Origin: Fibrobacterales bacterium
GTDB taxonomy: Bacteria > Fibrobacterota > Fibrobacteria > Fibrobacterales > JAOPTW01
Reading direction: 5' to 3'
Length of the DNA: 42,329 bases
NCBI GenBank assembly: GCA_051532055.1
Contig: JAOPTX010000079.1
Span: 1-42,329 of the forward strand
Part shown: in pieces, positions 1 through 42,329 of the stretch
How the letters are laid out: each line of letters starts with the position of its first letter
How positions within the stretch are numbered: position 1 is the first letter of the stretch
Position numbers and translations under genes: made by a program
The notes under the pieces: model-generated
The model's database searches: none
The model's input: the letters and a program-made list of their open reading frames with translations, nothing else
What the model was told of the DNA's origin: nothing

Positions 1-961
1 CATCTTGCATTGCTTTACGACAAGGGTCGATAGAGCGTTTTACAAGGTTTGCAGTTATTTTATCAAAATTAGCACGAGTAAGGCTCAAGTCAAGGTGTTT
101 AGGGCCTGACGCATCTGCCGTGATAAATGGAAGATTGATTGACGCTGTAGATGTTGCAGAAAGGTCAATTTTAGCTTTTTCTGCAGCTTCTTTAAGGCGT
201 TGAAGAGCCATTTTATCACTTTTAAGGTCAATACCAGGGTTTTGGCCTTTGAACTCATCACTGATCCAATCAATGATTGCTGAGTCAAAGTTATCACCAC
301 CAAGAAAAGTGTCGCCATTTGTAGAGAGTACTTCAAATACGCCATCACCGATTTCGAGGATTGATACATCGAAAGTACCGCCACCAAGGTCATATACAGC
401 TACTTTACCATTCTTATTGGTGTCGAGTCCATAAGCGAGTGCTGCTGCTGTAGGCTCATTTACAATACGAAGTACTTCGAGGCCAGCAATTTTACCAGCG
501 TCTTTAGTCGCTTGACGTTGTGAGTCATTGAAATATGCAGGTACGGTAACTACTGCTTGAGTTACAGTTTCACCCAGGTAATCTTCAGCTGTTTTCTTCA
601 TGTTTTGAAGAATGATTGCTGAGATTTCTGGTGGTGAGAAGTGTTTGTCGTCAATATCAACACGTACAGGATCAGATGCTCCACCTGAGAGATGATATGG
701 AATATGTTTTTCGTCGTCGCTCACTTCTTCGTGGGTACGACCCATAAAGCGTTTGATAGAGTAGATTGTTTTTTCAGGATTAGTGATTGCTTGACGTTTC
801 GCAACTTGTCCAACAAGACGCTCGCCATCTTTTGTAAAACCAACGATTGACGGGGTAGTACGTGCCCCTTCAGAGTTAGGGATTACTTCGGGCTTACCAC
901 CCTCCATTACAGAAACACATGAGTTTGTGGTTCCGAGGTCAATTCCAATTATTTTTGCCAT
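1..961 (-). CDS. dnaK: Molecular chaperone DnaK (5' part; runs off the window start)
   Basis: Minus strand from ATG at 961 reads [38 protein letters not shown]...[15 protein letters not shown], the Hsp70 signatures. Lies directly downstream of grpE. Absent from the ORF track because its stop is outside the window. Confidence 0.98.
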
Positions 962-992
962 GATTTTCTCCGGTTGTTGTTATTAAAATATG

Positions 993-1619
993 TTATTCGG
1001 CTGCAGCTTCTGCTGGGCCTGAAGACACGATTACTTTGGCGTGTCGTAAAACTTTTTCTTTTAATTTATACCCTTTTTGAAATACGGTAAGGACACTTCC
1101 TTCGTCAATATCGTCAGAGGGTTGTTGCATAAGCGCTTCATGTTCTTCTGGATTGAAGACAGTATTTACTGGGTCAATAGTTTCGAGACCTGCATCCTCA
1201 AGAATGGTGAAGAATTGTTCTTGAATCATCTTCATGCCTTTTTCAAAGCTTTCTAAGTCAGGTGCTTTATTTTCTTCAACAAATGCACGATCAAAGTTAT
1301 CCAGAATATCACACTGTTTTGAGATAAGATTAGCATTCGCAGTTGCAACGAGAGTGAGGCTTTCTTTGGCTGTTCTTCGACGATAGTTATCAAATTCAGC
1401 ATGAAGTCTTAGATGTTTATCGTTTGCCTTATCGAGTTCTTCGGTAAGTTGCTCAATTGACTTGGAGCCAGTCTCTTCAGTTGGTGATTCCTCTTCAGTG
1501 GTCTCTTCATTGGGAGACTCTGACTCTTCAGAAGGTTCGCTCTCTACTGCAGAGTCTATCTCTTCAGTAGTTTCGACTTCTTGGTCTATTGGCTCTGTTG
1601 TTTCTTTTTCTTTAGTCAT
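993..1619 (-). CDS. grpE: Nucleotide exchange factor GrpE
   Basis: LRLHAEFDNYRRR, FNPEEHEAL and FQKGYKLKEKVLRHAKVIVS motifs; acidic N-terminus. Start placed at MTKEKE (1619) because the longer ORF start (1679) overlaps the promoter. Confidence 0.96.
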   Translation of the reverse strand: MTKEKETTEPIDQEVETTEEIDSAVESEPSEESESPNEETTEEESPTEETGSKSIEQLTEELDKANDKHLRLHAEFDNYRRRTAKESLTLVATANANLISKQCDILDNFDRAFVEENKAPDLESFEKGMKMIQEQFFTILEDAGLETIDPVNTVFNPEEHEALMQQPSDDIDEGSVLTVFQKGYKLKEKVLRHAKVIVSSGPAEAAAE

Positions 1620-1653
1620 TATTCTTTCGAAGTAAGGGTTTTGCTTCTTATTA

Positions 1654-1670
1654 AGCAATTGGTGTGCCAA
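1654..1670 (-). promoter_or_regulatory. Sigma-54 (-24/-12) promoter of grpE-dnaK
   Basis: Minus strand TTGGCAC-ACCAA-TTGCT is an exact match to TGGCAC-N5-TTGCW, 35 bp upstream of the grpE ATG. Confidence 0.8.
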
Positions 1671-1768
1671 TTGCGCCAAAATGAAACAATTAGAGTTTTT
1701 TGATGTATAGAAGTGGTGTTTGCTCTCTTGTGATTTTGAAACTGAATAGTGTGATTCAATTAGAAACG

Positions 1769-1797
1769 AAAAAGCGTTTCATGTTGAAACGCTTTTT
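1769..1797. terminator. Inverted repeat: likely intrinsic terminator of the 5284-1834 operon; may also be a regulator site
   Basis: AAAAAGCGTTTCA-TGT-TGAAACGCTTTTT, perfect 13-bp arms including A/T tails, 37 bp past the stop at 1834. Confidence 0.6.
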
Positions 1798-1833
1798 GAA
1801 ATTGAATAGATTGTTAAGCAGATTAGAATGGAC

Positions 1834-2805
1834 CTAAAAGAGTTTACTTATTGTCATGTTCGTAAAAGTATCCTTGGTTTCAATATCCGAGTATACTCCA
1901 ACGCCAACCTCTATATTATAGATAAAGTGAGAAAAAGGGTGACTCTTTGCCTTTGTACTCAAAACTTCAAACTGTAATGGGTCTATGAAAAGGCGGAGCC
2001 ATGAAGGATCTTTCTTGGAATTATAAGGGCGAAAACGGAGAGAGGTATTAAATGAATACGTCTGTTGATATATTTCATTACTGAGCCATTGCCCACCGAA
2101 GTGACCCTTAATGGTTATAGCGTCATAAAATATCTTTTCACCCGCAAGGCTGACTTCAAATGATTTCTCTACATCTGCAAGTATGGTTAGTTTAGCACCT
2201 GCCTGCCAAGTAGTACCGCGCATGCCTGCTTTACTCGTGATGTTAAAGTCAGAGAAGAGAAGAGAACCTTGTAGTTTTTTATAGCGAACAGTTGCAGAAG
2301 GGACAATACTTCGCTCTAAGAGCTCTTTTTCGCCTCCAGGCAGTCTATTATTACCTTCTGGATCTAGGAGTCGTGACATGTAATGCACTCCCAGGGCGGC
2401 GTTAAAGTTTTTGGTATTCATCCCTAAATGCGAAAGTGATACCCCTGAGCCTAAAACAAAGTACATCCGTTTATAGATTTGTGTTGGCTGTGCCCTATTT
2501 ATCGAATTTAATGTGTCAGAGAGATCTTTGGGGTCTTCATGAAACTTAAAATAGGTTTCGCGAGCACTAAAAATATGGAAAAGTGGAGCTTTTAGGGCAA
2601 TCGCTTGTTGTGCATTTTGACTAAATGAGTAGCTAAATGCCCCTCTACTCTCCATGCTCAATTCTGATGAAACTTCGGTGTGCATCGGATTGGGAAGTGC
2701 AGAATAATATAGAATGGGCGAAATAGGGTATCTGTGGTTTTGAAAAGCAGATACCGCAAAAGTGAGTGACAGAACTATCAGTGTAATTTTAAATAAAATA
2801 TTCAT
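1834..2805 (-). CDS. Secreted hypothetical protein, probable outer-membrane beta-barrel
   Basis: Signal peptide (..FAVSA), amphipathic beta-strand-like segments, C-terminal Phe (ISKLF). Confidence 0.6.
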   Translation of the reverse strand: MNILFKITLIVLSLTFAVSAFQNHRYPISPILYYSALPNPMHTEVSSELSMESRGAFSYSFSQNAQQAIALKAPLFHIFSARETYFKFHEDPKDLSDTLNSINRAQPTQIYKRMYFVLGSGVSLSHLGMNTKNFNAALGVHYMSRLLDPEGNNRLPGGEKELLERSIVPSATVRYKKLQGSLLFSDFNITSKAGMRGTTWQAGAKLTILADVEKSFEVSLAGEKIFYDAITIKGHFGGQWLSNEIYQQTYSFNTSLRFRPYNSKKDPSWLRLFIDPLQFEVLSTKAKSHPFSHFIYNIEVGVGVYSDIETKDTFTNMTISKLF

Positions 2806-2813
2806 ACTGTCTC

Positions 2814-3608
2814 CTATAGGTTTTTGTGGGTGAAGGTTATAGATAGAGCAAAAAGACCATTTATATTCTGACTCTCTTTATTAATAGCGAGATCAGGCTC
2901 GTCTTTATTTATGACCACATAGGTCGAAGGGTCTTTTCTGTAATTGCCTGAAACAGAGATATTATTTGTGATTTCAGTTTGAAAGCCAAGGGCGATAAAA
3001 AATTCATCTACTTCACCAAGGAGCTCGGTTGATCCGCCACTCGCACCTTCAACGGTGAATGAGAGGGGGAGAGGGTTCCCTGAAAAATCTGCAGCTTGAA
3101 GCTTAATACCACCCATTATATATGCTTTCGAGATAGCAAATGATATACCTGCTGAAACCTCTGGAGAAAGTATAGGGAATTTGTGATGAAATGTCGCAAC
3201 ACTATAAAGGCCATAGTTATAGTTAATACCGCCAGCAACAGCCCACGGTCCCTTATTGTGGAAACCATATTTGAGTGAGGGGAGAGGGATAAAAGTACGC
3301 TTTGTACCATACCCTTTTTCTTGTGAATGCGGGTCTTTCCCTGGACTATTTTGAACAAAGCCAGGGGTATTACTCACAGAAATCTCAAGAGGATTTCCGT
3401 ATACGCTGATAACTCCATACCCTGCAAGATGATGGAAAATCATATTAATTTGTTCGAGGTTTGTTTGCTTACTCCCGACTAAAAAACCGAATTTAGAGTT
3501 TTCAGGAGTCAAGGCATTGGGGGTATAGTGATACCCAGTCATTCCGTAATAACTGATTTGGCCGAAAGAGAGGGTACCAAGTAAAAGAAGAAATGCTAAG
3601 ATTCTCAT
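2814..3608 (-). CDS. Secreted hypothetical protein, possibly a YjbH-like outer-membrane protein
   Basis: Likely start MRILAFLLLLGTLSFG at 3608 overlaps the upstream stop. YGMTGYHYTPNA resembles the G-x-TG..TP-x-A start of YjbH-like proteins; beta-strand pattern. Confidence 0.55.
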   Translation of the reverse strand: MRILAFLLLLGTLSFGQISYYGMTGYHYTPNALTPENSKFGFLVGSKQTNLEQINMIFHHLAGYGVISVYGNPLEISVSNTPGFVQNSPGKDPHSQEKGYGTKRTFIPLPSLKYGFHNKGPWAVAGGINYNYGLYSVATFHHKFPILSPEVSAGISFAISKAYIMGGIKLQAADFSGNPLPLSFTVEGASGGSTELLGEVDEFFIALGFQTEITNNISVSGNYRKDPSTYVVINKDEPDLAINKESQNINGLFALSITFTHKNL

Positions 3609-5284
3609 AGTGAACCTCCAATAAAAATGAATGATAGTAATGCAATAATTGAAGCGGGAATTGTCCAAAAGTGTGAACGATTTTCGGTGTGCTCAACTGC
3701 AATGGTACGACGTTCATCGCGATCTACAGTTATGGTTTCTTTTTCAGTAGTGTAGATACTGCTTAAGGTAATGTCGTGTTCACCTCGGGCGAGTTCAATC
3801 TCAGTTGTAGAAAGGTTACCATAATATTTTCCATCAATGAAAATATCGATTACTGCTTCACCATTATTAGTTATGGTCACCAGTGCAGGTTTTTCAATGA
3901 GTTCTTTCTCAATTCTGAGTTCTTTATTTGCATTAATGACAACAGTATCTGTGTAAGTGAAGTAGCCTTGTTTGTGGAGGCTTATAATATAAACTCCAAT
4001 GTCAAGACTATGCTTGTGAACAGGGAGTGCCTTTCCTACTGGTATAGAGTCACCTGCTGGCGTAGCAACATACGCGGTCACGTTTGCTTGACCTGATACA
4101 AGGGTGAGTTTACCTTTTTGTTTCTTCAAGTCAGATGAAACAATGGTTGTTTTACCTGGTTTGATTGTGATTTGTTCCTTGTGTTCCTGATAGGTACCTT
4201 TTTTAATTTTTATAACGGAGGTTCCAGGTTTCTTATTTTGAATGACAAGTGGGGTCAGTCCGATTTTAATATCATCAAGAAAGACTAGGGCATTCGATGG
4301 TGTTGATTCAACTGAAATTTCACCTGGAATAACCTCCAAAAGCCCTTTAATTTCTGATAATTGCCCTGATTGAATGTTTATTTTTTCACTCCATACTTGA
4401 AAATTTGTTTTACGGAGCTGTACTTCATATTTACCTTCAGCTAGATTGTCGAGGGAGAGGGGGGTAACGCCACTTTTTTTATTGTTAAGGTATACTTCTG
4501 CGCCAACAGGTTCAGAGAGAATACTCAATTTTCCTGGAAGAGTTTCGAGGATTACTTGAATATCTCGATTGGTTCGAGGTTTGATCTCTATTACCCCTTC
4601 GTGACTTTTGTACCCGCCAGCCATCACTTTTAATTTATAAGAACCCTCGAGTAGATTAGAAATATTAAGACCACTACCTCTTTCGGTTTTACCAATAAAT
4701 TGATCATCAAGGTAAACCTCGCCTTCAACAGGGTAGGCAGTTATTTTTAAATTACCCATCCATTGTCTGAGGTATTTTATTTCGATTGTCTGAGCGAGGT
4801 CAGAGACTATGGAGCGGAGGTTATCAATATTTTTAACGGTAGCGTATTCAGCAACAACAACCTGGCCAGTCTCAGTTGATATAAGACGGGTATCTATTTG
4901 AATAAGCCCATTAAGTAATGAGGTTTCGCCGGTGAGAATTACTTCTACAGAATGCATTTTCTGAAGTTTTGCTCGGGTTTCGCTGGTAACACCAAGCTGT
5001 TTAAGAGCCTTTTCATCAATCACCGTTTTGAGTTGTGACCGTTCAAGAACCATGAAGTTGGTCTCGTTTCGGAGGTGAGTATTGAGCATTGATGTTATGG
5101 CTTCACCATAGCCATTGTCATTGGATTGTCGATTGGAGTTCTCCAAAGTGAAAATCGCAATGGTGGGAGTTCGTTTTTTTAACTGATTCAGTTTTTCAGT
5201 TGCTGTGGGCTCTTCGGCAAATAGTGCATGACTCAACAAGGTCACAACCAAAAGAGGTATAAGAAGTATTCGATGCATACGCAT
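3605..5284 (-). CDS. CsgG/TolB-N-like domain + multiple PEGA domains, with C-terminal hydrophobic segment
   Basis: Signal peptide; IAIFTLEN...FMVLERSQL..VIDE...IDTRLISTETGQV (CsgG/FlgO-like); repeated S.P.GA.VYL.....G.TP PEGA motifs; hydrophobic C-terminus. Confidence 0.85.
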   Translation of the reverse strand: MRMHRILLIPLLVVTLLSHALFAEEPTATEKLNQLKKRTPTIAIFTLENSNRQSNDNGYGEAITSMLNTHLRNETNFMVLERSQLKTVIDEKALKQLGVTSETRAKLQKMHSVEVILTGETSLLNGLIQIDTRLISTETGQVVVAEYATVKNIDNLRSIVSDLAQTIEIKYLRQWMGNLKITAYPVEGEVYLDDQFIGKTERGSGLNISNLLEGSYKLKVMAGGYKSHEGVIEIKPRTNRDIQVILETLPGKLSILSEPVGAEVYLNNKKSGVTPLSLDNLAEGKYEVQLRKTNFQVWSEKINIQSGQLSEIKGLLEVIPGEISVESTPSNALVFLDDIKIGLTPLVIQNKKPGTSVIKIKKGTYQEHKEQITIKPGKTTIVSSDLKKQKGKLTLVSGQANVTAYVATPAGDSIPVGKALPVHKHSLDIGVYIISLHKQGYFTYTDTVVINANKELRIEKELIEKPALVTITNNGEAVIDIFIDGKYYGNLSTTEIELARGEHDITLSSIYTTEKETITVDRDERRTIAVEHTENRSHFWTIPASIIALLSFIFIGGSL

Positions 5285-5391
5285 CTCCTTTAAATTAATC
5301 GTTACAAGTTAGACGATAAACTTAAAAAAAATGTTACACTAAAATCAATATTGGGTAAATAATTGTGATTGCGATCACAATAGCGTGAAAA

Positions 5392-6342
5392 CTAATCTTC
5401 GCATGAGGCCATATAATGTACAAAATTATTGAAAATGGAGATGTTTCCAAACCCCCGTTGAGTATCACCTTTGAGTAGGTTAAGGGTTTCATAAATTGAT
5501 AGTTCTTCTTTATAGACCCGATCTCTACTTGTAAGTGCTTCATATTTGTCTATAAAACCTATGAGGGCACCTATTTCAGAAATATCTTGAGTACCATGAG
5601 GGTAACCCGTTCCTTGTGGGTTTTCATGATGCTCAAGTGCTGATTGTAATACAATTGTATCAGTTATTCCAATAGCCTTTAATATTGTGTGTCCATTTTG
5701 AGGGTGTTGCTTGATAATTTCAAATTCTGACTGAGAGAGTTTGCCTGGTTTATTCAGGATTGTATCATCAATAAGTGTTTTTCCGATATCATGAAAGAGC
5801 CCGGCAAGCGCAATTGATCTGGTTTCATCTGAAGTAGCGTCTCCACCGTGATAGAGGGTGTAGCCGAGGGCAAGGCACATTACATTAGTGCTATGGAGCG
5901 CAGTAGTATAACTCATGTCTTCAAATGGTTTTGTGAGGGAATATAAGGAAGAGGATAAGTCTTTGAGCACCATGTCAATTGCTAAAATAATGCCATCAAG
6001 GAGTACATTGCGAGGTTCAGAAAAGAAGTCCGTTACAAGGCTAATCAGAACTTGTTTAACTCCCTTAATATCATTTGAATTAATAGACTTGTCGAGTAGT
6101 TGAGTGTATGAATGCTGCACTTCTAGCAATGAAGTGAGTCGATCTTCTTTGCGGATAAAAAGTTTTGGTGTTTTTGCGTGAGAAATTCTCTTTTGAGAAA
6201 TTATTGAACCAGGCTCCTTGTAGAGCACGATCTCTTGCGTAAGAGAATCAAAGTAATATAGTGCCGTTTCGCGGTAAAATTCAATATGCGAAATACGAAC
6301 AGGCATTAGTTCCGCTTGCTTTGTTGAAGAAATCATTCCCAT
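5392..6342 (-). CDS. HD-GYP domain c-di-GMP phosphodiesterase
   Basis: HSTNV, GLFHDIGK, ILNKPGKLS, HHENPQGTGYPHG, DKYEALTSRDRVYK. Confidence 0.92.
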   Translation of the reverse strand: MGMISSTKQAELMPVRISHIEFYRETALYYFDSLTQEIVLYKEPGSIISQKRISHAKTPKLFIRKEDRLTSLLEVQHSYTQLLDKSINSNDIKGVKQVLISLVTDFFSEPRNVLLDGIILAIDMVLKDLSSSLYSLTKPFEDMSYTTALHSTNVMCLALGYTLYHGGDATSDETRSIALAGLFHDIGKTLIDDTILNKPGKLSQSEFEIIKQHPQNGHTILKAIGITDTIVLQSALEHHENPQGTGYPHGTQDISEIGALIGFIDKYEALTSRDRVYKEELSIYETLNLLKGDTQRGFGNISIFNNFVHYMASCED

Positions 6343-6517
6343 CCCATAAAAGATTTCAATATAGGGTCTGTTAGCCTATAAATGCTAAACTGCCCATTTT
6401 TAATGTAGTCAATATTGTATTCTTTGTGGAAAAAAATTGAGTTTTAAACACTAAAACCTATATTTGGGGCTCATTGGTAAACTCTCTAGGGGTAGTGCCA
6501 TAAACGGGATAGGTCTA

Positions 6518-8380
6518 GTGAATAAAAATTTTGATATAGTAGTTATTGGTGGTGGACATGCCGGGGTTGAAGCAGCTCATGCTGGAGTAAAACTTGGAAT
6601 GAAGACGGCTTTAATAACGATGGATTCCCAAGCTATCGCACGTATGTCCTGTAATCCTGCAATTGGTGGAGTTGCCAAAGGTCAAATTGTGAGAGATGTT
6701 GATGCTCTTGGTGGTTTGATGGGGCGGTTTACAGATAAAACAGGTATCCAATTCAGAATGTTAAATGACTCTAAGGGGCCAGCCGTGTGGGGGCCCCGTG
6801 CCCAAGCAGATATGGATTACTACTCACGATACGCTACTGAATATATGCACTCCCTTTCGGGGCTCGATATTATTGAAGGTGAACTGGCTTCTTTTGAAAA
6901 AGTAGGAGAGGCTTACACGCTTTTACTCGCATCAAGTGAGCAATTTACAACTAAATCTATAATAATTACTGCAGGCACTTTTTTAGATGCCCTTATGCAT
7001 GTTGGAGATGAACAGACTGTTGGTGGCCGAGTGGGTGAACCGGCGGCCGTTACTTTAGCTGGCTGTATTCAAAAGGCCGGTATTCAGGCTAGACGCCTTA
7101 AAACTGGCACACCAGCGAGACTCAAAGCGAGTAGTATTGATTTTTCACAAACAGAAATTCAATATGGCGATAGTGAACCTTTTCCTTTTTCATCACACAC
7201 TGAAGATAACCTTGTAAATAAAGCAACGTGCTGGATAGTACGAACCACAAAAGAGACCCACGATATTTTACGATCAGGTTTTGATAGAAGTCCTATGTTT
7301 ACAGGAGTTATTAAAGGACTCGGGCCTAGATATTGTCCATCAATTGAAGATAAAGTATCGAGGTTTCCTGACCGAGATTCTCATCAGCTCTTTTTAGAAC
7401 CTGAAGGTCTTGATAATGAGCGCATCTATCTCAATGGGTTTTCATCAAGCCTCCCGAAAGAGGTTCAGGATGAGGCCCTCCGCTCGCTTCCAGGATTTAA
7501 AAATGTCGAAGTTATACGATATGGGTATGCCGTAGAATACGATGCAATCTTTGCTACTCAGCTTCAACCAACATTAGAATGTAAAGAGGTGCCAGGACTC
7601 TATTTTGCAGGTCAAGTAAATGGTACATCAGGATATGAAGAAGCTGCTGGACAAGGCCTTATTGCAGGGGTAAATGCGGCATTAAAAATTAAAGGTGAGG
7701 ATCCATTTATACTGGGACGCTCTGAGTCATATATTGGTGTAATGGTTGATGATTTAGTAACTCTTGATATTGATGAGCCTTATAGAATGTTTACTTCTCG
7801 TGCAGAGTATCGTCTCTTTTTGCGTCAAGACAATGCTGAAAGCCGGCTCACTGAAACTGGTTACAATCTAGGGTTAATTGAACAAGGCCATTTTGATACA
7901 TTTAAAGAGGGACTTGAAAGAATTGTTAATGCTCGAAAATTTCTAGAAAAAACTCTCGTATCTATGGAAAGCATCAACCCTTATTTAGAATCAGTTAATT
8001 CATCCCTTCTTAAAGAATCGGTACGTGCAATAACATTGGTTAAACGGCCCCATGTTGACTTTGAAAAGGTGTTAGAGATAATACAATTTGACCTTCCTCT
8101 CAGTAGAAAAGAGCGCCTCACCCTCTATGCAGATATACTCTACATGGGATTTTATGAACGCCAAGAACGTGAGATTGAAAAACAAAAACGGTTAGAGACA
8201 ATGCGCTTTCCAAATGGTTTTGATTTTATGGCTGCAGAAGCGATCTCAATGGAGGCCCGTCATAAACTTACCAAATTTAAGCCAATGACCCTCGGTCAGG
8301 CTTCTAAAGTGGCAGGAGTTAGGCCACCTGATATTTCTGCGCTTATCTACTATATTGAAAAGGGCCATTCTGCACAGTAA
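6518..8380 (+). CDS. mnmG: tRNA uridine-5-carboxymethylaminomethyl modification enzyme MnmG (GidA)
   Basis: VIGGGHAGVEAA, MSCNPAIGG, GPRYCPSIEDK, AGQVNGTSGYEEAAGQG, EPYRMFTSRAEYRL. GTG start at 6518 chosen by homology length. Confidence 0.98.
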   Translation: MNKNFDIVVIGGGHAGVEAAHAGVKLGMKTALITMDSQAIARMSCNPAIGGVAKGQIVRDVDALGGLMGRFTDKTGIQFRMLNDSKGPAVWGPRAQADMDYYSRYATEYMHSLSGLDIIEGELASFEKVGEAYTLLLASSEQFTTKSIIITAGTFLDALMHVGDEQTVGGRVGEPAAVTLAGCIQKAGIQARRLKTGTPARLKASSIDFSQTEIQYGDSEPFPFSSHTEDNLVNKATCWIVRTTKETHDILRSGFDRSPMFTGVIKGLGPRYCPSIEDKVSRFPDRDSHQLFLEPEGLDNERIYLNGFSSSLPKEVQDEALRSLPGFKNVEVIRYGYAVEYDAIFATQLQPTLECKEVPGLYFAGQVNGTSGYEEAAGQGLIAGVNAALKIKGEDPFILGRSESYIGVMVDDLVTLDIDEPYRMFTSRAEYRLFLRQDNAESRLTETGYNLGLIEQGHFDTFKEGLERIVNARKFLEKTLVSMESINPYLESVNSSLLKESVRAITLVKRPHVDFEKVLEIIQFDLPLSRKERLTLYADILYMGFYERQEREIEKQKRLETMRFPNGFDFMAAEAISMEARHKLTKFKPMTLGQASKVAGVRPPDISALIYYIEKGHSAQ

Positions 8381-8403
8381 GCTGTGAGAGTTGCAAGGTA
8401 TGT

Positions 8404-9087
8404 ATGCTCAAAGTAAATGAAATTTTTTATTCCATCCAAGGAGAGGGTATCTATACAGGGGTTCCCTCGATATTTATTCGATTATCGGGATGCAATCTTC
8501 GTTGTAATTGGTGTGATACCCCTTATGCTTCTCATCGAGCAGAGGGATCGATGATGGGTATTTCTAATATTATTGACCGGTGTCGCTTGTATACAGGTGC
8601 TGCACATGTTGTAATTACTGGTGGAGAACCATTTATCCATAAAAGAATTTCAGAGCTTGTTGCAGGCTGTAAAGAAGCAGGATATCATGTAACAATGGAG
8701 ACAGCGGGTACAATTTATTTAGATACAGTCGCTGATTTTATATCTCTATCACCAAAGCTTTTAAATGCAACACCAACCGATGGAAGTTGGCAGAAAAAAC
8801 ATGAAGCGCTCAGAAAAAATAGTAATGTCCTGAACAAATTTATGGCCCACCATGAGGTGCAACTAAAATTTGTGGTTGGTTCTTATAGTGACGTGGAAGA
8901 AGTTGCAGCATGGATAGAGGAGCTTCCTAATCTAACACCAGATCGTATTCTTCTTATGCCTCAAGTGCTCACCGCGGAGGCACAACAAGCAATGTCTGAA
9001 GAGATTATAGAATGGTGTAAAGAACGAGGCTATCGCTTCTGTTATCGATTACATACTCAAATTTGGGGTGGTAAGCCTGGGGTATAA
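8404..9087 (+). CDS. queE: 7-carboxy-7-deazaguanine synthase QueE (radical SAM)
   Basis: EIFYSIQGEG...FIRLSGCNLRCNWCDT, VVITGGEP, SLSPK, RLHTQIWG. Confidence 0.92.
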   Translation: MLKVNEIFYSIQGEGIYTGVPSIFIRLSGCNLRCNWCDTPYASHRAEGSMMGISNIIDRCRLYTGAAHVVITGGEPFIHKRISELVAGCKEAGYHVTMETAGTIYLDTVADFISLSPKLLNATPTDGSWQKKHEALRKNSNVLNKFMAHHEVQLKFVVGSYSDVEEVAAWIEELPNLTPDRILLMPQVLTAEAQQAMSEEIIEWCKERGYRFCYRLHTQIWGGKPGV

Positions 9088-9116
9088 TCGCCCAGCTTTG
9101 ATTACTGAACAGAGTG

Positions 9117-10394
9117 CTACCGTCCAGCACTTTTCGCTTGTTTTACTCGGTACATCTCTTCATCAGCTTTGTTAAAATACTCTTCTGAATTGTCTGTACC
9201 ATTGTATTCGATAGCACCAAAGGATATTCCTGTCATATTTTCAGATTTTTTGAGCTTGGCATAGGTCTCTTCGATGAGGTTACATTTTTCTATAGCTCTT
9301 TCATGATTAAGGCCGTTTAATAGAATTACGAATTCATCCCCACCCACTCGATACGCTCTATCACGGTCTTCACGAATATTTGTCAAAATCGATTGTGTTA
9401 GATGTTGGAGTGCTTCATCGCCAGCAGCATGACCGACAGTGTCATTCAACGCTTTGAAGCGGTCCATGTCGAGCATAAGCATGGTTAATGCAGATTTGTC
9501 TCTTCGAGTATTTTGTAATATGACATCAATATCTTCTAAATATTGTCGTTTGTTATAGAGGCCAGTTAGGCCGTCAGTAGATGCCATTTTTTTCAGAGAT
9601 GCCGCTTTGTCTCTCAATTTCTGTTCGGTAATTGCTTTTTGGATTATCTCTTCTTGAGCGTCTTTGAGGTTTCCTGTCATACTATTGAATGCTTCAGCCA
9701 GGTCCCCCAGCTCATTGCGGGGAATAATCTCTATTTTGTGACTCAAATTACCGGTACCAAGTATCCTAATTCCTTCAACAAGGGGTTTAATAGGGGAGAG
9801 TACCTTATAAATAAGGCCATATGTTAAGAGAATACCAACGAGAAGAATAATGCCAGTAATAATCAAAACGTCTTGTTGACCCCGTTTAATTGCTTCATTG
9901 ATACCTTCATCATTCATTCCAATTCGAGCAACACCTAAATACTTTTTATTGAAAAAGATAGGGCGGTAGAGGTTGAAATAGGTCATCCCATCTTTTTGAT
10001 GTTCTCTGAGAACTCCAGATCGGCGTTTTTTAATAATGTGCTGAGAGGCGCGGTCAGACAGTATTATTTTTTGGAGTTGTGCGTCTTTATGAATAATAAC
10101 TCGGCCATTGACGTCGAGTAAGAGAACTTCTTGAATACCCTCTTCATTAGAAATTTCGTCAATCATGTCGTACATGCTCAGGTCCATGGTAGGATCTTCA
10201 TTGACTAATCGTTCTTTACATATAGAACTCCAAGATCGTAATATGGAATTACCACGTAAAATTCGTTCTTTAACTAGGAGTTCTTTTTGGTGGTTTGCAT
10301 TTATCAGTGCTGAAATTACAAATAGAGAGGTGATTAGCAAAATAATCAGTGTTAGGAACTGAAAACGAATGCCAAATTTTCTTTTTCCCTTCAT
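9117..10394 (-). CDS. Membrane sensor diguanylate cyclase (2 TM, periplasmic Cache-like, HAMP, GGDEF)
   Basis: Two hydrophobic helices; NELGDLAEAFNSM (HAMP); DGLTGLYNK, DMDRFKALNDTVGHAAGD, RVGGDEF. Confidence 0.95.
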   Translation of the reverse strand: MKGKRKFGIRFQFLTLIILLITSLFVISALINANHQKELLVKERILRGNSILRSWSSICKERLVNEDPTMDLSMYDMIDEISNEEGIQEVLLLDVNGRVIIHKDAQLQKIILSDRASQHIIKKRRSGVLREHQKDGMTYFNLYRPIFFNKKYLGVARIGMNDEGINEAIKRGQQDVLIITGIILLVGILLTYGLIYKVLSPIKPLVEGIRILGTGNLSHKIEIIPRNELGDLAEAFNSMTGNLKDAQEEIIQKAITEQKLRDKAASLKKMASTDGLTGLYNKRQYLEDIDVILQNTRRDKSALTMLMLDMDRFKALNDTVGHAAGDEALQHLTQSILTNIREDRDRAYRVGGDEFVILLNGLNHERAIEKCNLIEETYAKLKKSENMTGISFGAIEYNGTDNSEEYFNKADEEMYRVKQAKSAGR

Positions 10395-12451
10395 TATCTT
10401 CCTTTAATTTTTCGGTTGAGCTCTATGGTAGATTTCATTTCACCGAATTTAAAATCTCTGTACATAGGAATTTTAATAAGTCTACCTACACGTAATTCTT
10501 TATACTCTTTATAAATATCGATACCATTATATTGTGCAACTACTGAACCCATTTCGGCATTCCCGTAAAATCGGTTACCAATTTTTCTAAAGGTATCATT
10601 TTTTTTGATAATATACGTAATTTCTATTGGTTTCACAGAATTCTTTTGAGTATACTCTGTTTTATTTTCTTGAACATTCTCAAGATCTCTTTTCAATGAC
10701 ATGACAGCATTTACTTCTTGTTTATTTTGATCGGTATATTTAATGGTAAGAGGATAATCTGTACTATTGTTTGCTTTATCTTTTACCGTAATAAGAAATT
10801 TATTTTTGCCGTGAGTCATGTTATATACGTTCACGTTGAGGGTGTTATTAAAGAGCGTCACCTGGGCTTTATCTGATGGACTGACGGTGACGGACTGAAT
10901 GTGTTCTTCGGTGATGGCACCACTCAGGGCAATAGTCGGGAGGGTAACCTCCTCGGGCTGGTTAAAAAGTTCAATAAATGGCGCTTTTTTATCGTAATAT
11001 ATTGTAAGTGGTAGTTCAGTTTGATTACCCGCAATATCTTTTAGGGCAATAGTGAATTCATTGAGCCCTGGTTTAAGTTTTAATTTCGTATAAATTTCAT
11101 TATTAGAATTTAATTTTAGAGGTTTATTAATAGGGAGTAGAAGTATACTTTCTATGTCTTGGTCTTCAGTACTACCCCTAAGGCGTACCATTGGTTTGTT
11201 TGTAAAATCTGGAATTGCGGCTATATCAATTGATGGGGGGACGTTATCGCGATAGAGTTCTTGAGTTATCAGTGCACTATACCCCTTAGAATGAGTAATA
11301 ACTATTTCAAAAACCAAATTCCCTGAAAGTTCAGGAGGGAGGGCAATGGTAAATGTTCTATTGGTGCTGTCCTTGAGTACATTATCAGAACTAAAATATG
11401 CATTAGGAAGATCGGGGTACCAACAGTTAAAGCTTGATACTTCGAGTGAGTTAAATAGGTCTTCTGGGTAGGTCAGAGAGACGCCATTTTGTGCGTAGGA
11501 TATTGTCGTTGGGGATACTGATTGAAAGGCTTCTTTTTTATAGAGTAAGCCCAATCCATCTGTGGCAACGATTAACCCATCATTTGTTGTTATAATCTTT
11601 TCAATGAGTACATGATTTTTAGAATCAATTTCTATACCACTGAGGCCATGATTATTACTGAGGTCTATAGCGTAAAGTTTTCCGAGTGAACTTGCATAGA
11701 GTATAGAGTTATACAGCGCGAGTGATATTATTTGGATTGGTTTTGTTACCACAGTTATTTCTGATTTATCAAGAGTGTAGAGTACCAGACCTTTTTGAGT
11801 TGCGAAATAAGCATTAGATCCATAAAGATGTATATCATTTATAACATTACTTGGCAAGCCGTCGAGCATAGTATAATCATTCCATTTTTGACGTGCACTA
11901 TCAAAAATTATAACACCGTTTCCATTAGTACCCATATAGATTTGGTTACCAATAGCCTTGATTGAAACGACAGGTCTCGTTAAAAGATTATTTTGAAGTA
12001 CCCGCACAACTTTTTTACGGGAAATATTAAAGATTGTCACAGCGTTAGAAGAACCGATCAGGAGTTCATTATTTTTTATGGAGAGAGAATAAATGGTACT
12101 TTGGTCTATACCTAATTCTTTTTTGCCATAGTGAGCAGTGAGGAGTCCCGTTTTACTATTGTACACTGATAAGCCGTGTGAAGAACCAATATAAATTGCG
12201 GTCTTATAAATGGCTGAACTATAGATAAGACCGGTGCGGTATTTTCTATTGAGAGGGATGTCGCTTAATTTTCTTTTGGTATCAATATCATAGACAGATA
12301 TTCCTTTGGATTGGGTACTCACTATAAATGTGGTTCTACCCGCTGACATGGTTTTAATATTTTGACTTTCAATACTATTGTCAATAGAAGTGTATGAAGC
12401 AACGAGGAGTTGAACTGATACTATGAGGATAAGTAATAGTCGAGTAATCAT
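10394..12451 (-). CDS. Secreted beta-propeller + Ig-like repeats + C-terminal LysM-like protein
   Basis: Signal peptide; propeller blades (IYMGTNGNGV, DGLPSNVINDI, YFATQKGL); D..PP/D.AGN Ig-like motifs; YIIKKNDTFRKIGNRFYG..LRVGRLIKIP (LysM). Confidence 0.8.
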   Translation of the reverse strand: MITRLLLILIVSVQLLVASYTSIDNSIESQNIKTMSAGRTTFIVSTQSKGISVYDIDTKRKLSDIPLNRKYRTGLIYSSAIYKTAIYIGSSHGLSVYNSKTGLLTAHYGKKELGIDQSTIYSLSIKNNELLIGSSNAVTIFNISRKKVVRVLQNNLLTRPVVSIKAIGNQIYMGTNGNGVIIFDSARQKWNDYTMLDGLPSNVINDIHLYGSNAYFATQKGLVLYTLDKSEITVVTKPIQIISLALYNSILYASSLGKLYAIDLSNNHGLSGIEIDSKNHVLIEKIITTNDGLIVATDGLGLLYKKEAFQSVSPTTISYAQNGVSLTYPEDLFNSLEVSSFNCWYPDLPNAYFSSDNVLKDSTNRTFTIALPPELSGNLVFEIVITHSKGYSALITQELYRDNVPPSIDIAAIPDFTNKPMVRLRGSTEDQDIESILLLPINKPLKLNSNNEIYTKLKLKPGLNEFTIALKDIAGNQTELPLTIYYDKKAPFIELFNQPEEVTLPTIALSGAITEEHIQSVTVSPSDKAQVTLFNNTLNVNVYNMTHGKNKFLITVKDKANNSTDYPLTIKYTDQNKQEVNAVMSLKRDLENVQENKTEYTQKNSVKPIEITYIIKKNDTFRKIGNRFYGNAEMGSVVAQYNGIDIYKEYKELRVGRLIKIPMYRDFKFGEMKSTIELNRKIKGR

Positions 12452-14097
12452 TATTTGACCTCCATCAGTTTAATTTTCTTTTTAACATTGGCAACATAGG
12501 AGCGTGCTTGTGGGTGAGAGGGTTCTGCCTTAAGAACTTTAAGCCAAAACTTAAGGGCTTTTTTGTAATTGCCCATTCGATAATTGGTGATCCCCGAAAG
12601 GAAAAGCTCTTGAATTCTTTTAGGTGGATTTGCTTTTAATTGTGCTTTTCTGATTGCTCTCGTTAATGAACGAACTTCATTATCAATCTCACTATTTCCT
12701 GTTTTACTGGGGAGTGTTGCAAGAGCCTTGGAAAAATCATTCGTTGTAAATAGTCTTTTAGCTTTCGAAATTTTTTCATTGAGGTCAGATAGGTTCATAG
12801 ACATTTTTTCATTTACAAGAGCAACTAATTTAATCGTTGTTTTGTTTTGTGGTTGGAGATCTTTTGCTTTGTGTAAAATTCCAAGTGCTTTTTTAAATTT
12901 TCCACTTTTGATAGATGTTCGGGCAAGAGTAATGAGTTTGTTGTAACTTTTTTGTGTTGCCATTATCCTTTTGAGGGAGGCTATTTTGTGTGTTAACACT
13001 GAAATTTGAGAGTGTGAACGATCAACCTTTTTAAGTTGATTAAGTTTGTTAGCGGCTTCTGAAACTCGCTTTTCAATAAGAAAGTTATTGATTGCCTGAA
13101 TGATCGATTGAGATTTTACTGACTTAATACGTTTTTCTTTTGCATCAGTTATAGATCTATTCCATTTGGCTATTGTCAAGTTGTCGGGATATTCAGAGAA
13201 GAGGAGTGAGAATAATTCTTCGGCCTTATCATAATCACCCTGTAGAAAAGCATTTTGACCCTCGTCAATGCGGATTGTGAGTATTGAATCTCGGGTAAAT
13301 TGAATACGGTCAAATTTGTTTTTAAAATAACTATCAGTAGGAAACTGATGAAATGCATTATTTAAAAGAACAAGGAGTTCATTCTCTCGATTATCACGTT
13401 CAAGAATTGAGATTTTATGCACATAATATTTTCGTAATTCTTTGAGCTTCTTCTCAGCGTTGTGAATATTAGAGAGGAGCAAATTATCATCTGGGCTATA
13501 AAAAAGGGTTTTATACCATTCTTTTAGAGCTTGAGAATAGAGCCCTCTTTTATAAAACTCATTTCCAATCTCAAACAACGTCTGTTTAATGGTCTCTATT
13601 TTATTGGTAATGGCTGTGTAACTGTTCTTATAATCATTATTATTTGGTTCGAGAGCAACTAATTGAGAAAGTATTTTTTGAGCATTTCTATAACGCTCCT
13701 CTTTTTCTAACCGCAGAGAAACTTGATAGACTGAATCTCGCTTTTCAGAAGGGAGGTTAGTGAGGTTGTAAGGGTCAATTTCAACCCAAACATCTTCAGT
13801 TTCTGAATCAGGTGCAACCCATTTTCCTAAATTAATCCGACATTCTTTAATGCTTTCATCAACTTTTAAATGAAGTGGGTTGGTCATTCTGATTTTTCTA
13901 AACTCAGCGAGTGCCTTATCGTATTGTTTGCTCTTTAGAAATTCATTCGCTGTTTTGTAATAGAGTAACTCTTTTTGATACTGACCTTCAATATTTTTGT
14001 CATCAATAGATATTAACGATTCTTGGGCAAAAAGAAACGAGGCTAGAACTGCTAAAAGAGTCCATATTCTAATGAAAGAATAGTGAATAAGGGCCAC
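12451..14097 (-). CDS. Secreted tetratricopeptide repeat protein
   Basis: Signal peptide; several TPR motifs (e.g. GITNYRMGNYKKALKFWLKVLKAEPSHPQA); stop overlaps the next start. Confidence 0.85.
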   Translation of the reverse strand: MALIHYSFIRIWTLLAVLASFLFAQESLISIDDKNIEGQYQKELLYYKTANEFLKSKQYDKALAEFRKIRMTNPLHLKVDESIKECRINLGKWVAPDSETEDVWVEIDPYNLTNLPSEKRDSVYQVSLRLEKEERYRNAQKILSQLVALEPNNNDYKNSYTAITNKIETIKQTLFEIGNEFYKRGLYSQALKEWYKTLFYSPDDNLLLSNIHNAEKKLKELRKYYVHKISILERDNRENELLVLLNNAFHQFPTDSYFKNKFDRIQFTRDSILTIRIDEGQNAFLQGDYDKAEELFSLLFSEYPDNLTIAKWNRSITDAKEKRIKSVKSQSIIQAINNFLIEKRVSEAANKLNQLKKVDRSHSQISVLTHKIASLKRIMATQKSYNKLITLARTSIKSGKFKKALGILHKAKDLQPQNKTTIKLVALVNEKMSMNLSDLNEKISKAKRLFTTNDFSKALATLPSKTGNSEIDNEVRSLTRAIRKAQLKANPPKRIQELFLSGITNYRMGNYKKALKFWLKVLKAEPSHPQARSYVANVKKKIKLMEVK

Positions 14098-14224
14098 CTT
14101 TAAAATAATCTCATCGAGTATATGAGTTAATATTGGTTTTATTATACTATAATATGTTATAATTTAGCTATGGATAGATAGATTTTTTTGAGTTTATTTT
14201 AAAAATTCAGGTTACAAGGTCACT

Positions 14225-14704
14225 ATGGGACTGAAAAATACATTACTCATATTCTTGATTGCACTTTGCTATTCATTTGGTAGTGAAGTACAAGTATCAG
14301 AAATTAAAATACAGCCCAGCGAAGAAGGGATGATACTCATTGAATTTGGATTTAACTACGGCTATCCTCAAAAATATAATGTTGCTTTTGGTGAAGTAGA
14401 TGAAAATTCATTGATTCTTACGATGAAGGGTGTTGATTTTGACTCTGATAAGATTTTAGTTGATCTCGAACTAAATAATTGGATGAGGGTTGCTAAGAAA
14501 GAAATTAATGGTGAATTTATAACCTTTGTAAGCTTTGATTTACAAAAACGAGTTCCTTATAAAAGTTATTTTTCTTCTGGCAAACTCTATATAAGCTTTG
14601 CAGATGTACGCTACACTAATACAGTAAGGACTGTTCTTCTGTGGTTAGCCATCCCAGTAGCTCTGCTATTTACAGTCTCTGCATTTTTACTCATTGAAAG
14701 TTAG
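14225..14704 (+). CDS. Hypothetical exported, membrane-anchored protein (AMIN-like beta domain possible)
   Basis: N-terminal signal, beta-rich core, C-terminal TM helix. Confidence 0.6.
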   Translation: MGLKNTLLIFLIALCYSFGSEVQVSEIKIQPSEEGMILIEFGFNYGYPQKYNVAFGEVDENSLILTMKGVDFDSDKILVDLELNNWMRVAKKEINGEFITFVSFDLQKRVPYKSYFSSGKLYISFADVRYTNTVRTVLLWLAIPVALLFTVSAFLLIES

Positions 14705-15093
14705 CGCGTTGATTGAGACTTCTTTTTATTACAACTTCTACATTTTTTTCCCATTAATGTTCTATAAAATGATCTGATATATCCGGCAACTCCATACACT
14801 TTTTTCACTGCTTCATGTCGGTAAGAGGGAGGCAATATCCAGAAGTAGTCAAGAATTTGTGGGAAATGTCGACTCATTTCATTGATTGCTTCTTTGCCAT
14901 AGAAGCGGTTATCGAAAGCAATAAAAGTAAAATCATCGTCTTCGGAGTCTTCGGGAAGAACGATATACTCTATGAGCATTTCTGGATTTTTTTTCTTGAG
15001 TAATCCTATAAAACTGCTACATACGGGGCATTCAGCATCGTAGTACAGTTTAAAATCACTCGGTATCGATTGAGTAGTCAGGGTTTCTTTCAT
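14701..15093 (-). CDS. DCC1-like (DUF393) thiol-disulfide oxidoreductase family protein
   Basis: LYYDAECPVC (DxxCxxC) near the N-terminus; exact start uncertain. Confidence 0.75.
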   Translation of the reverse strand: MKETLTTQSIPSDFKLYYDAECPVCSSFIGLLKKKNPEMLIEYIVLPEDSEDDDFTFIAFDNRFYGKEAINEMSRHFPQILDYFWILPPSYRHEAVKKVYGVAGYIRSFYRTLMGKKCRSCNKKKSQSTR

Positions 15094-16051
15094 TGATAAT
15101 TAACGATTGGTACTTGTTAAGTTCTTCACTGTTAAAGTGAATAATAATGATTTCTGTTTGAATACCGTTAAGAATATTGATAATTAAACGATTTTGTCTA
15201 CTGAGTAAAAAGAGCCCCCTTCCTGTAGGGTCGGTTAGACCAATAGGGAGTTCTTCTTCTCCAATTTTAGTATGTCGTCTAAATTTGGATAAAATTCGTT
15301 CTAATGTTAAGCTCCCACTTCGATCTTTTATACTAATGGCATATTTCTCGTGATCCTGTACGATTCTAAATGATATGGTTTTATCTTCTGGAACAAAGAG
15401 TGATTTAGGTGATGTAGCCATTTCGCTATCTCGTTGTTCTGGTGTGATACCATGAATACTATATGCAAGTGCATTTATCATCAATTCAGATACAAAAGAG
15501 TTAAATTCAGCTTGCTCTTGAGTGTCGAGTCGTTTTTTGAAGTCGGTGAAATTTGATTTTGCAAAGCCGGGAGTATACACCATACCAGTGTAATCATACT
15601 TCTTATCAAATTTAGTGAAGCCCCCTAAGAAGAATGGATAGGGACCAAAAAAGTGTTCGCCAAGAAGCCGTTTTGTCATCGCCATAACAAGGTTAGCGTC
15701 GAATTTGTGCGATAGTATTATGTTTCCAATATTAAACATCTGTGCAAATTCAAAAAAATCGAATTCCTCACTACAGAGTAACACAACCTGATTACCATTG
15801 TGGATCAAGTCGTTATGTATTTCATCAAGTATCGCATGGTCCTGAGAAATATTGGAGGCGTCTATTTCAAAAAATATAAGGGCATTAATATCTTCCTTAA
15901 TCCCTTCAAGATTGGACTTTAAATTGAGGTCTCTTGGTTTTACATGAAAATCTAGAAGTTGCTTTCGGATAATCTCTTCAAATGAGTCATAGAGTTTCTC
16001 TTTGACTTTTGGGCTCACACAGCGAAAATACACACTATGAGTCGCAATCAT
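15056..16051 (-). CDS. Hypothetical protein with C-terminal HATPase-like (anti-sigma kinase-like) domain
   Basis: SELMINAL (N box), ISIKDRSGSL (G1-like), TGRGLFLL (G2). Confidence 0.7.
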   Translation of the reverse strand: MIATHSVYFRCVSPKVKEKLYDSFEEIIRKQLLDFHVKPRDLNLKSNLEGIKEDINALIFFEIDASNISQDHAILDEIHNDLIHNGNQVVLLCSEEFDFFEFAQMFNIGNIILSHKFDANLVMAMTKRLLGEHFFGPYPFFLGGFTKFDKKYDYTGMVYTPGFAKSNFTDFKKRLDTQEQAEFNSFVSELMINALAYSIHGITPEQRDSEMATSPKSLFVPEDKTISFRIVQDHEKYAISIKDRSGSLTLERILSKFRRHTKIGEEELPIGLTDPTGRGLFLLSRQNRLIINILNGIQTEIIIIHFNSEELNKYQSLIINERNPDYSIDTE

Positions 16052-16380
16052 ATTTCTCCGTTACGTTTTGCAAGATACCCTAGTGTAACAAAAATTATGA
16101 GCAAAGCCACAATAAAAGCAATGGGCGAAAGATTTACTAATTGGGTACGGATTAAGCGCGCTAAGTTTGTTGCGATAAACGCATACCCAATAGTACAGAG
16201 TACCATAAATAACAAAAACCGGACTACTGCGTTCAATGAGCGCGTTATGGTCCGAAAGAGTTTGTTGATTTCGTGTCCATATACCATGAGGAGCGTGGTA
16301 ATAACACTCATTGAGATGAAGTATATATGTGATTTTAAAAAGTGTGATGCGGGTATAAGTAATGTATTGAGATATTCCAT
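16048..16380 (-). CDS. DUF3392-like small membrane protein
   Basis: Three to four hydrophobic helices; LLMVYGHEINK..R and GYLAKRN patterns; stop overlaps the next start. Confidence 0.75.
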   Translation of the reverse strand: MEYLNTLLIPASHFLKSHIYFISMSVITTLLMVYGHEINKLFRTITRSLNAVVRFLLFMVLCTIGYAFIATNLARLIRTQLVNLSPIAFIVALLIIFVTLGYLAKRNGEI

Positions 16381-16520
16381 ATGGGTAAACTATGTTTTTT
16401 TTAGGTTTGAGGGTTGTTTTGGGGTGACTTTTTGAATTTTGTTGCAGAGGTTATTTAAGTATATAATATAGTACTAAATAAAGTATATTGTATATATATC
16501 AAGTATAGGTTGGAGATAAG

Positions 16521-16748
16521 GTGCTTTTAGAAGAAAATGAATTAGAACAACATAGGTTACGGATAAAATTAGAGAGAAAAGAGCAAGAAATATATGAAAT
16601 TCATGCCGTCTGGGGGAAAAAAAGACAATTTTGGCCTGGTGAGTTTAGGACTAAAGAAGAGCTATTAGTAGGTGAAATTGACCAAATCAAGAAAGATGAA
16701 ATTATTCTTAAACATGATCTACAAGAAAGTCGTTCGGAATGGAAGTAA
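16521..16748 (+). CDS. Small hypothetical protein
   Basis: GGAG RBS before GTG; 75-aa charged ORF in otherwise intergenic space. Confidence 0.5.
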   Translation: MLLEENELEQHRLRIKLERKEQEIYEIHAVWGKKRQFWPGEFRTKEELLVGEIDQIKKDEIILKHDLQESRSEWK

Positions 16749-16976
16749 CCTTTATTACTTCTTGAGTTGCAGTATATTTATTTAGTACAAAAAATAATAC
16801 TATAGTTAATTGCTAGCGGTGTGGGTTTGAGCTTTCATTATTTAAGGCGATTGAGAAGGGGTTACCTTAATTCGATTGCTAAAATGTTGTTAATCTCTTG
16901 TGTTTATTTTTAAATTTGAATATTAAACTTAGTACAAAATATAGTACTCGCATTAATATTGGTTTTTATTGAAATG

Positions 16977-17118
16977 ACCAGCCTTTGGCTGGTTCAATGG
17001 AGGTGGGGATACCCTCGGCGCAGTTAAAATGCAGTGCATTTTTCCTTTACTCGGGCTTACGCACCACTACTCGTGGTGCGCGGGTCTAACACCCTACGGG
17101 AGTTCGTCTCTCCAACCT
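16977..17118. repeat. ssrA-linked element: second terminator-like hairpin plus direct and inverted copies of the tmRNA 3' end
   Basis: TGGAGGTGGGGA at 16998-17009 equals 17171-17182. ACGGGAGTTCGTCTCTCCAACCT at 17096-17118 is an inverted near-copy of the T-arm. Internal hairpins at 17026-17042 and 17060-17080. Confidence 0.75.
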
Positions 17119-17124
17119 GTACTA

Positions 17125-17168
17125 TAAAACAAAAAAGACCAGCCGTTGGCTGATCTTTTTTTGTTTTA
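17125..17168 (-). terminator. Intrinsic terminator of ssrA
   Basis: TAAAACAAAAAAGACCAGCC-GTT-GGCTGATCTTTTTTTGTTTTA immediately 3' of the tmRNA. Confidence 0.85.
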
Positions 17169-17170
17169 AG

Positions 17171-17533
17171 TGGAGGTGGGGAGAGTCGAACTCCCGTCCA
17201 AAAAAATTTCCCTATTCGCTCCTACATGCATTCCCTTTGATTTAATCTTGCTCACTGAACCGCCCTAAAGGTCGGCTGAACAGTCAGCCAGCTTAGAATA
17301 TCTTAGCTGATAGCCCCAAGCATACTATCAACCCAGCCCACTAGCATAGCAGTTAGGTACCCACATAGGCGATGAGTCCCTAACTGTAGCTACTTAGTAG
17401 TTACTAAGCAGCCATTGCGTAAGAATAGTTATCTTCTGCATTTATTTGTTTTTCCGGTTTTTTTAAGAGGCCAACCAGAACCCTCTGCATGCAACTTGTA
17501 CTTCCATCTCCCTGTCGAAACCTGTGCACCCCC
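17171..17533 (-). ncRNA. ssrA: tmRNA; tag reading frame AEDNYSYAMAA*
   Basis: 5' GGGGGTGCACAGGTTTCGAC; 3' GGACGGGAGTTCGACTCTCCCCACCTCCA (acceptor stem with G.U pair, CCA not encoded); tag ORF at 17439-17404 ends in AA-stop; 363 nt. Confidence 0.97.
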
Positions 17534-17702
17534 ATAATAAGGGATGTCCACTTATACTTTAAATATATATAAATATCTCTGTTATGCCTATCTCCTTTGA
17601 ATGAGAGCGTTGTAATTACTTGAAGGTATCGTTCAATTGTAAATGATCTGTTTTTTACAATTCTTTAGTATGTTATCAATAGGAATTTTTTATTTTAATG
17701 CT

Positions 17703-18350
17703 ATGACTCAAAACATAATAGTTAAACTCATAATCCTAGCTGCCTTATTGGTAGGGACTTCATTTGCTAAGCTCACCGAAAAAGATTCATTGAAATTAGT
17801 AGATGGGTGTAATGACTTTTTTAAGATGGTAAAGAAAAATAATCTTCCTGCTAAACCAGGCCTGTTAGAAAAAGTACTAACTGAGGAATCCATTGAGTGG
17901 TTTGAAGAAATTGTAGAGGCTGTTGAATCTGAAGATTCAGCTGCTTTGGCGATTCGACCTTTCTATGAATCAGTATCAATCATTGGACTACGCTACTATT
18001 ATAAAGAGGGGACTCTCGAAGACCTCGAATTGCATAATGTTTTTAAGTTCTATATGAGAATGGGATACGTTAATAAAATTTTGCGGATGAAGAGCTGGTC
18101 TAATTCATGGGTTGAGCAAGAGGAATATGGGTTTAGAGGGTTAAAAAAGGCCCCGAGAGTACCCATCCTCCATTTTAGACGTGAAAATGAAGTTTGGCGC
18201 CTAGAGCTGCCTCAAACCTTAGAAATCGTTTCACGAAGTGTACGGTCACTCGCCCAGAAAAAAGGGTGGACGGACCTCCAAGCAGCACTCGAAACCCTTG
18301 ATCTCATCATTCTAAAAGATGTCATTGATGAAAAATTGTTAGAGCCATAA
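17703..18350 (+). CDS. Secreted hypothetical protein
   Basis: Signal peptide MTQNIIVKLIILAALLVGTSFA from ATG 17703. Confidence 0.7.
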   Translation: MTQNIIVKLIILAALLVGTSFAKLTEKDSLKLVDGCNDFFKMVKKNNLPAKPGLLEKVLTEESIEWFEEIVEAVESEDSAALAIRPFYESVSIIGLRYYYKEGTLEDLELHNVFKFYMRMGYVNKILRMKSWSNSWVEQEEYGFRGLKKAPRVPILHFRRENEVWRLELPQTLEIVSRSVRSLAQKKGWTDLQAALETLDLIILKDVIDEKLLEP

Positions 18351-18626
18351 CTAAATCCCCTAAAAACAACCTTACTAATTGGAGATCACTGTAAAATAAT
18401 ATTTACCTAGACTCTCTTTGTAGCACTTTCTTCTATATTAACAAGACCACATCACACCGAATGACGATAGAGACATTTGTAACTGAAGTAGAGCCCTGGG
18501 GAGGGTCAGTGCATAATCTTGACATATCATTTACTGATCACTGGTAAATTCACAATGTATCATTTTACGGATATATGGTGAGGGCAAATAGCGAGAGTTA
18601 TTAACATAAAAGGTAAAGGGTATATT

Positions 18627-21600
18627 ATGAAGAGAGGATATCTCTATTCGTTTCTATTGGTAAGTATTTTCACTTTCATTTTAGTAGGATGTATCTCAGG
18701 TTTTGATGACTATGTTGATGTCAAAAAAGAGACCGATGCAATCGTTACTGAATTCGTGATCTTAGAAAACTCATCAGATCTCTGTAATGACAGTTTAGAT
18801 AACGACAACGATGCCCTCTTTGATTGTTATGACCCTGACTGTGGTATGATTGAGTATTGTAACCCTGAGTATAATTGTGCAGACACCCTCGATAATGACC
18901 TTGATGGATTCGTTGATTGCAGTGACCCCGACTGTATTAATACCGAAGAATGTAATAAGCCCGTAGAAAATACTTTTGAATTGTGCCATGATACCCAAGA
19001 TAATGACTCAGACCTCCTTATAGATTGTCTTGACCCTGAATGCTCTTATTTCTGTGCGGATTCATTGGAGAATACACTGGTTAAGTGTATGGATAATATT
19101 GATAACGACCAAGATAGTCTCGTAGATTGTAAGGACCCCGATTGTAGTAGCTTTCAGATGTGCCAACCTGTAGAAGAAAATACTCTTACACTCTGTAACG
19201 ATTTTATTGATAATGATGCGGATGCCCTTGTTGATTGTGACGATGACGGTTGTTCTCAAATGGCCTTTTGTCTAGAGCCTGGTGAAAATACGTATATCAC
19301 TTGTACCGATAGTGTTGATAATGATGGTGACACCTTTGTCGATTGTGATGACGATGGTTGTAAAGGTTTTGAGATATGTCTGCCTGATGGAGAAAACACC
19401 TACATAAAATGTAGTGATGGTATCGATAATGATGATGATTTACTTATTGACTGTGAAGACCCGAACTGTAGTGGGGTACCTGTTTGTATGGGGCTCGCTG
19501 AGAATACAGATGTAGAGTGTAAGGATGGTATTGATAATGATGGAGATGCTCTTATTGATTGTTCTGATGACGACTGTAGTAGTTTTGCGTGGTGTTTGCC
19601 CTCCGTAGAGAATACCGTTGATCTTTGCAAAGATACTTTTGATAATGATGGTGATGCTCATATTGATTGTGCAGATTCTGATTGTCAGCAAATGGAGCAT
19701 TGTTTACCACCGGGTGAAAATACTTATAAAACGTGTACTGATTTGATTGATAATGATAGTGACGGACTCATTGATTGTGCTGATGATGAGTGTAAATCTT
19801 TTGAAGCATGCTTGCCAGATGGAGAAAATACTTATGCTCGATGTACCGATACGATTGATAATGATGGTGACTTACTCATCGACTGTGATGACCCAAACTG
19901 TGGTGGGGTTCCTGTGTGTATGGGCCTTGTAGAGAATACAGCTGTTGAATGTAATGATAAAATAGACAATGATGGGGACAATCTCATTGATTGTTCCGAT
20001 GATGACTGTAGTAGCTTTTTATGGTGTCTACCATCTGTAGAAAATACTGTGGTTCTCTGTCAAGATGGTGTTGATAATGATGGTGACTCAAATGTTGATT
20101 GTGATGATTCAGATTGTACACAAATGAATCACTGTATTATTCCTGGTGAAAATACTTATGTAGCATGTAGTGATGGTATTGACAATGATACAGATGGACT
20201 CATTGACTGCCTAGATAATGATTGCTCAGGATTTGATAACTGTCTTCCCCCAGGTGAGAATACGTACATTCGTTGTTCTGATGGGATTGATAATGATAGT
20301 GATACTGACATTGACTGTGATGACAGTGACTGTAGTGGTGTTTCAATCTGTCTTAATGCTGCGGAAAACACTATAGCCGAATGTCAAGATGGTGTTGATA
20401 ATGATAGTGATACTTTTATTGATTGTGCTGATGATGAATGTAATCAGTTTCAATTTTGCCAGCCCGCAGTTGAAAATACTGATATACTTTGCTCTGATGG
20501 TCTCGATAATGACAATAATAATTTGACAGACTGTGATGATCCTGGCTGCAAATTTATTAGCTCTTGCTTAGTTTTCGAAAATACAAATGCTGTATGTGGA
20601 GATGGTATTGATAATGATAGTGATGGTGATATTGACTGTGCTGATAATGATTGTGATGGACAGCCTGTTTGTATGCCTGTAGGAGAGAATACCGCGACCA
20701 AATGTGTTGATGGTATAGATAATGACGGTGACTTAAAGATAGATTGTGATGATGAAGATTGTGCTGGAATACAGGCTTGTATTAAGGAAGAAAATACTAT
20801 TCCTCGATGTAGCGATGGATTAGATAATGATAATAACGGTGTGGCTGACTGTGATGATCCTAATTGCCAGAGGTTTTTTAGTATATGTCCTGCAGCTGTT
20901 GAGAATACACAATTATTGTGTCAAGATAACATTGATAATGACAGTAATGGAGACGTTGACTGTGCTGATGATGGATGTAAATTATTTGATTTTTGTCAGG
21001 AGAATACCTCAATTACTTGTGGAGATAATTTTGATAATGATTTGGATGGAGATATTGATTGTGATGACATTGAATGTGCTGCATTTTGTGAGTCGGATGA
21101 ATTAAGTTGTTTACCGCCAGGGTACCAGTTTAGAGATAGAATTGCTTTTCAGGTTAATATTTACGATTATCATGGACAAGAAAATGGAAATTGCAGTCGA
21201 GGTAACGTTCATGATAATTTTGGTTGTGAAGATAAGCCTGGAGGTGTTGTTACCGGGATGGTTCGAAATAAATTAAGCTCGAAAGGGTTGCCTCAATTAA
21301 AAGCAAATTTAGAAAATAATGCATATATTGAAGAGTGGTGGGATAGGGATGGACGTGGAACTTGGTATGCTGATAATGTCTACTTTCAACTCAACCCAAT
21401 CGATTCCAGTTATGTTTTTGAAGACAATACTTACTTTCCGTTAGATAATATAGTGGGCTATCGAAATTATGGTTTTGCAATGCACTTCCATAAACCTTTT
21501 ATGTATCTCGAAAAGGACGCAGACAAACAGACATTTACATTTCATGGTGATGATGATGTTTTTGTGTATGTTGATAATCAACTTATTCTTGATATAGGCG

Positions 21601-21773
21601 GTATACATCAAGCTGCTTCAGGTTCTTTTAACTTAAAGCATATAGCTGATAGTTTAGGTATTCAAAATGGAGAGGTTGTAAATTTTGACTTTTTTATCGC
21701 TGAGCGTCAGCCTGTTGGGTCAGAGGCTAAAATAACAATGAAGTTACCATGCTTGGTTGGTGGGCAATTTTAG
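18627..21773 (+). CDS. Lipoprotein with 22 Cys/Asp-rich repeats and C-terminal fibro-slime (PA14-like) domain
   Basis: Lipobox LVGC; repeats ENTxxxCxDxxDNDxDxxxDCxDxxC; YFPLD..NYGFAMH..FTFHGDDDVFVYVDNQLILDIGGIH..FFIAER (fibro-slime). Confidence 0.92.
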   Translation: MKRGYLYSFLLVSIFTFILVGCISGFDDYVDVKKETDAIVTEFVILENSSDLCNDSLDNDNDALFDCYDPDCGMIEYCNPEYNCADTLDNDLDGFVDCSDPDCINTEECNKPVENTFELCHDTQDNDSDLLIDCLDPECSYFCADSLENTLVKCMDNIDNDQDSLVDCKDPDCSSFQMCQPVEENTLTLCNDFIDNDADALVDCDDDGCSQMAFCLEPGENTYITCTDSVDNDGDTFVDCDDDGCKGFEICLPDGENTYIKCSDGIDNDDDLLIDCEDPNCSGVPVCMGLAENTDVECKDGIDNDGDALIDCSDDDCSSFAWCLPSVENTVDLCKDTFDNDGDAHIDCADSDCQQMEHCLPPGENTYKTCTDLIDNDSDGLIDCADDECKSFEACLPDGENTYARCTDTIDNDGDLLIDCDDPNCGGVPVCMGLVENTAVECNDKIDNDGDNLIDCSDDDCSSFLWCLPSVENTVVLCQDGVDNDGDSNVDCDDSDCTQMNHCIIPGENTYVACSDGIDNDTDGLIDCLDNDCSGFDNCLPPGENTYIRCSDGIDNDSDTDIDCDDSDCSGVSICLNAAENTIAECQDGVDNDSDTFIDCADDECNQFQFCQPAVENTDILCSDGLDNDNNNLTDCDDPGCKFISSCLVFENTNAVCGDGIDNDSDGDIDCADNDCDGQPVCMPVGENTATKCVDGIDNDGDLKIDCDDEDCAGIQACIKEENTIPRCSDGLDNDNNGVADCDDPNCQRFFSICPAAVENTQLLCQDNIDNDSNGDVDCADDGCKLFDFCQENTSITCGDNFDNDLDGDIDCDDIECAAFCESDELSCLPPGYQFRDRIAFQVNIYDYHGQENGNCSRGNVHDNFGCEDKPGGVVTGMVRNKLSSKGLPQLKANLENNAYIEEWWDRDGRGTWYADNVYFQLNPIDSSYVFEDNTYFPLDNIVGYRNYGFAMHFHKPFMYLEKDADKQTFTFHGDDDVFVYVDNQLILDIGGIHQAASGSFNLKHIADSLGIQNGEVVNFDFFIAERQPVGSEAKITMKLPCLVGGQF
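18765..21089 (+). repeat. Intragenic tandem repeat, ~108-bp unit x22, with 432-bp higher-order periodicity
   Basis: 22 C-x-D-x-x-DND units counted; DNA at 19461 and 19893 is closely similar (offset 432). Confidence 0.9.
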
Positions 21774-21801
21774 CAATTATTCAAATAATCTATTATAAAA
21801 T

Positions 21802-21832
21802 AAGCCTATCACAACCGTGGTAGGCTTTTCTT
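21802..21832 (+). terminator. Intrinsic terminator
   Basis: AAGCCTATCAC-AACC-GTGGTAGGCTT followed by TTCTT, 29 bp after the stop. Confidence 0.75.
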
Positions 21833-21941
21833 ATTCCCTATTTAGAATTTCAATAATATTTCTACCTTTTAACCTGATGAGTGCGTCTGGGTAATGTCTT
21901 TGTTTTTGTAAGCACTTACGTGGTTTTGTTTAGGGTCTAAA

Positions 21942-24900
21942 ATGAAAAAATTCATATTAATAGTTTGTCTATTGTCTCTCCTTGGGGCGTGTAATTTATT
22001 TGATAGTAGCGGTAGTAATACCAGGGACTATGTTATTTCGGTAGAGAGTAATAAAAGCCTCCCCATTGATAGTATTCAAGCGAAAGTGATTGTTGATAGT
22101 GATACGACTTATTATTCTTTTTCTAGAGAACAGCTCAATAGAACTCCGATAGACTCATTAAGTGAAAAAATATCTGCTACACTGCAGCTTACTGGCGATA
22201 AAAGTGATAGCACTGTTGTAGAATATCAGTGCTACAGTGATGGAGTTCCGATTATTGATAAGGCAACTCATTTTGAATTTGGGGGAGGGGAGCTTACCCA
22301 TAGTGGTGGACGAGACTCTTTACTTGTTGAGTATGTAACTGAGTACAATAGTAAGAAGCTCTCCTATGATATGATTCAGAATGATTCAGCTCAAATGGAA
22401 GCGGTATGGCTACAAAACAGAGAAACTTTAAAAGAGATAACTGTTCGGTACATGCTTGATAACGATTCCAGCACTCGTAATGTGTATGCTGCTTTTAAAA
22501 ATCACTCACTCCATACTTACCTTATGGATTCTACCGTTGCCGATACTCTAGGGCTATATAGTGCAGTTAGAGATTCATTAATTTCACGTGAAGTAAACGT
22601 CGATTCTGTTTTTGCACAGCTGTTGGCACCGGGTGGTGATGTTGCTCAACTATTGGCCGAAATTCCTAATCCGATAGAAAAAATATTACCTGATGAGCCC
22701 ATTGCCCGATTTCGTTTTTCTGGTACCATAACCTCACACGCAAATGAAGTAGCCTTGGTTTATCTTCATATATGGGGAGATAGTATCATTGATACAATAG
22801 TGCGACCTATGCTGTATGACGCAGCATTGGGTGAGTACAATGGGTATCTCGATCTCTTTGAGCTTGGCGAAAGATATACTGTGTCGGCTCATGTGTATGA
22901 TGCGGATAGTCTGTTGACGGGCTTTATAAGTAAAGTTTTTGATATCAGTACTTTTGATGTTACGCTGGCGGGTATTGATGGGTGGAATGCGAAGCCGTTT
23001 GTGAGTATTGATTCGTTACCCAGTTATTCTATAGGTGATGTAGTAGAGGTTAGCTTTCACGCTAAAGATACATTAGGGAGTCAATCAAATTTGAGCATAT
23101 GGGTCAGTCATGGTACATTGGATTATACGTTAGTTCAGGATTTTAAGCATATGATTTTTTTGCCTGCAATAGATACTGTTGGTTATTCTATAAAAGCAAA
23201 AGCTATCGACTCAGATGGTAACATATCTTATACAACAAGAAATATCAATATTTTAAAAGATGTACCCGTAGTTGAATTAGGTGAAAAATTTATTGTTGGT
23301 AAACTGAACATTGTTGAATATAAGGTAAGTATCGAACAACAATTTGGAGCTATTGTCAATCAATATTGGGACTTTAATGGTGATGGAGTAATTGATGATA
23401 CATTGTCAGGAAATGGTATCTCAAATTATCATTTCACTAAATCGGGACTCTATACCAGCTGGTTATTTGTAAAAGATGATGATGGGAATATTGGGAAAGA
23501 CTCAGTGACTGTTACCGTTATAAATCAGCCACCACTAATTTCCTCTATGCAAATAGATACAGTTGTATTATTAGGCTCATCAATGAGTGCGACTTGCAAT
23601 GTATCAGATGAGGATGGCGTGATTACACACTACGAGTGGGATTTTGATGGGAATGGCATATTTGAATACCAACAAGCTACTAATACTTCTATAGAATACT
23701 TGTTTAAGCACCCTGGAACTCATACAGTATTTTTGAAAATAACGGATGATGAGGGGCTTATTGCTATTGATTCAGTAGAAGTAAAAGTAAATTCTGCTCC
23801 GTATATTAATCAAGGCTTGACTGATACAGTTACTGTAATGGAAGATGAGGAGGTACAATTTGGGTTGTCAGCTTCTGACTTCAATGGTGATGTAATCAAC
23901 TGGTCAATATTGGACTCAACTGATAATGGGCTTATACTATTAAACAATATTATCCAAGATTCACTTATAATTTTATATAGGCCCAGTGAAAATTTCGAAG
24001 GATTAGACTCATTAAGTGTGATTGCTATAGATGTTTATGGGGCAACTGATACTATCAATCTATATGTTTCTGTTAAGGCTATTAATGATTTTCCAACTAT
24101 AAATGGAATCCCTGAAATATCTGGAAATGTAGAGTTTGAGCATATTTTAACTGCCATTTCAAATTGTTCTGATATAGAAGATTCAAACACACAACTTCAA
24201 TACGTTTGGTATGTTGATGATGATAAAAATAGTTTTGATGGTGACTCTATAGGTGTTGGAGCGGATATTATTCTGCCAGCTATAAGTGTAGAAAAGTACC
24301 TGTATTTTAAGGTTAGCTGTATCGATAGCGAAAATGGAATAGATTCTACTTACTCATCTTATTCCGGTGAGGTTACATCTAAAAAATTGATCATTGAAAT
24401 AGATACGGATAGTAGCGATGCTGGGCTGGACGTACGTATTCCATTAAATGGAAATGTCGATGTAGTTATTGATTGGGGTGATGGAAATAATGAGGTTGGC
24501 ATATCAGCTAGCCTTTATTCCCATACATACAGCTCTGAAGGCAAGTACATGGTTACAATTTCAGGTAATGTTGAACATTTGGGCTGTAATGAGCTCAGTG
24601 ATTATTTTAATAATTTATGTGTTTCAGATAATTTAATCAAAGTTTATAGCTTTGGTCAAATAGGCTTGAATAGCTTGGGATGGGCCTTTGTAGGATCGAA
24701 CATTACCACCGTTCCCAAAATTTTACCTGAAACAGTTACTAATTTGTCAGGTGCATTTAAGAACGCATCTAAATTCAATGAATCAATCATGTGGGATACA
24801 AAAAATGTGACTGATATTAGTTGGACTTTTAGTGGAGCGTGGATTTTTAATTCAAATATTAATCACTGGGATGTTCGTAATGTAACAAACATGAAGGGTG

Positions 24901-25469
24901 CTTTTAGTGGGGCTAGGAATTTTAATCAAGACTTAAATGATTGGGAAACATTAAAAGTAGTAAATATGGGATGGATGTTTTCTTCTGCAATTAGCTTTAA
25001 TGGAGACATTTCTAAATGGAATGTTGGTGAAGTAACTGAAATGTTATATATGTTTGAAAATGCGACATCTTTTAATAGAGATTTAAACAATTGGGATGTC
25101 CTTAATGTTCTAGATATGGCGGCTATGTTTTCATATGCGAGTTCATTTGATGGGGATTTAAGTAAATGGCAAGTTAAAAACGTTATCAATATGAATAGTA
25201 TGTTTCGGGATGCGACGTTATTTTCCGGAGATATTATTGAATGGGACGTTTCAAATATTTCTAAAAATTTAGTTTATTTTTTGTATGGAACAAGTATTTC
25301 ACTTGAAACGTACAGTGAGATTTTAATTGAATGGGCAAAGCTACCTTTACAAAGCAATATTACTTTAGACATGGGGGAGCTTAATTATCACAGCAGCGCA
25401 ATTGAGGCAAGGAAAAAAATTACCGAAGATTTTGGTTGGGATATTGACGATGGGGGGCTTGAACCTTGA
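21942..25469 (+). CDS. Large surface lipoprotein: PKD domains, Ig/cadherin-like domain, BspA/DUF285 repeats
   Basis: Lipobox LGAC; YWDFNGDG and YEWDFDGNG (PKD); EDE..YRPSENFEGLDSL..INDFP (Big_9-like); IDWGDG; ~6-7 25-aa W.V..V.NM..MF..A..FN.D repeats at ~24720-25270. Confidence 0.9.
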   Translation: MKKFILIVCLLSLLGACNLFDSSGSNTRDYVISVESNKSLPIDSIQAKVIVDSDTTYYSFSREQLNRTPIDSLSEKISATLQLTGDKSDSTVVEYQCYSDGVPIIDKATHFEFGGGELTHSGGRDSLLVEYVTEYNSKKLSYDMIQNDSAQMEAVWLQNRETLKEITVRYMLDNDSSTRNVYAAFKNHSLHTYLMDSTVADTLGLYSAVRDSLISREVNVDSVFAQLLAPGGDVAQLLAEIPNPIEKILPDEPIARFRFSGTITSHANEVALVYLHIWGDSIIDTIVRPMLYDAALGEYNGYLDLFELGERYTVSAHVYDADSLLTGFISKVFDISTFDVTLAGIDGWNAKPFVSIDSLPSYSIGDVVEVSFHAKDTLGSQSNLSIWVSHGTLDYTLVQDFKHMIFLPAIDTVGYSIKAKAIDSDGNISYTTRNINILKDVPVVELGEKFIVGKLNIVEYKVSIEQQFGAIVNQYWDFNGDGVIDDTLSGNGISNYHFTKSGLYTSWLFVKDDDGNIGKDSVTVTVINQPPLISSMQIDTVVLLGSSMSATCNVSDEDGVITHYEWDFDGNGIFEYQQATNTSIEYLFKHPGTHTVFLKITDDEGLIAIDSVEVKVNSAPYINQGLTDTVTVMEDEEVQFGLSASDFNGDVINWSILDSTDNGLILLNNIIQDSLIILYRPSENFEGLDSLSVIAIDVYGATDTINLYVSVKAINDFPTINGIPEISGNVEFEHILTAISNCSDIEDSNTQLQYVWYVDDDKNSFDGDSIGVGADIILPAISVEKYLYFKVSCIDSENGIDSTYSSYSGEVTSKKLIIEIDTDSSDAGLDVRIPLNGNVDVVIDWGDGNNEVGISASLYSHTYSSEGKYMVTISGNVEHLGCNELSDYFNNLCVSDNLIKVYSFGQIGLNSLGWAFVGSNITTVPKILPETVTNLSGAFKNASKFNESIMWDTKNVTDISWTFSGAWIFNSNINHWDVRNVTNMKGAFSGARNFNQDLNDWETLKVVNMGWMFSSAISFNGDISKWNVGEVTEMLYMFENATSFNRDLNNWDVLNVLDMAAMFSYASSFDGDLSKWQVKNVINMNSMFRDATLFSGDIIEWDVSNISKNLVYFLYGTSISLETYSEILIEWAKLPLQSNITLDMGELNYHSSAIEARKKITEDFGWDIDDGGLEP

Positions 25470-25652
25470 TAGGTTTACAAAAAAGAGAGTCAGCGACTCA
25501 GAAAGGACTTGCCGTATAGTGTTCTACACTCAAAATTCACTTAATTTTGTCGTGTTTTCTGTCGTTGGGTTTAGATTTTAATAACCAATTCTCATAGGCA
25601 AGAATCGCCTAAATAGTTTGAATGCGATATTTCGAGAGGGATAAATTAATAA

Positions 25653-25686
25653 CAAAAAAAAGGATCTGAACAAACAGGTCCTTTTC
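25653..25686. terminator. Bidirectional terminator between convergent genes
   Basis: AAAAAAAAGGATCTG-AACAAA-CAGGTCCTTTT. Confidence 0.7.
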
Positions 25687-25712
25687 AATAGGGTCAACCA
25701 AATACCACACTA

Positions 25713-26564
25713 CTATGAAGCATCGGATTGTTCGTCTTGAGGGCCTCCTTCATTATGTTGCGCATCGATGATTTTTTTCTTTTTTGCTTTAAGAGAATTA
25801 TACTGTTTGCGTTTGTATTCGCTCAAAAAAGTATCGAGTGTTTTTTTGTCGTGTTTAAAAACAAAGCGTGCCCATCGGCGGATCTCTTCAACAGTTTCAC
25901 TTAAATGCGTTATAGCTTGATCACAGATAACGCGGTATTTTGAATAGCGATCGAGTTGGGCGGCAGTACGGATGCCATTAAGCTCTACTGAAAGTATTTT
26001 TGCTTTAGCTAGGTTGGTGATGTCATATCGAAGTTCCTGCAATTCTTCAGTCATGTTCTCACCCATACGAGAAAGGTCCATGAGGTCTTGAATCATGTCA
26101 CTTATGGTAAATCCTTTTGAGATGTTTTTCAAAATTGCCATTTTTTCAGATTTATTATGTGATGCAAACTTAAGGTAGTCATAAAGAGTATCGCGAAGCT
26201 CTTTGGCTTCAGGTTTTTTGAGACTCCATGCATTGCCCTCTTCTATAGAAAGTTTCAGGTTACTATTTGCGATTCGTGCGGCGCCCAGACGTCTGATTAG
26301 TTGTATCTGTAATGGCGCATCAAAGCCGCGAGTCAAGAGTGAGTCCATGGTATGATCCACAACTTTAAACAGGCTTTCACCTTCTGAGATATAGCGGTCG
26401 GCTATCATGCCAGAACTATAGATCTTTTCAATAGCTTGAATAGCTTCAAGTTCTTCATCATAAAACCGTTCATAATCTTTTATAGGCATTTTTTCATCAA
26501 TTGAAACTAATTCTACTTCAGTTGTTTGTTTTGCTTCTGCGATTGTATTTTTGTTTTTAGACAT
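25713..26564 (-). CDS. Uncharacterised alpha-helical protein
   Basis: ATG at 26564 preceded by GAGGA (the longer start at 26624 lacks an RBS). Helical, charged sequence; DMIQDLMDLSRMG and DQAITHLSETVEEIRRWARFVF segments. Confidence 0.8.
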   Translation of the reverse strand: MSKNKNTIAEAKQTTEVELVSIDEKMPIKDYERFYDEELEAIQAIEKIYSSGMIADRYISEGESLFKVVDHTMDSLLTRGFDAPLQIQLIRRLGAARIANSNLKLSIEEGNAWSLKKPEAKELRDTLYDYLKFASHNKSEKMAILKNISKGFTISDMIQDLMDLSRMGENMTEELQELRYDITNLAKAKILSVELNGIRTAAQLDRYSKYRVICDQAITHLSETVEEIRRWARFVFKHDKKTLDTFLSEYKRKQYNSLKAKKKKIIDAQHNEGGPQDEQSDAS

Positions 26565-26817
26565 ACTGTCCTCAGTAGTGGTACCAACATCATTAGTAGG
26601 TTCTTCTCTATGGGTACCGTGCATAGAGGAGTGTTAGTTGTTAATCAGTGCAAGTAATAGTTCTCTCATCTGATACATCTATTAGACGACAGTGCAAGAA
26701 CCATTGTTACCAGAAGATTAAAAGAGTGTGAATGTTTTATGAAACTTTACAAAAGTTGCTGGTTATTTAAAAAAAAACAATACTTTGTAAACCCAAAAAG
26801 ATCTAATGGGTAGTCGT

Positions 26818-27280
26818 ATAGAGGGGTTTAAGTCAGCAATGAATCATATGAATAGGTCAGATGAACTGCTCAGTATGGGATCGAGAACACTATTTGACTC
26901 ATAAGAAGTATTTTAGGAAAGGTACGCTTGTTTTAAATGCTGTGATGACGCTATGGTGTTTCGTCTGAGAGCTTTTGTAGTTTCAAATAGAGGGTTGTGT
27001 CGCCCTGCATGGTTGTTATGGCCTTGATATGAGAGTCTTCAAGTTGACGTATGATGCTTCCATGATTCTCATGAGAAGATTCATAAGTCATGCATGGTAT
27101 TTTATTGGACCTAATGGAATAATGACTCGCTTGTCATAGAGCTTTCAAGACTTGAGTTGGAGAAATACCAAACGTCATACGGTGATATGCTCGGCTAAAT
27201 GGAATTTTGTTTCCTCTGTATGAAGCTTTTAAGACTCAACTGAGAGGATACATAACTACCATTGAGAGTTGGTCACTACT
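26818..27280. repeat. Degenerate ~21-bp periodic non-coding array (~22 units)
   Basis: ATG/ATAG/CTGAGAG-type anchors recur every 20-23 bp (26818, 26839, 26861 ... 27199, 27220, 27240, 27262); no ORF of 60 aa or more in any frame. Confidence 0.7.
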
Positions 27281-27343
27281 ACCCCCAATGTTTATTGTAG
27301 AGAGGGTAGCAGTAGTAGGCTTTAGTTTATTTTGAAGACTTAT

Positions 27344-28891
27344 TTAAAACAGTATTCGCGCACCAGCAGAAAGAGCACCAAATTCATTCTTGTCCTCAAG
27401 AATTTCTACACTCCACGATACAAAAATCTGTGAAAACTCAGACTGAATCCCTCCTGTAGCAGAAACAGATATATTCTGATTGTCGCCATCTTCAATATTG
27501 TCATATGAGATAGTTCCTTCACCATAAAATTTATCAGTTAAGCCAGCAATTGCTGTTGCTCTAAATAATTCGTGCTTGGGGTCTGCTTGGTTCATTGACA
27601 ATGAATTGTAGTTGTCAGCGATAGGAAGTTTAATCCAAATATCTGCTTTAAACTCACCTTTAGATGGTTTTTTACCAAAATGATATTCAAGTACCGGAGC
27701 TTGGGCTGGTCCGTAGTCTCTGAGAGGTACTGAACAATACGACGACTTTAATGCGATGGTATTTTTTGCATCTAAATTACCTCTCCCACCGTTTCTAAAA
27801 AAGATAGCGCCAACATTAAGTTGGTCAGAAATACCGTATGCTCCATCGAGTTCTGCATTTATATCATATGCAGATGACCCATCGTCCATATAGGGAGCGA
27901 TATACAATGCAGCATTACCGAGTATCTGCCCTTTGCCTAACGTTTGATCATAATAGTTGTCCCAGTTTCCATTGACGTTGTCAAAGGTAAGTGCTCTGGT
28001 GCCATGGAGGTAGCCCCCTGAAAGAGTTATTAACGAGCCTGTTTTTTTGATTGTAGAGTTGAAATCGATTTTTGAAGCTGATTTGTCAGAGCTAGAATAA
28101 GAGAGCGACCCAAATAATTTATCAGTCCTCCCTTTTATACGGAGAGATGTTGTTTTAGAATACTTGCTTTTATCGTTACCATTGTAAATGTATTGTTTTG
28201 TATGGTCTAAGTTAAAAGTCGCTCCTATTGTTACGTTGTTAAGAAGCCCAAGATCACCTGAATAATCAAAATTCTCTAAATCAAAGGAATCCCACCATTG
28301 GTGTACAACAGATACATCATGTTGGTACTGCATTTTATTGAGCATGGGACCATTAAAAAAAGCAAGCTGATACTCTTCAGGTGTAATACGTATCTCACCA
28401 TTATTGGTGAGTAGCTTCGAGCCATATGTGTTAATAGTTACAGCAGGATCTTCTGTTCCATATTTAGAATCTGATTCTTGTGGACTAAAGATCTTGGTGG
28501 CCCATAAATTAGTTGGGACCATAGACAAATAGAGCATGTGACCTGGAGACACCATATATTGTCCCTGAACGTAAAGAAGGCGGGCTATTACTATATCTGA
28601 TTCGCTATCATCACTACTTAACCATCCGATAGTTGGTGAAATATACATAGAATATACTTGTTCTTTACCCTTGTAAAAACGTGGGCTTACAGTGAATATC
28701 GAAACCTTATCAACATAATCAATTGAACCGTCTGCATCTATAATGCCTCCCTCGGTTAAACGGCCAAGGGTATAGGCGGGTTTAAAAACTGAGTTATAAG
28801 TATTTTGGCTCGTTGCCTCTTCAGACTCCTGCGCAAATAGGGAAGGGACTAAGAAAATGAATAAAAATAAATAAGAATACTTGTTGGTCAT
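27344..28891 (-). CDS. Probable outer-membrane beta-barrel protein
   Basis: Signal peptide (..PSLFA), amphipathic strands, C-terminal ..AGARILF. Confidence 0.7.
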   Translation of the reverse strand: MTNKYSYLFLFIFLVPSLFAQESEEATSQNTYNSVFKPAYTLGRLTEGGIIDADGSIDYVDKVSIFTVSPRFYKGKEQVYSMYISPTIGWLSSDDSESDIVIARLLYVQGQYMVSPGHMLYLSMVPTNLWATKIFSPQESDSKYGTEDPAVTINTYGSKLLTNNGEIRITPEEYQLAFFNGPMLNKMQYQHDVSVVHQWWDSFDLENFDYSGDLGLLNNVTIGATFNLDHTKQYIYNGNDKSKYSKTTSLRIKGRTDKLFGSLSYSSSDKSASKIDFNSTIKKTGSLITLSGGYLHGTRALTFDNVNGNWDNYYDQTLGKGQILGNAALYIAPYMDDGSSAYDINAELDGAYGISDQLNVGAIFFRNGGRGNLDAKNTIALKSSYCSVPLRDYGPAQAPVLEYHFGKKPSKGEFKADIWIKLPIADNYNSLSMNQADPKHELFRATAIAGLTDKFYGEGTISYDNIEDGDNQNISVSATGGIQSEFSQIFVSWSVEILEDKNEFGALSAGARILF

Positions 28892-29025
28892 AAAGTCTGC
28901 CTTTATTTGGTTAGTTCAAAACCAAATTAGAAAACAGAGGTTATGTTCCCTACACTAGGGTGCAGTATACCTATAAATAAGAGTAGATTCATAGGTATAA
29001 TTGAGTTTCTTTAGATGCCATTACA

Positions 29026-31140
29026 TCAGCCAACAAAAACCCCAGCATCGCTCTTCAAAAAGAACTTTCCACTCCGGGGGCCTATACGATATTCATCATC
29101 ATGAAAGAGGTACACTTTTTCATGATCATCAAAATTGAGAACTGTATGGAAGTCAATGCCTGGTGCAGACCGCTTTAATATGGTTTGAAACGGTGTTGGT
29201 TCCGACTTAAAATAGTCAGCGTAAATATCTTTGGTAATATCAAAAAAGAGGCGTGGTGGGAAGCCAATGACCGAGATAGAGCCATTGCCAATTGTTCGAG
29301 TAAATGCGCAAATAGCACCACTCTCTGGGTTAGTCATATCTACGGTAATATCACTGTGATTCTGAAAGCTAAAATACTCTATGTCATTAATACAGTAGAA
29401 GTTATACTCTTTATATTGGAGCATAACGCCTTCATAAGCTGCCGTCGTTGTTCTATGATGATCCACTTCATCAATGTCAAGAGCATCCATGAGGAGAGTA
29501 CAGCCTTCAAGGTTTTCATCAAGAGTCGGCACGTGTCCCATAAGGCAAAGCCGCCCACCATTCTCAACAAAAGAGACCAGTTTAGCTTGATAGTCTCGAC
29601 ACATAAATGTTTCTGAGTGTACAACGAGTCTGTTGGTCTCGATGCGATCAAAAGAACTTTCTGAATTGATGAGTTGATAGCGGCAGTTAATATAGTCGAG
29701 AATATCAAGAATTCCTGAGCCTTTGTCACTCACATTATTCTGAATTTCAAAATGAGTCACATCACGACTATTGTCCATCTTAGCATACTGTGCATAATCG
29801 TGGTTGAATGCTACGGTAATATCGTAGACGGGAGTAGTAGCTGCAATTTCTGGATGGTCAGTTAAAAAAGTGCTGATTTTTTTACAGGTCTCGTAATGAG
29901 GTCGTGGATTAGCCTTGGGGTCAAGGATAGATTGTAACGAAAGCTGAGGTACAAAGTGATGAGTGTTGTCAAAGTTAAATCCGTCAGAAAACCAATAATA
30001 ATTTATGGTATTTATTCCGGTACCGACCCCACTTCGCCAAAGGAGGTCATAGTCGGAAGTTGTTTGATTTCTATGACTTATAAAATAGGCATTGCACGCC
30101 TGTATTTCTACATTACCGACTAAAGGTGTCTCGGATGCCTTGGTATATTCAATACGAGATATGTGATTGACAACGCTATCTTCTTGAACGCCCCCTTGAT
30201 ATTGAGTGTAGGCAAGCACCACTGTCCAGCGCTTGTCTTTACACGTATCGAGATATCGTTTCCATGGTGTAACATAGGAAACAAAGGGTTCATTTATAAC
30301 AAATGGTGCACGGACCCCAAGGGAATAGAGTTCTTCCATGAGTGAACGAGTATAGAGTGCTGGGAGTATCTCTTTGAACCCTATCCAGTCTTTTACCTTT
30401 GCCTCTTCGGCGCGATTGGTTGCCTCTTTTCGTGGAGGAATCACCACACTAAAAGAAGGATTGTTTTCGTGATATTTTTTATTCAATAGTTCATGATTGT
30501 TACCATAAATATCTGCAAGGTACTCTTGATACAGCCCAGTATGTACAATGTGGGGGTTGTAATCACAGCTAAAGTTATCGCCCTTGCCATGTGAGAACCA
30601 CGCCATATTATATGATGTCTCGTTATCAACTTGCCAACAGACAATGTTATCATACGCGAGGAGGTGAGGGACTACTGCGTGATACCAGACTTTTGTCTCT
30701 TTCATAAAGTCTGGCTGGAGATAACTAGTGGTGCGATAGAATATGTAGTTGGCTGTGGGCTTACCTTCCGAATCAGTCGACTCTATACCGTCGTACTCTT
30801 CAAAAAGCCTATCAGGAACGCCACCATTTTTATACTCAGCATGAATATTGGGTCCGATTTTTGCAACAAAATAAAGCCCTTTATCTTTAACAAGTTTGAG
30901 AAAGGTCTTGAGATCGCGACTCGGGTGAGTAGAGCCATCAAAGTCAAAACTGTTTTTTGCTGTCTCGTGCCACACCCAAGGGATATAGGTTGAGACGGTG
31001 TTACAGCCTGCCTCTTTGAGTTTGTCTAAGTGTGCACCCCACGTCTCTTTTTCTAAACGGAAGTATTGTATTTCACCGGAAACAATAAATTGAGGCGCGC
31101 CATTAATGGCTACATACCCATTTTCGATTGATAATTCCAT
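29026..31140 (-). CDS. GH35/GH42-like glycoside hydrolase (beta-galactosidase / GlmA-like)
   Basis: SGEIQYFRL, KEAGCNTVSTYIPWVWHE, FDFDG, WQVDNE (acid/base), NVEIQ (nucleophile), trimerisation-like FVENGGRL; no signal peptide. Confidence 0.88.
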   Translation of the reverse strand: MELSIENGYVAINGAPQFIVSGEIQYFRLEKETWGAHLDKLKEAGCNTVSTYIPWVWHETAKNSFDFDGSTHPSRDLKTFLKLVKDKGLYFVAKIGPNIHAEYKNGGVPDRLFEEYDGIESTDSEGKPTANYIFYRTTSYLQPDFMKETKVWYHAVVPHLLAYDNIVCWQVDNETSYNMAWFSHGKGDNFSCDYNPHIVHTGLYQEYLADIYGNNHELLNKKYHENNPSFSVVIPPRKEATNRAEEAKVKDWIGFKEILPALYTRSLMEELYSLGVRAPFVINEPFVSYVTPWKRYLDTCKDKRWTVVLAYTQYQGGVQEDSVVNHISRIEYTKASETPLVGNVEIQACNAYFISHRNQTTSDYDLLWRSGVGTGINTINYYWFSDGFNFDNTHHFVPQLSLQSILDPKANPRPHYETCKKISTFLTDHPEIAATTPVYDITVAFNHDYAQYAKMDNSRDVTHFEIQNNVSDKGSGILDILDYINCRYQLINSESSFDRIETNRLVVHSETFMCRDYQAKLVSFVENGGRLCLMGHVPTLDENLEGCTLLMDALDIDEVDHHRTTTAAYEGVMLQYKEYNFYCINDIEYFSFQNHSDITVDMTNPESGAICAFTRTIGNGSISVIGFPPRLFFDITKDIYADYFKSEPTPFQTILKRSAPGIDFHTVLNFDDHEKVYLFHDDEYRIGPRSGKFFLKSDAGVFVG

Positions 31141-31164
31141 TACATCCCTTTAATAACGTGTGTG

Positions 31165-32118
31165 CTATTCTGCGGCTTTAATCGCCAATGCGACTGCGCC
31201 TTTAATTCCTGCGGTGTGTTGTAGGTCAGAGATAATTACATCTGGCTTAGTGTACCCTTTAAATGTCATTTGTGCATGAATTTTTGGTCTAAGCATATCG
31301 AGAAGATAGTCTCCTGCAAGTGTCACTCCTCCACCAAGAATGATTGTTTCGGGGTCGAGAAGCATACATATATTTGCAACACCACGAGCAAACTCAGTGG
31401 TACCTTTCTCAAGAATAGCGCGTGCAAATGAGTCGCCTTCTTTTGCGGCATCAAAAACTGTTTTGGCAGAAATGGAATCGATATCATTAGCGCAGACTTC
31501 GTTAATTTTTGAAGCAGGGTAGGCTTTTGCTGCTTTTTTACCTTCTCGAATAACTGCAGTTGCCGAGAAACAGGTTTCTAAACAGCCAACCTTGCCACAC
31601 CCACAGGTGTTGCCATCTTCAGGACTGATTACCATGTGACCCGCTTCGCCACCAAAGCCTTGGGCTCCGGTATGAATATTACCATTGATGATAATGCCTG
31701 CGCCAATACCCGTACCAAGTGTAAGAAAGAGCATGTTATTAAATGGCTCTGTTGCACCAAAGTAGGCTTCCCCAAGTGCAGCAACATTCGCATCATTATT
31801 CACTTTAACGGGTACCGAAAATTGTTTGTTCAGCTTTTGGCCCAAAGCGATGTTTGTCCATCCTTTAAGATTGGGCGCCATTTTTACCGTGCCATTTTCA
31901 TCGGCAATTCCCGGTACACCAATACCGATACCTTTAAGATTGGGATTATCAAGAGTACCGAGGAGATTGGTGATGAGGCCAGAGATATCTGAAATTATTT
32001 CATTTGCTGACCTATTTTTTGTGGGGGTATCCACAATATCTGACCACTCTTTATTTTCTGTATAGAGCATACCTTTAACAGAGGTGCCACCAAGATCAAT
32101 TCCAATAAAACAGTTCAT
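31165..32118 (-). CDS. ROK family sugar kinase (glucokinase-like)
   Basis: IGIDLGGT, GIGVPG, NNDANVAALGE, LTLGTGIGAG, GEAGHM, CGCGKVGCLE; no N-terminal HTH. Confidence 0.93.
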   Translation of the reverse strand: MNCFIGIDLGGTSVKGMLYTENKEWSDIVDTPTKNRSANEIISDISGLITNLLGTLDNPNLKGIGIGVPGIADENGTVKMAPNLKGWTNIALGQKLNKQFSVPVKVNNDANVAALGEAYFGATEPFNNMLFLTLGTGIGAGIIINGNIHTGAQGFGGEAGHMVISPEDGNTCGCGKVGCLETCFSATAVIREGKKAAKAYPASKINEVCANDIDSISAKTVFDAAKEGDSFARAILEKGTTEFARGVANICMLLDPETIILGGGVTLAGDYLLDMLRPKIHAQMTFKGYTKPDVIISDLQHTAGIKGAVALAIKAAE

Positions 32119-32225
32119 AAGAGAGTACCCTTTTGTACGAAAATCTATGATTAAAGGGAAAAATAGCGACTATATTGCTATTTTTAAACAAAATTCGAAA
32201 AGTTTGAAATTAAACAGAGGTTTTT

Positions 32226-33056
32226 GTGGCTTTGAATGTAATGGTTAACGGAATTCCAGGAAACATGGGCATAGAAGTGGGTCAAGTTGTACTTGAACGC
32301 GGTTTAACACTCGTTCCATATTCAATTACTGGCGATAGGGTAGAAGATACTCAGTGTGAGGTTCGTGGTACTACGGTTCAGTTAGTTAAGGTATCAGACA
32401 GAGACTCTATGATTGAACAAATCAAAGCTGAGTATCCTGGCTTTGTTACTGTTGATTATACCCACCCTTCGGCGGTTGATGGTAATTATGCGTGGTATAT
32501 CAAAAACAAACTTCCTTTTGTTATGGGTACCACAGGTGGCTCACGTGAACAGATGCTCAAAGATGTAGCGGCTGCAAAACTCTATTCAGTTATTGCGCCT
32601 AACATGGCAAAACAGATTGCGGGGCTCCAAGCAATGCTCGAGTATGCAGCAACCGAATTTCCCGGCCTCTTTAGTGGGTATGAACTGAACGTTATTGAGT
32701 CACACCAAAAGACAAAAGCAGATACCTCTGGAACAGCAAAAGCAATAGTAGATTCGTTTAACAAAATGGGCCTTACGTCTGGTGTTGACGATATTGAATT
32801 GGTTCGCACAGAGAAAGAACAAGTTGAAGTGATGAAAGTACCTGAAGAGTATCTTGATGGTCATGCTTTTCATACTTACAATATTGATTCTCCTGCAGGC
32901 GTACATTTTGAATTTCAACACAATGTATGTGGTCGTAAGATTTATGCAGAAGGAACCATTGATGCTGTTCAGTTTTTGAGTGGTCAAATTAATGCTCGTG
33001 CAGAGAAGACTCTCTATGATATGATCGATGTACTTAAATCTGGTAAGATGAGTTAA
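32226..33056 (+). CDS. dapB: 4-hydroxy-tetrahydrodipicolinate reductase, plant/deltaproteobacterial type
   Basis: VMVNGIPGNMG, VDYTHP, PFVMGTTGG, ESHQKTKADTSGTA, GHAFHTY, HNVCGRKIYAEGT. Confidence 0.93.
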   Translation: MALNVMVNGIPGNMGIEVGQVVLERGLTLVPYSITGDRVEDTQCEVRGTTVQLVKVSDRDSMIEQIKAEYPGFVTVDYTHPSAVDGNYAWYIKNKLPFVMGTTGGSREQMLKDVAAAKLYSVIAPNMAKQIAGLQAMLEYAATEFPGLFSGYELNVIESHQKTKADTSGTAKAIVDSFNKMGLTSGVDDIELVRTEKEQVEVMKVPEEYLDGHAFHTYNIDSPAGVHFEFQHNVCGRKIYAEGTIDAVQFLSGQINARAEKTLYDMIDVLKSGKMS

Positions 33057-33191
33057 GTCAATGTGTTAAGAATATGAGTTACTGGCTTTGTTTTTTTGTT
33101 TATTAATAAATACTTTTTATTTACGGTATTGTGTCACCTTTCCTTTGGGTAATTCGTTTAATAATAAACACTACCGCAAGAGTTAATTAAA

Positions 33192-33926
33192 ATGCGCACT
33201 ATTGTATTAGTATCATTTCTATTCTTAATTATTGGATGTAATCAGGCTCGTATTAAACAGCCGATCTTACTTACAAATTCACATACCTTCTTGAGTGATT
33301 CTACTCAAACATCACTTGAATTTTCTTTGTCAGAATCTCCTACCTATAGTTTTACTAATGATTATTTCACTACATCTCATTCGGAATTACTCGAAGCTCC
33401 GGGAGGCAAGCTTTCAATATATCATAAGTTCTCATCGGGAATTGGTATTTTTGGGGGTTTTACTGGTGGGTTATACTGTGGTGTAAATAAAATATTTTCG
33501 TTTCCAAAAAAATCAGCAATAGTTATTGAAACAGACCTGCAATTGGAATCTCAAATTGAAAGTGGGAATGAAAATGAATATTCATTATATAGTGAAAACC
33601 GGAAGATTAGACTCGAGAGTAGTATGTTGAGCCCTGGTGTTTCTGCAGCTTTTTCAAAAGACATTGAAAGTATCAATAAATGGTGGGGACTCTCACTAAA
33701 GGTTGGAGGGCAACTTAGAATGGTTTCAATGACCCATGAAAATACTACTGATAATTTAAAAAAGAAGAGTCATTTTTTCATAGGTGGGCCATCTGCCACT
33801 GTGGCTATAAGACTATTTAAATATCTAGGTCTTCATGCGGCAACATCATTAGGGGTTGTATCTACTGATGATTTAAGTGATGCACAGGAGTTTCAGCTTG
33901 GTATCAAGGGCTATTTTGGGAGATAA
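33192..33926 (+). CDS. Hypothetical lipoprotein, beta-strand rich
   Basis: Lipobox IIGC; beta-barrel-like C-terminus. Confidence 0.7.
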   Translation: MRTIVLVSFLFLIIGCNQARIKQPILLTNSHTFLSDSTQTSLEFSLSESPTYSFTNDYFTTSHSELLEAPGGKLSIYHKFSSGIGIFGGFTGGLYCGVNKIFSFPKKSAIVIETDLQLESQIESGNENEYSLYSENRKIRLESSMLSPGVSAAFSKDIESINKWWGLSLKVGGQLRMVSMTHENTTDNLKKKSHFFIGGPSATVAIRLFKYLGLHAATSLGVVSTDDLSDAQEFQLGIKGYFGR

Positions 33927-34038
33927 ATCTACTTGAGCGAATTCTTTTATTGAATTCGAATGTGATAAAATAGAACTATAGATGTGATCATACAATTTTG
34001 CTACTTTTACCCCAATTAATACTCCTTAGAGAACTATC

Positions 34039-35037
34039 ATGGCTAAACCTGTTTCACTTACTGGCATCAAACCTACAGGCATCCCTCATATTGGCAACTA
34101 TCTTGGTGCCATCAAGCCTGCACTCAAATACACAGAGTCGCACGAGGCGGTCTATTTTATCGCTGATTATCACGCCCTTACCACGGTTTGGAATGGTGAA
34201 GATATGCGTAATCAAATTCACTCTGTAGCAGCGACATGGTTAGCACTCGGCCTTGATCCAGAAACATGCCATTTTTATAAACAGTCTGATGTTCCAGAAA
34301 TATTTGAGCTGAACTGGGTGCTCAGTTGCTTTACTCCAAAGGGCTTCATGAATCGTGCCCATGGCTATAAAGATAAGGTTGCTAAAAACCAAGAAGCAGG
34401 AAAAGATGTTGATGAAGGTGTAAATATGGGCCTCTTCGGATATCCATGCCTTATGAATGCAGATATTCTCATGTTTTGTGCGAATATAGTTCCCGTTGGT
34501 AAAGATCAAAAGCAACACGTTGAGTTTACTCGTGATATCGCAACACGATTTAATAAGAATTACAAACAAGAAGTTCTCACGGTACCGGTACCTGTTATAG
34601 ATGAAGTAACGGATGTTATCCCTGGTATGGATGGTCGCAAGATGTCAAAATCTTATGATAATACCATTGAGATTTTTCTTGGTTCAAAGAAGCTTAAAAA
34701 GAAAGTAAATAAGATCGTCACTAATTCTCAAGAGATTGAAGAAGTGAAAGACCCAGATAATTGTAATGTTTTTTCACTGTATAAATTTTTCGCAACTGAA
34801 GAAGAACAGGCAGAGCTGGCGGCACAATATCGTGCTGGTGGTATGGGTTGGGGTGCCGCAAAAGGTGAGCTTCATCGTGTTCTCGATAGAGAGTTTGCGG
34901 AAGCACGTGAAAAATACGATCACCTTATGGCAAACACACACGAAATTGACGCCATTCTTGCGAAGGGTGCAGAAAAAGCACGCATCAAGGCCAGAGAACT
35001 TATGGATAAGATTCGTGGACTTGTTGGGGTTGCATAG
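34039..35037 (+). CDS. trpS: Tryptophan--tRNA ligase
   Basis: TGIKPTGIPHIGNYLGA, IADYHALT, VPVGKDQKQH, KMSKS. Confidence 0.98.
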   Translation: MAKPVSLTGIKPTGIPHIGNYLGAIKPALKYTESHEAVYFIADYHALTTVWNGEDMRNQIHSVAATWLALGLDPETCHFYKQSDVPEIFELNWVLSCFTPKGFMNRAHGYKDKVAKNQEAGKDVDEGVNMGLFGYPCLMNADILMFCANIVPVGKDQKQHVEFTRDIATRFNKNYKQEVLTVPVPVIDEVTDVIPGMDGRKMSKSYDNTIEIFLGSKKLKKKVNKIVTNSQEIEEVKDPDNCNVFSLYKFFATEEEQAELAAQYRAGGMGWGAAKGELHRVLDREFAEAREKYDHLMANTHEIDAILAKGAEKARIKARELMDKIRGLVGVA

Positions 35038-35065
35038 TAATTATTTAAGTATCAGATCAATATAT

Positions 35066-35097
35066 AAGGCTGTCTATTAAGTAGATGGCCTTTTTTT
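35066..35097 (+). terminator. Intrinsic terminator of trpS
   Basis: AAGGCTGTCTAT-TAA-GTAGATGGCC followed by T7. Confidence 0.85.
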
Positions 35098-35188
35098 GTC
35101 ACAACTTTGTAGCGTAAGCACTTTAACGACTGGTTGACCATTTAAATTCATACTATATTACTCATTGAAATTATTTGGAGAACATATT

Positions 35189-36514
35189 ATGGCAACTACC
35201 CGCGCCTCAAATAAAGAAATTTTCGGTTGGTCGATGTTCGACTTCGCCAACTCTTCTTACACCACTGTAATAATAACTGTAGTGTTTAGCATTATCTTCC
35301 CCAAAATTATAGTAGGGGATGGCCCTGATTACCGAGAAGGTAATCTTCTCTGGAGTATCGCAATTGCTACAAGTTATTTAATTGTACTCCTCATGGCGCC
35401 CGTTCTCGGTGCTATTACAGACTACACTGCCACCAAAAAGAAGTTTCTCTTTGGGAGCTGCATTGTAACTGTGATCTTTACCGCCCTTTTGTACTTCATT
35501 GAACCTGGTATGATTTGGCTTTGTATGTTCTTTCTCATTATCTCCAATATTGGCTTCTCCTTTAGTGAAGCCTTTGTGTCGAGTTTTTTACCATCACTCG
35601 GCCCACCAGAGACACTCGGTAAAATATCAGGATTTGCGTGGGGACTTGGGTATATTGGTGGTCTTATCTCTACAGCAATAATCATTTTTGGCCTTGGACC
35701 AACAGAGATAGATAACTTTGCAAATCTCAAATTTGTTGGACCAATTGTAGCAGTATTCTTTCTGTTAGCAGCAATTCCAACCTTTCTTTTAGTCAAAGAA
35801 CCGAAGAGCGAATTGAAACTTAGAGAGGGTGAATCAGTTATAAAAATGGGCTTTTCTCGAATTGGCTCAACACTAAAAGAGGTTCGTGATTTTAAAGATA
35901 TGGTAATTCTACTATCATCCTTTCTCTTTTCTTATGCTGGTCTATCTATTGTCATTTCGTTTGCCTTTATATATGGCGATCAAGTGATCAAGTGGGATAG
36001 TGGAACGCAGGTTCTCATGTTCATTATTACACAATTTGCAGCCGCAGGTGGAGCGGTAGTATTTGGAATTATTCAAGATAAAATTGGGGCACGTATTTCG
36101 TATACTTTAACCCTTGTGCTCTGGGTGATAACTATTACAATGATAGCTGGCGCGGACCAGGTAACCTATTTTCTCAATGGGATTTTCTCAACAGATTGGG
36201 AAACACAAAAAGTGTTTCTGTTTATTGGCTCATTAGCAGGCCTTGGCCTTGGCGCTACTCAGTCTGCGTGTCGGGCAATGGTGGGTCTCTTTGCACCAGA
36301 ATCTAAAGCGGGTGAGTTTTATGGACTGTGGTCAATGGTGGGTAAGGCTTCTGCTATTATTGGATTGATTGCTCTTGGCTTGCTTCAGGCTGCATTCGGA
36401 CTTAAGTATGCGATTCTTATCTGTTCACTCTTTTTTGTGATTGCAATTGTGATAACATTGTTTATCAATGAGGACCGGGGGCGAGCTACTGCTCAATCTC
36501 ACAATGGTGAATAA
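35189..36514 (+). CDS. MFS transporter, UMF1/ATG22-like
   Basis: WSMFDFANSSYTTVIIT, APVLGAITD, GKISGFAWGLGYIGG, AGEFYGLW; ~12 TM helices; GGAG RBS before ATG 35189. Confidence 0.9.
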   Translation: MATTRASNKEIFGWSMFDFANSSYTTVIITVVFSIIFPKIIVGDGPDYREGNLLWSIAIATSYLIVLLMAPVLGAITDYTATKKKFLFGSCIVTVIFTALLYFIEPGMIWLCMFFLIISNIGFSFSEAFVSSFLPSLGPPETLGKISGFAWGLGYIGGLISTAIIIFGLGPTEIDNFANLKFVGPIVAVFFLLAAIPTFLLVKEPKSELKLREGESVIKMGFSRIGSTLKEVRDFKDMVILLSSFLFSYAGLSIVISFAFIYGDQVIKWDSGTQVLMFIITQFAAAGGAVVFGIIQDKIGARISYTLTLVLWVITITMIAGADQVTYFLNGIFSTDWETQKVFLFIGSLAGLGLGATQSACRAMVGLFAPESKAGEFYGLWSMVGKASAIIGLIALGLLQAAFGLKYAILICSLFFVIAIVITLFINEDRGRATAQSHNGE

Positions 36515-36593
36515 CAACCTAACTTCAACTATTACCTTAAGTTGTGCTGGTTGTATCGCCTATTTCCTAGGGTTGATTCAAAGAATTTATCGG

Positions 36594-36630
36594 TAACTCC
36601 CTTCAATTTAATTAATTATTGGGAGTTTTT
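36594..36630 (+). terminator. Probable terminator
   Basis: AACTCCC...GGGAGTT followed by TTT, with an AT-rich inner stem/loop. Confidence 0.5.
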
Positions 36631-36792
36631 CATACAGACTTATAAACTCTAACTTTTAAAATACGCACTATTTAGTTGCACCAACTCTATATATTTGGCA
36701 AAATAGAGGTGATTGTGACTTTTAAAGTAGTTGACTGCATAGCCAAACTTGAGCTTATGGAGTGCACTTTAATGAAGTAAATGGGGTAGCGC

Positions 36793-38619
36793 GTGCATAG
36801 AGCTTTTCGAAATAGAACTATACCTCTTGGTGTCGTGATTTGTTTTATTGTTCTTTTGAGCCTTTTTCAAGGATATAGTGGGCAACTCGATAGCCAAGAG
36901 AGTGAAATATCTGAACAGTATGAGCGGATTATTAAGAATGAAATGCTCAAATACTTTAAAGAAGGAACCTTTATTGTTGATGTAAAGGTGGCCTTAAAAG
37001 AACGACTCGTTCCAAAGAAGTATAAAAGGTTACGCACAGAAGATGAAATAGATAAACTTCCAGGACTTCCAGTACTTCCCGCTGAACTGAGAGCAGAGGT
37101 AAAAAGTAACAACAGTGACAGTGTTAAAGTATCGGATTATGATGCCATTTTCGAGGTTAAATATGCTGATGTAACTATCCTTGTTGATTCCTCATACACC
37201 CTAGATGAGTTTGGATTTATTGTAGACCTCGTGATGATGGTTGCAAATTTAGAAGAGATGCGTGGAGACCGAGTTAATATAAGCCAAAAGAAATTCCCTG
37301 ATGAATTATTACGTTCAGGGCATTTACAAGAAAATATCGATCAAGATGCTTTTTTACCTGCTATTGAAGAACCACTTACTGAGAGAGAACGTATTGTTAA
37401 TAGTGTGATAAAGCTACTCCCTATTATTATAGTGAGCGTCCTACTTTTTCTCTTTTTGGTTATTACACTGGGTATGTTACTTAAATATTATCGTTCTAAA
37501 AATGAATTTGAGAATACTGAAAAATTGACTCAAATGATACAACAAATTAGTGATCAATCTAAAGAGGCTATCATAGGAAATGAGGACGATACAATGGAAG
37601 GCGCAGGCTCTGAGGAACGGGTAATAGAGGATCTTGCCTATAAAACCAATCGAATCTCTATACTCAATTCATTTATTGGTAGACCAGAAAAATCCACTGA
37701 AGTACTCAAGGGTTGGATCGAGAAGAGTGCTGAAGAGGGTTTTAATAAAGCCGCTCTTTTAGTTATGATTATTGATGAGAAAGTACTGGATGTTATTAGA
37801 CCATTTATGGTTCAAGCTACTGTTGCAGGAATTGAACTTGAGCTTAAGGTACTCGAAAAGCCCGATGAAGAAAGTGCTCTTTTTGTGATGGCAGAATTTA
37901 AAGAAGATTACAATAAGCGTATTGCCGATGACCATGAAGATAAGGATAACTATGATATATTTAATTTTCTCAAACAGTTGACCAACGATCAGGTCCTTCA
38001 TGTACTAAAAGGTGAAGAGGAGGGGATTATTGGTATTGCACTTGCGCAACTTACTCCTAAGGTTGCTGGGGAGGTATTACAATCTTATGATGGAGAGAAG
38101 CGGTCTAAGTTATTGATTAGTATGGGTAATATCAGTAATATTCCTGTATCCCTGTATAAAGAAGTAGCTGAGCAGTTATCTACAAAAGCACTTGAAGTAA
38201 GTAATATGCGCTCTGTTGCGGCTGATGGTATCGAGAGTATTATTGAGGTTATAGCAAATTTAAGTGTCGATGGCCAATCACAATATATCCACTCTATCTC
38301 TGAAATGGATTTAGAGCTTGCACAGAAAATTAGACGATTCTATGTTACCTTCGAAGATCTTTCTTCGCTCCCTGATGATATTTTATCCAAGGTTCTTCAA
38401 GAGGTTGACCGTGATGCACTCAGTGTAGCGCTTTTACATACTCAAGAAGATTTTATTAATCATATTTTACAACTCTTCCCTGAAAGGATGCAGGCAATGA
38501 TTCAATCGGGAGTCGAGACAAATAGTGATGCTACCCCAGAAACTATTGATATTTCGCGAAAAGAGATATTGCAAAGAGTTCGGAAAGAACTCAAGCAGTT
38601 AGGAGGGCTTCCACAATGA
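36793..38619 (+). CDS. FliF(C-terminal ring domain)-TM-FliG fusion protein
   Basis: Signal/TM; VTILVD...DLVMMVANL..RGDRVNI (FliF RBM3); TM; RPEKSTEVLKGW (FliF C-tail); KAALLV (FliG-N); IFNFLKQL..IGIALAQL (FliG-M); LAQKIRRFYVTFEDL..ERMQAMI (FliG-C). Confidence 0.85.
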   Translation: MHRAFRNRTIPLGVVICFIVLLSLFQGYSGQLDSQESEISEQYERIIKNEMLKYFKEGTFIVDVKVALKERLVPKKYKRLRTEDEIDKLPGLPVLPAELRAEVKSNNSDSVKVSDYDAIFEVKYADVTILVDSSYTLDEFGFIVDLVMMVANLEEMRGDRVNISQKKFPDELLRSGHLQENIDQDAFLPAIEEPLTERERIVNSVIKLLPIIIVSVLLFLFLVITLGMLLKYYRSKNEFENTEKLTQMIQQISDQSKEAIIGNEDDTMEGAGSEERVIEDLAYKTNRISILNSFIGRPEKSTEVLKGWIEKSAEEGFNKAALLVMIIDEKVLDVIRPFMVQATVAGIELELKVLEKPDEESALFVMAEFKEDYNKRIADDHEDKDNYDIFNFLKQLTNDQVLHVLKGEEEGIIGIALAQLTPKVAGEVLQSYDGEKRSKLLISMGNISNIPVSLYKEVAEQLSTKALEVSNMRSVAADGIESIIEVIANLSVDGQSQYIHSISEMDLELAQKIRRFYVTFEDLSSLPDDILSKVLQEVDRDALSVALLHTQEDFINHILQLFPERMQAMIQSGVETNSDATPETIDISRKEILQRVRKELKQLGGLPQ

Positions 38620-39722
38620 AATGCCTATTGATACTTCTAATGGTTACGGTTTTGGTCAGTGCTAAAAATAAGGTTACTTACCTGAGCCAAGATACAAAAA
38701 GCGAAAAAGAGATAGATGCTGAATACGAGTCCGAGAGTAATACAGGCATGAGTCAGATCTATCATATTATTGATCAGCTAAAAACGTCAGTAGGGGATAT
38801 CCCTCCGTATATTGAACGGATTGCAATTTATCAATTAAAGGTTAAACGCGATGAATTCAACAGTGGGATGGCGCGCTTTATTCGTGGTCACATTGAAGAG
38901 GTTTTTATGCGGAGCGCACGCAAGAAAATGGTAACCGCCCCAGAGCTGAGCAGAGTCCGAATTCTATCAACTGATTCATCTTTTAATATGTCCAGTTCAC
39001 TACCGACAACTGACGAACTCTGGGATTTGGGTGAGAAGCTTAGAATAGACGGTTTCTTAGAGGGCTCTATTACTCGAACTGAAGAGGGTGATGTGATGCT
39101 GAGTCTCAAAATATTTAAACATAAAACCAATGAACAAGTATGGTCGGTTAATCTCGTGGCAGGGCCTAATAAAGTTGAAGACAACTATCTAGATTATGAA
39201 GTTAATGTGAAAGCAAGTTTCAGTTATTGGCCTATAGAAAAATTTACTCAAGACGCTCGGTCATTTACTGAGGAATTAACTCTTTACGGGTACACTTTTG
39301 ACTTTATGATCAGTGAAGCGACGACGGTTGATCGCTTTTTCTACATGGCACTGTATGCAGGGTTTGGCATGTACAACCCAATGTCGGCTAAAGAAAATGA
39401 TGAAACGTTTAATAAGTTATCAAAAAAATTCCCTATCGATCTCGGATTTGAAATGACCGGTATTATCGTTCCAAAACAAAATAAAGATGAGGGCTATTGG
39501 CTTGGTCTAACAACCGGTGTGAAAACTCTCATTTTTGATAATCTATGGTCGGTTAATGCTGGCTTTAAAAGTCGGCTTACTCCTCACTTTGGAATTGGTG
39601 CTGGCGCAAATATCTGGCCGATTAACACTACCTTTGAGCCAAGTTTACTCGACGGTACAAGTAACTATGAACTTAAAATGGAGATGGTGTCGTATGAAGG
39701 TTATTTACACTACTATTTTTAA
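38616..39722 (+). CDS. Secreted protein: CsgG/FlgO/TolB-N-like domain + probable C-terminal OM beta-barrel
   Basis: Signal peptide; RIAIYQL..LGEKLRIDGFLEGSI..LSLKIF..TNEQVWS; amphipathic strands ending YLHYYF; ATGA overlap with the upstream gene. Confidence 0.7.
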   Translation: MKCLLILLMVTVLVSAKNKVTYLSQDTKSEKEIDAEYESESNTGMSQIYHIIDQLKTSVGDIPPYIERIAIYQLKVKRDEFNSGMARFIRGHIEEVFMRSARKKMVTAPELSRVRILSTDSSFNMSSSLPTTDELWDLGEKLRIDGFLEGSITRTEEGDVMLSLKIFKHKTNEQVWSVNLVAGPNKVEDNYLDYEVNVKASFSYWPIEKFTQDARSFTEELTLYGYTFDFMISEATTVDRFFYMALYAGFGMYNPMSAKENDETFNKLSKKFPIDLGFEMTGIIVPKQNKDEGYWLGLTTGVKTLIFDNLWSVNAGFKSRLTPHFGIGAGANIWPINTTFEPSLLDGTSNYELKMEMVSYEGYLHYYF

Positions 39723-40347
39723 CGGGTTCATAGTGGGCTCACTCGTATGCCTTTCGGCATGCTCATCATCATCAAAGGGCACTTCGGGGCGTGGTCAGCC
39801 ACAGCCCAGTGAAGAAAAAGAAAAGAGTGAACAACTTACTATCCGCTATTCGAATCAGTCTACCTCTATCAAAATGCAAGTAGACCCATTTGATGAAGAC
39901 CTCTATATCGATATGAGAGGTGGGTTGCATTCAACACAATCTATATCGGCAAATACCAATAGTATTGATACGGTGTATCAGATATCAAAACAACCCGAGC
40001 AGTCTCAGGGTCAACCTCAAGGAGGGCAGAGACCCATACCAAATTCAGAAGTTCAGAAAAATATGCAAAATATGCAGCCACAGAAAATGAATAACAGTGT
40101 GTTGGCCCATATCCGACGAGCACAAGATTATTTTTATAAAAAGCAGTATGAAGACGCTGTTGAGGCAGTGAATCAATCTTTGCAAATTCAAAAAACTGCT
40201 GAAGGCTATGCACTTATAGGGAGTATATATTACATGATGGATGAAATTCCATGGGCCATAACGCAATGGAGAAATGCCTTGGAGCTTAACCCGGATATGA
40301 TTGAGATTCAAAAAATGCTTGAAAAAATTAAGAGGGACCAAGAATGA
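39694..40347 (+). CDS. TPR-containing lipoprotein
   Basis: Start MKVIYTT at 39694; lipobox LSAC; Q/P-rich linker; AQDYFYKKQYEDA..GSIYYMM..WRNALELNP TPRs. Confidence 0.85.
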   Translation: MKVIYTTIFNGFIVGSLVCLSACSSSSKGTSGRGQPQPSEEKEKSEQLTIRYSNQSTSIKMQVDPFDEDLYIDMRGGLHSTQSISANTNSIDTVYQISKQPEQSQGQPQGGQRPIPNSEVQKNMQNMQPQKMNNSVLAHIRRAQDYFYKKQYEDAVEAVNQSLQIQKTAEGYALIGSIYYMMDEIPWAITQWRNALELNPDMIEIQKMLEKIKRDQE

Positions 40348-41132
40348 AATTATCACTTGATACCTTTGTAGGCTCAATTTTTGGTGTTTCACTTCTCGCT
40401 TGGGGGGTATTGAGTGCAACTAAAGATTGGGAGATGTTTTTGAGTCAACCGAGTGCACTCATTGTTTTTGGAGGTTCAGTTACCGCTGCGTTTATTGGAT
40501 TTAGATGGCGATATCTTAAAGCGGCACTTTTTGATATTCTAACAATTTATGCTCAACAAACAATCAACCCAAAAACTCTGTCTCAAGATGTCAAAATGCT
40601 TATAGAGTGGTCTAAGAAAATAAAAGTAGATGGGAAAAAAGGACTTAAAGAGATCATAGATGGGAGTAACGACAACTTTGTTCAGTACACCCTCTCCCTT
40701 GTGAGCACCGGTTACAAACCAGAAGAGGTTCAAGATATGGCGTCGACCAGTATCGAGGAGCACTACTATAGACGCTTGACTGAAACGAATATTCTTAATA
40801 CCATGGCGTCATCAGCTCCAGCCTTCGGAATGGTTGGTACACTCATCGGACTTATTGTAATGCTCGGTCAGATGGAAGATCCTTCAAAAATGGGTCCAGG
40901 TTTATCAATGGCATTACTTACCACGCTTTACGGAGTACTCGTGGCGCGATTTATATTCCAGCCAACCTCGACAAAAGTAAAACAAAAATTAGGAATAAAT
41001 AGATTTCGAGAGTTTCTTATATTAAATGGAATTCTACTGATTATGGAGAAAAAATCACCATTTTACATTCAAGACAAACTCAATTCATATCTTGATCGCA
41101 AATTTCACGAAGATCACGTAGTCGGTGAATAG
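40344..41132 (+). CDS. motA: MotA/PomA family stator subunit
   Basis: PSALIVFGGS, APAFGMVGTLIGLIVML, GPGLSMALLTTLYGV; 4-TM MotA architecture. Confidence 0.92.
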   Translation: MKLSLDTFVGSIFGVSLLAWGVLSATKDWEMFLSQPSALIVFGGSVTAAFIGFRWRYLKAALFDILTIYAQQTINPKTLSQDVKMLIEWSKKIKVDGKKGLKEIIDGSNDNFVQYTLSLVSTGYKPEEVQDMASTSIEEHYYRRLTETNILNTMASSAPAFGMVGTLIGLIVMLGQMEDPSKMGPGLSMALLTTLYGVLVARFIFQPTSTKVKQKLGINRFREFLILNGILLIMEKKSPFYIQDKLNSYLDRKFHEDHVVGE

Positions 41133-41134
41133 AG

Positions 41135-41806
41135 ATGTCCCTTCAAAAGCATTCAGGTAATAGGCCTCCCGATATTGATGAACCCGATGAAGGGTGGTTG
41201 AGTACCTATGCTGACATGATAACATTGCTCATGGCATTCTTCTTGGTATTGATTTCAATATCAAAAGTAGACGTTGCTCTTTTTGAACAACTCAAACAGG
41301 GGCTGCAAAAAGAAATCGCAAAAAAAGAGAAGGTCGAAACTCCTCTTGCAAAAATAAAACGGGATCTCGACTCCTTATTAATACAGGAACGTTCTCAAAA
41401 AAAGGTTTCTATCGATCTTGGTCGAAAAGGAATTACCATGCAATTTGCAAGTTCAGCTTTTTATGGACCAGGACGTGCGGATATTGGGCGAGAAGCAAAG
41501 CGTATTATTGATAAAGTTGTAGGGGCGATCAACAACATCACTTACTACCCTTTTCAGATAGATATTGAAGGACATACTGATAATGTTCCGATCAATACGT
41601 TACGATTCCCCTCAAACTGGGAGCTTTCAGTAGCACGAGCAACCACTATTGTCAAATACTGCCTCTCTAAAGGTGTGCCCTCTGATAGGCTCAAGGCTGC
41701 AGGATATGCTGATACTAAACCAATTGTACCTAACCAAACAACAACGGGAAAGAATATTGGTAAAAATCAGGCTATGAATCGGCGTATCGTGATTCGGATT
41801 CATTAG
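41135..41806 (+). CDS. motB: MotB/PomB family stator subunit with OmpA-like peptidoglycan-binding domain
   Basis: WLSTYADMITLLMAFF (ion-binding Asp); IEGHTDNVPI..FPSNWELSVARA..GYADTKP..NRRIVI. Confidence 0.93.
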   Translation: MSLQKHSGNRPPDIDEPDEGWLSTYADMITLLMAFFLVLISISKVDVALFEQLKQGLQKEIAKKEKVETPLAKIKRDLDSLLIQERSQKKVSIDLGRKGITMQFASSAFYGPGRADIGREAKRIIDKVVGAINNITYYPFQIDIEGHTDNVPINTLRFPSNWELSVARATTIVKYCLSKGVPSDRLKAAGYADTKPIVPNQTTTGKNIGKNQAMNRRIVIRIH

Positions 41807-41812
41807 ATTTTG

Positions 41813-42329
41813 TTAAGAATTTAAACAAGCCTCGGCAGCTTCTTTCAATGTTTCAGAAAATGTAGGATGTGCATGTACCGTATGAGCAATATCTGAAATC
41901 GTCATTCCTGCTTTCATGATTATACCCGCTTCTGCGATGAGCTCTGATGCAACAGCACCTACAATATGAATTCCGGCAACACTACCATCTTCATGGGCGA
42001 GGATTTTGACAAACCCTTCAATCTCATTTACGGCTCGTGCTCTACCATTTGCACGAAATTGAGCGACTCCTTTTTTGTAAAGTGAGCTTGATTTTTTAAG
42101 AGATTGTTCAGTAAGACCAATGGAGGCAGCTTCAGGGTGAGTATATATCACCCCAGGGATCTCAGGTATCCTAGTGTCGATAGTTTTGCCAGCTATATGC
42201 TGAGCAACAAGTATTCCTTCGTATTCGGCCTTATGAGCGAGCATCATACCAGGGGCAACATCACCAATTGCATATATATGTTTTTGAGATGTCTCAAAAT
42301 GAGGAGAGACAGTAATTTGACCGCGATCA
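41813..42329 (-). CDS. lpdA: Dihydrolipoyl dehydrogenase (3' part; start outside the window)
   Basis: IYAIGDVAPGMMLAHKAEYEG, IPGVIYTHPE, HAHPTFSE; the frame stays open to the window end. Confidence 0.93.
   Translation of the reverse strand, partial: DRGQITVSPHFETSQKHIYAIGDVAPGMMLAHKAEYEGILVAQHIAGKTIDTRIPEIPGVIYTHPEAASIGLTEQSLKKSSSLYKKGVAQFRANGRARAVNEIEGFVKILAHEDGSVAGIHIVGAVASELIAEAGIIMKAGMTISDIAHTVHAHPTFSETLKEAAEACLNS

Follow-up and report, generated by a model that had tools for sequence, protein, structure and literature searches.

A gene for a helical protein and its own array of repeats two helical turns long form a unit that is widespread in several bacterial phyla and is apparently undescribed in the literature. 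In the window, by which we mean the whole stretch of 42,329 nucleotides that was analysed, the unit consists of the gene for a 283-aa protein and a faint 21-bp repeat, which we confirmed to be real and non-coding. The following features were located:

25654..25685, minus strand: terminator-like hairpin with a T-run after the stop of the 283-aa gene, read from the sequence, with one mismatch in the stem
25713..26564, minus strand: gene for a predicted all-helical protein of 283 aa, a probable distant homologue of PQLLE (NF052641), start at 26564
26580..26628, minus strand: possible H-type pseudoknot in the leader, beside the ribosome-binding site, with a 7-bp stem (26622-26628/26606-26612)
26613-26618, minus strand: possible loop of this pseudoknot, complementary to 26580-26585, read from the sequence
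26682..26711, minus strand: putative ECF-sigma-like promoter, GGTAAC-N17-CGTCTAA, a motif common to several paralogue leaders
26812..27274, no strand assigned: degenerate, non-coding repeat array whose 22 units measure 20-22 bp (mean 21.05) and show an 84/169-bp higher-order structure
27275..27316, no strand assigned: hairpin that closes the array distally, directly behind the stop codon of a 515-aa gene (27344-28891, minus strand), read from the sequence

Free segmentation of the array, with steps of 19-23 allowed, gave the 22 units with steps of 20-22 and a score of 131, compared with 79.5 ± 8.0 (maximum 94.9) in 60 shuffles (z 6.4). This agrees with the initial annotation, which had proposed about 22 units at a spacing of about 21 bp; its 22 anchors all lie 6-9 bases into the segmentation units (the lists were compared by eye) and its word pairs were found where it had placed them. 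Its consensus holds only roughly, with conservation below 0.6 at most positions. Autocorrelation over 26818-27280 gave peaks at lags 84 (z 4.6) and 85 (z 4.3), the cut-off being 3.72 (99th percentile of the highest z per shuffle, over 500 dinucleotide shuffles). The peak that had been expected at lag 21 was weak by itself (z 2.3), but the comb score, taken over multiples of the period, was significant, with 5.9 at a period of 21.2 against a 99th percentile of 3.43 over 1500 random windows of the genome. Units eight apart (169 bp) are the most alike, with an identity of 0.44 as compared with 0.31-0.39 at other offsets, which indicates the higher-order structure. As had been stated, no ORF of at least 60 aa lies in the array; the longest that overlap it have 46 and 42 aa. 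The array is absent from the output of Tandem Repeats Finder, and blastn and nhmmer found no second copy in its genome.

For the start of the 283-aa gene we chose 26564, on the basis of a GAGG at 26570-26573 and of the N-termini of paralogues; the first ATG of the ORF finder is at 26624. Because the gene is on the minus strand, the array lies on its upstream side, 248-710 bp from the ATG. Moreover, some 100 bp separate the array from the promoter motif downstream of it, and the array is thus outside the predicted mRNA of the gene. The motif itself would be a promoter of ECF-like type. The pattern was derived from the paralogue leaders, so that its hits on contigs C79 and C47 are circular; in its strict form it has 19 hits in the genome, 13 of them between genes, and 10 of the intergenic hits start 49-63 nt ahead of a start codon. 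A looser form precedes 21 of 179 family genes (reverse-strand count, 10 of 179), and the motif therefore appears limited to some lineages. Among its 19 sites in the genome of the window (G000) the motif precedes about a dozen other genes, a candidate regulon, many with signal-peptide or lipoprotein-like N-termini. No sigma-54 promoter was seen by eye in the window leader, and a scan for sigma-70 promoters stayed at chance level (7 vs 5.7).

The pseudoknot-like element of the leader is a possible candidate for translational control. Its topology recurs, with other letters, in the leaders of paralogues L003, L004, L005, L007 and L011, and the family genes of Prolixibacteraceae have other hairpins in their leaders. 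Taken in its entirety, the window leader has no folding advantage over shuffles (z -1.3). The hairpin at 25654..25685 is missing from a consensus terminator scan, and that at 27275..27316 is probably the terminator of the 515-aa gene. In one small metatranscriptome of the same sample, no contig covered 25563-27317 and some flanks had coverage of low depth, but contigs cannot show absence; two further runs gave short pieces only.

The 283-aa protein matches no Pfam family, and at E ≤ 0.001 it matches 555 representatives after clustering at 50%. Its own genome holds 7 matches and a sister genome 20, and a search of 59 further genomes of the order found none; a word-indexed protein search found one relative only. 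A family profile detected the family in 44 of the 296 genomes of a Fibrobacterota phylum set. Outside the phylum, the best 80 of 168 matches include Bacteroidota, Calditrichaceae, KSB1, Neomarinimicrobiota, Gemmatimonadota, Aminicenantes, Gammaproteobacteria and Polyangia; cultured carriers are Draconibacterium, Prolixibacter, Aquimarina and Sunxiuqinia. With the queries used, no match was found in plasmid, phage or viral collections. The protein is under purifying selection, with dN/dS of 0.06-0.40 in five of seven pairs of paralogues or orthologues, the other two being saturated.

Arrays with a period of 20-22 bp were searched within about 1 kb of 184 non-redundant family genes (188 before duplicate removal). 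With a comb score above 5, an array was found beside 120 of the 184, upstream in 29 and downstream in 91, which leaves 64 genes lacking one at this threshold. Only 0.4% of 1500 background windows score as high, and since up to about 17 windows were considered per gene, at most about 7% would be expected by chance. In the 400 bp after the stop alone, 48% of 172 family genes exceed the threshold. The array had been attributed to the 25713-26564 gene, with the proposal that the flanks of homologues be checked for 21-bp periodicity, and the periodicity is indeed found there. It was detected in 17/23 genes of the own genus, 48/80 of the rest of the phylum and 55/81 of other phyla. The upstream position that had been described holds for the window and its genus (16/17) but not for other phyla, where arrays are downstream in 54/55; the rest of the phylum has 12 upstream and 36 downstream.

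Each gene has its array on a single side: none of 168 fully covered family genes has arrays on both. Within other genomes of the phylum this exclusion gave p = 0.001 (Fisher), on kin that are not independent. A FastTree of 115 proteins implies 10 changes of side, as compared with 24.5 for shuffled labels. Among 80 genes with downstream arrays, 77.5% have a hairpin within 90 nt after the stop that is more than 3 kcal better than shuffles. The pairing is also evident within the genome of the window: of 59 regions with a 21-bp signal, 52 lie mostly within ORFs and 7 are non-coding. Of the latter, five lie beside a gene or pseudogene of the family, and the other two are a unit relic and an unrelated 41-bp repeat. 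Finally, array, promoter, gene and terminator can duplicate as one block, as in L005 and L007, which are 92% identical from -954 to +965 in unrelated contexts. No terminal inverted repeats were seen by eye at the ends of the duplicated blocks. Apart from divergent paralogue pairs and a small operon in the own genus, no conserved neighbours were found among 512 flanking ORFs.

Several further arrangements were recorded at these loci. Divergent pairs of distant paralogues occur at 19 loci (for example L006/L014, L048, L052, L053 and L061), and in L006/L014 and L013/L024 one array lies between the divergent genes. A near-identical gene of 92-93 aa (80-90% DNA identity) is found downstream of paralogues L006, L009, L011, L013, L015 and L020, mostly followed by a gene of 319-324 aa, to which several loci add a phospholipase-D-like gene of 346 aa. 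Five local regions were searched for family fragments; in G000, the arrays at C37:88900-89600 and C39:18200-18900 have no family gene and lie beside unit relics, comprising a broken 93-aa follower gene, one array unit of the L005/L007 type and an L020-like array. In a single case (L200:4330-6010), a family gene lies within a degenerate direct repeat of about 130 bp that covers the upstream region of the next gene, and G000 C27:14200-14460 is the matching empty site. In the sister genome, TIR domains, a type I methyltransferase, a QatA-like protein and PDC-S58 were noted near the family genes L189, L194 and L195 (no control).

The period of the arrays is kept while their sequence, side and orientation change. 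When lags of 7-35 were compared without bias, the best lag was 20, 21 or 22 in 82 of 148 downstream windows and in 1 of 130 controls. Across 90 arrays (median, 8 units), steps of 20, 21 and 22 were counted 131, 542 and 111 times, with a mean of 20.97; the step fit mildly favours 21. Two helical turns, which the initial annotation had singled out, are thus the conserved property. The letters behave otherwise. Paralogues in one cell each have an array with its own unrelated motif, and at the syntenic site of the sister genome a paralogue of 36% identity is accompanied by an unrelated array with a 43-bp period, between core genes that are 83-98% identical. One pair of orthologues, for which dS is 0.17, shows 8-23 differences per 100 bases in the array region, so that the array drifts at about the synonymous rate and its letters are not visibly constrained. 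Among 32 similar array pairs, 17 are on the same strand and 15 on opposite strands, five of the 15 being one array shared by a divergent gene pair. Arrays become more similar as protein identity increases, alike arrays making up 0.1-2% of pairs below 45% protein identity and 7-14% at 45-80%; the overall Mantel correlation between arrays and proteins is nil (rho 0.02). Palindromic cores are not enriched (23 of 90 arrays vs 21.8 ± 3.3).

The AlphaFold model of the 283-aa protein (pLDDT 91.7) is all-helical, with two four-helix bundles. Foldseek gave no match at E ≤ 0.001 for it in PDB or BFVD, nor for DUF6261 in BFVD. VIA-align returned generic helical bundles only, with best Z of 9.2 for the 283-aa protein and 10.8 for DUF6261, values that show neither a new nor a known fold; the best structural matches of the 283-aa protein (Z about 9) extend over 84-94 residues. 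A PDB sequence search gave one match, with an E of 7.4. The C-terminal segment is basic, with a median net charge of +4 in the family and +7 in the window protein; the whole protein is not, the median pI of the family being 5.8.

Profile comparison indicates that the family is a distant relative of the uncharacterised PQLLE family at the superfamily level and not a member of it. HHalign aligned the family with NF052641 over 207 columns (94.3%, E 1.1e-7). The NF052641 model is matched at E ≤ 0.01, below its own cut-off, by 17 of 26 members of alignment A2; relatives score 13.5-34.3 bits where the cut-off is 80, and the window protein has no match. Conversely, the A1 profile of the family matches 15 of 30 PQLLE-like proteins. 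Both groups thus appear related over their full length; both are multi-copy and have 21-bp arrays, which we found at 21 of 30 PQLLE-like loci, two of them (L227 and L232) scoring on both sides. The arrays of PQLLE-like genes are nearly all upstream, whereas those of the 283-aa family are mostly downstream. At L222, L231, L239 and L242, PQLLE-like helical domains are fused to about 170 C-terminal residues that look FN3/Ig-like by eye and have no Pfam hit at threshold.

A third group, DUF6261 (PF19775), has arrays phased at 20-21 bp just upstream in 11 of 14 genes. No sequence homology to the 283-aa family was shown by HHalign (0.9% and 8%); DUF6261 was not found in the genome of the window, and the 283-aa protein is below the Pfam gathering score. 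In the models, the two groups appear alike in size, in helix order and in having a central and a terminal four-helix bundle, and they share the weak structural neighbours 6n63, 3t6g and 8vhz.

How the arrays work is a matter for more cautious wording. The reading that we favour, as quite possible though short of probable, is that the array is a DNA lattice coated by the product of the neighbouring gene. The unit would then be self-contained, made of gene and array, and the array would act as double-stranded DNA, as is suggested by its fixed two-turn length, its free sequence, side and orientation and its place outside the predicted mRNA. With units of 20-22 bp, equivalent sites would recur on the same face of the helix at intervals of two turns. 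The predicted binder, located in the cytoplasm, would have two four-helix bundles and a basic helix at its C-terminus, and would bind or polymerise along the array, each unit accommodating roughly one protomer or dimer. The resulting complex would work in cis at its own locus, by feedback on the ECF-like promoter, by insulation or by organising the DNA. If selection acts on the spacing more than on the letters, arrays could be rebuilt by slippage and unequal exchange and would drift, flip and change gene side. That the reader would be the neighbouring product is suggested by the occurrence of one array per gene, by the confinement of the arrays to the family within the genome and by motifs that differ between paralogues. 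Several findings go against it: residue-motif covariation among 31 proteins did not exceed permutation (best 5.25; 95th percentile 6.46), the Mantel correlation is nil, the protein is not basic overall, 64 of the 184 genes lack an array at the threshold used, the two relic sites have an array but no gene, the letters of the orthologous arrays show no visible constraint, palindromes are not enriched in the array cores, DUF6261 genes have arrays of this kind, and two PQLLE-like loci score on both sides.

A second explanation is a DNA control region whose reader is a host factor, such as a nucleoid protein or regulator, the gene being merely the regulated target. The arrays before DUF6261 genes (20.5-21 bp), which are not demonstrably homologous to the family, fit a shared host reader equally well, and the absence of covariation and the start of the window array just upstream of a conserved promoter motif are in line with it. 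A general host factor would however have to be reconciled with non-coding arrays that in this genome are almost wholly confined to the family and its relics, with unrelated array sequences at paralogues in one cell and with the 91 of 120 arrays that lie downstream of the gene. We regard this explanation as unlikely.

The initial annotation had left a phased binding lattice and a non-coding RNA side by side. Arrays occur on both sides of the genes and in both orientations, and they lie outside the predicted mRNA, which favours the lattice and counts against the RNA. In type III toxin-antitoxin systems, the repeat array is co-transcribed upstream of the toxin gene in a fixed orientation. Here, the window array is upstream of the promoter motif, 91 of 120 arrays are downstream and both orientations occur; moreover, the family proteins have no Pfam, NCBIfam or PADLOC match to the ToxN, CptN or TenpN type. 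An Rfam scan of the window array found no antitoxin, nor any family near its gathering score; neither strand folds better than shuffles (z -1.5 and -1.1), and the mean unit of 20.97 bp matches the geometry of B-DNA. One array per gene and paralogue-specific sequences would suit a cognate RNA as well, and a few family genes adjoin defence-like genes (of 19 neighbours chosen by hand, 5 had a PADLOC match; no control). A separately transcribed repetitive RNA that binds or neutralises the protein is nevertheless improbable.

It is quite improbable, too, that the array is a functionless by-product, a selfish or hitch-hiking satellite left by movement of the unit or by local slippage. Such an origin would agree with the many dispersed and divergent paralogues (up to 20 in one genome), the pseudogenes and relics, the lack of conserved neighbours, the patchy spread over 44 of 296 phylum genomes, the near-neutral drift of the letters and the one insertion flanked by degenerate direct repeats at L200. 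Slippage alone, however, would not fix a unit of 20-22 bp across phyla or confine arrays to one side, and the duplicated blocks have no terminal inverted repeats that were visible by eye. Lastly, a decayed gene for a heptad-repeat (7-aa) protein, the other origin offered initially, is hardly tenable: 21 is the commonest step (542/789) and some short arrays have a stop-free frame (e.g., 121 aa at the C39 relic), but 68 of 107 arrays have frame-breaking spacings that are not multiples of 3, which rules it out as a general origin, young near-perfect arrays have periods of 20, 22, 41 and 43 (L092, L057, L109 and L003), and the downstream windows lack codon periodicity, with no signal at lags 3-6-9, 7 or 14 or at the half-period of 10-11 bp.

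Returning to the DNA lattice, the closest described repeats are the constant-size, non-coding bacterial tandem repeats of 20-21 nt (also 40-41) and variable sequence reported by Subirana and Messeguer (PMC8161180, PMC6749651). The main text of PMC8161180 notes that 20-21 nt correspond to two helical turns, that the sequence is not conserved and that a genome may hold several families, and suggests either small RNAs or a protein whose polymerisation on DNA demands repeats of constant size. The arrays described here are likewise non-coding and unconserved in sequence between families, and that of the window has the same unit length, at least 4 units and most units within ±1 nt. They differ from the repeats of that text in that every one of them is linked with a gene from a single protein superfamily and in that many are too degenerate for Tandem Repeats Finder; since the window array is among those missed, it is possibly too degenerate for the exact-word criteria of SATFIND as well. 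By length and behaviour the window array is a constant-size 20-21-nt repeat. Its locus contributes a further branch of the superfamily, a switching of sides with mutual exclusion and a promoter motif by which the array falls outside the predicted transcript. We found no partner gene named in PMC8161180, and "adjacent", "hypothetical", "upstream" and "downstream" do not occur in its main text. We found no description of the pairing in the literature searched, and only incidental mentions of DUF6261 and PQLLE. BrickBuilt, the 23-nt minisatellite MITE of Porphyromonas gingivalis with a leader, a tail and inverted ends (PMC4596501), likewise lies between genes as a tandem repeat with units of comparable length, and the 283-aa family is present in its phylum; as described there, it is one sequence family without a partner gene, whereas here the sequence is locus-specific and the gene partner fixed.

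A functional analogy may be drawn with other DNA repeats. Iterons are bound by Rep initiators (P1, R6K) and plasmid centromeres by their own binding proteins (parC-ParR, sopC-SopB). Those systems, like the present units, would combine direct repeats of whole helical turns with the gene of a presumed binder beside them, flexible in position and orientation. The family units differ in being dispersed, multi-copy and highly degenerate, among chromosomal-type genes; among the 512 flanking ORFs there is no Rep, ParA or ParM neighbour, and no link to an NTPase or replicon. The binding folds of iteron and centromere systems are winged-helix, HTH or RHH; the model of the 283-aa protein shows two helical bundles.

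Why many bacteria keep exact 20-21-nt non-coding repeats of free sequence is an open question raised by the main text of PMC8161180. As the arrays are tied to a definite protein superfamily with cultured carriers, the protein proposed there to need a constant repeat size becomes directly testable. It is conceivable, as a wider conjecture, that a superfamily of double four-helix bundles (the 283-aa family, PQLLE, the apparent FN3-like fusions and perhaps DUF6261) coats DNA and reads spacing instead of sequence, each gene having its own two-turn satellite in the manner of a miniature centromere. It could then be the missing reader for part of the 20-21-nt satellites, and either a new class of bacterial chromatin or a self-regulating mobile unit. 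Were the protein the reader, it would represent a DNA-binding architecture that lacks a solved structure, and a bacterial parallel to centromeric satellites, which conserve their length while their sequence drifts.

Two other repeats were observed. A short dispersed repeat, partly tandem at 40-41 bp and REP- or MITE-like, occurs in G000 at C30:40650-40780 and downstream of L003 and L015, inserted near or into follower genes. In the window, positions 18627-21773 hold a lipoprotein-like ORF of 1048 aa. Its internal repeats, with a period of 432 bp, are rich in Cys and Asp; it has a weak match to PA14 and yields a coding signal at 21.6 bp.

Follow-up and report, generated by a model that had tools for sequence, protein, structure and literature searches.

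A natural FliF-FliG fusion is the first gene of a conserved five-gene block that includes stator genes

FliF and FliG have been joined in one chain in the laboratory. FliF-FliG fusion mutants of Salmonella were reportedly described by Francis in 1992. An engineered Vibrio FliFG chain is available as PDB 8z4d (PMC11481574), and laboratory FliF-FliG fusions are reported to form rings. In the flagellar MS-ring the hole that takes up the export gate is made by RBM2 (PMC8270960). Non-flagellar 5:2 ion motors have been classed together as 'GIT', and flagellar-type stators are treated as motility-specific, in PMC12505986. In the portion of the literature that is openly searchable, FliG and stators of the flagellar type belong to flagella. 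Neither a natural RBM3-FliG fusion nor the five-gene operon reported here was found to be described in the literature searched, with most subscription journals lying outside the search; the supplementary tables of the stator survey could contain members of the operon MotA group.

The gene considered here was found in a stretch of 42,329 nucleotides from a marine Fibrobacterales-like bacterium; the whole stretch is called the window. The features of the gene and of its four followers are listed in Table 1.

Table 1. Positions of the fusion gene, its predicted parts and the four genes behind it within the window.
Feature	Position	Strand	Basis
Predicted FliF(RBM3-TM2-tail)::FliG fusion, 608 aa	36793..38619	+	profile, structure model, Pfam
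Signal-peptide-like segment replacing FliF TM1-RBM1-RBM2, presumably cleaved	36793..36882	+	hydropathy, consensus
Predicted RBM3 with beta-collar-type insertion, residues 29-169; LPGLP loop 37057, RGD 37261	36877..37299	+	structure match
Predicted single inner-membrane helix, FliF TM2 equivalent, residues 199-234	37387..37494	+	hydropathy, model
FliF C-terminal tail motif P298...W308, RPEKSTEVLKGW	37681..37716	+	profile, HH-align
FliG N, M and C domains	37735..38616	+	Pfam, profile, model
Gene 2, predicted 368-aa outer-membrane protein	38616..39722	+	structure model
Gene 3, 217-aa TPR lipoprotein	39694..40347	+	lipobox, conservation
Gene 4, MotA of PomA/MotP type, 262 aa	40344..41132	+	HMM scores
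Gene 5, MotB, 223 aa: TM Asp27, MotB_plug model, OmpA-type peptidoglycan-binding domain	41135..41806	+	HMMs

A sequence-only reading had placed the start of the fusion at 36793 on the forward strand, where it indeed lies; the end that it gave, 37770, takes in the first 326 codons only of a frame that closes at 38619. From its N-terminus on, the encoded protein consists of a signal peptide, the RBM3/collar of FliF, a single TM helix, the tail of FliF and FliG N-M-C. Hydropathy analysis revealed a weak N-terminal segment at residues 4-22, which was read as the signal peptide, and one strong TM segment at 199-234. All motifs named in the sequence-only reading were recovered at their positions (LPGLP 37057, VTILVD 37171, RGDRV 37261, RPEKSTEVLKGW 37681-37716 and KAALLV 37747), together with the 10-residue gap between the tail and the FliG-N motif (W308 to K319).

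Pfam recognised FliG_M (E 2e-11), FliG_C (3e-19) and, weakly, FliG_N (0.002) in the fusion. The Pfam FliF model gave no match, and the FliF part is visible by profile and structure only. A family profile was built from 125 homologues, gathered from 6 proteins and 150 listed representatives with fragments and some longer forms omitted. Searched against solved structures, this profile matched FliG chains with E values of 1e-34 to 1e-48 and FliF chains with 3e-8 to 7e-5, among the latter 8z5s (3e-8) and 6scn (5e-8). It was collinear with the engineered Vibrio FliFG 8z4d through the first RBM3 helix and strand, the RGD strand, the TM helix, the tail and FliG. HH-align, using 32 flagellar FliF sequences, placed fusion residues 34-313 on FliF 249-512 (probability 98.1, E 1.2e-13). 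In an AlphaFold2 model of the fusion (mean pLDDT 86, pTM 0.42) residues 29-169 matched FliF RBM3 (8z5v) with Z 15.0 and an rmsd of 1.5 A over 96 residues; the FliG-C part matched FliG-C with Z 14.1 and 1.9 A (Foldseek was also used). The postulated RBM3 fold of the periplasmic part and the homology to both FliF and FliG were thereby substantiated. Among the 125 rows of the profile, the RBM3 residues P90, G91 and D159 are conserved in 123, 122 and 124, and the tail residues P298 and W308 in 98 and 94. Where the RGD motif was found (110 of 125 rows) it lies at residue 124-231.

Since RBM3 begins at residue 29-34, right after the signal segment, TM1, RBM1 and RBM2 cannot be present, as had been claimed for the N-terminal ring domains of FliF. 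An HMM for the FliF N-terminal domains matched 0 of 204 sequences; this result is weak alone, as the RBM3 HMM likewise matched just 2 of 204, and HMMs made from the 32 flagellar FliF sequences are too blunt for RBM3. Judged by model and sequence, the fusion is FliF in RBM3/collar, TM2 and tail, but not a full FliF. Its FliG-N is short by about 27 residues. The fixed 1:1 ratio of the FliF and FliG parts, to which attention had been drawn, is not special, because the flagellar motor likewise pairs both one to one.

A pattern search of the genome collection gave 138 matches, and 64 of them encode a relative of the fusion. By label, 20 of these loci belong to Fibrobacterota, 39 to Balneolales, 1 to Rhodothermia and 2 to Bacteroidota; 1 is labelled bacterium, and 1 is a short contig labelled Bifidobacteriales. 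This 3.8-kb contig carries a fusion at 36% identity and probably reflects a binning or label error. The fused form, about 570-730 aa in length, also occurs in most of the 150 listed representatives. Look-alike clusters in a protein atlas, which serve as leads only, include Bdellovibrionota, Bacteroidota, Pseudomonadota and Elusimicrobiota among their commonest phyla. No full-length fusion was detected in plasmid records, where 0 of 24 matches covered 80%. Cultured carriers are Gracilimonas tropica DSM 19535 and Balneola sp. EhC07.

In the window the fusion gene comes first in a row of five genes whose ends overlap or nearly touch. The order fusion-barrel-TPR-motA-motB is complete in 57 of the 64 loci, and in the remaining 7 the row breaks off at a distance of 0-369 bases from where the sequence itself ends. 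No gene family in the flanks is common to more than 23 of the 64 loci. The fusion thus heads a conserved block with its own MotA/MotB stator and two outer-membrane partners. Gene 2 was left unnamed by Pfam, NCBIfam and sequence searches of solved structures and was identified through its model alone (pLDDT 80). This model comprises an LpoB/PelC/FlgT-like periplasmic domain (residues 45-184) and an 8-stranded barrel (192-368) with a C-terminal Phe. The best structure matches were LpoB (Z 11.9), PelC (8.1) and an LPHT-ring chain (7.6), and OprF for the barrel (Z 14.5). The lipobox Cys23 of the gene 3 product is present in 46 of 46 rows; the protein further has a beta segment, predicted at about 48-77 and conserved, and a C-terminal TPR. 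When RBM3 (30-175) and the TPR domain (126-217) were modelled as a complex, the score was 0.11, which is evidence neither way. The gene 4 product scored 143 bits with MotP, 135 with PomA and 19 with TolQ models, and the best matches of the gene 5 product were MotD/MotS models.

The window holds further genes outside the block. Two large secreted-looking proteins of 1048 aa (weak PA14, PHD-finger-like) and 1175 aa (PKD, Ig, DUF285) are encoded at 18627-25469. Three linked genes on the minus strand (9117-14097) encode a TPR protein, a beta-propeller protein and a Cache-HAMP-GGDEF diguanylate cyclase. Open reading frames of 235-515 aa at 15056-16051, 17643-18350, 25713-26624, 27344-28891 and 33192-33926 had no Pfam match.

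In 26 of the 33 carrier genomes from outside Fibrobacterota, FliG_C also matches a second frame, which is about 620 aa long; Gracilimonas tropica, for example, has two copies of the fusion. The regions around this second copy were analysed in 15 of the 26 (L143-L152 and L154-L158; L153 is an unrelated Fibrobacterota match). The second-type fusion is preceded by a protein of roughly 1000 aa in 15 of 15 regions, one of them cut by a contig end. DUF4402-like genes, of which the operon has four encoding secreted proteins, a chaperone-like gene, a short TPR gene, motA and motB occur in 14 of 15, and gene 2 was not found in any of the 15. At its C-terminal end the 1000-aa protein carries a TPR with homology to the lipoprotein of the window (E 1e-16). 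The second-type MotB carries SPOR domains and measures 506-636 aa in 13 of 14 cases. In a Pseudoalteromonas record homologues of the chaperone-like and 1000-aa genes adjoin, one of them annotated as a pilus chaperone (tblastn E 3e-6). The 1000-aa protein matched no Pfam usher model and no solved structure, and the label usher rests on gene context and weak matches; a usher-like gene of this kind is missing from the genome of the window. The load of the Balneolaceae paralogue is likely a chaperone-usher-type fibre machine. The second-type operon would be a version of the window's motor fitted with a different outer-membrane load, and the TPR the likely adaptor.

In order to compare functional residues, 63 of the 64 first-type fusions, i.e. 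those of the type in the window (one fragment was dropped), 15 second-type fusions and 31 flagellar FliG proteins were set against E. coli FliG. The EHPQ(R) motif, which we take to be the FliM-binding motif of FliG, has EHPQ complete in 31 of 31 flagellar proteins and in 0 of 78 fusions (EEEG at 408-411 here), and R160 is also lost. The stator-contact residue R281 is kept in 61 of 63 first-type fusions, the other 2 being truncated, and in 15 of 15 of the second type; it corresponds to R565 here. At the position of D289, Glu is found in 41 of 63 and 14 of 15 fusions, respectively, and Gly573 in the present one. D288 is not acidic in the fusion family, and K264 is not kept. On the stator side, the MotB Asp is invariant (57/57 first-type and 14/14 second-type operons), and so are the equivalents of MotA P173, T209 and P222 (57/57 and 14/14). 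Three threonines that characterise the TM segments of PomA are kept in MotA (T166 57/57, T193 47/57, T194 57/57), but at the site of E. coli V43 the MotB of the window has Val; the coupling ion would be Na+ or H+. At the position of MotA R90, 42 of 57 operons have a basic residue (Lys94 here) compared to Arg in 29 of 29 flagellar proteins, and at that of E98 about 22 of 57 have an acidic one (Lys102 here) compared to 29 of 29. MotA R90/E98 are reported to pair with FliG R281/D288/D289 (10.1101/2024.07.22.604496). To judge by these residues, the ion path of the stator is intact, the FliM switch site has been lost, and rotor and stator alike show a partly remodelled torque interface. Since the charge pairs between rotor and stator are eroded, torque transfer may be weak or rearranged, and the rewriting on both rotor and stator counts against a high-torque motor.

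We propose that the block is an unswitched ion-driven rotor which works on the outer membrane, a view whose chances we put at about even; the rotation and the output are what we infer. The observed ground for it consists of the domain anatomy, the five-gene linkage, the ion-path residues, the loss of the FliM motif and the retention in carriers in which no flagellar markers were found. The five genes would form a small ion-driven envelope motor separate from the flagellum. Going by its fold, the fusion would assemble into a ring via RBM3 and the beta-collar in the periplasm and via FliG in the cytoplasm. MotA5B2 stators anchored to the peptidoglycan would conduct Na+ or H+ and push FliG-C. Having no FliM/FliN switch, the ring would turn or ratchet one way only; having no export gate or rod, it would pass the force out through the collar, probably through the conserved LPGLP loop. 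The TPR lipoprotein and the barrel protein would be the outer-membrane partners receiving this force. The output would be mechanical work at the outer membrane, namely the moving, gating or assembling of a surface or barrel component.

The eroded torque residues also suit a ring that barely turns. Here, load on the outer-membrane partners would alter stator engagement or ion flux and the block would be a mechanosensor, or it would be an energised tie between inner membrane, wall and outer membrane resembling Tol-Pal. The OmpA-type wall anchor, the SPOR domains added in the paralogue's MotB and the retention of the block in a 1.6-Mb genome and in a non-motile species point in the same direction. 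Opposed to this, the three FliG domains and R281 have been retained under strong selection, no signalling gene is conserved in the block, and its distribution is patchy, gene 2 having been found in 11 of 151 Fibrobacterota genomes in a phylum-wide search. We regard a sensor or tether as unlikely, but as a serious contender.

Another possibility is a gated conduit: the gate-less RBM3/collar ring would be a periplasmic channel like SpoIIIAG, which MotAB acting on FliG opens, or through which it drives cargo towards the outer-membrane partner. RBM2, which lines the central hole, is missing from the fusion, and the S-ring with its collar resembles the SpoIIIAG ring (PMC8270960). Furthermore, the domain of gene 2 is PelC/LpoB-like, and PelC forms a ring in a polysaccharide exporter, according to structure entry titles. 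One TM helix per subunit, however, would be expected to enclose lipid and not a pore, an 8-stranded barrel is generally too narrow for macromolecules, and conserved genes for a cargo or a pathway are missing next to the first-type operon. A conduit is rather improbable, yet it is, with the sensor or tether, one of the two main rivals.

In the present genome an ordinary fliF-fliG pair lies on contig C7 and motAB inside a flagellar cluster on C23; FlhA is also present, and flagellin domains were matched 12 times. Eight of the 12 stand in tandem on one contig (G000:C36:152-9598). A further MotB-like OmpA-domain gene, behind a gene for a 603-aa membrane protein (G000:C15:197493-199973), forms an ion-motor-like pair unlinked to flagellar genes. 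The genomes behind 50 of the 64 loci were searched for three flagellar markers. FlhA was present in 29, the FliF N-terminal domain in 31 and flagellin in 33 of them. No match to FlhA, FliF-N or flagellin was obtained for 17 of the 50, whose completeness is unreported. These 17 are all among the 33 non-Fibrobacterota genomes and include 7 single-record chromosomes, and related genomes among them are not independent draws. Their FliG_C matches were frames of 607-649 aa only. Two frames of 216-220 aa with weak FliG_C matches in Fibrobacterota (G045:C12:81073-81294 and G051:C68:668-916) are neither the fusion nor an ordinary FliG.

Within Fibrobacterota, a 1.6-Mb genome on one contig (G117, 98% complete) has all five genes in order (L201:7494-12577, 32% GC at the locus) and gave no flagellin, FliM/N or FliP match. 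FliM/N and FliP were unmatched in four Balneolaceae tested, too. With RBM2 missing and these proteins unmatched in the 5 carrier genomes tested, the earlier suggestion that the ring houses no export gate fits. Table 1 of PMC5167729 gives the carrier Gracilimonas tropica as non-motile, and the same paper states that there are no reports of gliding in Balneolaeota. The block has no export gate, rod, hook, filament or C-ring switch genes within it, and flagellar genes adjoin it in none of the 64 loci, as far as ORF clustering shows. The block is a conserved rotor-stator unit independent of the flagellum.

These data bear directly on the idea that the block is an accessory or alternative flagellar part, such as a spare stator, a brake or an assembly seed. 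Flagellins are present in this genome and in 17 of 17 Fibrobacterota genomes of the 50-genome set, and MotA scores best with PomA/MotP models, as such a part might. The intact block in marker-less carriers and the ordinary flagellar clusters that house the genome's own fliF-fliG and motAB largely refute it, and we consider it very unlikely. Even less probable is a Zorya-like anti-phage sensor on a MotAB-type motor. MotB does match ZorB models (E 8e-18), but far more weakly than flagellar MotB-type models (E 1e-47), and the other four proteins of the block had no PADLOC match. ZorA together with ZorC/D/E effectors was not found, ZorB-type matches being confined to MotB; no nuclease or helicase partner is conserved, and the neighbours are housekeeping genes.

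A public DNA contig covers positions 36736-39731 without differences or gaps at a depth of 467, so that the junction of FliF and FliG, for which read support had been called for, is unbroken. This run may be the source of the window itself; the independent evidence is hence the fused form in other genomes. In a comparison with L011, its closest relative, the fusion has a dN/dS of 0.031, and the values of the five genes span 0.018-0.067; with dS at 1-2 they are rough. That the fusion is an assembly artefact, as the sole DNA run over the window being possibly its source might allow, or a decaying remnant of a lost flagellum is refuted by the homologues in 64 loci and in most of the 150 listed representatives, by the dN/dS of 0.03 and by a complete flagellum in the same genome, and can be dismissed for practical purposes. 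RNA contigs are fragments only, with a depth of 2-4, and show no expression. The MFS (Atg22-like) transporter gene just upstream of the operon (35284-36785) has the deepest RNA cover in the stretch compared, up to 14.5; contig depth cannot rank genes. Promoter and terminator scans remained at chance level (20 vs 16.9 and 3 vs 3.9).

The origin of the stator was addressed by MotA trees, all of which are quick searches. The operon MotAs of both types fall on one side of a branch with 99% support, opposite 23 other MotA/PomA-type rows from several phyla. Their position is in the PomA/MotP part of the tree, apart from the flagellar MotA of their hosts; a tree with narrower sampling gave this too, but had long branches. 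When the tree was rooted with 5 ExbB/TolQ-type proteins of this genome, the outgroup was split and branches were long. A position of the operon stators as sister to all flagellar stators is neither shown nor rejected by the trees (AU p 0.57). One Fibrobacteria group (L178-L182 and L184-L186) has a flagellar-type MotA lineage unlike the flagellar MotA of this genome. That FliG-M and the FliF tail have been kept, though in degenerate form, is in our judgement slightly easier to reconcile with loss from a motor that had a switch than with ancestry. A real rotary machine of a non-flagellar kind that arose from the flagellum is more probable than pre-flagellar descent. That the block is a working one-chain rotor with stator, fitted with interchangeable outer-membrane loads such as the small barrel protein here and a pilus usher in Balneolaceae, and descended from a rotor-stator module older than type III export, appears distinctly improbable.

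Overall, the block looks like an undescribed motor with a non-flagellar job. If this is true, it represents a new kind of envelope machine, consisting of rotor and stator with no export gate, switch, rod or filament, each part of which has a known homologue. It would make the smallest working rotor-stator pair, and torque generation apart from type III export, accessible to testing. The small number of genes and the cultured carriers render it experimentally tractable.

Known chaperone-usher systems need no energy input. The Balneolaceae paralogue, and only this, shares with chaperone-usher pili the four DUF4402-like secreted proteins, the chaperone-like protein and the 1000-aa partner, but its operon has TPR, fusion and MotAB directly after them. 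A stand-alone RBM3-like domain with a beta-collar is shared with SpoIIIAG of Bacillus sporulation, a likeness by description only (PMC8270960). In contrast to SpoIIIAG, the RBM3 of the fusion continues into TM helix, FliF tail and FliG, and its profile and fold matches are to FliF. SpoIIIAG itself was not among the fold matches listed, which excludes nothing. With the 5:2 ion motors ExbBD-TonB, TolQR-TolA, AglRQS, GldLM and ZorAB the block would have in common that ion force is turned into work at the outer membrane or surface; it differs in its flagellar-type stator and in having a FliG ring as partner instead of a tether of the TonB/TolA type. No GldM match was obtained in this genome, which is 94% complete. 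The laboratory FliF-FliG fusions have the same order at the junction, and the family profile is collinear with 8z4d; they contain full-length FliF and are part of a flagellum, whereas the fusion of the block is natural, truncated and has its own stator.

The most extensive likeness is to parts of the flagellar motor core. Shared features are RBM3/collar, TM2, the FliF tail beside FliG-N, FliG M and C with R281, and the PomA/MotP-type stator with its Asp, plug model and OmpA domain. On the other hand, the rotor of the block is one chain, in which a signal peptide takes the place of TM1-RBM1-RBM2 and FliG-N is about 27 residues shorter. The block has no FliM motif, export gate, rod, hook, filament or FliM/N, and it possesses two dedicated outer-membrane partners. 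The block is therefore neither a flagellum nor a carrier of a full FliF, while it resembles the motor core in parts.

Follow-up and report, generated by a model that had tools for sequence, protein, structure and literature searches.

FliG together with a MotAB stator is customarily taken as the mark of a flagellum, in whose basal body the RBM1 and RBM2 domains of FliF hold the export gate. The type III injectisome, which derives from the flagellum, retains export and part of the basal body and has no stator. GldLM-GldKN of the T9SS and gliding, Agl-Glt, Ton, Tol-Pal and ZorAB of Zorya are 5:2 inner-membrane ion motors that act on outer-membrane or periplasmic partners with no flagellum, and to our knowledge none of them uses a FliF/FliG rotor. 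Papers on FliF-FliG structure reportedly mention in passing that Chlorobium tepidum has a naturally fused FliF-FliG. Engineered and mutant fusions in Salmonella and Vibrio build, from one chain, an S ring carrying FliG, as described in the sections concerned of two studies (PMC11481574, PMC10941966), and a recent stator phylogeny links, in its relevant parts, flagellar-type stators with flagellar motility (PMC12505986).

Here we describe an operon from a Fibrobacterales bacterium that is the mirror image of the injectisome, retaining rotor and stator without export; it lies in a 42,329-nucleotide stretch (GCA_051532055.1, JAOPTX010000079.1:1-42329), hereafter called the window. With the flagellar motor core it shares the RBM3/beta-collar fold, a FliF tail joined to FliG N, M and C domains, MotA, and a MotB with plug, OmpA domain and ion-binding Asp. 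It differs in being a natural fusion without TM1, RBM1, RBM2 or EHPQ, in lacking export gate, rod, hook, filament and FliM/N (missing from the operon and from many carrier genomes), and in having two non-flagellar outer-membrane partners. The component parts and their folds are documented below, together with the conservation of the set as a whole and its independence of the flagellum. The operon very likely encodes a separate machine that is not part of a flagellum and, with less assurance, probably a rotary machine of the envelope that stands alone and descends from the flagellar motor; retention of the gene set in many bacteria, including non-flagellated ones, makes a rotary machine that is as yet undescribed likely. 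We found no description of the operon in the literature searched, of which the supplementary gene-neighbourhood tables of two papers (PMC12505986, PMC13277936) might hold members.

Organisation of the operon

Five same-strand ORFs, called on the window, occupy 36793-41806 (Table 1). The tight coupling that the original prediction described is read directly in the sequence, with ATGA overlaps at 38616 and 40344, a 29 bp overlap between B and C and a 2 bp gap between D and E, and the proposed upstream border, an MFS gene, is borne out by a Pfam ATG22/MFS_1 match. Downstream, an ORF at 41813-42328 is convergent to the operon and is presumably the terminal part of a dihydrolipoamide dehydrogenase gene. 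Between 36450 and 36850 neither a sigma-70-like promoter nor a terminator was found. Pfam matches were obtained for gene A (FliG_C, E 3.4e-19; FliG_M, 2.2e-11; FliG_N, weak) and for the other genes (MotA_ExbB, 3.6e-23; MotB_plug, 1.8e-16; OmpA, 9.7e-16; TPR_1, 7.9e-11), and E values of 3.6e-23 to 7.9e-11 show that the matches bearing them are not due to chance. The dN/dS values of the five genes (0.023-0.079) resemble those of housekeeping neighbours (0.017-0.036).

Table 1. Features of the five-gene operon, in positions counted from the first nucleotide of the window
Feature	Position	Strand	Length	Description	Basis
Gene A	36793-38619	+	608 aa, GTG start	Signal-peptide-like N-terminus, FliF RBM3/beta-collar, one membrane helix, FliF C-tail, complete FliG (N, M, C)	
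A 29-169	36877-37299	+		FliF RBM3 and short beta-collar (S-ring module)	Fold matches
A 89-93	37057-37071	+		LPGLP motif, collar loop	Conservation
A ~208-226	37414-37470	+		Single strong membrane helix, equivalent to FliF TM2	Hydropathy
A 312-608	37726-38616	+		FliG part; EEEG in place of EHPQ	
Gene B	38616-39722	+	368 aa	Signal peptide; LpoB/TolB-N/PelC-like periplasmic domain 46-184; 8-stranded OmpA-type outer-membrane barrel 190-368, Phe end	
Gene C	39694-40347	+	217 aa, from ATG at 39694	Lipoprotein (Cys23); three-strand beta motif 47-82; low-complexity linker; two TPR repeats	Pfam TPR_1/TPR_2
Gene D	40344-41132	+	262 aa	MotA, flagellar (PomA/MotP-like) type; P159, P207 and Thr triad T166/T193/T194 present	
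Gene E	41135-41806	+	223 aa	MotB with ion-binding Asp27, plug, OmpA-type peptidoglycan-binding domain	Pfam MotB_plug, OmpA

In one marine metatranscriptome, 13 short contigs lie over the region at a depth of 2-15, some identical to gene A and one across the C/D junction; neighbouring genes are covered too and DNA carry-over is possible, and we do not count this coverage as evidence of operon expression.

A ring protein built from part of FliF and all of FliG

Gene A had been read as a FliF-FliG fusion, which holds for FliG, present whole with its N, M and C domains by profile and fold, and does not hold for a whole FliF, represented only by RBM3/beta-collar, the second membrane helix and the C-terminal tail. 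Among 25 members of the gene A family, 14 match YscJ_FliF_C at E<=0.05 and none matches YscJ_FliF (PF01514). In the AlphaFold model (mean pLDDT 78.9), residues 29-169 align with the MS ring 8z5v (VIA Z 15.0, rmsd 5.9, 129 aligned), and the RBM3/collar module matches 6scn (VIA Z 14.3) and, by Foldseek, 6sd1 (E 1.2e-4). RBM3 begins at residue 29, and the TM1, RBM1 and RBM2 of a full FliF are not found; hydropathy peaks at 3.1 at residue 208 and reaches at most 1.7 in the N-terminal stretch. The SpoIIIAG ring is likewise RBM3-like without RBM1/2, but its similarity is only middling (Z 8.1) and it is not joined to FliG or MotAB. Engineered fusions form rings, but their FliG portion stays flexible when FliM/FliN are missing (PMC10941966, in the part concerned), which counts against a rotary reading of A; they contain whole FliF and sit inside a flagellum, whereas the family of A is natural, truncated and equipped with a stator of its own. 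RBM3 contacts would build protein A into a ring in the inner membrane, FliG suspended beneath, a cleaved signal peptide perhaps substituting for TM1, and, since RBM1 and RBM2 are missing, the ring would offer no seat for an export gate.

The collar loop is strongly conserved, [LMIV]PG[LIVMF] occurring in 78/78 full-length locus proteins and in 130 of 136 cluster representatives, and its LPGLP is a candidate docking site for an output partner. The EHPQ motif of FliG, which binds FliM according to the relevant section of one study (PMC7355467), is found in none of the 80 fusion loci, as against EHP in 28/28 canonical FliG; nor was any FliMN_C match found in the 30 non-flagellated carriers, so that a FliM/FliN switch docked on EHPQ is lacking. 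With that switch and the CheY input missing, the FliG ring would probably be turned one way.

A dedicated flagellar-type stator

By the stator-type distinctions drawn in part of a published phylogeny (PMC12505986), D and E are flagellar in type as judged from sequence, with a MotA torque domain and with the MotB Asp, plug and OmpA-type domain. NCBIfam scores for D, all under cut-off, rank MotP (143 bits) and PomA (135) far above ExbB (23) and TolQ (19). The ion path is all but invariant among homologues, with Asp27 of MotB in 70/70 and the MotA Pro in 70 of 71. Dedicated MotA5B2 units, fixed to peptidoglycan, would conduct ions and rotate the FliG ring, and the Thr triad of MotA suggests that the ion in the Fibrobacterales operon is probably Na+.

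Outer-membrane partners and output

B has no Pfam or NCBIfam match, and its matches in a PDB sequence search were spurious only. In its model (pLDDT 80.2), the periplasmic domain aligns with LpoB 4q6l (VIA Z 12.3, rmsd 3.0, 123 aligned) and the barrel with that of OprF 4rlc (VIA Z 14.7, rmsd 2.1, 118 aligned); a C-terminal Phe is present in 42/57 B homologues. At eight modelled strands, the barrel is probably too small for a conduit. Cys23 of C is invariant across 14 aligned sequences. A profile of its beta motif, built from the C proteins of B-type loci, matches 54/57 of these and 0/11 at usher-type loci, a split that counts as one event and carries no statistic because usher-type loci form one clade. 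An apparent B-C fusion (L156) was rejected, as its frame crosses unknown bases.

The usher-type loci are a Balneolaceae subtype (13/80) in which pilin-like genes, one chaperone-like gene and one 1000-aa usher-like gene stand in place of B. These usher and chaperone labels are based on size, order and appearance, since Pfam, NCBIfam and PDB sequences yielded no match to either; two small upstream genes carry DUF4402, and the tail of the usher-like protein resembles C. We regard as evenly poised the idea of a second widespread FliF/FliG rotary class, with a one-protein rotor and its own MotAB stator, in which one outer-membrane output can be exchanged for another (a barrel with a TPR lipoprotein, or a pilus usher).

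The original prediction proposed an output to B and C, with surface motility, secretion or energised outer-membrane transport as possible roles, and such an output remains putative. Real rotation with an outer-membrane output seems to us the likelier arrangement. Movement would be relayed by the LPGLP collar loop to a complex that B and C form in the outer membrane, in which the beta motif of C may bind B while its flexible linker and TPRs extend to the ring. Least certain is the step beyond, in which the machine might work mechanically on components of the outer membrane or cell surface (for instance by moving or assembling a fibre, an adhesin or a polymer there) and not serve swimming; movement or assembly of a surface structure is our tentative suggestion for the job, at well under even chances.

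An overlapping account, differing in the output, likens the machine to Ton/Tol or the T9SS motor as an energiser of outer-membrane transport or assembly, with the MotAB stator ratcheting or straining the ring so that outer-membrane proteins are opened, pulled or recycled. The resemblance of the B periplasmic domain to TolB-N, LpoB and PelC speaks for it, as do the kinds of part in B and C, which are those of PelBC (barrel, LpoB-like domain, TPR), and the usher-type subtype, in which an assembly protein of the outer membrane, with a C-like tail, is coupled to the motor. The fold matches to PelC and FlgT are, however, middling (Z 7.9-8.3), and neither the PelBC exopolysaccharide exporter nor the Vibrio H/T (LPHT) ring, which has the same fold as the B periplasmic domain (Z 7.9, also middling), has a FliG or MotAB link. 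The stator is of MotAB type with plug and OmpA domain (cf. the distinctions excerpted from PMC12505986), unlike GldLM and ExbBD/TolQR: neither an ExbB/TolQ-type A subunit nor ExbD/TolR is represented by D and E, the operon holds no TonB/TolA-like gene or transducer, and the only match of the five proteins to a Gld/Por motor in Pfam/NCBIfam is a generic one of the E OmpA domain to PorE (32 bits, cut-off 600). On balance this account is rather unlikely, though the strongest of the alternatives to rotation with mechanical output.

Drift in the torque residues

Charge positions were mapped via the canonical proteins of the Fibrobacterales genome, which we take to match E. coli numbering. The FliG R281-equivalent is R/K in 78/80 loci (R565, on the torque helix, in the window), whereas the D289-equivalent is D/E in 52/80 and the D288-equivalent in 25/80, against 28/28 canonical FliG for both; in the window these two are S572 and G573, both acids being lost. 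In MotA the R90-equivalent is K/R in 51/71 and the E98-equivalent D/E in 33/71, the latter a Lys in the window. Some torque charges have thus drifted, notably in the Fibrobacterales genome.

Such drift, strongest in the Fibrobacterales lineage, would suit a non-rotating sensor or ion channel, in which the A ring merely recruits and unplugs MotAB and ion flow signals load on the envelope or damage to it (as in surface sensing or a response to stress or phage, cf. Zorya); so would a FliG ring left unstiffened by the missing FliM/N and an operon whose five genes include no shaft. The operon also has no peptidoglycan hydrolase, which, like the missing shaft, counts against a turning ring. Against the sensor, all three FliG domains, N, M and C, are retained, and the FliG parts show strong purifying selection (dN/dS 0.011-0.047), the torque-helix Arg/Lys is retained as above, and no conserved effector or signalling gene adjoins the operon in the flanks examined. 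We regard a sensor of this kind as improbable and continue to favour a turning ring.

Distribution and independence from the flagellum

The Fibrobacterales genome carries canonical fliG and fliF on contig C7, the site of its sole PF01514 match, and motA and motB on contig C23; having its own flagellar fliF, fliG and motAB elsewhere, it holds the operon as a second module and not as its ordinary motor. FlhA, flagellin, rod/hook and YscJ_FliF matches all fall on other contigs, in keeping with the claimed absence of flagellar export, rod, hook and filament genes from the window; 'non-flagellar' is accurate for the module and wrong for the cell, which has a flagellum. The original prediction would have fallen with a flagellar set short of its own fliF/fliG/motAB, with no FliF/FliG homology or with unconserved synteny; instead, canonical copies of all four genes exist, homology is evident by profile and fold, and the gene set is kept across phyla.

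We collected 80 loci from at least 120 matches of a degenerate DNA motif, which derives from the gene A family itself and in a stricter form matches 73/136 representatives; with a family-derived motif and 80 loci among at least 120 matches listed, the resulting taxon list is a biased sample. All five genes occur together in 56/80 of these motif-found loci, in several phyla, several gene orders and unrelated flanks; one locus (L070: 51 bits, masked, no partners) was left out of the synteny count, and two (L119, L152) have A, C and B with no MotA/MotB within the flank examined. The 25 flanking proteins tested are housekeeping and differ by lineage, and no conserved cargo gene lies beside B-type operons in the flanks examined.

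Both FlhA and flagellin are missing from 29/50 carrier genomes. FliM/N, rod and FliP were found in none of 30 carriers (these 29 plus G241), nor was an SctV/FlhA (FHIPEP) or SctR/FliP export gate found in the 30 searched. Four of these non-flagellated carriers are single contigs (G241, G298, G311, G326); in them and in the isolate Balneola sp. EhC07 (G304), FliG_C matches occur only in long frames (609-649 aa) and CheW is absent (0/5). An accessory or second motor of an ordinary flagellum might be argued from FlhA in the Fibrobacterales genome and in 43/76 other carrier genomes, and from the B periplasmic fold in the Vibrio LPHT ring (8z5n, Z 7.9). Yet 30 genomes, of which four are single contigs, keep the operon intact although searches of them turned up no gene for flagellar export, rod, switch or filament, protein A has neither RBM1/RBM2 nor EHPQ, and most flagellated genomes of the same phylum are without the operon. 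The non-flagellated carriers largely refute this reading, which we consider very improbable.

In a quick FliG tree, whose canonical sequences come largely from fusion-carrying genomes, 41 fusions and 28 canonical proteins are split by one long branch (SH-aLRT 100). Distances in the A tree correlate with those in the MotA tree (rho 0.80, 68 loci), but kinship confounds this correlation and it was rejected as a sign of co-evolution. Long branches relative to canonical FliG and a patchy distribution (32/296 genomes of the phylum) are what a decaying remnant of a lost flagellar cluster might leave, but frames are open with dN/dS <0.08, ion-path residues invariant and two non-flagellar partners kept in a fixed gene set across phyla, and purifying selection with cross-phylum conservation refutes this reading.

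Implications

A conserved rotor and stator without export, switch or filament bears on the origin or reuse of the flagellar motor, and swimming cannot be read from annotations of 'fliG, motA, motB' in Balneolota, Bacteroidota, Elusimicrobiota and others. If the evenly poised idea of a second FliF/FliG rotary class is true, its machine would rank as the simplest geared rotary motor known in nature, could drive a so far unrecognised kind of surface motility or of fibre handling at the cell surface in at least six phyla, and might stand as sister to the flagellar motor, showing what rotor and stator did in the absence of type III export. A rotor-stator of three proteins could be reconstituted in vitro, and the machine is open to testing because cultured, harmless carriers are available, namely Balneola sp. 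EhC07, which has two such operons and no flagellum, and Bermanella sp. R86531, which has a single operon and a flagellum.

A conserved rotor and stator that occurs without a flagellum

The five-gene operon is a real, conserved, multi-phylum flagellar-type rotor and stator, and it occurs without a flagellum. Its five originally described open reading frames, overlaps and flanks were confirmed in the window sequence, and its G+C content is 39.0% vs. 39.6% for the genome. By inference it would work like the flagellar motor core, rotation and output being proposed; on the features tested it falls outside the flagellum, the injectisome, Ton/Tol and T9SS. A natural FliF-FliG fusion has reportedly been mentioned in Chlorobium tepidum. 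No description of the operon was found in the literature searched, which included passages of PMC12505986, PMC13277936, PMC10374538, PMC10341847, PMC7355467, PMC11481574, PMC10941966 and PMC1586193.

Coordinates and composition of the operon and other loci
Feature	Location	Composition
Operon, genes A to E	window:36793..41806, + strand
Gene A (608 aa)		Pfam FliG_M, FliG_C
Gene C		Pfam TPR
Gene D		Pfam MotA_ExbB
Gene E		Pfam MotB_plug, OmpA
Operon of small genome G241	L064:7491-12577	full operon
Locus L119	L119:3217-8125	A-C-B; C long, proline-rich
Sericytochromatia locus L160	L160:1-6708	A-C-B, MotA, two MotB genes, start of second MotA
Usher-linked locus, Balneolaceae	L086:578-11910
MotB_plug match adjoining MotA_ExbB match, both weak	G000:C31:54287-55877 (L009)	624-aa frame
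ORF between dapB and trpS	window:33192-33926	244 aa, lipoprotein-like, no Pfam match
Two adjacent large ORFs	window:18627-25469	1048 and 1175 aa, lipoprotein-like

The AlphaFold model of A had a mean pLDDT of 78.9 and a pTM of 0.30, which make its domain folds usable but not their relative placement. In this model residues 29-169 resemble the FliF RBM3/collar of MS-ring structures (Z 15.0, rmsd 5.9, 129 aligned; Foldseek E 4e-5 to 5e-4), and residues 311-606 match FliG. YscJ_FliF_C matched 14 of 25 aligned relatives (E<=0.05) and YscJ_FliF (RBM1/2) none of the 25; the fold matches, the former domain and the Pfam FliG matches bear out the FliF and FliG homology of the original prediction. A has one strong membrane helix, at about residue 208; its N-terminal stretch, weakly hydrophobic and often with A-x-A-Q at its end, is probably a cleaved signal peptide. 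In the flagellum (PMC11481574) the RBM3/collar is the S ring, its top loops contact the rod, and RBM2 seats the export gate. As A has RBM3/collar and FliG without RBM1/2, it would keep the ring and torque end and drop the export seat. All 78 full-length locus proteins carry an LPGL-type motif in the collar loop.

The model of B, which has no Pfam match, combines an N-terminal domain resembling LpoB, TolB-N and PelC (Z 12.3 against LpoB) with an eight-stranded OmpA-type barrel (Z 14.7 against OprF). In C, a lipoprotein cysteine and a three-strand motif are followed by a linker of low complexity and a pair of TPRs. The motif was found in 54 of 57 C proteins from loci with B vs. 0 of 11 from loci without, a contrast that amounts to one evolutionary event and uses a profile built from the B-type set; because it tracks the presence of B, it is a candidate for binding B.

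Conservation across genomes

Strong matches to A (E<=6e-42) occurred in 32 of 296 genomes of the phylum, the remaining matches being mostly canonical FliG. Among 22 fusion loci with long flanks, 20 carried the complete set arranged as in the window and 2 stopped at a contig edge. When 1.84 billion representatives were searched with a profile, 228 clusters passed E<=1e-30, and 136 of 150 proteins examined had a length of 550 aa or more; ESM Atlas look-alike clusters came from Balneolota, Bdellovibrionota, Bacteroidota, Pseudomonadota and Elusimicrobiota. From at least 120 matches in a motif scan of named genomes, 80 loci were fetched from 76 genomes, including Balneolaceae, Bermanella, Oleispira, Vibrio penaeicida, Chitinophagaceae, Flavobacteriales, Cytophagia, Ignavibacteriae, Elusimicrobiota, Sericytochromatia and Fibrobacteria; all 80 encode a long fusion. 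The five-gene set was complete in 56, in orders including A-B-C-D-E, B-C-A-D-E, B-C-D-E-A and D-E-B-C-A; with the long-flank loci, these bear out conservation of the set across phyla. A further 13 belong to an usher-linked Balneolaceae subtype lacking B, 9 are cut by contig ends, and 2 carry A, C and B but lack neighbouring MotA/MotB genes. Flanking genes vary by lineage, and dN/dS against the congener G001 was 0.023-0.079 for all five genes, with dS near saturation. L119 and L152, both A-C-B with a long proline-rich C, have no MotA/MotB in the fetched flank; L160 possibly places two stator types on one rotor.

Independence from flagellar genes

Contig C7 of the window's own genome (94% complete) encodes a canonical FliG and FliF, and contig C23 encodes FlhA and a second MotA/MotB; flagellin domains were matched 12 times in this genome and rod/hook domains 8 times. 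The operon is therefore an additional module, separate from the ordinary motor. Contig C36 (L004-L006) carries eight consecutive flagellin-domain genes, and the L009 pair may, judged by size, be ZorA/ZorB-like.

FlhA exceeded the cut-off in 43 of 76 carrier genomes; both FlhA and flagellin were missing in 29 of the 50 searched for flagellin. FliM/N, rod and FliP were found in 0 of 30 carriers, namely these 29, mostly drafts and picked for that absence, plus G241. The latter, a single 1.6-Mb contig (98% complete) of the same class as the window's genome, yielded none of the flagellar genes searched and is a firm case; that a genome of this small size has kept the operon hints at its importance there. 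Also firm are three Balneolaceae chromosomes (G298, G311, G326), together with Balneola sp. EhC07 (G304), an isolate. FliG_C was confined to long frames in these five genomes, and CheW was found in none of them.

In an IQ-TREE quick tree, one branch (length 1.96, SH-aLRT 100) split the FliG parts of 41 fusions, thinned from 78, from 28 canonical FliGs; being unrooted, the tree is silent on which came first. The nearest relatives of the window's fusion were Fibrobacteria-titled sequences. Three genomes titled Chitinophagaceae (G301, G327, G337; loci L098, L137, L155) have FlhA, flagellin and canonical FliG, which is unusual for that family, and the titles may be wrong.

Motor residues

MotB Asp27 was conserved in 70/70 homologues and the MotA prolines in 70/71 and 69/71. 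Three threonines mark Na+-driven stators (PMC10374538); the triad occurs in the window's D and in 55 of 70 MotA homologues. Loss of the middle threonine in 14 of 70 suggests that the coupling ion may have changed repeatedly within the family. The losses include L101, L121, L130, L132, L150, L151, L157, L158, L102, L143 and L168; the flagellar MotA of the window's genome also has the triad.

The FliM-binding EHPQ motif of FliG (PMC7355467) was absent from all 80 fusions, vs. EHP in 28/28 canonical FliGs. The torque-helix arginine position is R/K in 78/80 fusions. Its acidic FliG partners are kept in just 52/80 and 25/80, and the MotA E98-equivalent is acidic in 33/71; in the window the two FliG positions are Ser and Gly and the MotA position is Lys. 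This partial loss counts against a working motor; at a guess, nearby E575 of A and E103 of D might replace the lost acids. In engineered FliF-FliG rings without FliM/FliN, the FliG tier is floppy (PMC10941966).

Output and the usher-linked subtype

Comparison of flanking genes found no conserved cargo gene beside B-type operons. Two long fusions occur in each of G298, G311, G326 and G304. The second Balneolaceae motor copy lacks B and lies downstream of DUF4402 pilin-like, chaperone-like (277 aa) and usher-like (1000 aa) genes, the last two labels being unsupported by every library searched. This arrangement recurs at 12 more named-genome loci (e.g. L097, L164, L127); its MotB carries extra SPOR domains, and the usher-like tail is homologous to the TPRs of C. 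The exchange of B in this subtype suggests that the motor plugs into varied outer-membrane platforms via its TPR module, and is the chief reason for preferring mechanical work on surface structures to sensing as the proposed output.

Two further lipoprotein-like features lie elsewhere in the window: an ORF absent from the dapB-trpS position in G001, and a pair of adjacent large ORFs.
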